Below, one piece after another: positions 1 through 64,000 of a stretch of DNA of 64,000 bases; the stretch's first letter is position 1, and each line of letters opens with the position of its first letter. The position numbers and the translations under genes are program-made. Location: NCBI GenBank assembly GCA_001244265.2, contig CDLV01000005.1, positions 2,790,001-2,854,000 on the forward strand. The letters are read 5' to 3'. The notes beneath the pieces were generated by a model, which saw only the letters and a list, made by a program, of their open reading frames with translations, was not told the DNA's origin and ran no database searches. The DNA is from Microbotryum violaceum. Lineage: Eukaryota.

Positions 1-3000
1 ACGCGACGAGCAAATGTAGAGCCATCCCATAAACATGTAAATCTGGTGGCAAATCGAGATTCATTAGTGCGTGTCGTGCAGAGGGACTGTAGTGGATTGC
101 TTACAATGGAAATAAAGAAGGCCGCGATCAGGAAGACCGGAAGAACAATCGAGATGGTGATGATGATCCCAAACACTCCGAGAATTTCGACGCAAAAGAA
201 CATCAAGCAATTCGAGGTGTCCTGGTCGATGGTCTCGACGTCTTTACTGAGTCGGTTGAGAATGCGACCTTGCGGCGTCGAGTCGAAGAATCGGATAGGC
301 GCACGCAGGATTCGAGTCACCAGCATCTCGTAGATGATACGCGACGCGATAATGCCGCGCCACAAGAAGAAGAAAACGCGCCCCCCATACAGAACGAGGT
401 TGATGGCGACAAGAACGCAGTAGATCTTCATCCAATAGTCGGTCGAGTGCTGCTCTTGTGCGAGCAAGCTGATACTCATCCCAGACGACGATGTCGGTGT
501 CCAAAGAAGGCTGTGCTTCACCGTCTGAATGAGGGATGCCCATCGATTGGCCGACATCGCAAGCGTCGACATGATGTGCGCCGAAGTCGAAACGTCGCGA
601 TGGTGGTCGTAGCTCGACGACCACCAACGTAATGCCAGCGACACAGCAATTTCCGATAAGTGCGCAAGGACGAAGAGCGAGAGCGAAACGCACGCGATCC
701 TGAAACCACCCATCGCGCGGAGGTACATAAGGTACACCTTTGCCGACACTGCGCCATCGCTCTTGGTCTCGTCCTTGATGAGTCGTAGCTTTTCCTGTCG
801 CCTGCGGCGGTCCTCTTCCCGCTCAGCAAGCACTACCGCGTCGGTCTCGCCTTCGGCAATGGCTTCGATCAGAACCTGGGACTCGTTCTCGTTCGAGGTC
901 TTGATGTGAGACGAGTCCGGATCGAGCTTGGCGATAAAGTCATCCCCGAGTGAGATCTCGGCCGGCGAACCTACCGAGATGACGGAACCAGCGTCCATCG
1001 ATACGACATACGAGGCCACGGGGAGGCATAAGTCGACGGCATGCGTGACGAGCACGATCGTGCGGTGGCGCATAAGCGGACCCTTGAAACACTTGTTAAC
1101 AAGATGCTGCGCCGTGTGCGAATCGACAGCGCTCAGCACATCGTCACCCAGAATGGTGCGAGCCGGCGAATAGACTGCGCGCGCGAGGGCACTGCGGAGG
1201 TGTGGAGTGAAAGACCTGTCAATCAATCGTGTTCATATTAAGGTCTTCGAAGTGGCAAGACCTACAGTCGAGCCTTTTGTCCACCACTCAGCACGGTGCC
1301 CTTCTCGCCCACCTCGGTGTCCTCGCCGAGCTCGAACTGCTTCAAATCCGGGTTGAGCGCACACGCTTCGAGCACGTCCTTGTATCGCCGCTCGTTCATC
1401 GGCGAGCCAAACAGGATGTTGTCGCGGATCGTCGCACTCATCAGCCACGGCGATTGCGCCGCATACGCCGTCGTATCGGTCAGGATCGCCGGATCCTCCC
1501 CCGTCGAGCGTCCGACGGGCGAAGGCAGGAACGCGCTACCCGACAGCTGGTTCGTCTCGCCGAGCAGCGACATGAGCAACGTGGTCTTGCCGCTCCCAAC
1601 GGGCCCCAAGATGATGGAGAACTTGCCAACGGGGAAGGAGAGGTTCAGGTCACGGATGCGGAACACGGACAGATCCTCCCTCGCCTCAGCCTCGTCGGCC
1701 CAGGTGAAGCTCGCCGAATCGGTGAAGCCTACGATGGGGTCCGAACCCGTGCGCGGCTCCTTGACAACCGCATACTTGGCCGTCTCTTGTTCGTTGAGGA
1801 AATCATCAATACGCTTGAGCGAAACATGAGCTTGGAGGACGGAGACCACCATGTCCGGAAAACCCTCGAGAGGGCCTCGCAGCACGTTGAACAACGACAA
1901 GGCGGTAAAGGCGTCCGAAGCAGTGAGCTCCCGTTTGAGAACTTTGGTTTGGCATACGAAAGTGGCGAGTGAGACAATGACGGGCGCTCCGTTGAAGATC
2001 AAGCTTGACGACACCATGACCATGGCCCGGGACCAAAGGGCGTCGAGCTCCTTCATTCGAGTGACGTGCATCATCGCAAGGAACTTTTCTTCCCATGCAA
2101 AGTACTTGACGATCCGCACGGATGTGATCACCTCGGTCGCCAGACTGATTCGAGCATCCGCTGCGGCAAGAAGCTTCGTCTGGAACTGGTTGAAACGGCG
2201 AGCGAGGTAGGTTTGGATCGGGACTAGCGTGACGAGGACGATGACTCCGGCCATGGCAGCCCAACCCAGCACTTGGAAGAGGAGAATCACGATGATTATG
2301 ATTTCGAGACTGAGATCAGGGAAGATGAAGTGCAGGTACGACGACACCTCGGAGATGCGGAACGTGTCGATGGCAATTAGGTTGAGAATCTTGCCCGACG
2401 ATGCACGCTCGAGTTCCTCTTCAATCTCTTTGAGCTCGGGCTCGTCGCCATGATTCTTTGCTTCACCGGTCTTGTCCTCGGAAGCGTCTTCTTGAGACGA
2501 TCCGGCCAGGTCCTTGCGTCGCAAAGCCTTGGTGAAGATTTCGCCAATGAGGACCGAACGGAGTCGGATTCCGATACGACGTCCGATGTAGAGCGCCTGA
2601 CTCCCCGACACGGTCGATATAAGCTGGCTGAAAAACATGCCAGTGGCAAAGAGTAAAGCTACATGTACGGGTGCTTCCTCACCACGGCTGCGTTTGGCGA
2701 TCTCGTTGAGCAACCCGCGCAGGAAGAGCGAGGGGATCGCGCGCGAAAGAGCCGTGATCAAGGCCCACAACTGCTGGGCCATGAGCAACTTCCGAAAGTG
2801 GAAGAGCAGTTTGACAGTCATGCCAAGCGAATGCGCTCTTTTGGGGAAGCTACGTCCGAGGTGGCCGCAGTCGCGTCGAAAGTTCAAAACGACACGCGCA
2901 GTTTGGTCGTCAGGTCGCAGGTCCGGGATATCGTCGCGCTGGATCGTGGTGCGAGCATGGCGAAAGAGAAAGCCCCCAACGTAGGAGAATGTCAGAAGCG

Positions 3001-4455
3001 AATAAAGCGAAGCGTTGAGTTCATGCGAAGGCGGGAGATTCCCCGACTCTGCCGAGGAACGGTTGTGTTTTGCCGACCTCGATGTGAAGCGGGAGGGCCG
3101 CGGCCAGAAGATCTCCACGGCCGTCATGGCGAGTGTTAGAGCGAAAAGCGCGACCTCAATCCTGATCTCACGCATCGTCGAGGGCCTTGACGAGGTGAGC
3201 GCATCGTAAACATCTTGGAAGGCGATCACCTGGTACACGAGCAACCACGGGATGAGGTTGAGCTCGAGGAAAGTATAGACGCGCGGCAGGCCCCGATGCG
3301 GTCGCTTAGGAGCTTGCAGCGACCCGAGCTTGCGCGAGACCGAGATCGCGAGCTTGATCAGACTCAGCAGCGTCATCCAGCTCTGAAAAGAATCCGATTC
3401 AGGAGAAGTCAGCGACCTGGATCCGGGGTACGGTGAACCCAAGACTGGCCTACTCACCCACGTCGTAATACCAAAGAGAAGCCAGTTGGCGCCGTCGTCC
3501 GTCGCAGCCAGCATCTTGACCACGGATAGGCCTAACACGCCCGCCGCGCCCAGCAGCCCAAGCACATCCTTCTTGTTGCTCCAAATTGCCGACGCGACCA
3601 TGCTCGCGCCCAGCTGGAGCGTCGCTCGTTCGAGCTCCTCGTCCTCGTCATCGATTGCCGATGGGGATCCCGTCTCGCCGCTAGCGTGTCTAGTTCTTTC
3701 GCACTCAGATCGGGCGACTCGTCTCGGACGACGGCGAGGATGACCTCGTTCTCGGCTTCGGTGATCGCGGACAAGCCGGCGCGCTTGATTTCCTGCGAGG
3801 CGATCGAGGACCTTCGTCGGCGCTGTGGGGCCCGGTCTCGGCTGGAGGACACGGCCTCCTTATTTCGGGCACGACGGCGCGAAATGATAAGGTAGAGGTG
3901 GAAGAGCGTGATGAACAAGGTCGACAGAAGCGAGATCGAGAGACAGGCTAGGGGGATCAGGCCGTCGATCGTCCTGGGGGAAGATAGGGGTCACAGGGGT
4001 TCAAGGTCAGTGAGGTGATCATGTCTTCAAAAACAGCTCCAAAACTGTGGTTGTTTTCGAAAGCGTTTGGTCAAGAGTAGCAGATGTTTGGCTCCAGCCA
4101 ACTCGGAACATAGCTTTTATCGCAACTCCAAGAATAGCAGCGGAGCTATGACTTGACTCAGCCGCGACGAGCCGATGGAGCATGTCTCACGCATCGTTGG
4201 AATCGACCGCCTGACCCAATGCACATTAAAGCTGGCTACAAACCGTTGGTATTGATGCACAATCCCGACTCTTCTCAACACCGGCCGAGCTCAGGGGCGA
4301 TGAGAGTTCGACGCTCTCGCAAGTAGCATTGGGTGAGCAGCTCACCTTCTCAAAAAGCACACAGAGAACTCGCGACCATTCCAATACGGCGCCGAGTCAT
4401 TTTGGCACCACCCATCACTTGAGGAGGGGTAGTTGAACGTGAGTTGCGAATCCAT
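1..4455 (-). CDS. ABCC/MRP-type ABC transporter (Ybt1/Ycf1-like), copy 1; 3' end runs off the window; apparent 1-nt frameshift near 3678
   Basis: Exon 1 at 4455-4346 (MDSQLTF...WNGREFSVCFLRR, GTGAGC donor), acceptor before 3973. ORF 1262-3601 has TMD1, Walker A GPVGSGKT and signature LSGGQKARL. TMD2 motif RFFDSTPQGRILNRLSKD near 240-300. One C is missing relative to copy 2 (CTCGCCGCTAG vs CTCGCCCGCTAG). Confidence 0.9.
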
Positions 4456-5026
4456 TCAGCAGCTGCACGGCGACGGCGGAGCGGAAGCGCGGAGCCGGTA
4501 ACGGTTTGAGATACGCGACCCAGATGAGGCCCGAGCGCACGCGAAGTGGGGGTCCACGTGTTTGAGGATCGAGTCGGCTTGGTCTCGGACAGTACTTTTC
4601 GGAAGTCGAGAGAGGATCGCTGGTGGTTATGAGCAAATGTTGGCGGAGAGCAAGACGCTAGCTAGAGGGGTACACAAATCCCTCTCTGCGTTTGCCGTCG
4701 GAGTTGCCGACCTAGGTTTTAGATGGCTGCGAACGAGCGAGTCAGGGCCGTCGGCGCGTCCGTTCACCGCGTGGTGTTACCGCGCGAGTCAGGTCTAGTC
4801 AAGCCCTGTGAGCGCGTGGTTCGCTCTGTGGACCGGACCACAGACGCACATGTGGGTGGTGCCTTGCTCCGACTCGGATGTGGTGCATACATGGGAACCA
4901 TGGACAAGCAGCCCTGGTGAATGGCGACCTACCTACATAGCTATATATGCAGGTAGCTAGTAAGGACCTTGAATATACGCATTTTCGACTACCGCACCGA
5001 GCATCTCGGCGGGGCAATGGCTGACG

Positions 5027-7416
5027 GCAGCTGCAGACCCCAGCCTGGGTCGAGTTCATTTCTGAAAATCACGCGTTTTCTGTTCTTGCGGTTTAGTGTC
5101 GGTTTAGGCATTTTGAAATGAACGCCCTGCGCACGTGTCCAATTTAGCTTGCCTCTGATCAAAGTTGATCGATGCATCTCAAGAGGCACTTCTCAGCGCG
5201 TCAATCCGCGCTCACTCGAACTATCGTTCTCAACTCCTCACGATGGTCCTCAAAAGCGCTATTCAATGGCAACGTGATGATGGTCGCGTCGAGATCGAAG
5301 AAACGGAGAGGGATCTTCAAGAACTTTTATCCCTCAACCAATCCATTCTGCTGGAGATTGATACGGGGATGGAGTTCGACTTGTTGTCGGACGCGATGGA
5401 CACGGACTCCGACGCGTCGTTGCCTCCAGCCTCTTTCTCACCGTCGGAAGACCTGCGATCCGCCAATGTTACCAACGGCACACCAAATCGCTCCTCTATC
5501 CCGGAAACTCCACTGGTTGATTCTTGGCTTTGCCAATTCTGCCCCGAATCGTCCGAAGTGTCCGACGACCGGTCTGACGTTCTTGACAGGCTGAGGACGT
5601 TCCGCACCAATCACTTTCGCATGAACTACCGCTAATACAGGCCCTTTGGGACCACCTAGAGATGTTGCTCCGCAAATAAGAAGAACTCGCGGGACAACGC
5701 TACGCGAATCGGGCAAAGAACTACGCCGGCAGAGGACCCGGCCACGGGCTGATGAGGTGTTTGGATGTGGAGCGGGGTCATTGATCGTCTCGAGGTTGGC
5801 GGGAGACGTGAGACCTTGACCGGTTTCACCCAGCTGTTCACGAGCCTTCCTGTACTTTGCTTTCTCTCTGCAGCGGGTGTTCGACTATATCAGCTCTTGC
5901 CGGACCAGACGTCTGATTCAAGCTGGGGAATTACCGTTTCCACCATCCTATTGCGCGTTCGATAATAATTCTCTTCACAGGCCGGCCCGAGGTGTGGGCC
6001 TTCGCGTCGGGGCTAAAGAAATGCGCCATGTCCGGGCGCTCGCTGTACACCCCTTCCATCATCTACAATAGGTCAAACGAGAAGACGCGTACCGAGAGAT
6101 CGACGTCGGATGCATGCGAGTTGGCAACTCAAGACTTTACCTCAAACAACGCGTTGTCGCGCTTCTTGTTGTAGATGGGGTTGCGCTTTCCCTTTTCGGT
6201 CGCCGGAGCGTGTTTAGTTAGGGTGGCCGCGATGTTGTGTTGTTTGAGAAACTCGAAGTAGAGCGGCGCGTCGGAATCTAACCTTGCGGGAAAGTTTTCC
6301 GATTTCGACGACTTCGTCAATGGGGTCGGGGAAGACGTTTTGGCCGGCGGAGTTGTTTTGGTCCGCTTCGAGGTTTGCGACGAGTTCAGACTCTGTCGCT
6401 TCTCAGACCCCTTGCGAACCTTGGTCTTGGCTTCTGAGGTTCGCCTGGACATTTAAACATTGCAAGCTTCCGTCAGCTCTTTGCTTGATACACGCCAGTA
6501 CGATAACCGATACATACTTTTGACGGGGAAGGGGCGCCCTCCGAGGATAAGGACGACGAGAGGGGCCTGTTGCTTTGACGCGCCGGGACGGGCCGTTGCC
6601 TTGCTTGCAGCATATTCGAGGGTACCCGTTCTGGGAGCAGTTGTAGAGCGGCGAGACGTGAGTTTAAGTGCCCACCCTCCCAGGTGCAGAATCACAGCGA
6701 AGCGAGCTCACACTTGGTCGGCTGCGAACGACGTGTGGACGACGTCGCGTTGGGTCGCGTCCGCTTTGCTTTCAGATGGGTATCGCGTCGCGATCTTGGA
6801 GGCGAAGGTGATGAAGAATCAGCAACGCTAGACGATCGAGTGCGCATTCTAGGTTAAGAATGGGCCTTCCGTGAACGAAGAAAATGTTCCAATAGTGCAA
6901 AAGTGAAGTGTGGTGAATTGCTGAGGGGTGGTTGTTCGAGCTCAAGAACAGTCGGGCGCGTCGACGCGCGAGACGGTCTTCCCACTGCTGGGGTGGGAAT
7001 CAGCACCTATCAGCACCGAAAACAACGCGCCATCATATACACAAGTCCACTTTTTTCTAAATAATAAAATATAAGATGGGAATAACATTCTCAGTTGGTC
7101 TAGGACGCATGAGAGTGTATTGAGGAATATTATAAGTCTGTTGTCACTGCATTGACTCTGAGGCTGTGATTCATTATATGGCTGGCTCGAGTTTGGACGC
7201 CGCGGGACCTTAAACCGTTGCTTAAACCGCGTTAAACCTGCTCGCGAGCAGGTTTAACGCGGTTTAAGAGCGGTTTAAGAGCGGTTTAAGGCGGTTTAGC
7301 AACGGTTTAGTAGAAGCGCGCGCGTCGCTAAACCGGATTAAACCGCTCTAAACCGCTCTAAACCGGTCGCGCGCGAAGAAATGAACTCGACCCTGCAGCT
7401 GGCAGGCTGCAGCTGC
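5027..7416. mobile_element. Decayed TIR DNA transposon (~2.4 kb), possibly PIF/Harbinger-like, with two convergent ORF remnants
   Basis: Perfect 17-bp inverted repeat GGGTCGAGTTCATTTCT (5047-5063) / AGAAATGAACTCGACCC (7377-7393), plus outer GCAGCTGCAG (5027-5036) / CTGCAGCTGC (7407-7416). CGGTTTA/TAAACCG motifs lie inside both ends. The + ORF remnant 5165-5635 ends in FRMNYR, weakly like a Harbinger nuclease N-terminus, and a basic - ORF lies at 6129-6452. No TSD identified. Confidence 0.55.
7211..7365. repeat. Array of ~13 TAAACC(G)/(C)GGTTTA motifs at ~10-11 bp spacing, containing a perfect 48-bp palindrome (7221-7268)
   Basis: CTTAAACCGCGTTAAACCTGCTCG|CGAGCAGGTTTAACGCGGTTTAAG, followed by further CGGTTTA copies and four TAAACCG copies. 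Confidence 0.9.
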
Positions 7417-7734
7417 TGTTCTTCGCGGGCTCGGCGGAATCTCTGCTCGATTTACGGCGGCTGAAGTCTCCTTCCATGACAGATGACAGGGGCTAGATGA
7501 AGCAAAAATTATTCCCAGCACAAATTTTAGGTCGTTGAGTAAAGGCTGCCCGAGTCGAAACTGCTCGCTCACCACTGGTTACCACAATGGTAAATAAGAG
7601 GGCCCGGGCAATCAGTTTTAAGATGACTTATATCCCCTGGCTCGCCGCCCTATCGGTAAAAGTCCCGGGGCATGCTGACACAATATTCCCAGTTGATGAC
7701 TGGAGCTCCAATGTTATATTGCATTCGCCGGGCT

Positions 7735-10700
7735 CTATTTGTTCGCCTTGCCCTCCGCCATGGCCTTGAGCTCATCGAAGTCACCTGATCTGCGACACAG
7801 ATCGGCAAAGACCGACTTCTTGTCGTTGAGTAGATTTGCGGGTGTGTCAAATTCAAGCACCTCACCCGATCCAAGAACCAGGATCTTGTCAAATTCGATG
7901 ATCGTCTGTGCGCATGAGTATGAAAACATCAGTCGGTTGCTCGTATCTTCCTAATCCGGCTCGTGCAAGGAACGCTTACTTTGAGCCTATGCGCGATACA
8001 CAAGATGGGCATCCGACATCTGCTCCCGGATTGTCGTCTGGATATGCTCATCCGTCGCTTGGTCGAGTGAGGCCGTCGACTCGTCCAACAAGAGGATGTT
8101 GGACGTGCGCAGCTTCAGGATACCTCGGGCCAGAGCCAGCAGTTGCCGTTGGCCGGCGCTGAAGTTCTTGCCGCCTTCACTGACTTGCATGTCCAGTGAC
8201 TTGACGATGTTGCGTTCGAGCCCTTCCACCGGTGTCACGGTCGCAGTCGCATCGTCAGATCCATCTGACTGCCCGGAGCCATCCTCCGTCGGACTCGCCG
8301 CTCGACTCGGGCCAGCGGGCGTTGCAGCGGGCGTCGGCTTCGGGGTCAACGGTGCGGCCATCTGCACGCGGCGCAACGCGTCCCACACGTCACTATCCTC
8401 GAACTGCTCAAACGGGTCGAGGTTGAACCGGATCGTGCCCGCGAACAGCGCACTCTCCTGCGCGACGATCGTCAGGCGCGATCGAAGATCCGAGAGGTTG
8501 AGCTTGGCAATGTCGAGGCCGTCGACGACGATGCGGCCCGAGGTCGCCTCGATAAAGCGGAAGAAGCACAAGCCCAGTGTTGATTTGCCCGAGCCTACAG
8601 TGGAGGCGATAGATTGAGGATCAGTTCAAAGTGGATGATTGGGATCTCCAGTCAGCGTCAACACTCACCCGTCCGGCCACAGATACCGATCTTCTCCCGG
8701 GGCGCGACCGAAAAGCTGACGTTCTTGAGCACTGGAGGCAAATCAGACGAGTACGTCGCCGTGAGGTTCTCGACCGTGATCGTGCCATCGCGAGATGGCC
8801 AGACCGCAGGCGGAGACACGCCATCCAGCTTCTCTTGATCGACCTCGAGGTACTCCTGTACTCGTTCGATCGAGTTGGCGTTGATCTCGACCATCGACCA
8901 CAGGCGCACTGCCCACAGGATCCGGTCCATGAACGACATCGTGAACGACAAGATGAAGCCCGCCGCACCGGCATCAATGCTAGGCGTGAGCAAGATCAAC
9001 ACCGCAGCCGCGACGGTGATACCAATGCCGGCGACGTCGACGCGGAACGAGAGCCACCTGTTGGCCTGCCACATCGCGAGGAAGGGACGGTTGTTGAGGT
9101 CGACGAGCTTGAAGATGTTGCGCATGAAGCGCGTGCCGTCGCCGAACGCGCGGATCGTGCTCACGCCGGTGAGCGACTCGCCAAAGATGGAAAAGATCGG
9201 CGACTTGGACGCTGAATCGAATCGGTTCAGCTCACGCGACGAGCAGATGTAGAGCCATCCGACCAAAGCAAAAATCTGATCGAGTGCCATGATGTGAGCA
9301 AGTACTCTACGTGACTAACGCTAACAAACCTCCACTCACAATGGAAATAAGGCAACTCGCCAATAAGAAGCCCGGGAGCACGACCGTGACCGTGATGATG
9401 ACCCCAAAGACGCCCAGTACCTCAAGAAGGAGAAACATCAACGAATTTGCTGTCTGTTGATCGATGACTTCCACGTCCTTGCTCAACCTATTGAGAATGC
9501 GACCTTGTGGCGTTGAGTCGAAGAAGCGGATAGGGGCTCTCAGAAGTCTTGTAACCAGCGATTGGTAAATGACGCGGGAAGCAATTACGCTGCGCCAAGA
9601 AAAAAAGGCGAAGCGAGCACCGGAGAAAACGAGGTTGATGACCGCCATCGTGCAGTACAATCTCATCCAGTAATCTGTTGAGCGTGTTTCTTAAGAGCCA
9701 ACTCCTTCACTCTTAGCGCTGGGTAGATTTATCGGACTGTGCTCGCTGTATCGAGCTACATGGTTCCAACGATTGGTTTCGATGTCATGAAGGTGATCGT
9801 AACTTGAGGACCACTCCCGCAGAGCGTACGCGACTCCGACCTCGGCAGCCTGCGCTATGACGAACAACGAGAGCGACACGCATGCGATCTCGAATCCGCC
9901 CATCGCGCGGAAGTACATCAAGTACGTCTTCGGCGCGACTGCGCCTTCTAATTGGGTCTCGTCCTTGATGAGGCGCAGACTTTCTTGTCGCCGTCGATAC
10001 TCATCGTCGCACACTGCCGCAACCGCCGCATCCGTTTGGCCCTCCGCAATGGATTCGATCGAAACTTGCGATACATTGTGATTTGAAGCCTTCGGATCGA
10101 GCTTGGCGATGAATTCCTCTTCGAGTGAGATCTCGGTCGGCGACCCTACCGAGATGACGGAACCAGCGTCCATCGATACGACATACGAGGCCACGGGGAG
10201 GCACAAGTCGACGGCATGCGTGACGAGCACGATCGTGCGGTGGCGCATAAGCGGACCCTTGAAACACTTGTTAACAAGATGCTGCGCCGTGTGCGAATCG
10301 ACAGCGCTCAGCACATCGTCACCCAGAATGGTGCGAGCCGGCGAATAGACTGCGCGCGCGAGGGCACTGCGGAGGTGTGGAGTGAAAGACCTGTCAATCA
10401 ATCGTGTTCATATTAAGGTCTTCGAAGTGGCAAGACCTACAGTCGAGCCTTTTGTCCACCACTCAGCACGGTGCCCTTCTCGCCCACCTCGGTGTCCTCG
10501 CCGAGCTCGAACTGCTTCAAATCCGGGTTGAGCGCACACGCTTCGAGCACGTCCTTGTATCGCCGCTCGTTCATCGGCGAGCCAAACAGGATGTTGTCGC
10601 GGATCGTCGCACTCATCAGCCACGGCGATTGCGCCGCATACGCCGTCGTATCGGTCAGGATCGCCGGATCCTCCCCTCCCCCGTCGAGCGTCCGACGGGC

Positions 10701-13574
10701 GAAGGCAGGAACGCGCTACCCGACAGCTGGTTCGTCTCGCCGAGCAGCGACATGAGCAACGTGGTCTTGCCGCTCCCAACGGGCCCCAAGATGATGGAGA
10801 ACTTTCCAACGGGGAAGGAGAGGTTCAGGTCACGGATGCGGAACACGGACAGATCCTCCCTCGCCTCAGCCTCGTCGGCCCAGGTGAAGCTCGCCGAATC
10901 GGTGAAGCCTACGATGGGGTTCGAACCCGTGCGCGGCTCCTTGACAACCGCGTACTTGGCCGTCTCTTGTTCGTTGAGGAACTGATCGATACGGCCCAAG
11001 GACACGAGCGCCTCAAGTATTTGTTTGCTAATGTGAGGGACTGTCTCGAATGGTTGCCGAATGAGATTGAAGAGGGAGAGGGCGGTGAAAGCGTCGGACG
11101 CTGTGAGATCTCGTCCCAAAACTTTGGTATGGAACAAGAAGGTGACGAGCGACACAATTATTGGAGAACCGTTGAAGGTGATGTCTGCTACCGCCATCAT
11201 GACAGCTCGCGACCAAAGAGCGTCGAGCTCTTTCCTGCGGGTTACGTCCATCATCCGGAGGAACTTCTCCTCCCACGCGAAGTATTTGAGGATGCGCACC
11301 GAAGCAATCACTTCGGTTATCAGGGATATCCTAGCATCAGCGGCAGCGAGCAAGGCACTTTGGAAGTGGTTGTAGCGACGACCTAGATATGTTTGAAGCG
11401 GAATGAGAGCGATGAGGACCGATACTCCGGCAACGGCGGCCCACCCCAAGAGGTTGATTAGAAGGAGGATGGCGATGATGATGGTAAGGCTGAGATCTGG
11501 GAAAACGTAGTGCAGATTGGCCGACACCTCGGAAACGTGGAATGAGTCGACCGCGATGAGGTTGAGAATTTTCCCGTTCGAGGCCCGGTCAAGTTCTTTC
11601 GCGTCTGGCGAGTATCCGTCTTCGACGGTCGGTGGATCCGACCATTCAGCCGATCTAGATTGAGCGACGGAGGCTCCGGCTAGATCCCTACGTCGAAGCG
11701 CTTTTGTGAAGATTCCGCCGATCAGCACCGATCGTACGCGAATGCAGACGCGTCGTCCGTTGGCCAGCGCTTGGCTAGCTGCCACGGTCGCTAGGAACTG
11801 GCTGAAGAACATCCCAATGACGAAGAGCAGGGCAACGTGAAGAGGAGCTTCCTCGCCGCGATTCCGTTTGGCGATCTCATTCAACAGTCCACGCAGGAAT
11901 AGCGAAGGGACCGCACGAGACAAAGCCGTGAGCAGTGCCCAGCCCTGCTGAACGATCAAGGGGTAGCGGAAATGGAAGAGTAGTTTGGTCGCCATGCCGA
12001 AAGATCGTGCCCGCTGCGGCAAGATGCGCAAGAGAAGAGAGCAATCGCATCGGTACTGAAGCATCCGCCTTGCAGTTCGATCGTCGGGGTCCAGGTTTGG
12101 GATGTCCTCGGCTTTTATCGTGGTCCGAGTGTGGCGCAACAAGAAGCCATCCAGATAGCCAAGCACCATGCGCGAGAATAGTGACACATTGTTTTCAAGT
12201 GGGGCCGAGGGATGTCGCACCCCTTTCAAGGTCGAAGAGGAGCGCGTTGGCCTAGGCGAAAACATCTCCACGGCCGTCATGGCGAGTGTTAGAGCGAAAA
12301 GCGCGACCTCAATCCTGATCTCACGCATCGTCGAGGGCCTTGACGAGGTGAGCGCATCGTAAACATCCTGGAAGGCGATCACCTGGTACACGAGCAACCA
12401 CGGGATGAGGTTGAGCTCGAGGAAAGTAGAGACGCGCGGCAGGCCCCGATGCGGTCGCTTAGGAGCTTGCAGCGACCCGAGCTTGCGCGAGACCGAGATC
12501 GCGAGCTTGATCAGACTCAGCAGCGTCATCCAGCTCTGAAAAGAATCCGATTCAGGAGAAGTCAGCGACCTGGATCCGGGGTACGGTGAACCCAAGACTG
12601 GCCTACTCACCCACGTCGTGATACCAAAGAGAAGCCAGTTGGCGCCGCCGTCCGTCGCAGCCAGCATCTTGGCCACGGATAGGCCTAACACGCCCGCCGC
12701 GCCCAGCAGCCCAAGCACATCCTTCTTGTTGCTCCAAATTGCCGACGCGACCATGCTCGCGCCCAGCTGGAGCGTCGCTCGTTCGAGCTCCTCGTCCTCG
12801 TCATCGATTGCCGATGGGGATCCCGTCTCGCCCGCTAGCGTGTCTAGTTCTTTCGCACTCAGATCGGGCGACTCGTCTCGGACGACGGCGAGGATGACCT
12901 CGTTCTCGGCTTCGGTGATTGCGGACAAGCCGGCGCGCTTGATTTCCTGCGAGGCGATCGAGGACCTTCGTCGGCGATGTGGGGCCCGGTCTCGGCTGGA
13001 GGACCCGGCCTCCTTATTTCGGGCACGACGGCGCGAAGTGATAAGGTAGAGGTGGAAGAGCGTGATGAGCAAGGTCGATAGAAGCGAGATCGAGAGACAG
13101 GCTAGGGGGATCAGGCCGTCGATCGTCCTGGGGGAAGATAGGGGTCACGGGGGAGCAAGGTCAGCTAGTAGATCGGATGAGTCTCAGGTTTGACAGCCCG
13201 CTCGAAGTGGTCGACAACATGAGTGAGCTTAACCCATACGATCGGTTGTAAGTTGAGTGCAGGGGTCACTCCGAAGGCCGGCTCCGAAACCAACGCTGTC
13301 GCTATGACGAGGTCGCAATGTGGTTCCACAGGTCATACATCACGTCGCGTTTCCGTTTCCGAGACAAATCACCGTGCCTTCACTTGTCGATCTTGATGTC
13401 TTGAAACAGACGTCTCCGCGGTCGAAAATGCCTTGGGTGTGCAGAATGCTCGAGGGCTGCTCACCTTCTCATGAAGCATCGAGAGAATTCACGACCATCC
13501 CAATGCGGTGTCGAGTCGTTAACACACCACGCATCACCATTGACCCGTGTGTTGAAGGTAATCTGGCCATCCAT
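7735..13574 (-). CDS. ABCC/MRP-type ABC transporter, copy 2 (full length; apparent 5-nt frameshift at ~10671-10680)
   Basis: Exon 1 at 13574-13465 (MDGQITF...WDGREFSRCFMRR|GTGAGC). TMD1 and NBD1 (GPVGSGKT, LSGGQ), TMD2, then NBD2 (GRTG-SGKS, FSAGQRQLLALAR, LLLDESTAS). Stop after AEGKANK at 7735. A CTCCC duplication relative to copy 1 breaks the frame in NBD1. Confidence 0.92.
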
Positions 13575-14514
13575 CTAGCTGGAGTGTGCTCTCCCGAGCT
13601 GTTGAGCAGGTGTGGTGCGACCGAGTCGTGCTGCCACTTGTGATCGAAGGAGTCGTGCGGATGATGGGAAAGAGTCACCGTTCAAGTTCTGATCAAGATT
13701 CTGACTGGGAGTACTTCTGGAAGACCGACCTTCCTCTAACCAACATGTTGCTCTAGGCGGAGACCAGCCCAGTCAAGGCTGGTGATAGCAACGCGAGTCA
13801 GCCCCATCCCCACACATTCTCACCACGTGGTTCTGCGCCCAAGTCACGGCCCAGAAAGTGCTTGAATTTCTTGATTCAAATTCATGTTTTTTGCAAAGTC
13901 ACGATCAGGCTTGGCATCACCAGGCTTAAAGTGTTGTGATCCCAGGTGTCTCTTGTCATGAGGAGTTTAGACTAACTCCTGACAATGACTAAATTTGCCC
14001 CTAAACCGGCCGAGATTGCAAAATCGTTGCCTCTATTTGTGCCCTCTATAAGCGATACCGAGGAACTACGGGCACCGGATGTCCATTATGTCCGTCCTGA
14101 TGGAACACTGCTGATCCACCTTCCACCCATTTTGAAGGTCGAATTCCAGGGTGTGACTAAGCGTTGGTCATCGGCCCAATGAGCCTCGCTGCTTAATTTG
14201 GCAGCTGCCCGGGCGCCCGGGGCCCCCCGCCGGGTCGTGCTGGTGTAATCATCGCCCGTGCTGGCCTTACCACGTCGGGGAAGCGGAGGTTGCATACGAA
14301 GCTCACGAACCCTTCCCTCTCGCTCTCAATCTCTGCGAGCAGTCCTCATATTACTGGTTACTTCAACACACTAGCCATTCCACGCCTTCGCTACACCGCC
14401 TTAGCGGTGTCTGCACCCCTGCTCCTTGCGGTCCTCTGGCAGCAAAAGCTCATCTCTTCAACCGCGGCCCCCACATCGGCTCCGTCGCCCCTGTCGACCC
14501 CGCCGCTGCTTTGG

Positions 14515-15841
14515 ATGTTGCGTCGTCTAGGTCGCGTCTTCTCCACCACACCATCATCAAACGCATCACACCTAAACACTCAAGCATCAACTATGTCGAC
14601 CGCAACAACCACGAACCAGCATCTCGTCAACACAACGCCGGAGGAATGGCGCAAGGCGATCGCGGCCTTGCCGGCGCTGACCGAGACGGAGCAGCGCATC
14701 CCCGCCATCTTCCTCGCTCATGGTCAACCCATGTTGATCACTCCCCCTGAACTTATATCGGATGAACGCAAAGCCGGACTCGGCGAAGTGCAGGGACCTA
14801 ATAGTGCTGTAGGTCCCGTGACGTAGTACTCATGCTCGTTCATCTCGTCTCGGGGAGAAATTCCTCGGGGGAAATTCTCACTCATCATGTTCCCTCCCAC
14901 AATTCACAGCTCGTGCAATTCCTCAAGGACCTCGGACCGGCATTGATCGAAAAGTACAACCCCAAAGCCATCGTTGTCTTGAGTGCACATTGGGAATCCC
15001 GAGGGGGTGCGCTCGTCAGTGATTGGCAAGACGAGAACCCGCTTCTCTTCGACTGTCCGTCATACCGTACCAATCTTCATCTTCATCGACATACGACCAC
15101 TGACCGTCTCCTCCGTTTTTTTTTAAAAGATTTTGGCTTCCACCCGGCCTTGTACAAAGTCGAATTCCATTCCTCCCCCGACCACGCCCTCTCCGAACGA
15201 GTAGTGCACCTCCTCAATTCCTCCAACATCTCCGCTCGTCTCCTCGGACCTACCGAAAAACGCGGTGACGATGGTCGAGGTTTCCGCGGCACTGGATTGG
15301 ATCATGGCGTCTTTGTCCCCTTTAAACACATGTTCACCGACAATTGTCCGATCCCCATCGTTCAAGTTTCGATTAACCAATCCCTCCTTCCTCAAGATGA
15401 ATACGACTTGGGAGCGGCTTTGGAACCTCTTCGCTCGGAAGGGGTCTTGATCATTTCAGGGGGTTTGACAATCCATACCTTCCAGGACTTCAATGCCTTC
15501 TCGTTATCGAAATCACCGGAGATTTACAAGGAGTTTGAGAAGAGTATCATTGATGCGGCGGCGATTGATGATCCAGAGAAGAGGAAGAAGGCTTTGTTCG
15601 ATACGGCGCAGCATCCGGGTTTCAGAAAGGCTCATCCTAGGTCAGTGCATTGGATCGACTGCTAGTGAAGAAACATTCAGAGAAGATTCCCCTGACAAGA
15701 CGATTGAACTTGCGGTTCGTTTAAAGGGAAGAGCACTATGCGCCCATTTGGATCGCCGCCGGAGCCGCGGATAAGCAGGGCGGGAAAGCGAGCACTCTGA
15801 TGGGTCATCACGGATGCAAGACGATCGCCTTTGGTGTATAA
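14515..15841 (+). CDS. Extradiol ring-cleavage dioxygenase class III, subunit B (LigB / 4,5-DOPA dioxygenase-like)
   Basis: Motifs PAIFLAHG, VVLSAHW, GLDHGVFVP, IISGGLTIH and AHPR-EEHYAP across three introns. Alternative in-frame ATG at 14593. Confidence 0.9.
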
Positions 15842-16083
15842 TTATGAAGCTCTAGTAGGGTCATTTAGTGCTGCAGTACACGAGAACTTTCAAATGGTAC
15901 GACTTTGGGACCCACTGAGAAGCTCGAAGAGAGGAGTAAAAGCAACGTGATAATGTTTGATTTCAAGGAAAACGGAGCGAAGGCTCATTTGATAGGTTGA
16001 AGGATTATGCGCAAGCTGAACAGAGAAAGGAACAGGTCACAAAAGCTAATTCAAAGCGCAAAAGCGCAGAGACGTGATCTTGC

Positions 16084-17796
16084 TTAGGCCATGTTGGTAA
16101 AGTTGATCAAGTCCGACGTGGGCTGGAGCGACAAGCAAGCGCGCAAGAAGGCCTCGAGCGCGTTGCGTTGACGTGAGAACGAGTTGATGACTTGCTTGCC
16201 GGGCTTGACGAGGGGAGCCTTGAGCATGAAGGACAAGAGCGAAGCGACTTGGTACATTGACTCGAACTCGCCCTGACCGGCCTGACGGTAGGTGACACGG
16301 GTCAACAACTCGGCGAGCAAGGCCAGGTCGATGATCAAGGGGGTCGCGAGAAGCGAGTCCTGGCACTCGTTGAAGATGTTAAGCGTGTTGCGGCCACCCA
16401 TCATGATCTCCGAGTTGTACTCGTCGAGCGCGCGCTTGTCGTCACCGACGGCGGGCAGGTACTTGATGACGATGCAGTGATCGGGGTGCTCGGTCTTGCG
16501 AACCTTATCACCCTTGGCGACCTCCTTCTCGCCCTTGGGGTCCTCGAGGAGAGGCTTGTACAAGAGGTGATTTGCCTCGACCATGTCATCGACCACAGAC
16601 GACTTGGAGATCTCCTTGGAGCGGAACTGCTCGGGCGCGGACAAGTTGCGGCCGTCGTTGTTGCCCAAGTGGTTGTAGGATGCGATCGACAAGGGCTTAA
16701 TACCGGCGTTGACCAAGAACTCGGCCAAGACGGACTTGACTTTGGTCTGGCCGGACTTGAAGTCGTCACCACCGATGAGGGTGTTGTGGTGCTCGGCGAG
16801 CTCGATGCAACCGGGGACGAAGGTGTTCTGGGGAGCACCGTTGATGTAGGGGCAGCCTTCAAGGATAGAAGCCATCGCAAAGATGGTCGAGGGCGAGACC
16901 TCGGGGTGCGAGGCATCGACCGCCTTGAGGAGGTTCTCCTTGGTGTCGTTGATGCCGGGAATCAACTCCGAGTAGCGCTCGGTGTTGGCGGTCCAGAGCA
17001 CAATGACGGTGTCAAGGTTGTTGTTGGCCTTGAAGTTGCGGATGTCGCTGCGGATCTTGGCGAGGTGCTCGGCCTTGTTGTTACCGGGCAAAACGTTGTC
17101 GGCACGCTCCTCTTGGTTCGCGTTGATGAAGGTCGGGTAGTAGATCGACGGCATCGGCTTGAGCTCGGCCATCATGGGCGCGAGCTGGCGCTGAAGGTCG
17201 TAGTCCATGACCTTGGCGCGACGCATGGCGCGGTCGAGCGGCATCGCCGAGATGTCCCACCCGGTAACAACCAGATCGTTGGGGTGAACCATGGGCAAGA
17301 CGTCCGAGAAAGGGACGAAGACGTCGCGGCCGTTCTCGTCCTCACCGAGACGCACGGTCGAGGCACGGACGAGCGAGCCGAGGTAGTTGGGCGACTGGGT
17401 GCCATCGCGCGTGTTCCACGAGATGTTGTTCTTGTTGGCGAGCAAGGTCGCGGAGAGCGTCGTGCCGTTGTTTCCGCCCCAGCCGACGAGCATGAGACCG
17501 GTCTTGGGGACCTTGCGCAACGTCTTGAGCTCGAGCTCCTTGACGACGGGCTTGACTTGGTAACGCTCGCCGACCTTCTTGACGACGGACGAGTGGAACG
17601 AGTACTTTGCGATGAGCGCCTCATCGGTGTAGATGAGGTTCTCGGACTCGACTTGGACGCCTTCGACGGGGCGGCGCGCGGCGGTCGGGTCAACGATCGG
17701 GATCGCCGCCGAGTTGCCGTGCGAAGCCGACGCGTTGTAGCGCGACGCGGGCTGGGTCGACGCCGGGGCGGGGGGGTCGAGCGCGATGGGTGCCAT
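16084..17796 (-). CDS. INO1: Myo-inositol-3-phosphate synthase
   Basis: Uninterrupted 570-aa ORF with the four hallmark motifs GWGGNNG, LWTANTER, NGAPQNT and SYNHLGNNDG. Confidence 0.98.
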   Translation of the reverse strand: MAPIALDPPAPASTQPASRYNASASHGNSAAIPIVDPTAARRPVEGVQVESENLIYTDEALIAKYSFHSSVVKKVGERYQVKPVVKELELKTLRKVPKTGLMLVGWGGNNGTTLSATLLANKNNISWNTRDGTQSPNYLGSLVRASTVRLGEDENGRDVFVPFSDVLPMVHPNDLVVTGWDISAMPLDRAMRRAKVMDYDLQRQLAPMMAELKPMPSIYYPTFINANQEERADNVLPGNNKAEHLAKIRSDIRNFKANNNLDTVIVLWTANTERYSELIPGINDTKENLLKAVDASHPEVSPSTIFAMASILEGCPYINGAPQNTFVPGCIELAEHHNTLIGGDDFKSGQTKVKSVLAEFLVNAGIKPLSIASYNHLGNNDGRNLSAPEQFRSKEISKSSVVDDMVEANHLLYKPLLEDPKGEKEVAKGDKVRKTEHPDHCIVIKYLPAVGDDKRALDEYNSEIMMGGRNTLNIFNECQDSLLATPLIIDLALLAELLTRVTYRQAGQGEFESMYQVASLLSFMLKAPLVKPGKQVINSFSRQRNALEAFLRACLSLQPTSDLINFTNMA

Positions 17797-18893
17797 TGCG
17801 ATTGGGTTCAGAGACTTTAGTGGGTAGTGTAGAGGGACAGGTAGTGGGAAGTGTTGTGAAAATTAGGTGGATTGCTTATCTTCACCGGGTGCTGTAATCT
17901 TGCGAGCGCTGTAGGTGTGTGCATCGTCGTGTCAGCTCTACCTCTGGCATGCCCAGATGGTGTGCTCAAGTGCGCGGCGGGCGGCGGTTGGGGATGCCGA
18001 GCGGCTGGCGGCGTGTCGGCGTTGCTCCGCTCGGGCGACACCGTTCGGCGGCGGCGGCGCGCATTTCACGGGCTGGAGCACCGCGAGGGCCGCGCGTGCC
18101 TCTGCGATGGCTCGGTCTTGGCTGGCTGATAGGTGACGACGCCGTGTGCAATCACTTACCCGCGGTGCCTGTTGTGACTCGACGACTGTACGATGTGAAT
18201 AGAATCGTCAGCAAGGTGATATCTCCCAAGCAGAGCTCGTGGGGAGTACTTACGAGCTGGTTGCTAAACGTGTTGACGATCAGAAGGGCAAGGCCGCCTG
18301 GTTAAGCAAAGCCCAAGAGCACGTGTCAGTCCATCACTCTGTCACGTCCGAACCAAGCTCACGCTCATGCAGCATAGTACAGGTACTGACTTTGAGCAAG
18401 TGGCCTAAAAAGTTGAGTAAAAGGTGCGGGTAAGGGTACGGTGGAAGGGTACGGGTGGGAAAGCGGTTGGTGCGAGAGAAGAGGAAGGAAGCTAAGAGGC
18501 ATTGCGCGCGGTTTTCAACCTCGTTCGTGACCCCGGGCGATTTGACCCGACGAAATCAAGCCCCGGCGTCGGCGGCGTTGGCGACGTGTATCTTGATTTC
18601 TCGGCGATGCTGAGAAACGTTATAGGCATCTCCTTGAGTCTACTGTACCAGTCTACAGAGGCAAGAGCATAAGACGACACAGAGTTCTCCTCTCTAAGCC
18701 TAAAGCCACGATCGTGACGATCCGTCCATGTCGTTCCCGCCGGATCACCAGCATCTGCATCTGCTCGGGCCGCCTCGGAAAAGTCACGACTCAAGCCCAC
18801 GATTTCCGCTCCACTTATCCTTCTTTCAAGACTTCTTGCGTTTCAAATTACTCTAAAGCAAGCGTTACAATTCTATCACCACTCGATGCGTCT

Positions 18894-20397
18894 CTAGAAC
18901 TTGTACGTCTGCGATTCGGTGTAACCCAGGTCGGCCAAAAGGCCTTTCAGGGGGCCTTGCTCCATCTTGTCCTTGGGACCGGCTAGGGCGGCGACTTGGC
19001 CCGGGGGACCGCAGATGAAGATCTGTCGACGTCGAATTTTTTCAAGGGAAGAAACAGGATGGATCAGCCAGATTGACGGGAAAGCGAAATAGGGCGATAC
19101 GTCGCACGAACCTTGATCTTGTCACCGAACGCCGGGCCGGGCAGAGTTTGCGCCAACAGCTTCTGGTCAACGAAACCCTTGGCACCAGACCACTCAGCGG
19201 GAGGTTGATCGAGCACGAACTTGACGTCGATTTGACCTGGTCGCTTGGCGGCGAAGGCCTCTGTAGAAATCATCGACGATGAGCGCGTCAATGGCTTGAA
19301 GACCGGGGAGCCGAGTGAGAGCAGGCGATGAGAAATTTGACCTACCGAGTTCCTTGCGCAAGAGAATGTCGGCTTCGGTGACGTTCGAGTAGATCAAAGT
19401 AGCTTTTGTTTTATCGTTGGGGTCGTTGGCGATTTGTTGAAGGACTGTGAAATCACGAAAGCGGACGCTTGCGATGAGCAGCAATGCAACCGGAGATGGC
19501 ACTGGCTGATCTGTCTGTCTGCTTACTTTGCCACATAGGCGTCAACCCACTCCCACCAGCAATCAAAGTGATCGACTGTGAGAGAAAACGGCCGACATAC
19601 TCAAATCAGCTCGTCGGAGCGGCTTGAGAACTCTGTGGCCGATCAACTCACCTCGAACTGGTTGGCCTTGTAGGGGAACTTGGGGATGGGTCCCTTGAAC
19701 AAGAGGTTGTCACCCTCCTTGAGACCAAAGATGTGCTCCGTCATGGCTCCATCCTTGTAGTGCTTGACCAACAGATCCTATGAACGTGTGCCCCTCGGGT
19801 CAGTTCTTGACCCGAACCGCGCTTGGGCAGTGCATCATCTGGGGTTACCAAGGTGTAAGAACTGGTGCAAGATGAGCACTTACAAGCTTTCCTTGGGTAG
19901 AAGGCTCGGTGATAGGGGTGTAAGGTCGGACGGCGGGCTTGCCGTTCTTGGCCAAGCCTTCGCCTTCCTTGGCCGCCTTGACGACGAGAGCCGAAGCTAC
20001 GGTCAGTCCGGACGAGGTGCCCTCGGGGAGCTCGAACGTGAATTTGGATGTGTTGTGGTTGTAGGGAGTGACCTTGACCAACTTGAGGGGTCTGCGAGTC
20101 AAAGTGGGTAAGGGGTCGGCTTCCGGCGCTTAAGGAGGTTTCGAGGAAAACCCACTTGAACTCGTTGTTGGTCAAGGCGGGGGGACCGGCCACAACGGCT
20201 TGCTTGAATTGTTGGACCTTTTGACTTCCGTCACGGGTGCTTTCGTAGTAGGCACCGGCACTGACGACGCCGATAAAGAGGAGGACGGGAGCGAGGACCG
20301 GCGATGAAGCCGAAGGACCGGCCGACGTTGCGTACGAACGCATCGACGAACGCTGTGAACGAGTGAAGACGCGCAATATTAATACGTTGACGAACAT
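18894..20397 (-). CDS. MCR1: NADH-cytochrome b5 reductase, mitochondrial (Mcr1-like)
   Basis: N-terminal presequence plus TM segment, RPYTP flavin motif, IAGGSGLTP, LIYSNVTEADILL, ICGPPG; multi-exon. Confidence 0.88.
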
Positions 20398-20894
20398 TCG
20401 CAGCTTGGGCTTTGCCGCCGGATGGTCCCGGTGATGATGCGACGGGCCAGGAGTCGGGCGTTTGCTATCGATGACGCCAAGTTGCTAATCTGATTCGACT
20501 CTCCAGTACATGACCACTCACAGCTTGGGCCCTGAGCGAGTTTCCAAGGTATTGCATCATCTTGACTGGGCGTGTTATTTGTGGGTGGTGTGAAACGGCT
20601 AGGAGGTGGGGGTCCGACTCGATCGCCCGATTCGTCATCGGCTGGGCTGAGCGCACTGTTGGCGCACGGACCTCCCCAAGTCGTGCTCCGCCTCCGCTCG
20701 CCTGCTGCCTCCACTTGCCTCCACTGGCCCACCCCACGCACCGGCCCCACTACTGGCCTCCACCGCCGCGCGCTTGCCGTGATCGAGCCTTGCGAGCGGT
20801 GCCTCGAGCTCCGCTTTCGTCAACAGCATCGACTCTCCCTCCTTGCCTTCAGCTCGAGCGCTAATTACCGACCGTAATTCTCGCCCGACCCAGG

Positions 20895-22749
20895 ATGAGC
20901 TCACCACCAGTCGTTCTCGCTGATGGCAATGATCCACCTCCCGCCGATGCGGTCGATACGAGCTTGGCGGCAGCATCGGTGGTGCCTCAGTCGTCCGGCG
21001 TGCGATGGAAAGGGTTCGTCGCAGGGATCATGTCTGGCTTGACAAAGTTGACCATCGGACGTGAGTCGTAGACTTTAACTTTTTTTTTGTTTGTGGTCGA
21101 TCGCGTTTGACGCTTTCGCTTGTGTGGGCTGCTACAGATCCATTCGACTCGATCAAGGTCCGAAGTAGGTCACTTCTGCGAGCTCCACCTCCACTGAACG
21201 TCTCATCTGATTTCCTCGTCTGCCCCACCGTCTCTCAGTGCAATGTTCCGAATTGGGTACCTACAAAGGTCCACTCGATTGTCTCCAGCGAACAGTCAAG
21301 TACGAAGGTTTGCGAGCGCTTTACAAAGGTGCGCTTCAATCGAGGCTCGAGCGATGGATGACTTTACCCATCGGATGAGCTTCCCTCACTCGGCGATCGC
21401 CTTGATGCCGACCCAAGCTGAGACCCTTCATTTCCTTCTTCTTCTTTTCTGGGATCAGGCGCATCACCACCCGCTTTTGGATGGGCAGCTTCCGATGCAA
21501 TCCTACTTGGGTCGTTGCATAGTCAGTATATTCGAGCTTCGAAGCCTGACAAAATTTCATCCGACCGACCACGGGCTAATCACAGTTTTCTCCCTGCCCT
21601 CCGAAACCGATATGACCTGCCTTACGACTCGGCAGACTATCGATTGATGTTTGCGCGTATTGAAGGGAGGAATCGAGGAGAAGATGTGTCTGTCGTATCA
21701 GAGATTGGACGACTGAGTCTAGGAGGTCATGCTGTAGGTCCAAATTGGTGTCCGAGCCCTAGAAAGAGCTTTGGGGTTGACCATGTTGCACACACAGGCT
21801 GCGGGAGCGATGGCTGGATGGACCGTATGCACCTTCATCACCCCCTTTGAACATCTCAAAGCCAAACTACAGATGCAGACTGTAGGGCCGAAGCTGGTTC
21901 GTTCTCTGTTCTGCCAGCTCGGCGCAAACTCTTGCTTTTGCTGACCGGTTCCGACTCGAACGCGATACAGTACACCGGACCGATCGATTGCGCAAGGCAA
22001 ATAGTCAAAGCCAACGGTGTCACCGGTCTATGGCGCGGGTTTGGTGGAACATTACTCTTCCGTTCGTGGATGGGAGCATTGCAGGTCTTCTCGACTCTTT
22101 TTTCCCCGTCTCGTTCGAGCCTGTTAGCTGATCTTCCAGCCCTCTCTCTAGGTTCTGCTCGTACGAAATCCTGATGCGCAAGTTCCGAGACGTACCCATC
22201 GATTCACCCTATCGAGTCTCGGAAGGGACGGCGAATTTCCTCGCGGGTGGACTTAGCTCGAACGTCTTCTGGATCGGGGCGTTCCCTTTTGATGCGGTCA
22301 AGAAGTAGGTTTACGGAATAGGATCGAGGTCTCTGGTCAGGGCAGGGTGTATCGAATAGGCGATCTGACGCCGTTTTTCTTGCGTGTGTTCGCGCAGCCG
22401 CCTGATGACGGATTCGCCTACCAACCCAAGGTACCCGAGCTGGATGGCCGCCGCTCGACAGATTTGGGCCGAAGGAGGCGTTAGGGTACGTCAAATGACC
22501 GCCAAGTCCACTGGCCATTTGACTTACTGAAATCCTCGTCTCACTCATCAGGCCGTTTATCGAGGTTTCGTCCCATGTCTGTTGCGCGCTTTCCCTACAG
22601 TCAGTCCCCGTCTGTAATTTTTGAGTCGGGCATTTCCAACCTTCTTCGACTGAAACATTTTTTATACTCCTCTCTTCTAGAACGCCTCGGCCCTCTTCGT
22701 CTGGGAAACCTCGATGCGTTTGTTGGGCGCCGAGCAACTCAAAAAATAG
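20895..22749 (+). CDS. Mitochondrial carrier family protein (Ymc1/2 or carnitine-carrier-like)
   Basis: Three Px[DE]xx[KR] repeats (HPFDSIKVR, TPFEHLKAK, FPFDAVKN), YTGPIDC and GLWRG; multi-exon. Confidence 0.9.
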
Positions 22750-23664
22750 AACCAAAACGGAAAACTGTCGCCCCCGTCTCACAAAGTTTACAAACACACG
22801 GGTTTTTTCCGGTTCGGAATGGAAATTCGCACACCACTCATTTTTTTTAACTGACTACTTTGTTACCTTTGTTACCTTGTTGTATTTGAATAGCATGCAA
22901 AGCAAAAGGGTTGGGAATTGATCACATGGAATTTGCGCTCGCACTCCTCAGGTTGGCATAATGGGGACCGAGTTGCATAAGCTAGGGATACAAGAGGGTT
23001 CAAAGCAAAGATACGGAAGATGACCTACAGCGCGAGAGAAAGTGGTATGTTCGAGACGAGACGAGACGAAAAATGCATTAAATGTCGAGGAAAGCCTCCC
23101 AAACCCCCCAATCGTATCATCACCCCCACCGTGGGTTGCGGTTCCCCTATCCCCGTCATTTCCTTCACCTCCTGCACTTGCTCTAACGTCTCGGGCAGCG
23201 GCTTCCAGTACTGTCTCAACACCGTCGCTTGCGCCTCGAAAGCCGGTACCATCGGCAGCGGAAGTGTCTCTGGAGCAGGAAATACTGAACGCCTGCGTTT
23301 TGGACCAAACTCGAGATCATTCAGTCGTTGCATCCCCTAAACATCGAGGTCCGCTCGCGCGATCGTGTCTTCGTAGGCGTCTACAGCGGCGATCTGGTTC
23401 CAATTGGCGATGATACGCTCCGCCTTGTCCCACCCTCTCGAACCAATTCTTTGCGCTGGCTTCTGGTCGTACCAATCATCGGGAGGGACGCAGTCGATCT
23501 TATACGCTTCAAAATAGTACTCGAGGCGTCCGTACCTCTTTTCAGTGGAGAATCGATTTTACTTTCATGTCTGCCGCGTCTCTGGCTAGATTGGTCTCCT
23601 TTGCTCTTGGAGGTTGAAGGGGAACGTGTTGAGTTGACACTTGAGAAGTACACTCTGCAGGCTA

Positions 23665-23995
23665 CACGGGCAACCCTGTGGGCTGCGAGAACCGCACGGA
23701 TCCGTTTCTGGTTTCCGTATGTCCGGCTGGCGGGGCGGATCGTATGAATTCCGTAGTCTAACAGACTAGAATGATCGGAATTACAATCCACTTCTCCCCA
23801 AATCCCATACTTCGGGTGCATGAGAAACACAACAGACGACCGATACATGCTCTGAGGTCCTGTATACCCGTTTCATCCATGACATTTGCTGACAAGTTGA
23901 TGTTGTCATGTTTTGCAAACTATAAGGAATCCAGCAGGAAAATACCGAGTTTCTAAGATGGTCAACCATATCATGGCGATTGAGGGTTGCGCGGG
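23665..23995. mobile_element. 331-bp MITE with TA target-site duplication (Tc1/mariner-type signature), nested in the 5' LTR
   Basis: Absent from the 3' LTR (GGCTA^CATGAG). Flanked by TA...TA. Imperfect TIRs CACGGGCAACCCT / AGGGTTGCGCGGG (11/13). Confidence 0.85.
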
Positions 23996-24044
23996 TACAT
24001 GAGCGCGAGCGCGCGCGGGCTTTCTCTTAGCTTCCTTCTGATTC

Positions 24045-24243
24045 GAGCGTTCTAACGTATTGAACCACCTCGAATCGAGCGTTCTAACGTATTGAACCAC
24101 CTCGAATCGAGCGTTCTAACGTATTGAACCACCTCGAATCGAGCGTTCTAACGTATTGAACCACCTCGAATCAGGTCAGTAGTATTCACGGTATCATTGC
24201 AATAGTTAACTGAGCGTTCTAACGTATTGAACCACCTCGAATC
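24045..24243 (+). repeat. 32-bp tandem repeat GAGCGTTCTAACGTATTGAACCACCTCGAATC x4, plus one further copy after a 39-bp spacer
   Basis: Identical units at 24045, 24077, 24109, 24141 and 24212; the 3' LTR has only 1+1 copies. Confidence 0.95.
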
Positions 24244-24327
24244 AGACGCTGAGATTCTAGAGGTTATAAGCCCGACGACTTCGCACAGCTGCTGCCACGT
24301 TGCAGCGGTTCACCCGAACGCTCCACC

Positions 24328-27300
24328 ATGACTGGCGAACAGTCAACTATCGACAAGTCCGTCGACGCAGACCCTTCAACACACTCACAAGCTTCTCGTT
24401 TCCCTGCATTTGCGAGTTTGAAAAAATAACAACCTCGACGTATGGCTCGACCACGTTCGCTTCACCGTCGACAGGCGTCAGTGGCAGCTCTCCTTTCCCA
24501 AGCAGTACCCATCCGCTAAATGCAAGGACGACGATGAACTCGATCGAGCTCATGATGCGGTACACAAGGCAATGCATTAAACCTGCTCGGAAAGTGTGGC
24601 GCATCTTCTGGTCAGCTGCTACGACATGACGCCGGAGCAGACGGTCGAATACCTTCGAAAGCACCTCGGTCGGTCTTCCCTTCGTGGCATTATCACGCAA
24701 GTCGGAAAATTGTTCTCGGTCGGACCGCCACCAGCACAGGAAGACGATTATCTTCCTTGGGCCGGATCCACCACTCGCCTCACAACTGACCTACGGGCTC
24801 ACAATTTGACGTTGGATCGAGTGGTTGCATGCCACCTCATTGCGATTGTGGGGGCTCGACGACCGTCGTATCTGGATCAGTTCGACTCCAAAGGCGTCGA
24901 TGCGATACCAACTGTCGACACAGTGATCGCAGCGGGTCGAGCTCCAGCAAACTTGAGTCAAGATACTGGGAACGCTGCGACGGCGTTGTTGGCCACGACT
25001 GGTGCCCAACCGAAGCCACCCGGCCCCTGCTGGAACTGCGGTGAAGACACCCACTTCAACAAAACTGTTTCAAGCCGAAGAAGAAGAAATCTCCACGACG
25101 CAAGACGACCAAAGGCGAGGAACCGATGGCAAGTTTGGCGCTCCCTTCGGTTGAAGACATTCTGGGGACCGATTCCGTTGGCGCGTTCTTCACGCAATTA
25201 CCAAAGGGACACTCGAGAGAAATGATCCTCTACGACACGGCAGCAACTCATCAGGTCATAAATGATCCTGCCGCGTTCGCCGACCTGAAGGCGACAGCTC
25301 CGTCTTCGTTGAAGGGCATCAATGGTGACGGAAAGACCATTATGGGAGTAGGCACGGCCTGCGTCGAAGACCAGAACGGCAAGAGGTACAAACTGGTCAA
25401 CAGCCTCTTCGTCCCTAGCGCCCCCGCCAATCTCTTCGCCGGGCATCGAGCCGATCGTGATAGTCGCAAGATCACCATTCAAAACGGGCGATTCACGGTA
25501 GCGGGAAATGACGACATTCTACTCACGGGGCAGAAGCTCAATTCGGGGTTGTACCGTCTGGACCTCAAGTTGGTTCAAGCTCGAAGATCACCCCATGAAT
25601 GTGCGTCAGCCACAGCTCTAACAGCAGTGCCTCTCCACATCTGGCACGGCCGTTTCGCTCATCTGCATTGCCGTTCCCTTCACCAGCTGCCCAAGTCTGA
25701 CGCTGTGATAGGTTTGAACATGAAGTCTCGCAGTGACTTGAAATGCGAATCGTGTCTGGCCGGCAAAGCTACGCACAAGCCGTTCCCAAACTCCGAATCA
25801 CGAGCCGGAAAACCCCTCGATCTCGTCCACATCGATCTTCTGTCCTTCGACGGCGAGCTGTCACTTGCAAATCATCGCTACGCGCTAGTTATCGTCGACG
25901 GTTGATACGCGGTACATGTGGGTGTTGACGATGCCGCGAAAGTCGGACTCCTTTGAAAGGTTCAAAACCTGGAAACTACGGGTCGAGCTGTCGTCAGGGC
26001 ACACTTTGAAAGTTGTCCATTCGGACCGCGGTGGCGAGTTCCTTTCGACGGAGATCAAGCGATGGTTGGACGACACGGGTTTGTCGCGACAACTAACGAT
26101 CCCAGCACGCCCGAGGAAAACTGTGTCGCCGAAAGGGCCAACCGTTCGATTTCGGAAGCAGCTCGAACGATGCTGTATGAATCCGGTCTGCCCACGGTGT
26201 TTTGGGCCGAAGCCGTGGCTACATGCGTGTATGTGAAGAATCGTTCCCCACATTCTGCTCTTGGTGGCAAGGTGCCATTTCGGGAATGGACTGGGAAACC
26301 TGCTCACGTTCATCACTTACGGGTCTTCGGATGTTGAGCTTGGCACACGGCAAATACCGAACAACGTAAGAAGCTCCAGCCACGGGGCCTTCCGATGATC
26401 TTCCTCGGATACGACCTAGAATCCAAAGCCTATCGCCTATGGGACCCGGTGAGGGGGGCGGTTAACGTTATCGCGAAGCGTAACGTTCTTCGAGGACAAG
26501 TTCCCGGCCCGCGAAGGCGCATCAGCACCGAGGACACCGAGGATTGAAGCGATCGAAGTAGTCGTACCTCGACCAGTCACGACAGATCGACATGAACATG
26601 AAGCTGCGCAACAGCCGGTCGCTGCGAACCAGGCCCCGGAGGTCGAGGTACTTGAAGCCCGGGAGGAAAATCCGGTTAACGACGTTGACCCCGCCGAGCA
26701 ACGCGCACCAATTGTGGAAGATGTACCAAAGGAGTTGCGTTTTGACGCCCCTGGACCTGCTTGGGCAGCACCGGTCGGAAAACGGGATCGTAGGGCGCCT
26801 AAGCGTTTCGAACCGGAGGCCTTCGTAGCCGTCGCTGATTCCGACGAGGAAGACGGTCCGTTTGTTTTGCCGACTAGTGATCCCACGACTTGGAAGGCAG
26901 CCATGGCACACCACAAGTCTCTCGAATGGGCGCAAGGTGCAATCGATGAGTTCGAGTCATTGCGTGACGATTACTCAGTCTTTACGATTATGAAACGAGA
27001 CGAGCTTCCCGCCGGCGCCAAGGTTCTCGGGTCCAAATACGTTTTCCAAACAAAATTGGACAAGGATGGTCGGCCGACTTCGTACAAAGCTCGACTTGTT
27101 GCACGAGGCTTCACGCGACGGCCGGGAATTGACTTCAAAGAGACGTTCGCGCCGACAGCGAAGTTTGTCTCGATTCGTACTCTCATCGCGTTGGCAGCCG
27201 CCCGGGGTTACCATATCATCCAAGCGGACATTGACAAAGCTATTTGCATGGCGAACTTGAAGAGGAGTTGTACATGCGCGTACCGTAGGGAATTCGACTG

Positions 27301-28428
27301 CCCGACGATGTCTGTCTCAAGTTGCAACGCTCGATTTACGGTCTCAAGTAGGCCGGCCGGGTATGTAACGAGACGATCCATAAGACCCTCGTCAAGCTTG
27401 GTTACAATCGTCTTCGGAGCGAAGAGTGTGTCTATCGTCAAACACTTGGCAAAGACGATTATTACATCGCGGTTTACGTCGACGACTTGCTGTTTGTCGG
27501 TCCCGACTTATCCGAAATTGGTCGCGTGCTCGACGAATTGGATCGATTGTACGGAGTCAAACCTCTCGGCAATGCAGAGTACATCCTTGGCGTCCAGCTC
27601 ATTCGTCAAGCGGACGGGATTGCGTTGTCGCAACGACAGTATTTGCTCGATGTACTTGCAAGGTTCGGCATGGCGGATGCTAACAAAAGTGTATTACCAA
27701 TGCGACCGGGTGTTCAGCTCAAACCCTGCGACACTCCGGATCCCTCGTTACAAACGCAGCACAGGTCGGCGATTGGATCGTTGATGTACGCCATCGTTGC
27801 AACTCGGCCTGATCTTGCATACCCGGTGTCGTTTTTGGCAAGATTCACGAACAAGGCGGGCAGCGACCATTGGGCGGCAGTTCTGAAGATTCTACGCTAC
27901 ATCAAGGGAACTCTCGAACTCGGCATTGTCTACAAGGCGAAACGTGAATCGTTGGTTGGATACGTGGGATACTCGGATTCAGACTGGGGTTCCTGCATCA
28001 ACACGTCCCGATCTACAATGGGGCATGTTTTCAAGCTGGCTGACGGGCCAATCTCTTGGAGTTCTCGGATCCAGAGCCGAGTGGTGACGTCGTCAACGGA
28101 AGCGGAATACATCGGCCTTACTCATGCGTCTCGAGAGTGTCAGTTCTTGCGAAATTTGCTCGTGGAATTGGGAATCACGATTTGTGGGCCGATCGAGCTG
28201 AAAGGCGACAATCAAGGCGCAATAGCTCTCACAAAGAATCCAGTGTTCCACAATCGAACTAAGCACCTACGCCTGACGGAGCATTTCGTCCGAGAACGGG
28301 TACGAGAAGGTGACATCGTTGTTAACTATCTTCCAACCGCCGAGATGCTTGCCGGCATGTTTACGAAGGCGTTGCCGAGACCGGCACTAGAGAAGCACAG
28401 GGCGTCCATAGGGATGGGAATCATGTAG
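24328..28428 (+). pseudogene. Copia gag-pol polyprotein, fragmented by frameshifts and stops
   Basis: Zinc knuckle CWNCGEDTH, protease YDTAAT, WHGRFAH..C..C, integrase HIDL/HSDRGGEF/ERANR, RT YKARLVARG and YVDD, RNase H YSDSDW/SSTEAEY/DNQGAI. Confidence 0.93.
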
Positions 28429-28447
28429 GCCTTAGAGCGAGGGGGGG

Positions 28448-28653
28448 TGTTGAGTTGACACTTGAGGAGTACACTCTGCAGGCTACATGAGCGCGAGCGC
28501 GCGCAGGCTTTCTCTTAGCTTCCTTCTGATTCGATCGTTCTAGCGTATTGGACCACCTCGAATCAGGTCAGTAGTATTCACTGTATCATTGCAATAGTTA
28601 ACTGAGCGTTATAACGTATTGAACCACCTCGAATCAGACGCCGAGATTCTAGA
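28448..28653 (+). repeat. 3' LTR (206 bp)
   Basis: Follows the PPT, runs TGTTGAG...TTCTAGA and is followed by the TSD GAACG. Confidence 0.95.
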
Positions 28654-29735
28654 GAACGTACCATGCACCGTTGTCGACCAGTAAGACCGCCCCACCCGAG
28701 CGGCAAGTAGATGCAGTCGAACCTGAAGAGGTGTAATGTGAAGCGCATCGTGGTGCTGAAAGGTCAGCTCTCTACGGGCGGCGGCTCATTTCAAACCGAC
28801 GCTGAGGCTTACCACAAAAAGTAACCCCGCTCCTCAACCCATGTAATCACCTAGCCTAGAGATTATGATCTTGTTGCACTTCCGAAGTCGACTGGAGTCG
28901 ACCGAGAGTCGCCAAGCGGCGGGATGGGCATTGGGCATTTCGTCAATATTGATCGTCGATTGGTCGAGTGGGGGGAGAGGGTGACGGATCACAACCGTAG
29001 CGGGTATAGGGAACTTCTTGCGATTGGGCATGTATCTGAAGCTGGATCGTTTGTTCTCATGAATTTGCTGAAAGTGAGAAGCGAACCGCCTTTCCAGAGC
29101 GCCAGTACCGAGTCGATCACTATGACGGCTAGCGTGAGCGCGAGCAGTAACGACGCGAAGACGCCAACCTTGAGCCACCGTGGCTTAAAATTGGATTTAT
29201 TTTCCCATGATGATGTTTTCTCAATCGTGTCCTGACGCCACCGCCATAGTACCCCTGTTACCGGGCGTAGTCGAAACGTGGGGCGCAAGCTTAGCGAACG
29301 CCAACCGTGCTCGGAGTCGCCGTACCATCACAGCTCACGACTGACTAGTCGCTCTCATTCGATGGCATGGTAGAGTGTCTCCTGTGGCGTGACCCTCATG
29401 CTTGTCGCTATCTTCGCTCGTATCCTCGCTTGCGCGGCGTCGATTCGCACGGCGCGTCTGGTCGTCGTTTGTGCCGGAAGGGGTCCCCAATAGGAGCACC
29501 TCCTCGGAGCACCTCCTCTGAAATATGTCTTACGTGACCCGATGCGCTGGTTGAGTCCATTCCAAATCGGGATTCGAAAGCAACAAAGAATTACGAACGG
29601 CGAAGGGAACACCCAAGAACGCGTAGAAGGCTCATGCGCCTACTCCGCCGTTCGGGCTTATGTATCATGTCTCGCCGACCGGACAGGAGAGGGGTCCGGT
29701 CGCACGCGCTTGATTGTCTCACTGGCCGTCCCGGG

Positions 29736-29777
29736 CGTCTCACTCGTCTCACTCGTCTCACTCGTCTCACTCGTCTC
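29736..29777 (+). repeat. 9-bp tandem repeat (CGTCTCACT)4.7
   Basis: Direct inspection. Confidence 0.9.
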
Positions 29778-29869
29778 GTAGATCGAATGTATGATATGAC
29801 TCGTTGCCACTGAGCATTTACACTACAACCAAAATAGTACATTCCTCCATCACTTTTACTTCACACGGC

Positions 29870-31718
29870 CTATCGACCCAACCCACTCATTCGCCCAGGT
29901 TCCTCGACAATCCTTTTCCAACTCTCAACCAATTTGGCGAGCTCGACACCTTCAACGACGCGATGATCGGCCGAAAACGTAACGTCCATCAACATCCTCG
30001 GTTCGACTTGTAACAACTCGACTTCGGATTCGTCCAACAAGCCCTGCGCAATCTTCTTGGCTTCCACGAGGGATTCTTTCGTGTACCTCGGCTCGACGCG
30101 AATTTTCCCCATCGCACCGATGGCGAGTTGACCCGTCGGAGGAATGATCGGGTGCGTCGTTGTCCCACCTACAACACCGACGTTGGAAAGAGTGATGCTC
30201 CCCGTCCCAGAATGCTTGGGGGGGAATCGAGGGACCGTTTTTTGTAAGAGGGTTATTTGGGAAGCGAGGTCGTAAGGCGAGCTGGAGTCGACGTTGGGGA
30301 GTAGAGGCGTGTATAGTCCACCTCCTGAAGGGGCAGAGAGGGCGATCGAGATGTCGTGCGATTTACGTAGGATCAGAGCATCGAGCGTGGGGGCGAGAAG
30401 AGAGAGGAACAGAGGGTGGTCGTAGAGCGCTTGGGAGAGGCACTTGATCAGCAGTGGCAATAGAGTGAGCTTTTGGATGCGTTCTGCTTCGGGAAGCCGT
30501 GTTGTCGAAGGCGAAAAGTTTTGGATGGCGGAGAGTTGAGCTTCCTCCGCTGGTGTTAGGGTTACTCGGTGCGTCAGGGGTATGTGAGAGTTGAGGGAGA
30601 TGCGCAGGCGCTCGAGGAGGGTGACGTCGAGCGTCTCCGAGTAGGAGAAGTGAGGGATCGACAGGGAAGCGGTCATGGCCTTGAACATGGCTTTCCGTAC
30701 GCCAGTCAGAGCCACAGTCGTGGATGCTGCTGATGACCCCGTTGCGCTCGATGAGGATTGGGCGGATGATGTAGGAGTGGCGGAAGAAGTGGAAGCAACG
30801 GGAGATGAAGAAGGCGCTGCAGAAGGTGCGCCTGCGCCTTGGGCGATAAAGTCGAGCACATCCGTCTTGATCACCCGCCCGTCCTTGCCTGTCCCCGGTA
30901 CTCGGTTGAGGTTGACCGAGTGCTCGCGAGCTATCCGTCGGGTTGCCGGCGTCGCCCATACTTCCCGATCGATAACTTCCGTCGTCAACGTCGAGGGCTC
31001 AGTTTTTGAAGTAGAAGAAACAAGATAAGCTTTTTCCGGCACCGCGTTGGATGGGTGTGCGGCGTTGGGGGAATCAACAGTAGGTGCCGAGGGTGTTTCG
31101 ACCTTTTCGCCCTCCTCGGCGTCCATCTCGACCTCGCACAGCGTCTTTCCGACGCGGATGACATCACCTACGGCTCCATTTAGGGCTTTGACTCGACCTG
31201 AGTAAGGGGAAGTGATTTCGACGGTCGCCTTGTCGGACCTATGTAAGATGAACGCGATCAAAGTTTTCAGTGTTTGTCCTTTCGGAAGAGGTAGGCTTAA
31301 CCTGGGCCAAGGTTAGGACATAACTGACATGACTTCGACGATAGGGTCAAACATTTCAATTTGTTGTCCGTCTTCGATCAGCCTGTAATATAAAATAAGA
31401 AAGACATGGTGAGTACTTCGTCCCAAGCGGCAAGCAGGATGTGGGGCACAGCGACTTGAGCGAAGAACTAAGAACTGACCATTTGACAATTTCGACCTCG
31501 GTGATGCCTTCTCCGATATCCGCTAAGAGGAATGGCTTGCTGACTGCAGCCTGGTTCATGGAGGCGGATGCAAAGCTGCGCCATGATCGAGGTGGTACAA
31601 CTGCCGAGGATACACGAGGTAGGAGGGATAGCTGTTCCTGCGCGAGCCGTTGACGAGTTGCGACACGTGCGGTCGTGATGGTAGGTCGCAGAAGACGAGA
31701 TGCTCTTCTGGCGATCAT
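29870..31718 (-). CDS. DBT: Branched-chain alpha-keto acid dehydrogenase E2 (dihydrolipoamide acyltransferase)
   Basis: Mitochondrial presequence, lipoyl domain (LADIGEGITE...SDKATVEITSP), ATPATRRIA..GTGKDGRV and catalytic ADHRVVEG. Confidence 0.93.
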
Positions 31719-32404
31719 GATGGCGTTTGGGGTGCGAAGGGTGATGAGGGATGGGAGGGAGGGAAGGAAAGGACAAGTGGACCAGCGCGAATGACGATGC
31801 CTCTAGTCCGAACCGGCACGAGACCCTGCGCGGAGATGAGCCCCAAACCGGACCGACGGCTTCGGCCGGCGGCTCGGACAAGGGCCGCTTGCCAGCAGCA
31901 GCGCGGGAAACGGCGTGCCGAAGCTCGGCGCTCGGGGCTCAGATGGACATAAGTCGATCGAGGTGGGGTGGGGTAATCCTATCGTGCAGCTCGAGAAGAT
32001 GGGCAAGATTTTCAATCGCCCAAAGCTCATCATAACTTGATCCCCGGCTTGGCTGCAACGGCTTGGGGTCATTCTTCCGCCCTGGATTCCTCGATCTCGA
32101 TCGCCCTGGTTCCGCCGGCCGCTCGCTTCGCCGGCCACTCCCTGAACAGGTGGCGGCCCTCGGTGGGTAAGGGTTGGTCACCCTCGAGCCAAGAAACAAA
32201 CCCCTCGGCAAGGGGGCGGCCTTCACCCCCTTTGCGCGTCGGCCATGTCGTCCTTGCCCTGGCCCACGGTTCACACTCCGAGTGACTGCGCCGGCCGCCT
32301 GCAGCTAGACGACTTTGGCTTCAGCTGTGCGCCGGCCACCTCTGTTGTTGACTCTGTCTCCCTCTCTCCCAAGTCCAGCACGCGCAGAATTTGACCCGAG
32401 CACG

Positions 32405-34741
32405 ATGAGTCGCTTCGTCCGAGCCAGCAACTACAGGCACGTCTATGGCTCCCCCGCCAAGCGTGAACAGACGTACGAGAACATCAAAGTCAGTACATGC
32501 TCTCTCCAGCCCGCGTGCTCCAGCCCTCCAGCCTCCAACGGCAACCGCACCGAGCTCAGTCTCAGGAGTCGGCGTGAATGCACTGGGTGTGCTGCCCTGA
32601 TACTGACCCTTGGCTTGCGTCTCACAGATCTCAGGTGAATACACACAGTCTTGTCCCCAAGGATATCCACTCGGTCCTAGCTGTCCATGGCGAGAGTCGC
32701 GGCGACTGGCAAGTGTGACGAGCTGGGATAGTAGCGGCGACACCGAGGCAGCCGGCTCACATCATCCCATCATCCCGTCGTACTGACACACCCGCCCGCT
32801 CGCGATGTCACCACATAGCCAGTGCATGGGATACCAACCTCGTCAGCGCTTCGGCCAAGTACCTCGCCGTGAACTGTAAGTCGTCTGAGCTCTGCGCCGC
32901 GTCTGTACCAAGCTCGGCGTCGTGCTGCCAGTAGATACAGCTCGTCACAACTCGACCATTGATCATCCCAATACTTACCCTATTCAGACCAAAGTGGTGG
33001 GGGAGGTGCATTCCTGGTGGTCCCACTCGATGCGACAGGCAAGGTCAGTCGCCAGAGCGAGCGTCCTAGTGGGGCCGCAGTCCCGTAAATGTGCCCAAAG
33101 CCCCAAACTGACTCTCATCCACACCGAAACTTTCTTTCAGCTCCCCGACCTGTTCCCTCTGTGCCGTGCCCACTCCGCACCCGTACTCGACACCGACTGG
33201 TCCCCCTTCAACGATTCGCTCGTCGCTTCGGCCGGCGAGGACGGACGGGTAGCCCTGACCCACGTCGACGAACAAATCCTGCACGATGCGCTCGCCGCTG
33301 AACCCATCGTCAATGACCTCGAACCGACGGTCAAGTTCGTCGGCCACGGTCGAAAAGCCGGTCATGTGCTCTGGCATCCTACCGCGGAGGGAATTCTCGC
33401 CAGTGCTTCGACCGACGTCAAGGTGTGGGACGTCGAGCACCAAACGGCGGCCTACACGAGCGTCAATCATTCCGATATGGTGCAGTCGATTGATTGGGAT
33501 CATCAGGGTACGGTCTTCGCGACGACTTGCAAGGATAAGAAGTTGAGGTTGTTCGACCCTCGTGCCGGGCCAGAGGCGATCACGACCGTCGATTCCCACT
33601 CGGGTATCAAAGGCTCGAGGGTATGCTGGATGGGTTCGTTGGACCGCATCGTCACGACCGGCTTCAGTCGAACGAGCGATCGACAACTGTTCGTGTGGGA
33701 CTCGAGGGACCTCAACAAGGGCCCCGTCAAGACGATCAACATTGATCAGAGCTCGGGTACGATCATGCCCTTCTGGTGCGAAGGAAACAAGTGAGTTCGA
33801 ATGCGAGGGAGGGTTTTGAGGTTGCGCAGGAGTAGTGGCTTATAAGGTTTCTTTTGTTTGACAAGCAGTGTCTTGTTCTTGGCTGGTAAAGGCGATGGAA
33901 ACGTCCGCTACTATGAGTGGGATAACGATGACCTATTCTACCTGTGAGCCCCCGTCTCGCGACTTTTTTAGCATAGGTTCGCTGACGAAGCTCTCCTTAT
34001 ACTGTTTTTCAAAACAGTACCGAATACTCGTCACCCCAACCACAACGCGGTATGACCTTCCTCCCTCCTCGCGCGTTGAACCCGGCCGAACACGAGATCG
34101 CTCGCGCGTTCAAAGCGACCGGAACGATGATCGAACCCATTTCATTCATCGTACCTCGTAAATCGGACGCGTTCCAATCGGACCTTTACCCACCCGCTAG
34201 ATCGAATCAAGCCGCTCTTTCAGCCAAGGAATGGCTTGATGGACGGACGAGTAAACCGAATTTAGTGGATTTACAGAATGGAGTGGAGCGGAAGGGTGGA
34301 CTGGGGGAGAAGAAAGTTTATACAGCGACGAGTTCGCAAGTTACACCGGTTAAGCAGGCTGAATCGGTTAAAGTGACGCGGACGATCGCGACGCCTGTTA
34401 CGACGGCACCTGTTGCGGCTCCTATTCCTGTCAAAGCACCTGAACGCGTTGTCGAGCGAGCGGTAACCCCTCCTGCACCTGCACACTCTGCACCCGCTCC
34501 GACCTCAGTCGAATCGAAAGCCATCGACGAGACCAAGACCAACGGTGGTGCCCCCATCTCTTTTTCTTCTCCCCCCACCACGAACAACAACAACAACAAC
34601 AACACCAGCAACAAGAACGACGAAGAAATACAAGAATTGAAAGTGGAGAACGCGAAGTTGAGGGATGAGTTGTGCGAACGCGATACGATGATTCGCGAAT
34701 TGGAACTCAAGTTGGAGAGGATCAAGGCCGCTTTCAATTGA
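32405..34741 (+). CDS. CRN1: Coronin
   Basis: MSRFVRASNYRHVYG, AWDTNL, WD40 repeats, GKGDGNVRYYE, VPRKSDAFQSDLYPP and a C-terminal coiled coil. Confidence 0.96.
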
Positions 34742-35255
34742 TCGTTTTTTTTTTTGAGGCTTGGAATTTTATTTTTACTTCATGGTATTTTCTGCTGTTA
34801 AAAGACGTTTGAGTTAGAAAGAGCAGTAATCCTCGGATTTTTGATGAGACCCCGTATGGCGAACGCATTCGCCGGTTTCGAATCGTTTAAGAGATCCGAC
34901 GGGGCAAAAAAAGAATCGTTAACGAATTGAGGTCCAGAGCCAGAGTGTAATGCAACATTGATGTATGCCGGTTTTCAAAAGGCGAGTTTTTGACACATGG
35001 AAAGAAGCAAAGACAGTCACAGATCGAAACTCTAGGCACAAGGTGAGAGCGAGAGAGAAAGAGGAACACGAAGTGAAGGAACACAATTCGATTCGAGAAG
35101 AGGTAAACGAGGATTAAGAAGGGGTGGGAAGAAAATAAGGAAAGATGGAGGATGGAGAGGGAAGGAGGGCAAATGTTGTGACCTTCTGCCCCTGTCCCCC
35201 AGATCCTAGATACACATTCAACAAGCCATATCCCTCAAGCCTCCGCATGCTGCCG

Positions 35256-36999
35256 TTATGGTGCCCCTCCCGCCGCGGCCCTCTCCAATTCAGCCTGTTT
35301 TGCCGCGATCCTAACTGGTTCGAAGTATGCATGCTGCATCGCCTCTTGCGCCGTCAACCGTTCCTGGTGATCGTACCTCAGCAGCTTGTCAAGGAAGTCG
35401 ATCGCCTCGTTCGAGATGAAGCGTTGGTTCTCCGAGGTGATGAAACGTGACCAGGGTTTCTTGGCGTATCGGCCGAGAATTTCGTCGAATTCCCTGGAAA
35501 GTTCAATGTCGTACTTCTCTGTTTGTTTTGTTTTTGTGGGAAAGTGGTGTCGAGAAGAGGAGGAATGGTCAGCTCGTTTGGGGATGTGGCGGTGGTGGTC
35601 TGCTCTAGCGGAACTTGCCTAGGTATGTGTACAATTGGTCGGTGCCAAGCACTTTGGTAATTTTGACAAGTTGGTCATAATTGTCATGACCATGGAAGAA
35701 GGGTTCCTTGCGGAAGATCTGTACGTCTCCGCGTACCCGTCCGAGTGTTAGCACTCTTGTCAGGAGGCCCAACACGTTTCCCACGACGAACGTACCATCG
35801 AAGCGAACATGCACCCCAGGGACCACATATCCAACGAGTAGTCATACTCTTGAAAATCAACCAACAACTCCGGTCCTTTGAAGTACCTCGACGCGACGCG
35901 GACGTTGTAAGCGGTCGCGGGGAAGAAGAATTCGGCTAACCCCCAGTCGATGAGACGTAGTTGACGCTTCTCGTGATCGATCATGACGTTATGCGGCTTG
36001 ACGTCGCGATGCATGATGCCTCTCGAGTGGCAGAAATCGAGCGCTTTAAGCAGTTCGTTGATGTAGTACCGCTTTGGAGGATCGAGGTGGGGTGGGGGGT
36101 CAGTGTCGTCGTTGGATTAAGTCAAGTTGCGCGAAGGGGCAGCACTTACGACGTCGTAATCGGTGAATTTGGGGTAGAGTACTTTAAAGTCGGTGTTGTT
36201 GACGTATTCAAAGATGATACTCGGCGTCTTTGACTGCATGCGCTCATCGATGAACGAGTCAGATTCGCAGCCCGGAGCCAAGCCCCCTCGCCGTTAGACA
36301 AAGGCGATCGGGACACTGACCTGAGGATCCCTGACGACGTCCAAGAGTGTAACGATGTTGGGCCCGCCGGAGAGGTTCTGCAGGATCTTGATCTCGCGCT
36401 TGATCTTCTTCTTCTTGACCGGCTTGAGCACCTTGATGACGCATTGCTCGTTGTTGATCACGTTCACGCCCTGAAACACTTCCGAGTACTATGGAGGTGC
36501 GGAATGAGCGTGTGCGACGAGTATCAGTGCTCGTGTATGGCAAAGCTGGGGCGGGAATGGTCCGAGTCGTCGCGCGGATGGAGGCCAAGAAGGACGTGGT
36601 GTTCCAGGTCGGTCGACCCGGTCGGTCTCCGCTCGTCGGACACCGACCGCGGTGCCTCCCCTGTGACAGGATGGTGCGCGCTGCAGCCCATAGCGCCCTT
36701 CAAAAGATGTGCTGCTGCACCGAATAGAGTGGCGGCTCATACGCAGTTGCACCGAACGTGTGCAACTCTTTTCTGCGTCGGGGAGGAGCCTCTCCCTTCT
36801 CTTGCGCCTGAGCTTGGGAATAGCTGATCTACCCTCGACTCACCTTTCCCCGTCCGACCTTTTTGACAACCTCATAGTTGTCCTGCACGCCCCACGAGAC
36901 CATGAGCCCATCATAGTCCCACCAGCTGCGACCGAACTTGTCGTTGACATCGGCATAGACGCGCGACTCGGATCGTCCCGTACCGGGCGCGGTCGTCAT
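35256..36999 (-). CDS. CKA1: Casein kinase II catalytic subunit alpha
   Basis: [41 protein letters not shown] and [13 protein letters not shown]. Confidence 0.97.
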
Positions 37000-37844
37000 T
37001 GCTTTTGCAGAGTGGGCAGAGTGGGCGGTGATGGGAGGACTGTATGTACGAGATCAGTGTCTGTCGAGAAGGGTTGGGTGGAAGGGGGGATGCTCACCGA
37101 TGAGAGTGGGACAGTGTCGGAAGGTGATCGGAAGATGGAAGGTGGGTTGGTGGTCGAGTCCGTCGGGGAGTGCAAGGGCAAGGGTCGAGCACCGGTGCGT
37201 TACACAGCTCGCCACAACCTATCGGAAAGCAGTCAATCTCTGTCGATCTACTGCGGTCGTTCAACTCCGGGGCAAGAGTCAAAGTCGCGCGAGAAGGCGC
37301 AGTGACCGTGCTGCGTGGTGCGTGGTGCGAGGTGCGAGGTGCGAGGTGCGCAGGCGGGTCAGGGTCAGGGGCAAGCGGGCCAACGAGTTAACGAGAGCCA
37401 ACGAAAGCCAGACCAGATCGTGCCAGCGCCAGTCGAGTCGAGGTGCGAAAGCGCTCGAACTTGAAGCGCTCTGCTCTGCTCGGTAATAGTGCTCGGCGTA
37501 GAGGCGCACCCACTGCATGCACTGCAGCACGACCCGGGTACTACTGCAGTGCCGGAGAGCAGACGCCGAGAAAAGTGGTGTACACCGCTCCAGCTCTGGT
37601 GACATGTAGCATTGGATCTTATTCCCGATTCCAAGGTACAGAGCCCGAGCTGAATAATTTGTCAGCCGCATGCAGTGTCGATCGTCACTGAGTGAGCGTA
37701 CGACCGACCGCCAACTGCCCGGCTCTTGACGCGGTCCGAGCGCGGTTCGACGACGTGATCGAGCGCAGAGTGGCCACGCTCCTTCCTCTTCGCTCGACGT
37801 TTCCTTTCTCGACCCGCAACAGTCGCCCTCGTCGCACGCTCGCC

Positions 37845-39067
37845 ATGGCTTCCAGCTCGGCTCTGACCCTGACTCGTCAACTGACCCGTACGTTCCTTTT
37901 CTCTCGGGCGTGGTCACCGCCGAGCAACGTGCAAAACGGCCGCGCGTCGCGACGGGGTCCACACACGTCGTCGTCGCACCGCGTTGCATCACGTCTACAG
38001 CATGCCGTAGATCGTGCCACGTCTGACGTGCACACGCGCTGAATCCTACTCTCCCTTGTCATGCTCTTGTCTCGCATCGGCCGCTTCCCCATCTCTCGTG
38101 GCCGCTGCTCCGAATTGCCCGCTCTGCTGCCCCCACTCTGATCACCACCGCCATCACCGCCTGTACTCGCGCTGCCACTCTCAAAACACGAATCCTTCCC
38201 CCCTTACAGAACTGACAAAACACCCAGTCGAGGGCTTTTCCGCCGGGCTGATTGACGATGACAACGTCTACGAGTGGGAAATCACCATCTTTGGGTCCGT
38301 ACGACCCTTGCCCCACCATCGAACTCCATCCACGACTAACCCCCCCCCCCATATCTTCTTCATCGTCCTACCACCTTTCCAGTCCTCCCGACACATTGTA
38401 CGAAGGTGCCTTTCTCCGAGCGACGTTGACCTTCCCGCAAGACTTTCCACTCCGACCACCCAAGATGAAATTCTTGACCGAGATGTGGCACCCCAACAGT
38501 GCGTACGCCACGAGAGATACAGCCGAGACGTCGATGCTGACCACTCTGAATCGACCGTGCACAGTCTACAAGAATGGTGAAGTCTGCATTTCGATCCTCG
38601 TAAGTCCGAGCGGCGAGTCTTGACCTTTTGACGAGCCAACCTTGACCCAGTCGTTCCTCTTTCCCTCCCTCCAGCACGAACCTGGAGCCGATCAGTACGG
38701 GTTCGAAGACGCCTCCGAACGATGGTTACCTGTCCATGGCGTCGAGTCGATTGTACGTGCTACGACAGACCCGTTTCACCTACTCCAAGCGATCAGCTGA
38801 CGATGCAAACACATGCCGATTACCCCAAAACAGTTGATCTCGGTTATTTCGCTCTTGTCCGCGGACACGCCGAATACTGACTCGCCCGCCAACGTCGATG
38901 CTGCAGTACGTCTCACGTGATTCCTATTGCGTCGAATCAGCTTGTCATGCTGATCCTCCCCCTTTTAACATGCTCTATTCGTGCAGAAGGAAGTGAGGGA
39001 AGACATTCAAGGCTATCGCAAAAAGGTCCGACGACTGGTCAGGAAATCCGCCGAAGATTGCTTCTAG
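37845..39067 (+). CDS. Ubiquitin-conjugating enzyme E2 (UBE2G1/Ubc15/Cdc34 class, with acidic loop)
   Basis: PVEGFSAGL, GPPDTLYEG, MWHPN..GEVCISILHEPG..D..E...ERWLP and SPANVDAA; multi-exon. Confidence 0.93.
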
Positions 39068-39910
39068 ATTTCTCTTTTCTTTCACACAAAAAACGACTCG
39101 TCATCATCGGTATTTTTTTGATCATGTTTTTCGTCCTTTTTTTTTTTTTTTTTTTTGATCTGGAGTTTTTTTTTTCTAAAGCTGCGTGCGTCGGTTTCGT
39201 GGGTTTTCAATCCTCTGCTTCCGAACCTACCTCGTTCGTCCCCAATCGCAATGTATCATCTTAAAGACTAGTACCTGATTTGCAGGCGGGGGGAAGAATT
39301 TCGTCGTCGGGGATCGAATCGTTTTTGAGAGAGCGGTGTGTTGACAGCAAGCACCACGAGAGAGAGGAGTTCAATTTATCGGGAAGGGAACCAATTTTTG
39401 AAATATGGGAATGGAGGGCGTAGGCTTCCAGTCCGGAATACTTTACCCCTTTTCTTTATTCAATTTAATGCAGCGAACCCCGCTCGGTCTTTACTGACTT
39501 ACATCTTGGTGGGTCTGATCAAGTCACAACTGTACTTACCCTAATACCTACCTACCTGATTGGGAAGACGAGACTCCCTAATCTTTGAATCTCTGAATGC
39601 TGGCAGCGGTCCGTGACGTCCGTTCAGTATGCCGACCCTGGCCCCATTGACTATAATAGGGTCCGCAATGATATAGCGTCCACGTTGAATTGAGATTACA
39701 GAAAATACCGATACCCCCGAAAGGGTGGGGGGGGGGGGGGGGGGCCGTGTCGTAAAGATCTTTGGTCGAACGAACAGAGCTTTTGATTACGTTGTCTCAT
39801 CGTCGGACTAAAAAGTCTCTCGCGAACTGGCGGCACGAGAACCCCGAAAAAGTGTAACAGACAATAATGACACGGAACCAAAATGAATCAGAGACATTAA
39901 GAAACATGAT

Positions 39911-42155
39911 TTACAACTCGACGGCGGGACAATTCTCGAGACCCCGAATCGAACAACCCTTCTGTGAATCGCCGAATCGCAAGAACAACTGTCAGCAAAG
40001 ATCATCACCAAAAAAGCAAGCACATAGTGTCTGGTCAACTTACTCGACTCGGACAATCCTCCGTAACCCTGTTACAACCATGCACGAACAACTTCTCCAA
40101 CTTGCCACACCGATCCAAAATTTTCTTGACCACAAAGTTGTCGCAACTACGAACATAACTCAGGTCCAACACCTCGAGGTTCGGGGCCTTATCGGCGACT
40201 TCGTTGAGGATGAAATCCTCAATCTCGTCGACGGAGTGAAGATCAAGATTTTTGAGTGAGTGACCAGAGTGATTGAGCACGGCTTGAATCGCTTCGTTTT
40301 CGAGTAAGAGGACGCGATGAAGGTTAAGGTGAGTCAAACCGGTATTGACCCAATCGAGGAAGAGCGCTTCGAGCCCTTTGGATTGAATGTTCGACAAAAG
40401 CTTGAGCGATAGTACGCGCAAATTGGGACAATGGATCTTGATCCCTTCGAGTAAGGTGCGGTCCGTCAAGAGTGGGTTCTCGTCCAGTATGAGCGTGACG
40501 AGTTGTTCACCGACGTTCTCGAGCAAGGCGACGACCCCATCGTCGGTCAAGGTCGTACCTTGCGGCGTACCACTTCGGGACAAGTCCAACGAGGTCAAGT
40601 GCTTGAGCGGGTGGAGCAGTGCCAGGCTCGCATCGTTGAGCTTGCCAATCTCAGACAGCTGGAGGTGCTGCAGCTGAGGGTTCCTTTCGACAAGGACGTT
40701 GATGCACTCGTCGTCGAAACGAGCCGATTGGCGAATACCAAAGCCTTCGAGCTGGTGCTGACCGCGTCCGGTGCCAAACGTTGCGAGGTACTCACGCCAC
40801 TTGGTGTTCGTCACGAGGTATGGCGCATACAAATTCAACGACTTGAGGTTCTTGAACCCTTTAGCCCAGGCATCGAGGACCGAGTCGTCGAGTCGTCCGC
40901 ACAGATTAAGCGTGATGCGCTCAAGTCGCGGACAAAATGTCGCGATCGAAGCGAGATGGTGATCCTCGATCTCTGTGCGGGGATCGACACACCAGACAAG
41001 TTAGTGAGAGATCTTTGCCGCTGGGCAGTCGCAGTCGGTAAACGTACTCGTGCAATCGTACAAGCTCAACTCAGCGTGATCGATCTCGAGGAACAGAGTC
41101 AGGTTCTGCCCGGTCAGAGCGCGGTTCTTGCACACAATTTTCGCGATCCGGTCAAGGTTCTTGGCTCCGACAGCACCGAGCGCCTCGACATCGTCAATGT
41201 GGTTACCGATGACCTGGTGACGCCAAGCATGGCAGTTAGTACAGAACGTTGGGGTATCTACCACTGAGTCTAAACCCTACATCAATGACCGTCTGTTGCA
41301 GCGTCTTGATCGGGCGGAACTGAGTCTCGTCAACAACCTTTTGGCGCTTCTTGACAACCTTTTTGGGCGCTGCTTTGAAGGTATTGGCCGCTCGGTCTTC
41401 AATGCTCTCGCTAGTACAAGGCGAGCATAGCAGACCTGAACCATGAGGGTTCGAAGCAGTGTACCTGCATAGTTTGCTCGTCAGCTAGAGTTATCTTTCT
41501 AATCGAGGGGTCATCAACCTACTTGGTGACGGTGAAGCGTTTTCCGCAGTCGGCACAGATCGAGATCATACCAGGAGTACGGTTTTCGTACTTGCCCTTC
41601 TTAGGAATGACCTGGGGTTGGTGCGCCAGATCAAAGGGGGAGTCGCCGTGCTTCTCGGCCTCTTGCTTCTTCTTCTTCTTGAGCGCCGCGGCCGAGACGG
41701 TATTGCTCTTGCGCTTGCTGCCCGATCCTGAAGCGATGAGGATGGTCGAAGAAGTGGAAGCGACAGGGGATTCGGTCGTCATACTCGTGTCCTCCTCATC
41801 TTCGTCGTCACCCATTGCGGCAGCCGAGGTCGGGCCGGAAGCCGGCGTCGCCGCGCCAGAAGTTGAGCCTGGGGTGGACGGAGTAGCGGCGGCTGTTGCG
41901 GCCGCATCTCGAGCTGAGCGTCGACTGTAGTTGGGTACAGCCCCTGGCCCAGTAATGCCTTGTTCCTGAGGAGCGAGTGATCACGAAATTGTAAAGTAAG
42001 TCAAAATCGGGCAACTCTCTAGGGAGGCATGGCCTGATGGGGTGACCTACGTGTAAGAAGCTGGTCAAGGCCGAGCGAGGCCCCGTAATTTCGCGGGCGG
42101 CATTCGGGTTGGCCGCGTTCTGCGCCTGTTGATGACGGTTCGTACGAGGTGCCAT
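39911..42155 (-). CDS. RAD7: Rad7-like leucine-rich-repeat nucleotide excision repair protein
   Basis: ITGPRSALTSFL, CxxC-KRFTVT, IGNHIDDVEALG and C-terminal RNI-like LRRs ending in HGCNRV. Confidence 0.9.
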
Positions 42156-42770
42156 GATGGGGCCTAGCTGAGTACAAGAGTAAATTTTGTGCCGATCAGA
42201 TTGGCTGTATGATCGTGCCATCGTACGACGGGTGTGCTTTGCCACCGACGGCCCGGCTGCGATGACGAAAGGACGCCACACAATCGCGTTCGAGGAGGAG
42301 CATGAGAGACCTACTCACAGGCAAGATGGAAGTCTTGATGCAGAGGAGGCGACCAGGTCTTTGTTGTCGCTGGTGACCGCGGCGTGAGGTCGCTTGAAGG
42401 TCTTGCGTTTAGGTTGGGCCGGGTGCGACGCGTTCAAGCGGAGGGGAAACGGGATGTCAAAACGCAGCGCTCGCTCTGTGGCTCGCTCGCTTCGACGCCC
42501 AGAGGCGCGAATAGCGGCAAATCGCAATTGTTCGTCCCGAAATGATGTCTCAGATAACCCGCCGAACTATGAGCGAGTGAGCTACGGCGTGCAGTGATTG
42601 TGCTCAGGAACAGGAGTGGTAGAATTTTCACTGGGGAGACGGTGGAATTTGCGCCCGTTGCCCCTTTTCCAATTGTAGCCATCCCGTGTCGATGCCGGCG
42701 ACGAAGCTGCTTCAAGTGTTGACAAATCACTCGATCGCTGGCGTTGACGTTGAGCGAGGTTGAGCGGGGA

Positions 42771-42989
42771 CGCGTGCAAGGCCGGAGGCCTTTGCCCGAG
42801 GTATTATGGAAGGCGATGGAGCTTTGGACTTTTAGTTGGATAGCTTGCACCCACCTAGAACCTCGGTTCAGTGAGCTGGCGAAAGCCAAGAAAGGTTCTA
42901 GGCGCGTGCAAGCTATCCAACTAAAAGTCCAAAGCTCCATCGCCTTCCATAATACCTCGGGCAAAGGCCTCCTCCGGCCTTGCAACGCG
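42771..42989. repeat. Hairpin 1: ~95-bp inverted arms (42771-42863 / 42893-42989), 29-nt loop, 67-bp perfect core
   Basis: 42784-42850 is the exact reverse complement of 42906-42972. Confidence 0.97.
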
Positions 42990-43367
42990 CTCACCGACTC
43001 CTTCTCTGGCCTCAACATCAGAAGACGGACAAACATATCGATTCAAAATAATGGTGGGGCTATGTACGAGGGTGATGATGGATTCGAGCAAGATTTTCAT
43101 CATTACACGTCTTTTTTCCTCGAACCCTGTCCACTCGAGATCTACGAGCCTCAAGAAGTCGAGCAGATTAAAGGCTCGACCAGCTCAGAAGCGAACTCGC
43201 CCCTTCCTTCACCCCCGCACACACACGCGAAAGGGTGAAAACGACACATCTCTCTTTCCTTACGCGTGAGGCAATACTGCGCAAGCTCGAACGCCCTCAG
43301 TCATTTGTGATGGGCAGCAAGTGGCGACTCAAACCGCGCATCCGAGCACTAGCCGGCTACGAGGCCG

Positions 43368-43726
43368 ATTTCACCGATCGCCTGCTCAACATTAAGGATG
43401 CCTACGAGGGTCCTGCCTGCTTCGGACCAACGCATTTGAACCAACCGAACCAGGCACCCAAGCTCAATCATTTGATCACGATTGACGGGAACTTTCAGCA
43501 ATGGCGCAACCAAGTGGCCAAACACGACCCGCAAGCCACCTTACCGGACTTGTTCGACGCGGTAGGGTGGCTTGCGGGTCGTGCTTGGCCGCCGTGTTGC
43601 GCCATTGCTGAAAGTTCCCGTCAATTGTTGGGTGCCTGGCTCGGCTGGTTCAAATGCGTTGGTCCGAAGCAGGCAGGACCCTCGTAGGCGTATGCATCTG
43701 TATGTTGAGCAGGCGATCGGTGAAAT
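43368..43726. repeat. Hairpin 2: ~170-180-bp arms (43368-43546 / 43560-43726), 13-nt loop; arms encode a KDZ-transposase-like fragment
   Basis: Direct reverse complementarity with a few mismatches and one ~18-nt bulge. Translation GPACFGP...ITIDGNFQQWR resembles the CPAC / DGNF motifs of Kyakuja-Dileera-Zisupton transposases. Confidence 0.92.
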
Positions 43727-43730
43727 TCAC

Positions 43731-44645
43731 CTGCTCAAGCGGTGGTAAGGCTCTGATCGACGGACCAACGAGACCAGACCAAGACGTTGCTTGGGGATAG
43801 CGACAGCAACAGCAGGAGCTTCAGCTGGACGAGCCCTGATCTCTCGATAGATACGGTCGAGGAGTTCGGCCGCGGGAGGTGAGGCGCCGGACGTGCCCTG
43901 AGAATTCACGAAGGTCGTGCGCCATGCGGAGAGAGATGGCGGCATCCTTGCGAGTAAGTGAGACGCAAGTCGCTGCCTTCGCTGCCTCCGATCTCCTCCG
44001 CGACGCCAACGGCTACCAGGACTGGGTTCTTACGCTGTGCTCCCGCCTGCCATTCGACGTCCTCGAATACCTCAAGTCCGGTGTACCCCATCCCTCTTGG
44101 CCCCCATCCTATGTCCCACTATGGGACCACTACGCTCGCGCCTCCATCTGCGCTGCCGTCGACCCACGGATGGTTCTTCCCGGCCTGTCTCGTTACTTCG
44201 GCGACGCCCACAGCGGCCACAAGATTTGGGTGGCTCTCCGCATGCGATATGGCGCCGTCTCAGCTGTTGACCTCCTTCCCGTCGTCGCTCGCCTCTTCAG
44301 CCCCGAGCCCATGCCCGACACCCCCGACGCATTCCTCCAGTTTCGTGACCGTTTTGAGAACGATTCTCGCCTTCTGGCCGACTCCAACGTCACCACGGAT
44401 TCCCTCCTTGCGTCTCACTTACTCGCAAGGATGCCGCCATCTCTCTCCGCATGGCGCACGACCTTCGTGAATTCTCAGGGCACGTCCGGCATCTTACCTC
44501 CCGCGGCCGAACTCCTCGACCGTATCCATCGAGAGATCAAGGCTCGTCCAGCTGAAGCTCCTGTTGTTGCTGTCGCTAACCCCAAGCAACTCCTCGGTCT
44601 GGTCTCGTTGGTCCGTCGATCAGAGCCTTACCACCGCTTGAGCAG
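43731..44645. repeat. Hairpin 3: 239-bp arms (43731-43969 / 44407-44645), 437-nt loop; loop and right arm are a copia gag-like fragment
   Basis: Reverse-complement arms with an ~84-bp perfect run. ORF 43879-44718 reads NGYQDW...ARASICAAVD...KIWVALRMRYG...LLARMPPS, a retrotransposon gag (UBN2-like) pattern. Confidence 0.92.
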
Positions 44646-44739
44646 TCGTCGCATCCTCATACGTAGTAGGCGGCTAGTGCTCGGAACTCGTCGAGTGCTC
44701 GTTGCCATTGTTTTCTAGGTTCGCGATCCTGAGAAATAA

Positions 44740-45100
44740 TTGCACACAGGCGGGATGAGTGCAAGTCCGCTCCACGAGGATAGGAATCATGTTACGCGGT
44801 GGTGTCCGCTTTCGCTTTTGACTAACAAAGGGATGGGATGAAAGCGCTCCCGAATCTCCCCACCCGCATCTTTCGTAGTAGTCATCCATTCCTTGGGCCA
44901 TCATCCCATTAACTGATGAAGGATCAGCAGCCCAGCCAGATTCGACAAGCTGTAAAACCTGAACTGTGAATGCAGACAATGGATTCGAGGCAGTTGCACC
45001 CATGAGGCCTATCTTGGCCAGTCGTTCGGCGTATGTGATGCAGGGGTTGGCGGTGTCGGATAGCGGACAGAAGGATGCCTTGAGGAGAAAGCCTTTGACA
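44740..45100 (-). pseudogene. CxC1-like cysteine-cluster fragment of a KDZ transposase
   Basis: Translation FCPLSDTANPCITYAERLAKIGLMGATASNPLSAFTVQVLQLVESGW fits the FC..C..L..G....P..AF..LL..W pattern as recalled; not confirmed by HMM. Confidence 0.55.
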
Positions 45101-45833
45101 AGGGGTGGCGATGACGATATAAACCATTTGAGCTATCGGCATTCCATGGAAATACGAGGGGGCAGCAGATTCGGATGTACTCACGACTGGCAGCGCCATG
45201 TAACCGAATGTGTCGTCGGTCTTTGGTATAATCACACTCACACGGCCGCGGGTCCAGCCTCAGTACACAGGGCTGCCGCTCTCCACGTCCTCGGCCTCGA
45301 TGATGCGCGGTTTGAGTCGCCACTTGCTGCCCAACACAAACGACTGAAAGAGTGGGCGTTCGAGGTTAAAAGTATCATTAGACACAATTTCAGGCATAAT
45401 ATAGCCACCTAAAAATAAAATAGCACTAAATGAAGGCAACATTTTCATTCATTCATCATCCATTTTTCCACCAGTAATAATACTATACTCTACATAATAA
45501 TCAAACATAGCTTTCAAGAATCTGCGCAGTCTTGCCTCACGCGTAAGGAAAGAGAGATGTGTCGTTTTCACCCTTTCGCGCGTGTGTGTGCGGGGATGAA
45601 GGAAGGCGCGAGTCCGCTTCTGAGCTGGTCTAAGGAAGCGACCCGCCGTGTACTTTTGGATATTCCTGAGGTGGTCTATTACGCAATAGGTTGAAACGTG
45701 CTCGGTCTCGCTCAACTCGATCACTCAGCTCGGACCCACTCCTCCGCTCTCTGCGAGCCCTCGTCTTACATCAAGCGCATCGCAATCCGACTACCACCTA
45801 CATCCATCATAAAACTGCGACAACTCACCAACT

Positions 45834-46325
45834 ATGCCCTGTGCCAAGTGTGAAAAGGCGCTGTACGCCAAGGGCAAATCGTCGCTCGCATGTACGGACG
45901 TCTGGCGAGCCGCTGGCGCAGCAGGCGACCGCAACACCGATCGCAAGATCGGCGAGAACAAGCTACTCTCTTCCAAAGCCCGCTACTCGCCTTATGCTCC
46001 GGCTGCAGTTGCGGGAACGTCGAGGGGAGCGGTTGGGGGGTCGTCCAAGGGCGTTGGGGGAGTGGCGGATGGCAAGTCGACGTTCGGCAAGTGCGAGACA
46101 TGTAAAGTCACCGTCGCGAGAGCGGGTGCAAAGTTTTGTCAGAGGTGAGCTTGTTGTGATGTACTACGGGGTTATGCTGGGCTGGCATATCGTCGACCAC
46201 CGTGGAATCGAAGCTGACCTCCCCCGTTCACACTTGGTCGCAGCTGCGCGTACAAGAAAGGCATCTGCTCAATATGCTCGAAAAAGATTCTCGATACGAG
46301 TCAATACAAGATGTCGAGCAAATGA
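45834..46325 (+). CDS. CRIPT: Cysteine-rich PDZ-binding protein (CRIPT family)
   Basis: MPCAKCEK, RKIGENKLL, CETCK...FCQ|CAYKKGICSICSKKILDT..YKMSSK; one intron. Confidence 0.93.
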
Positions 46326-46861
46326 TAGGCCGCCTGCACCAAGGATCCGCTTTGAACCACGCTGGAAGCCGTGCCACTCGTTGCTCAACTCGCAGTTGGC
46401 GCAAGATGGAGATAACATGTACGATGAACTGGGAGTGAGAGATCGTGATGCTTGATGATGACGAATGTTGTAATGAATAGGGTTGGTTACGAATAAGCTA
46501 CGCTGTGAGTCGGAGACAAACAGTGCCTTCGCCATAAGGCACGTCTCGGCGCTGCCTCGCGAACTCCAGGACGGTCTCGCGTTTTTGATTGACCGCGCAC
46601 ACAAGCAGTCAACGGGACAGCATCCGACTCTGTCTTTGGCATTGGTCGAGAGCGGCGTATGGAGTTCAATATCCGGGGCTTCAAGATGTGGTCATCATCG
46701 AAATGAAGGAATGAGGATCGAGCAATTTGTCCAAAAGCCTTGCCCACTGATTTATCGTACCTCCTACATAGATCAATAAACGAAACAAAGAACGCCACAT
46801 GAAATAAAGCATTACATTCGAACCCAAGGACCACAATATCAGAGCGGGCTACGCATTCTCT

Positions 46862-48896
46862 CTAATCGAACCGAATCTTCTTCGACGTGCCCTTAATGTC
46901 GTCTCTGTAGAAATCGCCATAAGTCGAATGCGTCTGCTTCTTGATCGTCGTCCCCCACTGGTACATGCCCTCGGGGACATCATGACCGCCATCCTTCAGG
47001 ACGCGGATCAATTCACCCGCATGGGCCTTGTCCGCCTCGGTGAAGAAAGTGACTGAGATACCGGTCCTTCCCGCACGACCTGTTCGACCGATACGATGAA
47101 TGTAGTCCTCGATCGTAAGAGGGAACGTCTGATTGACGACGAGTTCGACTTTGGGGATGTCCAATCCACGCGCGGCGACATCGGTCGCGACGAGGAGTTG
47201 TACTCGACCGTCCTTGAAGTCCGCGAGCGACTTGGTCCTTCGCTCTTGTGTCATGTCGCCCTGGATACAACCGACTTCATAGCCCTGTCGTTCGAGGAAC
47301 TCCATCACGCGCGTCGCTTCCTTCTTGTACAAAGCAAAAATCAAGGCCTTCTCTCGGTCTTTACCAATCGCTCCACCCTTCTTGACGCCACCTTTGGTGA
47401 AACCATGCTGGGACAAGACGGATAGAAGGCGCTGCTCCTTTTGTCGCGAGTCGGGAAGTACGATGACGGATTGGGAAACGCGCACGTTGGCGGTCAACTC
47501 GTCGTTGCCAACGGTGATACGGATGGGCGAGCACATAAAGTCGGATGCGAGGCGGCGGACCGAGGTGGGCCATGTAGCCGAGAACATGCACGTCTGCGCG
47601 AAGGAACTATCCTACATCAACTGCGGTGTGCTCTAGCCAGGCTAAAAAAAATCACTTACCATCCTAGCCTTGGGTTCTTGCCCCTGTCCCGCACCGGCAA
47701 TCTTCGGTAACGACGCCTCGGGCAAAGGCAAGCATTTGGCAATGATCTCCCTGATATCGTTCTCGAACCCTTTGTCCAGCATACGATCGGCCTCGTCGAG
47801 AACCAACCAACTGACATGACTGAGGTCAAGGACGCCTTCGTTGGCCAAATCGAGCAATCGACCTGGTGTACCGACGACGATGCGTGCGCCCGTTCGGAGG
47901 GTCGCCTTTTGCAAATCTTTCGGCACACCACCGTAGATGCATACCGAAGTGATGCTTGGAAGTGCGGAGGTGACGGAGGCCAAGTTGGCGTGGGTCTGCA
48001 TCGCCAGTTCTCGGGTCGGCGCGACGACGAGGACCGAGACGGGCGGAGGCGAAGACTTCTTGCCCTTGGAAGCGGGGTGAGGAGGCAGTGAGAGGATGTG
48101 TTGGATGGCGGGGACACCAAATGCGACGGTCTTTCCGGAACTGTGAGTCAAATGGAGCACTTATTGGATTCAGGTACCAGGCGCAAGATGGGTCACTCTC
48201 CCTTCCTTACCCAGTTTCGGCGATGCCGACGACGTCCCTTCCTCCCATCATGACGGGGAACGATGCCGACTGGATCGGAGTCGGCTTAGCGTAACCACTG
48301 AGGCCCTTCCTCAGACCGTCCTCGAGGGGCAAAGCAGCGAACGACAGCACGGGAGGGTACAGATCCTTGGCGTTGGTCGGCTCAAAAGTGATTCGGTTCG
48401 CCGAGAGGAACGAGTCGATATCGGATGACGATGACGAGCTGGCTGCGGCGGGTCCGGTCGAGGCTGCGGCGGATGATGATGTAGCTTCTGAAGGAGATTT
48501 CTTGTTCTTCTTGCTCTTCTTCTTGGCGGGTTCTTCGATCTGTTCCTCCGCTGCTGCTACGGGTGCGGAAGTTTCAGACTGCTCGGCGTTGGGCGGTACT
48601 TCCTCCTCTTCCTCTCGGGCCTTGCGTTTCTTCTCCTTCTTGATGCGTTTCCTCTCTTCCTTGGACAACTTGTCCCCCTCCCCATTCGCGGGTGTATCAA
48701 CCTTGATCTCCGAATCGTCATCGCCGGTCATCTTGGCAGCCACATCGCCGGTTTCCTCAGCCGTGGCTCGTTCAGCCCTTCTGGCCAACTTGCGAGCCTT
48801 CTTGGCTTCCTTCTTGGCTTGCTTATCCGCTGCATCCGAGGTATTTGGTGCGACCGAGGTGTGCGACAGCGTCGGATCGTCGATTGGCAATCCCAT
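46862..48896 (-). CDS. DBP3: DEAD-box RNA helicase Dbp3
   Basis: Lys-rich N-terminus, PTPIQ, AETG-SGKT, PTRELA, DEAD, SAT, ALYKKEA and [10 protein letters not shown]. Confidence 0.95.
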
Positions 48897-49376
48897 CGTT
48901 TTTTGGGAAAGAGCTGGCGAAGGGTCGTTGAAGAGAGGGGCCGGCGAGTACGTTCGAGGTGGGAGTGGGGCAAGGGGCTGGTACGATGTGGCCCGAGTGT
49001 CAGACCTCGTTTGTATATAATGTAGTGAGTTTGAAGTCGCGTGAAAGGTGTGAGAGGTGCCTACGCGCGATCGCGAGGATTCTCGCGAGCTTTCATTTCG
49101 GCTGCGAAGTGAGCCCAGCCTTAGCCCAGCCCCAATCCAGAGCGCGCACGGTCCTCGCGCGCGATGAGTTCCACAGACGCGGACGATCACCGAAGCCCGG
49201 TGAGGAGGTCCGAGCTCAATTTCGACTCGAGGTTGAAACTCGAAATCGTCATCGACGCCGGCAAGCTCCAGCAAGGCGCGGCGTTCTTGACCGAGCTGCT
49301 GCAAAATCAGAAATTGCACCTTTGCTTCCCGTACTAGCACGTCTTGGCGCAGGAAAGAACAACGGAATCTCTTACT

Positions 49377-51603
49377 ATGTCGGAAAAGACATCTCCCGCC
49401 AAGGTACCACCTCAATCACTCGCTGCAACAAGTGGCAAGGATGAGGTTCCTCGCAGTGCTGTTCGACGGCGTCCACGACCACGAGGTCACCGCGATGACA
49501 TCGACTCGTCCGGATCCTTTTGCTGGTGGTTCGCGCCCATATTCCTCTTTGCGTCCATGATCCTCCTGAACGCCTCCATGACCTCGGTCGAACGCTTTCA
49601 ATACGTCACCTCGTACCCATCTCGCTTCACGCTCCAAGGCTTTCCGAACGACCTCAAGGAGCTGCTCGTGTTCGTCGTACCGACGCAGGTCAAGACGCTG
49701 TACAAGCACATTGAACATGTGAGGGATCCTCGGCATTGGGGGTTGCAGAGATGGATCGATTGGGAAGAGAAGGTCGCTTGGAAGAGGTTGTTGGAGAATG
49801 TGCATCCTGATGGCACGGCAGAGGGGTGTGTCGTCGCCAGTCCGAGCAAAGAGTCGCCCGATTACTGGTCAGTCAGCTCGGTGCGCATGATTCAAAACAG
49901 CATCGCAACTAAGGCTGGCTCTGGGAAGCGCAGGTACGAATGGACTCGAGACTCGGCGCTCGTCATGCGGAACCTCGTACAGGCCTACACGAAGGCTGGC
50001 GTGACCAAGCACCGCAAATTGATCGACGAATACATTCGAGCGACTCGCATCATTCAGTCCAAGCAGACCACGATCGGAGGCTTCTACGACGGCGGATTGG
50101 GTGACGTCAAGTACCATGTCGATTATGAACCCTTTCTTGGGGAATGGTGAGCTCACTTACATCTCGAGCCATGGCGGCGCATTCAGCTCACAATTTTCTC
50201 CGGGCTTCGATTTCCGTCAGGGGTCGACCTCAAAACGATGGTCCAGCTTTGAGGGTCATCACGTTGGCAGAGTTTGCACAACATCAGCTCGATCAGGGTA
50301 AAGAACAGGAGATTGAGTTCGTCAAGACGGTCTTATACGACTCTGTGCTCCCCACCAAGGTCGGTCACACACCTGGCCCTCAGGCTGAGAACGATGCAAG
50401 ATCTAATCCCTTCGCCTCACCACAGTCCGTCATCAAAGGCGATCTCGAGCACATCTCCAACAGGTGGTCCTACGCGGGCTTTGATTTATGGGAGGAAGTT
50501 TCGGGCTCGCATTTCTACACCTTGCTCGCGATCCACCGCGCTCTGATCGTCGGCGCCGACCTCGCCAAACGACTCGAAGACCCCAAAGCTGCATCGTACT
50601 ACCTTCAACAAGCTGACGAGATTAGTCGAGTCTTGGAAGAATTTTGGTCACCCAAAAAGGGCTTGATCCGCGTTTCGCTCAACCAATCGACGGGGAGGGA
50701 TAGCGAAGAGAATGCTCATCGAGGCGATGCGGCCTATGGTAAAGAGAGCGAACTGGATTCGGCGATTCTTTTGGCGGTATTGCATTCCGGTCAAGGGACG
50801 GAATGGAATGAGAAGAATGACAAGGTCTTGTCGACTTTGGAGAAGCTGGTCGAGGTGTTCAAGCCGATCTATCCGATCAATGAGCGAACAAAATCCGCTT
50901 CGGCGTTGGGTCGATATCCCGAGGATCGCTACGGTACGTCTCCATCTCCATTTGTGAGACCAGAGTTGAAGATGATGTATTGATCAATTCTGGTATGAAT
51001 GCGCATAGATGGCTTGGGTCTCTCCGTCGGTCATCCTTGGTACCTCTGCACGCTCGCCGCTTCCGAAATCCTTTACAAAAGCTCCCTCCAACTCTCGACC
51101 TCTCACAAACCCCTTCTCATCACCTCGACGAATCACGCTCATTACGCGCGTTTTATACCTCTACCTCCGTCCGAAAAACTGAGCAAGGATGGGCTGACGA
51201 TCAAGGCGGGCGCGAGGGCGATTCGGGAGATCGCGAGAGGGCAGATCAAGTGGGGGGATGAGTTTGTGGGAATCGTTCAGGAGTATGCGAGGAGGAATGG
51301 GAGCTTAAATGAGCAGTTTAATAGGTGGGTATCGGCGTTGTGGTTCGGTGTTTGAGAGTAGGGAGGGGTTCGATGGTAATCGTGCTGACAACGATGGCAA
51401 CGTCTTGATCACTCAGGTATACGGGGGAAGGTCGAGGGGCAAGGGACCTGACGTGAGTTGTTGTGCCTCTAACGATATCGCCTGGTACGTATGCTTGATC
51501 TGAAACGTGCTCTACATTCTTACGCAGATGGTCGTACGCGGCGTTCATCACCGCATCACAAGCGAGGAGGGAAGCCAAACAAGCTCTAGAGTTGGGTCTC
51601 TGA
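49377..51603 (+). CDS. Glucoamylase, glycoside hydrolase family 15 (N-terminal TM anchor, no starch-binding domain)
   Basis: VVASPS..PDY-YEWTRDSAL, W-GRPQNDGPALR, DLWEEV, LGRYPED, LNEQFNR and LT-WSYAAF. Confidence 0.93.
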
Positions 51604-54371
51604 GCGAGGCATTTGTCGGAGCTTTGTGATGAAAGGATGCGTAGGCACTCGTCCGTGGTGTTGTATTGAAGAGTCTGGACGATCGGAGTCACCTACACCT
51701 TCAGAGCTGTGGACATAGTCGTGGGTCACGCTGTGCCCGGCGACTTGCCAGCGCCGCTCTGCCTAGGTAACAGCTCTAGTCCCTCGAAAAACAACGGAAA
51801 CTCCTCATCAAAGGAACAGCACGAGGACTTCAATCTATCCTTGATCGCAGATTACAAAGCCTGTCCATGGCGTAGACGCGTCATCCCTTTCGCATGTCCT
51901 CGCAGATCTGGGTCAAAGCGACTCGGGATCGTCGCAAAACTCAATTCGCTCCGAGGACGAGAGTTCTGCGCGCGCGACATGTCCGGATCGATCATTGGCC
52001 CAAGGGCTAGGAGCCTCGCCCTTCCGAAACACGTGCGAATTTTCGCTGAACTACGTAAACAAGAAACGAACGAACGTTTCGAAAGTTTTCAATCGAACTT
52101 TGTACAACCAGCTGTGATTGGCGGGATGAAGCCCAGGCAATTTCCGACAGATAAGCGGTGCTGATGGGCCCTTTTAGCCGCCGGGGGGCCGCCGATCGGA
52201 CCAGCAGCGCGTCGGTTGCCTACGTTCAAGTTGATCGAAAATCCTTCACGGATGTCAACAGCGCGTGAAGTTGGCTCGCGTCGGCGATTCTGCACCCCTT
52301 CCTCGGGTCGTCATACTGAGCTTTGCTAAAGGAGGGGGATCGTGCTTGGCCCCGCTCAGGCTTTCCAAGGGCATGAGATCAGCGTTCAATGTAACATGCC
52401 AACTTGTGCAAGCGCCAGCCCAGAAGATGCGAGCTGCAGTGACCCCTTTTCGAAGACGAGCGATCGCTCTCTGTAGCCGTCACAGCCACATGTCCTTGAC
52501 AATGTCCCTGACAATTCGTTCAAGAACGAGCAGTGACGCCAAGGTGTGCCAACAGCAAACAACATCGACAGGAAGATGTAGCCGCACAGAACCGGTTGTT
52601 GCGATGCTGGCTGCGCAAGGCTGACGGGTCGATGGACGAACACATCACAAAGAGGAATTCACGCGACCCCTATCCATGGCAGCTGAAGCATCCGCCGTCC
52701 GCGCGTGCGTTCGAAACGTTTGCTCTCAAGCCCATTACTGACTCAAAACAAATTGGGTGAGAATCGAAGCAGTTAGGAGTCATTCTTGATGCAGACGCCT
52801 TTGATCCTTTAGCGCATGCAAACTCCCTAAATCCTATCGTATAGTTTCGGCCGGATGATCCAGCCGGATCTTTGGGGCAAATACGAAAGATTTTTCGGGT
52901 TTTTGCAAGAACAAAGACATCAATTTAGGTGGACAGAAAAACCTGTTCAGTCTTTGGGCCTACTAGACGGTACGTGTTCCTGCCATCGCCTTCGCGGGAA
53001 CGAGCGACGGGGCTCGCCTTCTGGCCAAGATGGCGACGGAGGATTAGACGTCATGAACCAAAGAAGTACGGAATTGGGCTATATGCTTTCAGGTACCAAA
53101 AAAAAATCACTAAAAACTGCGAACATAGCTGGTGAAATATGCACTTCCCGTCGGCCAACGCGCAAATTGACGAAGAAAATTCGGCAACTCATTGGTTGAC
53201 GAGGCCGAGGCTTAGGTCGTTGCCCTCGGGCAGTCGTCAAGGCTCTGACAACAGATCATATAGCTGGAATAGAATTTTGAGATATTCTGGTGGACGAATT
53301 GCGTGTCACGTCAGTGAGGAGGAAGAGCTAGAAAGCTGTTCAGGGACCCGTTTACTGGATTACGGCGGGAGCTTCACTCTTCACAAGTGGGGGGGGGCAG
53401 GGTTTCTAGGTACAACTTCAAATCGGCGACGAATTGATTTTTTTGGGAAATGGAATTGAACATGACCTAACGGGACATGACAGCATGCAGCCGAAACTAT
53501 ACGGTAATTCACTCGCCGTCTTTTCAAGGTTCTGAGCTCGAGCTCGCGAGTCGGCGATTGAACTGATTGCCGGCCGGAGAGTTGACCAATGGGAGTGCAC
53601 CGCCCCGCGATCTCATCCGTTGCGAGCCATGAATCACGGGCGCTTGACTTTGGGATGATGGTGCGGAAAATGTCGATGCCTTGCGAGGATCGTGACGTCC
53701 TGCGTGTAGGCATATTGTTCGCGATGGTTTACGGTGTCCATCAATCCCGGTGGACCTCGGCTGCGGCGAAACCGTCGGTCCCGTGCATCGGCAGCATTGC
53801 AAACAAAAGAGAGAGCTTGTAGGCGCGGATCGGAATGAACGAGGGCAACTTGTCCTTTGCATTCCTAATGAAAGCTAAAATTGAGGGTTGAGAACGTCGA
53901 GAGACCGCCGAACTGCTCACGTGGGCTTGTCAGATCAGATCGCCAAGACATGGAAAGTGAAAATGGGGCACCCGCCCCCATTCAGGGCAGCGGCGGCAGA
54001 ATTCAGTGCGGCTCAGGCACAGGGCGGGCACAGGACGGCGAACAACTGCTCCATCTGATTACATAGGAGGAATCGGATCTAAGCCCAAAACATTTCAGCG
54101 TCTGTGAGCGCTTTCGGCTTATGTTTCATCGCGTATTCTGGCGAGTTAGGGATGCGCCGGAGCAATCGGGAGCCGGGACTGGGAATTTCTGTTAGCGCAA
54201 GCTTTTACGAGCTTTGTGTGCGCGAGCGTGCGCGGTTCCTTGGCAGATATCCGCCTCTCACCCTTCCTCTCTTTCCTCTTCCCCTCTCCACTCACCGTTC
54301 TCGTACTCTTGTTCAATCTTTTCATACCCACTACCAAACCTCGCTTCAAACCAACCCAACCCATCTACAGC

Positions 54372-55382
54372 ATGCGTTCCACTCTCGCTGTCGCCCTCAT
54401 CGCCGCTCCTTTGGGTTAGTCCCGTTTGCTTCTTCGTGATCGAATCTGCGCCTCTTTATGTGCGCTTGCCTTGGAGGCCGACCTGGTGGTGGGGTTCGCC
54501 GGCGCTCGATAGCCGCGACACCTGGTGGCAGGTCGACGGCGAACGATACAACACCCACATACCCTAGAGCAAAGCTAATCAATTGATCTTGTCTTCACTC
54601 ACCTGATAGCCTTCGCCAGCGCCATCCAACAACGCGCTGTCACGGAGCAGCAATTCCAGGCTGCTCAAGGTCAGTCGGGAGAGCCGGGACAGTGTTCTTG
54701 CAGCGGAGAAAAAGCAGATGTTGACGCTAGCTCTGGCCCACTTTGTTATACACAGTTGCTCTCCAAGGCTTCTTGACCAACGCCACCACTGCCGTTACCA
54801 GCGGTAACTGCTCAACCCCTTGCGGCCCCTATGTCACCTCGCTCCAGGTACGTCGACGTTGCCTTGTCTCTGACTCCATAAATCCAGCTCTCTCTGCGCG
54901 TTCCACCACTCGGAGGACTGTTCTTGCAGCTAAAATATGACTTTACTGACCATTTGAGAACTCTTTGCACCTACTCACAGAACTGCGTCAGCACCGCCGG
55001 CAGCAACCTCACCGCTGTCGGTATTTGCGCTTGCACGAGCTCGACCCTGAGCCAGATGTCGACCTGCGGTGGCTGCATCAACGGCGAGAGCGCCGTCGAG
55101 CAGTTCGGTGAAGTCTGCAAGGAGCTCAACGGTGACTCCTCCAATTCCACTTCTTCGGCGTCGTCGTCTGCTTCTTCCGCTGCTTCAGCCACGTCGGGCG
55201 CCGCCGCTGCTTCGGCCACCTCGGGTGGTGCCATTGCCTCGGCCACGTCGAAGGCTGCTTCGGCCACCAGCGCCGTCGCTGCCGCCGCCACCTCCAAGGC
55301 CGCCAGTTCGGGTACCAAGTCCTACGTTCATGGAGGTGTTGTTGCCATCCTAGCCAGCGTCGCAGGCTTGTTGGTCCTATAA
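54372..55382 (+). CDS. Secreted 8-Cys (CFEM-like), Ser/Ala/Thr-rich, putatively GPI-anchored protein, paralog 1
   Basis: Signal peptide MRSTLAVALIAAP; Cys pattern Cx3C..C..CxC..CxxC..C; low-complexity stalk; hydrophobic C-terminus. Confidence 0.8.
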
Positions 55383-57130
55383 ACGCCTGTCTACTCCAAC
55401 CCGCTTCGCATCGTTCGTTTGAGACAATCGGGCGCCCGCTTGGATTTTCAGGCTCGCGCTGTGTGTACCCTGCTTGGTTCTGTTCTCGCTTCTCGGGGAG
55501 TTTTCATTTATTGGTCCTTTTCACTAGGTTCTGGTCAGATCAGACTTATAGTGCAGTCTTGGATCGAAAGGACAATTGTTCCATGCCCGATCCGAATTCG
55601 TAGCTTGTGTCAATTCAAGTGGACGCAGAGTTACCTAACAGTCGAAACAGAGTCACCTACCTAACTCGACTCTGACCGTCGGGGACGGCTTTGCCTCCCC
55701 CTACGCGGATCCCTTTCTCACATTTGACATGAGGGATACACTCGGATTTAGCTACAGGATGGATCTACAGCCATTGGCTCGTGCCCCCGGCCCGCCAGCC
55801 GGACCTGCGGTCAGCCAATAGGAACGCGGGCGGCCCCCTTCTTGCCGGACTTGGCACAGGCGACTCGTACGCGGCGCCCCACTTCCTTCTTCTTTGAGCC
55901 TCTATTCAAAACCCCCCAGGGCCATGATGGGCCATGATTCACTTGGGTTTGCTGCTTCAACGTGCGGCCTACCGTCTTGGCTTCTGCACTATTATTGGAC
56001 TTTTTCTCTCTTCCGCTCTCAGTTGTAGATGTCGTCATTAGGTACTTTATGAACCTCAACAATGCAACGGACAACGTGTGCCCTAATTTTCGTTGCCCCT
56101 CCTGGTGAGTTTTGCTGCCACAAACCTACACTCTCCACTCGAGCATCTGGCACCCTCACAGGCAATACACAGTCACAAAGCAGAAACGTTCAGCTCCCAG
56201 TGCATCGGTAGCACTCGAATACTGCTTCCCATGAAAAAGCCATTGACCTGCAGTGCATCACTTGCACGGGCACCAACGCTCTGGTGCATCCGCTGCAACC
56301 ATGCAATCACCCCCTCAACCCGGCCCAGCAATTCGTCCCTGTACAAGGCAGGCCACGCCGCCGAAAGCCGACAAGCGACTCCACTGTAGTAATACAATCT
56401 AGAAATAGGTAAATAGGTTCGTTGGAAGGATTTTTGACGAATATCACGTCGAAGACGCCCAGCGGACCTACACGAGTGAATGCAGCCCCTAGGTCTCGTC
56501 AGTTCCGGCAGGTAAGCGCCTTTTTGTTCGTGCCTCATTCCGCCGCGGAAAAAAAGTTGGGATATGAACGATCGGGGTTTTAACTATCAGCAACCGATGA
56601 AACTTCACTTCACTTCGCTTGCAGACTTGTGCCCCGTCCGGTGGAACGAAAGGCACCGTTGTCAGGGTGTGTTAAGACAACTCCGCGATGCGTGCAGACT
56701 CGCGGAAGCACCGGGCCCTACGAACAAGTGCAGTGGAGGCCGGGGCACTCCAGCAAAAAAGCAAGTGAAGCAAAGAGCAAACATCGGTGAATTGGATGCC
56801 TTCGAATGGTTTTGCTCACCTTCTTTCAGAAGCGTTTCTTATGGGACAGCTTCATCACCCGAGTCGGACAGCGGCAGCCTGAGAGCGATTCAATCACCGG
56901 TGCATTCATCCCGTCTCGGAAGGTCTGCCCGATTGGCGGCGCGCGTGCAACCATTCTCGCCCATGGGGGCCAGACTTATTCTCGGACAATCATCGGGCCA
57001 AGTCTCACCGTGCTGAATTTCAAAATGTAGAGCAAAGTAGCGCTCTCATCGCTTAACTTCCCGCGCCAACCTTCTCAAGTATTGCAAACTTAATAACATT
57101 TCCCATTAACCACTCCACATCCGAACCAAC

Positions 57131-58038
57131 ATGCGATTCCAAACAGTAATGTTCATACTCACGGCTTCGGGTGAGGGCGGACTCCTCTCTCCACTGCAAC
57201 TAAACCCCACCATCTCGGCTTCAGCCGGAACAGCTGCAGACCAAACTCATGATCTTGGAACTTCATCACTCACCGTCTCGTGTGTTCCGATCTCACACAA
57301 GTTCCGCTGTCATGGCCTTGAATCGTGGCGTCGAGGCAACTCCCACGGCCAGCCCGAACCTGGGCAGTGGCATCTCTCAGATGAACAGTGGGAGTGCGAA
57401 CACCACTGCGAACTCCACTGATGGCAGTATGGCGGCTGCGAGCGACGGTGAGTTTAAGCAACAGTGCCATTTGAATTTTCTTAAACATACATTCGCTGAT
57501 GGAGCTCTTGTGACTCGGCTGTACAGCGGCTCTCCGAGGTCTTCTTGATGCGGCTACAAATACCTCAAGCCCATGCACAACCGAATGCAACCCCTGGCTC
57601 ATTGACACGGCGGTGAGAGTTAACGCGTTTGATGGCGATAAATATCGTTTTTCACTGATTACCGTAATCACTTTGTGTGACTGTTGTCCGCACCCGGAAT
57701 TGTGCCAAAGCCAATGAGAACAACTTTTTCCTAATCGTCAACTGAAGCGCTCTTGCGACGCGACCACAATGGCAGCCATGGCCAAGTGCGGCACGTGTTT
57801 CAACCTGACAACGAATGTCAGCACCTACGCGCTCATGTGTACGACCATGGTCGACAACGTCACTCGAGTCGTCACGACGACTGCTCCGACCGCGACTGGG
57901 GTGATCAACGCGCAGTCCGCATCCGCCGCTGCTACCACATCCAAAGCCTCGGCGGCGAACAGCCTCGGAATCTCGTCGACTGCTCAAGGCGCGGCAGTCG
58001 CCTTGCTCGCCAGTGTGGTTACTCTGCTGACTCTTTAA
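57131..58038 (+). CDS. Secreted Cys-rich (CFEM-like), putatively GPI-anchored protein, paralog 2
   Basis: MRFQTVMFILTAS signal; CTTECNPW...CDATTMAAMAKCGTCF...MC; Thr/Ala stalk; hydrophobic tail. Exon structure only partly resolved. Confidence 0.68.
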
Positions 58039-59208
58039 GAGTAAATTTGATCCATGATAGTGTATGACCAGCTCTGAGCTCGCCGGTGAGTGTGTAATCG
58101 ATCTCCCAAGTCATCCACATGCCTTAACGGTTCCTCGAACCAGCAAGTCTGAGAACCCGACCTCGGGGGACGCCGAAATTTCCGACGCATTCTACCAAAG
58201 TGCGTTCGATCAAGCACTTCCTCGTAGTCTCGAGATCTTCCACGCCTTTGACTTTCATGGCACGACTCGATCGCCCCGAACGAGTACCGTTTGAGCTTTT
58301 TCGCCGAGCTACGCTTCGACGCGTGTCTCAAGACGGACTCGACCGGTTGTGAAGTGTACGACTGTGGCGCCGTCTTGTCGCTGCTCAGTGCGGCTCGTCG
58401 GGAGCTGCAGAACCCTGGCATGCTCAGCAGCTCGAAGCAACAGGAAGAGGCGAAGCGCGAAAGTACGGCGATTGCTCGGTCGAAACAATCCCCGCCCGGC
58501 GTGTGAGAGTTCACTCATGCTCAAATTCGCAGAATCGAAGACGTGTTATCGTGGCGAACAAGAGAAGCGATTTCTCCTCCGGAAGTCGTCCGTCTCCGCA
58601 CAAAGACACCGACGGAGTGTTAGGGTGGGGGGTTGGCATCCCGATTTTGTCCTCGGAGGGCGAGGAGGGTAGGTACCAAAAGTACACGGGAGCGATGACG
58701 CACAAGAGGGGCTCGCGCAGCTCGTGCCGGCGAGCGGCCCTTCCAGCGCCGCTCCGGTTTCAGATCTGCCCGGGAACCTCATGTGGACCCCTTTTCACCT
58801 TGACTCAGACGTTTGCGTGATATACGCGCTCATGCTCTTGTTGGAGCATCAAAACTCGTGGATTTTTTTGCGTTGAATATGGCTCGCACCAAGGCCAAAA
58901 GCCGTTCTTCTGATCCTTCATTTTGTTCTTGCGCTTATTTTGCGGGACCGACATCGCAACCGGGCGGGTCATACTTAAGTTTCTGTGTGCCTGGCGGAAG
59001 CCGTAAAACGGCGATTGTAGTCCGGCAGCGCACTGGCGGGCTCGGGCGAGTGCGGCGCTAACTCCGAGGAGCTTCCCGGAGCGTTAGGCGCAGAGCGAGA
59101 AGGCTTGGCAAGAGCTCAGAGATACTCGATGCTCTCACCGGACAGTTCTTGTCTTGTCTTCACCTTTCCTCCATCACCTTCTCCGCCCTGGTACATCAAC
59201 ACCGCGCC

Positions 59209-60528
59209 ATGCGTCCCGCTTCAATTGTTTTTGCTCTCGGGGCCTTCGCCCCAACTTCGAGTGAGTTCGATTCCAGGTCGTTCTAACTCCTCAGCTTGGA
59301 CTACGCTTCCCCCTCCCCCTACACGCGCCAAGTTCCGCTGTAGCTCGTCATCGTATGTGGGGCTTGGCTCAACTTGTAGTTGGGAGTTCAGGACCCCAAG
59401 AAACTTACTTCCTCCATCATCCCGTTTTTCGTAACCGATTGTGACTCACACTTTTCACCCCTATCTCTCCCTCCCCCCGCGAACACCCATCTGCATAGTT
59501 CTCGGAGCTCCTCGACCTCAAGGCCAGTCCTTCGCGCAGGCCGGTTCGCTCTTGAAGCGCTTGGCCGACGGAGCCCGTCTTCAACCCCGCCAAGATATCT
59601 CTGGTGGAATCGGTATGTTTTCTCTTACAGAGTTGCGTGTTTCCGTCATAGGCTGACGACTCACTTTGGACTCTCACTGCGGCTTCATTCCACACAGCCG
59701 CCTTGACAGAACTCGCTCAAGACGTTGCTCGAAGCGCATCGACGGGAAAGTGCCGCTCGGAATGCCGTGGGTGGACCGAGGCTTTGACGGTAAGAGCCCT
59801 TGGTCCCATTTACGGTGCTGTCAGCTCATCAGGGGTTTGATCGCTGATCCGCCGCCATAACGGGCCGAATCCGTTTTCCAGGTGTGCACCGACACTAACA
59901 GCGATACGGAAGCGATTGGGAGGTGTGGTTGCACCAGTAGCACCCTCTCAGAGATGTCGGTGAGTTCTGCACGACAAACGACAAACAGAGTAACCCAGCT
60001 CCGCGCTCAGGGGCTAGCCGCTGAGATAATTGACCAATCCGACAGCCCTGTGCGACGTGCTTTGACTCGGCAGAGGGTTACACGTGTAAGTCGTTTCGTG
60101 TGAATGAGTTATACCATCTTTGACTGAGCCATCGAGCTCCTCCTTCACCAGCTTTCGAGAACCTTTGCGAGTACCTGAACACGGGAACGGTCCCTTCCTC
60201 CTTGGCGGCGGCTAGCAGTATTTCGAGCGCATCTTCGGCCACTGTGTCTGCCTCAGCCACCCCTGCTAGTCAGACCGCGGATGAAGCTACGAGTTCGGCT
60301 GCTACGTCGTCGGTGGCTACAACTCCTACGTCGTCGGTGGCTACAACTCCTACGGAGCCGATCCTCACCTCGGCGCCGACAACCACGGCGGGCACGGGCC
60401 CCGCAGTGACGAGTGCCGCTGGAGCTGCAACGTCGTCCCGCGCCGCTTCGTCTGCCAATGGTCGTGTCGACCTGGTGGCTGGATCCGTTATCGGTAGTTT
60501 TGCTTTCCTCTTTGCTTTGCTTGCCTAG
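59209..60528 (+). CDS. Secreted 8-Cys (CFEM-like), putatively GPI-anchored protein, paralog 3
   Basis: MRPASIVFALGAF signal; KCRSECRGW..., CTDTNSDTEAIGRCGCTSSTLSEM, CATCF, LC; Ser/Thr stalk with a 24-bp duplication; hydrophobic tail. Confidence 0.75.
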
Positions 60529-60848
60529 ATCCCCAAAGTGTCGCTGGCTTTCTTCCAGTTTAAAAGAAATGGTTGTGGGAAGCAGTGCAGCAGTGACCCA
60601 CCAGGACCCGGCTCGGCCCAAATTATTTAGGTACTCAAAAGTTAAAACAGACATAAGTGCAATATTTCGTTCAGTCCCATGGAGATATTTAGTTGGGTCT
60701 TGCTTGACATGCACAACCGACTCGCCGATCAAACCCTCTGAAGACTCTGTCTGGAAGCTCAATCGTGCACCCTTGCTCTTGAAGCCATAGGCTGGCACCA
60801 TTGCTCAGCAGCCCCAGCAGAGCCTGCCAGCTGCCGCCAGAGCCCGCC

Positions 60849-63068
60849 AGGACCCCCGAAAGCCCAGCCAGAGGCGCATGCGGAAAAACGCCCTTTTTTG
60901 GCCTTTTTGTCAAAGGTTTTTTACCCTATTTTGGCCCCATAATGTCGAAACTTCGCATGCGCCTCGGAAATATTATCAAAATGTGTTCTATATGCTCCAA
61001 AAATCGCTCAAAAGTCCTCGAAAACGCGTTCCGAGCGTTTGCGGGCGCGCGGCGGCCTATCGAAAGTGGCTTGCGGCGCGCGTCGCTTCGGCTGGTGTTG
61101 CGCGTGGCTCCAGGCTTCAAACAAGCCTTCCTTGCTTTGCTGGCTGGCTCGCTGCTTCGTTGTCAGACTTCCTTTTTGCTGAAGTTGAGCTCCTTGTTTC
61201 CGAGGTGGCATTCGTGCGGCTTGTAGAGGTTCTGCGGGCGGCATCTCGCAGGCCGGGCACGCTCCGAAGGTGGCAAACCTTTGCTCGGCATGTGCGCTCG
61301 TGCTGATTAGGCGCTCGTCCGGGTAACATGAGGTAAGGTCCGTGGTTGAACGATATGTAGTCGTTGACGGGCCTAACGACTCGATGACCTGTCGACCATC
61401 AATCATGCGGAACGGCATAGTGCCATCAATGAGGTGTGTGGAATAGCATGTTTTCTTGATGAGGCGAAACTCCTGTACGACGACATTTGAGAGTAGAACC
61501 AACGAGGCGAGCGTGTCTTGGTTGCAGTGATTTGTTGTCACTTTGCTGTAGATGTATCGCACTGTAGGACACAAGACTTGTGTCAAACGAGAACTTCACA
61601 GCTCAACTGCCACTCAAAACAACGTACCAATTCCGATAGACAGCGCTTCTTCTCCATAAACGGTTTGATCGCAGCTGAGTGAATGCATGCCACGCTTGGG
61701 GCCAAAGCAGATCAGAGATCCAATCTCCAATGGTGTGGCAGCGGTTACAGCTCCGTCAAGCGATCCAAAATGAGGATAGCGTTGTGCTAGCGCTCCATAC
61801 TGCTTGTCTCTCTCAGGGAGCTTTTCCTAAAAGTATAGGACCGGCAAAACATTAGAGCCAGTTGCCATCGTTCCTAACTCAGCAACAACTCACTTGAATG
61901 CGGCCATCCTCAGTATAGGCGTTCTTCTGAATGTCGGCGTTTGTTGTGAGCGCTCAGGCCCTGGCCACCTCCAGTCCAGCGAAAGCTCCTCGTCGTGCCC
62001 GCCATGTCTTCGCAGCGAGATGGTCCCATGGACTGTACCAACCCTTTCAAGACGCATGAATGTGCTGTACTGCGTCCTTACCCCTACGCCTGCCTCTCCG
62101 CGAGTTGGGTCGCTCGATTCCATTGGCCTCCCTTGAGTAGAACAGCTTGAGGTGGCTACACTTATGAGCAGCTTGATGGGCAACCAGGTTAGCCAGTTCA
62201 GCGAGAAATTGGTATCGCGAGCATCGACAACTTGAGGTGGAAGTTTCAAGTGTGTGGGCTGTGTAGAACCAAACACGCGTGAGCTTAGACCAAAATTTCG
62301 ATAGTTGAGCTTGGTAGACGCACGATTGGTCGTGAAAAGCTGTTTGCCTTCTCAACGGCCTCAAGTAGATGATAAGGTCGAGTACTGGGTGTGCTCGTCT
62401 TTGGACAACTCGATGTGAAGAGACGCGTCGGCGGAGCGACATCGAAGGCGAGGAGCTCGGCGATCGTCATGTTCATGTTGGTGAGCGGCGATAATCAATC
62501 GAAGGCATCGTTCAAGGCCTGCATGGGATGATGTTGTCGTGCTATGCTCAATCTCGGACCGAAGTGAAGCGGAACGGAACCTGCGCCCATTTTATTTATT
62601 TATTTGTCCTTTCGGTGGAATGGGAAAGATTCAACTCGACGCGAAGTCAAATTAGGTTGTGGATGTAAAGTTTGCAACTAGCAAATGACCTAAGCTCGGT
62701 TATAAACCTCACTGCTATACCCTTTCAATATCTAATCGGCCTAATTCCTCACAGCCACTTAACTCAAGTGATTACCGAAGATGGCTAGTACTAAGTGAGT
62801 TGTTCAAGCGCGAGCATCGCGAAACGCATCTCGAAGCGAAGGCAAACGGGCCCAAAGTCGGGCCCGTAGGCTGCTCAGGGTAGGCCAAAATTGGGCCGAC
62901 TAATGGGAAAATGTCAAAATCTAGACATGCGCCTCGGGGGCGAAACGTGTGTTTCGGCCCAAAATGTCAATTTTTTGCAATGCGCCTCGACGATTTTCAG
63001 GATTTTGGGCCCTCAAAATGTCAAAAAAAAAAAAAAAATGCGCCTCCGGCTGGGCTTTCGGGGGTCCT
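60849..63068. mobile_element. Non-autonomous TIR DNA transposon (2.2 kb) with 8-bp TSD and a SWIM-like remnant (MULE- or Zisupton/KDZ-related)
   Basis: 31-bp TIRs AGGACCCCCGAAAGCCCAGCCAGAGGCGCAT / ATGCGCCTCCGGCTGGGCTTTCGGGGGTCCT (30/31). TSD AGCCCGCC at 60841-60848 and 63069-63076. Subterminal ATGCGCCTC repeats. Minus-strand CRCSRYQF...KCSHL near 62150-62230. Confidence 0.85.
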
Positions 63069-63170
63069 AGCCCGCCAGAGCCCGTCGATCCGTGCCAGCC
63101 CCTCGACGCGTCGTCGGAGTGCTTGACTTCGCGCCGATTCACCGTCAACCAGCGCACCAGGTCGCGCAAC

Positions 63171-64000
63171 ATGTACGCCGGCAAAAGAGCGCCTCTCTCC
63201 TCGAGGTCGCTCAACAATAACACCAAGAACTCGGGCGCGTCCACGTCATCCTCCTCGGTTGCAGGAGGTGCGGGGGTCGTCGCGGTCAAAGGCGAGGTGA
63301 CGCGTCATTCGGTGCGCTCGGCGAAATACCCGCATCGACTCAACTTCTACGAAAGACCACCGCAGGAGGAGATCACGATCGAGCAGTTTGAAGAATGGGC
63401 TATCGACCGTCTGAGGCGTACGTACCTTGCGTCTCTTCTTTGGTGTAGGGGCGTATGCCGCTTCGCGTGCGACATGGAAGCGCGCCTCGACGCGTCGAGC
63501 AGCCACGGCGAGGCCATGCCGTTCATCCCCGCTGATCGTCTGCCATCCCCCAACAGTACTCGCCAACATTGAAGCCGCTCAAGCACGTAACAAGTCGCAC
63601 GACGATATCCGCCAGCTTGTGCTCGAACGCAGCAAAGCGCATTTGCCCCTGTCGGGCGATTCTATCAAATCGGCCGACGTCGAGATGGAGCGTAAGAAGG
63701 ATCTCTACTCGCACTTTGTCCTTCGTTTGGCCTTCTGTCGCTCGTGAGTCAGGATCGTTGAGCGGCTACATGCGCTGGAATGTTACTCATCGCGTGGATC
63801 GAGATATTATCTTCTTTAGGGAGGAACTGAGGCAGCGCTTCCTCAGAGTCGAGACCGTACTCTTCAAGATCCGCTACGAATCCGATGATGTCGAGGACCG
63901 ACGGAGCTTCATCGACTCGCTCAACTTTGGCTGGGATGTCGTTGGGCAAGAGGAGAAGATGACGCTGAAGAAAGAGTTGGCCAATGCGAGTTGGATGAAG
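63171..64000 (+). CDS. PRI2: DNA primase large subunit (5' part; runs off the window)
   Basis: YPHRLNFYERPP..EITIEQFEEWAIDRLR|VL, RKKDLYSHFVLRLAFCRS|EELR.RF...ET.LFKIRY. Confidence 0.95.

What the first reader, a model, noticed from the sequence alone, without database searches (positions are those of the whole stretch)
42771..45630. Composite multi-hairpin locus built from fragments of several unrelated selfish elements: candidate anti-transposon/antiviral hairpin-siRNA 'memory' locus
Seen: four long inverted repeats within 2.9 kb. Hairpin 1 has ~95-bp arms. Hairpins 2 (~175 bp) and 3 (239 bp) lie in series inside an outer repeat of ~165 bp per arm. The arms are near-identical, with perfect runs of 67-84 bp. 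Each stem comes from different coding material: KDZ-transposase-like (hairpin 2, possibly hairpin 1), copia gag-like (hairpin 3) and an unidentified ORF (outer stem). There are no LTRs, no clear TIR/TSD and no complete element. The locus sits between the divergent RAD7 and CRIPT promoters, which could supply transcription. Established: inverted duplications of TE coding sequence can produce hairpin RNA that silences cognate elements in trans (maize Mu killer), and fungal Dicer processes such stems. Inference: repeated, independent capture and inversion of coding fragments from different parasites at one site is hard to explain as ordinary TE debris. It resembles an adaptive, piRNA-cluster-like hairpin array, which I do not know to be described in basidiomycete yeasts.
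Basis: partly seen in the sequence, partly recalled or inferred. Interest (0 to 1): 0.9.

Follow-up and report, generated by a model that had tools for sequence, protein, structure and literature searches.

The report
Folded-back transposon scar in Microbotryum
The cluster of long inverted repeats is real, but it looks like the scar of a broken and badly repaired transposon carrying a captured retrotransposon fragment, not a purpose-built anti-parasite memory locus, although it could still yield silencing RNAs if it is transcribed.

Summary
All four inverted repeats are present at the stated coordinates. They are the only inverted repeats over 100 bp in the 64-kb window.

They do not come from several unrelated parasites. 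The outer repeat and hairpin 2 are two pieces of one palindrome. It is built from residues 173-428 of a single KDZ transposase gene. The left arm later lost 619 bp. The right arm gained a 155-nt AT-rich filler and hairpin 3.

Hairpin 3 is one internally deleted copia fragment: gag plus a short LTR piece. A 7-nt inverted microhomology sits at its fold-back junction. It entered with a 7-nt target deletion and 4-5 nt of filler at each junction, not a target-site duplication.

Hairpin 1 could not be identified.

Arm divergences are homogeneous, 2.9-6.2% (p=0.76). Only 1 of 19 transitions is RIP-like.

Two adjacent gene models in Microbotryum silenes-dioicae span the same junctions. The structure is therefore not an assembly artefact and predates that split.

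Best reading: a scar of fold-back break repair inside an old KDZ insertion, with captured filler DNA.

A Mu killer-like silencing role remains possible. It could not be tested because the sequencing-run tool did not complete.

The parts
42771..42863 (.). H1 left arm. An inverted copy of 42893-42989. Origin not identified.
   Evidence: 97.1% over 102 aligned nt; hairpin -197 kcal/mol, z -27. Pfam gave nothing.
42864..42892 (.). H1 loop.
42893..42989 (+). H1 right arm. It lies 58 nt upstream of the first clearly KDZ-homologous codon. It may be the KDZ N-terminal region, but this is not shown.
   Evidence: the best frame against the KDZ N-terminus scored 44, z 2.4, and 12 of 300 shuffles reached that score. 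This is not significant.
43047..43177 (+). KDZ residues 129-172 (numbering of P0007). Present in the left copy only. A frameshift lies just before 43178.
   Evidence: tblastn with P0007, P0008, P0010.
43178..43342 (+). Segment A, left arm of the outer repeat. KDZ residues 173-236.
43343..43546 (+). Segment C. KDZ residues about 355-425, including the DGNFQ stretch. 43368-43546 is the H2 left arm. Segment B is missing between A and C, with a 2-nt 'TC' microhomology at the junction.
43547..43559 (.). Centre (turn-around) of the KDZ palindrome, at KDZ residue about 428.
43560..43726 (-). Segment C', the H2 right arm. An inverted copy of KDZ residues about 365-425, with a 17-nt deletion and a 5-nt insertion relative to the left arm.
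43727..43730 (.). 4-nt filler at the junction between KDZ C' and the copia insert.
43731..43969 (-). H3 left arm. An inverted copy of copia gag residues 179-240 plus an LTR-derived piece. Its last 7 nt double as the gag T-Q-V codons, giving the inverted microhomology.
43970..44406 (+). H3 loop. Copia gag residues about 33-178, in sense orientation.
   Evidence: 89% identity to residues 31-239 of the 1498-aa copia polyprotein P0016.
44407..44660 (+). H3 right arm (to 44645) plus 15 further nt of copia. Gag residues 179-239 are joined directly to an LTR-derived piece, so all of pol is deleted.
   Evidence: The peptide encoded here recurs at a constant spacing of 1493 aa at both ends of full-length copia models, so it is LTR-encoded.
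44661..44665 (.). 5-nt filler at the junction between the copia insert and KDZ B'. Seven KDZ nucleotides present in the left arm (43361-43367) are missing here. There is no target-site duplication.
44666..45301 (-). Segment B'. KDZ residues 237-361, the cysteine-cluster region. Present only in the right arm and split over three reading frames.
   Evidence: 76% identity over residues 251-347; weak CxC1 match, E 0.034; 7 of 7 hits are KDZ transposases.
45302..45367 (-). Segment A', proximal part of the right outer arm.
45368..45522 (.). 155-nt AT-rich insert (28% GC) inside A'. No target-site duplication. Origin unknown; possibly captured mitochondrial DNA.
   Evidence: junctions; lowest-GC 155-nt stretch of the window, against a mean of 55%; open frame on the minus strand only if TGA=W.
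45523..45630 (-). Segment A', distal part of the right outer arm. The palindrome ends at KDZ residue 173.

Best explanation
The locus is the rearranged remnant of one KDZ (Kyakuja-Dileera-Zisupton) DNA transposon. It had inserted between the divergently transcribed RAD7/Rhp7-like and CRIPT genes of a Microbotryum genome.

Shown:
- Only the 5' part of the transposase gene survives, from residue about 129 to 428 of roughly 920. It is present as a palindrome A-B-C | C'-B'-A' centred at 43547-43559.
- The left arm has lost segment B (619 bp).
- The right arm carries a 155-nt AT-rich insert and a roughly 930-bp copia fragment (gag plus a short LTR piece). That fragment is itself folded back, with a 239-nt inverted copy of its far end attached to its near end.

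Inferred:
- A break inside the transposon removed its 3' two-thirds.
- The exposed 3' ends primed on themselves at short microhomologies (snap-back synthesis). This made the KDZ palindrome and probably H1.
- A copia minus-strand DNA that had snapped back at a 7-nt microhomology was captured by end joining in the right arm. A compositionally foreign filler fragment was captured there too.

Since then the arms have drifted apart as ordinary non-functional DNA. The locus was inherited by at least two sibling species.

If the region is transcribed, its 25-84-bp perfect duplexes would be Dicer substrates. On this reading any siRNA is a by-product, not a selected memory function.
For: KDZ palindrome:
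- tblastn with full-length M. intermedium KDZ proteins maps collinearly. Residues 173-236 map to 43178-43342(+) and 45630-45302(-). Residues 237-361 map only to 45301-44666(-). Residues 350-428 map to 43340-43555(+) and 43760-43560(-).
- A DNA comparison of the two arms gives the same collinear blocks. It includes a 20-nt match of 43341-43360 with 44685-44666 (E 2.6e-4).
- In P0007 the KDZ catalytic domain lies at residues 400-608. Almost all of it is therefore absent from this locus.

Copia fragment (H3):
- It matches residues 31-239 of a 1498-aa copia polyprotein, followed by an LTR-encoded piece. Both arms carry that deletion junction.
- The arm/loop junction has a 7-nt inverted microhomology.
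- The insert replaced 7 KDZ nucleotides and has 4-5 nt of filler at each end. There is no target-site duplication and no LTR ends.
- The AT-rich insert also lacks a duplication. It is the lowest-GC stretch of the window.

Experimental parallels in yeast:
- Retrotransposon cDNA and mtDNA are inserted at breaks by end joining (PMC11372161, abstract).
- Inverted double insertions form by fold-back in single-stranded DNA. Microhomology between the inverted pieces has a median of 6 bp (range 2-11), against 0-4 bp at the outer junctions (PMC11724301, abstract and sections 19-20).

Age and decay:
- Arm divergences are 2.9-6.2% and homogeneous (chi-square p=0.76).
- There are 19 transitions, 11 transversions and 46 gap columns over 668 aligned nt.
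- After the split from M. silenes-dioicae, the window's right H3 arm acquired changes absent from both its own left arm and the sister species.

Real and single-locus:
- The adjacent M. silenes-dioicae genes C007g04780 and C007g04781 span the A-C junction with the H2 centre, and the H3 arm/loop junction. Identity is 98.4% and 98.7%.
- The junction-specific peptide occurs only in these two orthologues among the roughly 60 proteins stored by then.
Against: - The repair mechanism is inferred from junction anatomy. It was not observed.
- H1 has no identified source. Its link to KDZ rests on position and a non-significant similarity.
- The AT-rich insert gave no Pfam or PDB match when read with the mitochondrial code. 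Its origin is open.
- Homogeneous arm divergence fits one event, but with 3-10 mismatches per pair it cannot exclude several events close in time.
- Conservation in a sister species is expected from common descent. It would also be expected under selection.
- The RNAi machinery is present and expressed in this genus.
- Perfect duplexes of 25-84 bp survive.
- The close KDZ family was seen as intact genes only in M. intermedium. It was not seen in M. silenes-dioicae, whose proteome is in the same database. A Mu killer-like silencer could produce that pattern.
- No RNA or small-RNA data could be examined.
Confidence: 0.62

Rival explanations
1. It is a functional hairpin-RNA silencer of the Mu killer type. 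On this reading the locus is transcribed, for example by divergent transcription from the RAD7 or CRIPT promoters or from a remnant KDZ promoter. The stems are diced, and the siRNAs silence KDZ and copia relatives in trans. The locus is kept because of that effect.
For: [quoted passage not shown]
- Perfect duplexes of 25-84 bp exist.
- Dicer, two Argonautes and an RdRP are present and expressed in M. lychnidis-dioicae.
- Cognate copia copies at 77-90% protein identity are multicopy in M. silenes-dioicae.
- Close KDZ relatives were found only in M. intermedium: 7 of 7 hits.
- The structure is retained in two species.
Against: - Both neighbours are transcribed away from the locus. Unlike Mu killer, read-through from a flanking gene cannot supply the hairpin transcript.
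- The arms show unconstrained decay: 4.5% mismatches, many indels, a 619-bp arm deletion and insertions that break the long stem.
- New mismatches have arisen since the species split.
- The matching copia family is still multicopy, with near-identical copies in the sister species. It has clearly not been shut down.
- No expression data were obtained.
Confidence: 0.15
2. It is an adaptive, piRNA-cluster-like trap. On this reading the site repeatedly and independently acquires and inverts fragments of different parasites.
For: Two unrelated element classes (a DNA transposon and an LTR retrotransposon) and one unidentified hairpin lie within 2.9 kb. No other long inverted repeats occur in the 64-kb window.
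Against: - Only two families were identified.
- Two of the four repeats are one palindrome.
- All arm pairs have the same divergence.
- The copia hairpin sits inside the KDZ arm as a filler-type insertion with a target deletion.
- No fragment younger than the species split is seen, because the sister species has the same junctions.
Confidence: 0.04
3. It is a mobile, multicopy foldback or non-autonomous KDZ derivative that uses the inverted 5' ends as long terminal inverted repeats.
For: Fold-back of one transposon end is a known route to non-autonomous elements with long inverted termini (recalled, not from a call). The outer arms are the same KDZ 5' segment in inverted orientation.
Against: - The two ends are unequal. 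The left copy runs at least 131 bp further out than the right arm.
- No target-site duplication is visible at 43178/45630 or at 42771/45630.
- There is no second copy in the window.
- The protein cluster of the junction-spanning model has only 2 members, one per genome.
- No whole genome was available to count copies.
Confidence: 0.05
4. It is an assembly or amplification chimera.
For: Palindromes are a classical artefact of some library preparations (recalled, not from a call).
Against: Gene models from a separately assembled M. silenes-dioicae genome (a 1.31-Mb contig) cross the A-C junction, the H2 centre and the H3 arm/loop junction at 98-99% identity. The arms differ by 3-6%, which an artefactual copy would not.
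Confidence: 0.02

Closest known systems
Maize Mu killer (Muk)
   Same: [quoted passage not shown] The KDZ palindrome here covers residues 173-428 in both orientations.
   Different: [quoted passage not shown]
- Here no transposon terminus is recognisable, and both neighbours point away from the locus.
- The long stem is broken by a 619-bp deletion and two insertions.
- Silencing activity is untested.
- The host is a fungus without the plant RdDM pathway (the last point is recalled).
Inverted duplications of Ac/Ds made by alternative transposition in maize
   Same: Aberrant events at a DNA transposon create inverted duplications of transposon sequence that trigger siRNA silencing (bioRxiv 10.1101/2020.01.07.897926, start of abstract in the listing).
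   Different: The mechanism there is transposase-driven alternative transposition. Here the junctions point to fold-back synthesis and end joining, and no transposon ends are present.
Filler DNA and inverted insertions at repaired double-strand breaks in budding yeast
   Same: - Retrotransposon cDNA and 45-200-bp mitochondrial pieces are inserted at breaks by end joining (PMC11372161, abstract).
- Two fragments of one locus are inserted in inverted orientation through fold-back in single-stranded DNA. Microhomology is 2-11 bp between the inverted parts and 0-4 bp at the outer junctions (PMC11724301, sections 19-20).
- H3 shows a 7-nt inverted microhomology, 4-5 nt of filler, a 7-nt target deletion and no duplication.
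   Different: - The yeast events are mostly tens to about 150 bp. Here the arms are 95-1000 bp.
- The events here are ancient germline events in another phylum.
- A cDNA origin for the copia piece and a mitochondrial origin for the AT-rich piece are inferences.
Long-inverted-repeat / endogenous hairpin-RNA loci (LIRBase; Drosophila hpRNA genes)
   Same: A long inverted repeat that could be transcribed into hairpin RNA and diced. LIRBase lists 6.6 million such repeats in 424 eukaryotic genomes (PMC8728187, start of abstract in the listing).
   Different: Membership as an siRNA-producing locus needs small-RNA evidence, which is lacking here. The Drosophila hpRNA comparison is recalled, not taken from a call.

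Membership tests
KDZ (Kyakuja-Dileera-Zisupton) DNA transposon | Homology to a KDZ transposase protein | tested here: met
   7 of 7 hits carry PF18758, at 76-78% identity; collinear tblastn over residues 129-428.
KDZ (Kyakuja-Dileera-Zisupton) DNA transposon | Catalytic KDZ domain (PF18758) present, i.e. an autonomous element | tested here: not met
   The domain spans residues 400-608 in P0007. The locus stops at residue 428. Pfam found no KDZ domain in the locus ORFs.
KDZ (Kyakuja-Dileera-Zisupton) DNA transposon | Terminal inverted repeats and a target-site duplication | tested here: inconclusive
   No duplication is visible at the block boundaries. Native KDZ termini from this genus could not be fetched for comparison, because no fungal genome DNA is held.
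Ty1/copia LTR retrotransposon | Gag homologous to copia polyproteins | tested here: met
   all 17 hits are from M. silenes-dioicae; 13 carry rve and 8 carry RVT_2; 89% identity to residues 31-239 of P0016; the domain order of P0016 is integrase before reverse transcriptase.
Ty1/copia LTR retrotransposon | Pol (protease, integrase, reverse transcriptase), two LTRs and a target-site duplication | tested here: not met
   Nothing from the locus matches P0016 between residue 240 and the LTR-encoded C-terminal stretch (residues 1465-1490), so no pol domain is covered. Only a 60-78-nt LTR-derived piece is present. The junctions show a target deletion and filler.
Mu killer-type hairpin silencer | Inverted duplication of part of the transposase gene | tested here: met
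Mu killer-type hairpin silencer | A transcript running through the inverted repeat | not tested
   The look-up of sequencing runs gave no answer in 13 tries, so read laying could not be used. Both flanking genes point away from the locus.
Mu killer-type hairpin silencer | siRNAs from the stem and heritable silencing of the cognate element | not testable with these tools
   No small-RNA data set for Microbotryum surfaced. Searches were judged by listings only.
piRNA-cluster-like adaptive trap | Fragments of many different element families gained by independent insertions over time | tested here: not met
   Two families were identified, and two of the four repeats are one palindrome. Arm divergences are homogeneous (p=0.76). 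The sister species has the same junctions.
Mobile foldback element | Several copies with target-site duplications | tested here: inconclusive
   There is a single copy in the window. The junction-spanning protein cluster has 2 members, one per genome. No whole genome was available.

The most novel reading that the evidence does not exclude
This is a natural fungal counterpart of maize Mu killer. A fold-back remnant of a KDZ transposase gene, with a nested copia gag/LTR hairpin, would be transcribed at a bidirectional promoter and diced. It would have helped to extinguish its KDZ family in the M. lychnidis-dioicae / M. silenes-dioicae lineage. That family is still multicopy and intact in M. intermedium. 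The locus would also dampen the related copia family.
Probability: 0.12. Interest if true: 0.7.

Novelty: new member of a known kind. Interest (0 to 1): 0.3.

Why it matters
On the best-supported reading, this is a well-preserved natural example of fold-back repair with captured filler DNA inside a transposon. It shows how long hairpin-forming loci can arise in one step from repair accidents rather than by adaptive capture. That makes it useful as an annotated case, but not surprising.

If the minority reading were true, it would be the first hairpin-type transposon silencer described in a Pucciniomycotina fungus. No such report surfaced in the two searches made (listings only). It would link the loss of a KDZ family to a specific locus. 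That could be tested directly by deleting the locus and sequencing small RNAs in a tractable anther-smut species.

Tried and rejected
Tools that gave nothing:
- No whole genome is held for the window. Copy number of the arms in the genome could not be measured.
- The look-up of sequencing runs gave no answer in 13 identical requests. Read laying was therefore never used. No evidence on transcription, small RNA, read support or mitochondrial depth was obtained.

Searches without a useful result:
- Pfam on 8 locus ORFs gave only a weak CxC1 match (E 0.034) and nothing for gag, H1 or the A-C ORF.
- Rfam at E<=1 gave 7 matches on H1 and H2, six to miRNA-precursor models and one to a bacterial sRNA. 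All were below their gathering scores, and I read them as generic hairpin matches.
- H1 against the N-terminal 112 residues of a KDZ protein, in six frames: best z 2.4, with 12 of 300 shuffles as good. BLASTP did not extend upstream of residue 113. H1 stays unidentified.

Mitochondrial reading of the AT-rich insert:
- With TGA=W, the minus strand is open over 54 codons. I estimate roughly a 1-in-6 chance of such an open frame across six frames at this composition. This is my own estimate, not a call.
- Pfam and PDB gave no match.

RIP-like mutation as the cause of arm divergence: rejected. By my inspection of the contexts listed, 1 of 19 transitions lies in a TCG/CGA context. Six of 19 are at CpG.

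'Pol C-terminus' reading of 44583-44660: replaced by 'LTR-encoded'. The peptide recurs at both ends of full-length models at a constant 1493-aa spacing.

The atlas search on gag gave only weak leads: a zf-CCHC cluster at 0.91 and Ty Gag at 0.88. The direct copia hits superseded it.

Supplementary files of papers were not consulted.
Full report
OBSERVATION.
- H1 spans 42771-42989. Its core arms are 98% complementary, with a 29-nt loop.
- H2 spans 43368-43726, centred on 43547-43559.
- H3 has 239-nt arms at 43731-43969 and 44407-44645 (95.8%) around a 437-nt loop.
- The outer repeat pairs 43178-43342 with 45302-45367 plus 45523-45630.
- Perfect inverted runs reach 67 bp in H1 and 84 bp in H3.
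- Each hairpin folds far better than its shuffles, at z -27, -34 and -30. No shuffle did as well.
- In a self-comparison of the whole window, every inverted repeat longer than 100 bp is in this locus.
- The neighbours are a Rhp7/RAD7-like LRR gene on the minus strand and CRIPT on the plus strand. Both are transcribed away from the locus.

ORGANISM. The gag-like frame hits only Microbotryum proteins (6 hits, one being the window's own model). The nearest named relative is M. silenes-dioicae at 99%. The window therefore comes from an anther-smut fungus very close to that species.

THE OUTER REPEAT AND H2 ARE ONE KDZ PALINDROME.
- The minus-strand ORF at 44677-45132 finds seven proteins of 619-920 aa in M. 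intermedium. All carry the KDZ transposase domain, at 76-78% identity.
- Laying these proteins on the locus gives a collinear picture, in P0007 numbering:
  - Residues 129-172 lie at 43047-43177, plus strand only.
  - Residues 173-236 (segment A) lie at 43178-43342 and, inverted, at 45630-45302.
  - Residues 237-361 (segment B) lie only inverted, at 45301-44666, spread over three frames.
  - Residues 350-428 (segment C) lie at 43340-43555 and, inverted, at 43760-43560.
- A direct DNA comparison of the two halves finds the same blocks in the same order. It includes a 20-nt match that ties the end of B' to the A-C junction of the left arm.
- The structure is therefore A-[B lost]-C | C'-[copia insert]-B'-A'[AT-rich insert].
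- The KDZ catalytic domain occupies residues 400-608 of P0007. The locus stops at 428, so no functional transposase is encoded.
- The B deletion has a 2-nt microhomology at its junction.

H3 IS A FOLDED-BACK COPIA FRAGMENT INSERTED BY END JOINING.
- Searching longer proteins with the gag frame returned 17 M. silenes-dioicae proteins. Of these, 13 carry an integrase core and 8 a copia-type reverse transcriptase. One is a Helitron-type helicase model that has swallowed a copia 5' end.
- The fragment matches residues 31-239 of the 1498-aa polyprotein P0016 at 89%.
- The stretch that follows (44583-44660) at first looked like the pol C-terminus. However, its peptide recurs near both ends of full-length models at a constant spacing of 1493 residues. 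It is therefore LTR-encoded.
- The fragment is thus gag joined directly to a short LTR piece, with all of pol deleted. Both H3 arms contain that junction.
- Where the left arm meets the loop, the last 7 nt of the arm are also the first gag codons of the loop. This is an inverted microhomology.
- That is what is expected if the 3' end of a single-stranded minus-strand copia DNA annealed to itself 437 nt upstream and copied back towards its own 5' end.
- The insert sits between B' and C'. It replaces 7 KDZ nucleotides that the left arm retains. It has 4 and 5 nt of filler at its two junctions, with no target-site duplication and no LTR termini. An integrase did not do this.

THE AT-RICH INSERT.
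- 45368-45522 interrupts A'. It replaces one or two nucleotides and again has no duplication.
- At 28% GC it is the lowest-GC 155-nt stretch in the window, whose mean is 55%.
- Read with TGA as tryptophan, its minus strand is open throughout. This hints at mitochondrial DNA.
- Pfam and PDB sequence searches found nothing.

H1. No family was found for it. It begins 58 nt upstream of the first KDZ-homologous codon and could be the poorly conserved, low-complexity N-terminal region. The best alignment is not significant: z 2.4, with 12 of 300 shuffles as good.

AGE, DECAY, REALITY.
- The five arm comparisons give 2.9, 6.2, 4.2, 3.8 and 5.1% mismatches. These are statistically homogeneous (p=0.76). 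One event or a short burst is enough to explain them.
- Changes comprise 19 transitions, 11 transversions and 46 gap columns. Only 1 of 19 transitions is in the TCG/CGA context of the Microbotryum RIP-like process (the target context comes from a passage of PMC10502011).
- The M. silenes-dioicae genes C007g04780 and C007g04781 are adjacent on a 1.31-Mb contig. The first spans the A-C junction and the H2 centre. The second spans the H3 arm/loop junction. Identities are 98.4% and 98.7%.
- The architecture is therefore not an assembly artefact, and it predates the separation of the two genomes.
- Where the two species differ in the right H3 arm, the window's own left arm agrees with the sister species. 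The arms are still drifting apart rather than being homogenised.

MECHANISM.
- Shown: the composition, order, orientation and junction features described above.
- Inferred: a break within an old KDZ insertion, loss of its 3' two-thirds, snap-back synthesis at exposed 3' ends, and capture of a snapped-back copia DNA and a foreign filler by end joining.
- Yeast experiments give close parallels. Retrotransposon cDNA and 45-200-bp mitochondrial pieces are inserted at breaks by end joining (PMC11372161, abstract).
- In those experiments, pairs of fragments from one locus are inserted in inverted orientation through fold-back within single-stranded DNA. Microhomology between the inverted parts is 2-11 bp, against 0-4 bp at the outer junctions (PMC11724301, abstract and sections 19-20).

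FUNCTION.
- The KDZ palindrome has the anatomy of maize Mu killer (PMC3440606, abstract in the listing).
- M. lychnidis-dioicae has an expressed Dicer, two Argonautes and an RdRP (PMC4469406, passages).
- Any transcript crossing the locus should be diced. I could not test transcription, because the sequencing-run tool did not complete in 13 tries.
- Against a selected function:
  - The neighbours cannot supply read-through transcription.
  - The long stem has been broken by a deletion and two insertions.
  - The arms decay freely.
  - The matching copia family remains multicopy, with clusters of near-identical full-length copies in the sister species.
- In favour: intact genes of the close KDZ family were found only in M. 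intermedium (7 of 7). M. silenes-dioicae shows only a different KDZ family, at 37% identity. The word-based search may have missed copies, and unannotated copies would not appear.

VERDICT.
- The interpretation as an adaptive multi-parasite memory array is not supported.
- Best reading (0.62): a break-repair scar in a transposon remnant, with any siRNA as a by-product.
- A Mu killer-like role keeps about 0.12-0.15.
- Novelty: a new member of a known kind.
- Interest: 0.3.

Noticed in passing
window 23990-28650: A separate copia-type element with direct terminal repeats (about 23993-24262 and 28481-28654, 81-94% identical). Its pol is only 30-55% identical to the copia family of H3, so it is a different family and not a target of the H3 stem.
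   Followed up: partly
window 661-4010 and 9851-13164: A 3.4-kb direct duplication at 82.7% identity. Both copies encode ABC transporters (ABC_membrane plus ABC_tran), so they are two nearby paralogous genes on the minus strand.
   Followed up: partly
window 7209-7279: A 72-nt palindrome (94%). It is the only other inverted repeat reported in the window self-comparison, and it lies beside a low-GC stretch at 7024-7187.
   Followed up: no
window 45368-45522: The AT-rich filler (28% GC) is open on the minus strand only with the mitochondrial code. It may be a nuclear copy of mitochondrial DNA, but this is unconfirmed.
   Followed up: partly
window 39005-39230: The second-lowest GC stretch of the window (32%), just downstream of the RAD7-like gene.
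   Followed up: no
P0020 (M. silenes-dioicae C006g04106): This 1532-aa Helitron-type helicase model starts with the same copia LTR piece and gag N-terminus. That suggests a copia 5' end fused into a Helitron gene model in the sister species.
   Followed up: no
window 46862-48160, minus strand: A DEAD-box helicase gene (DEAD plus Helicase_C) lies downstream of CRIPT.
   Followed up: no
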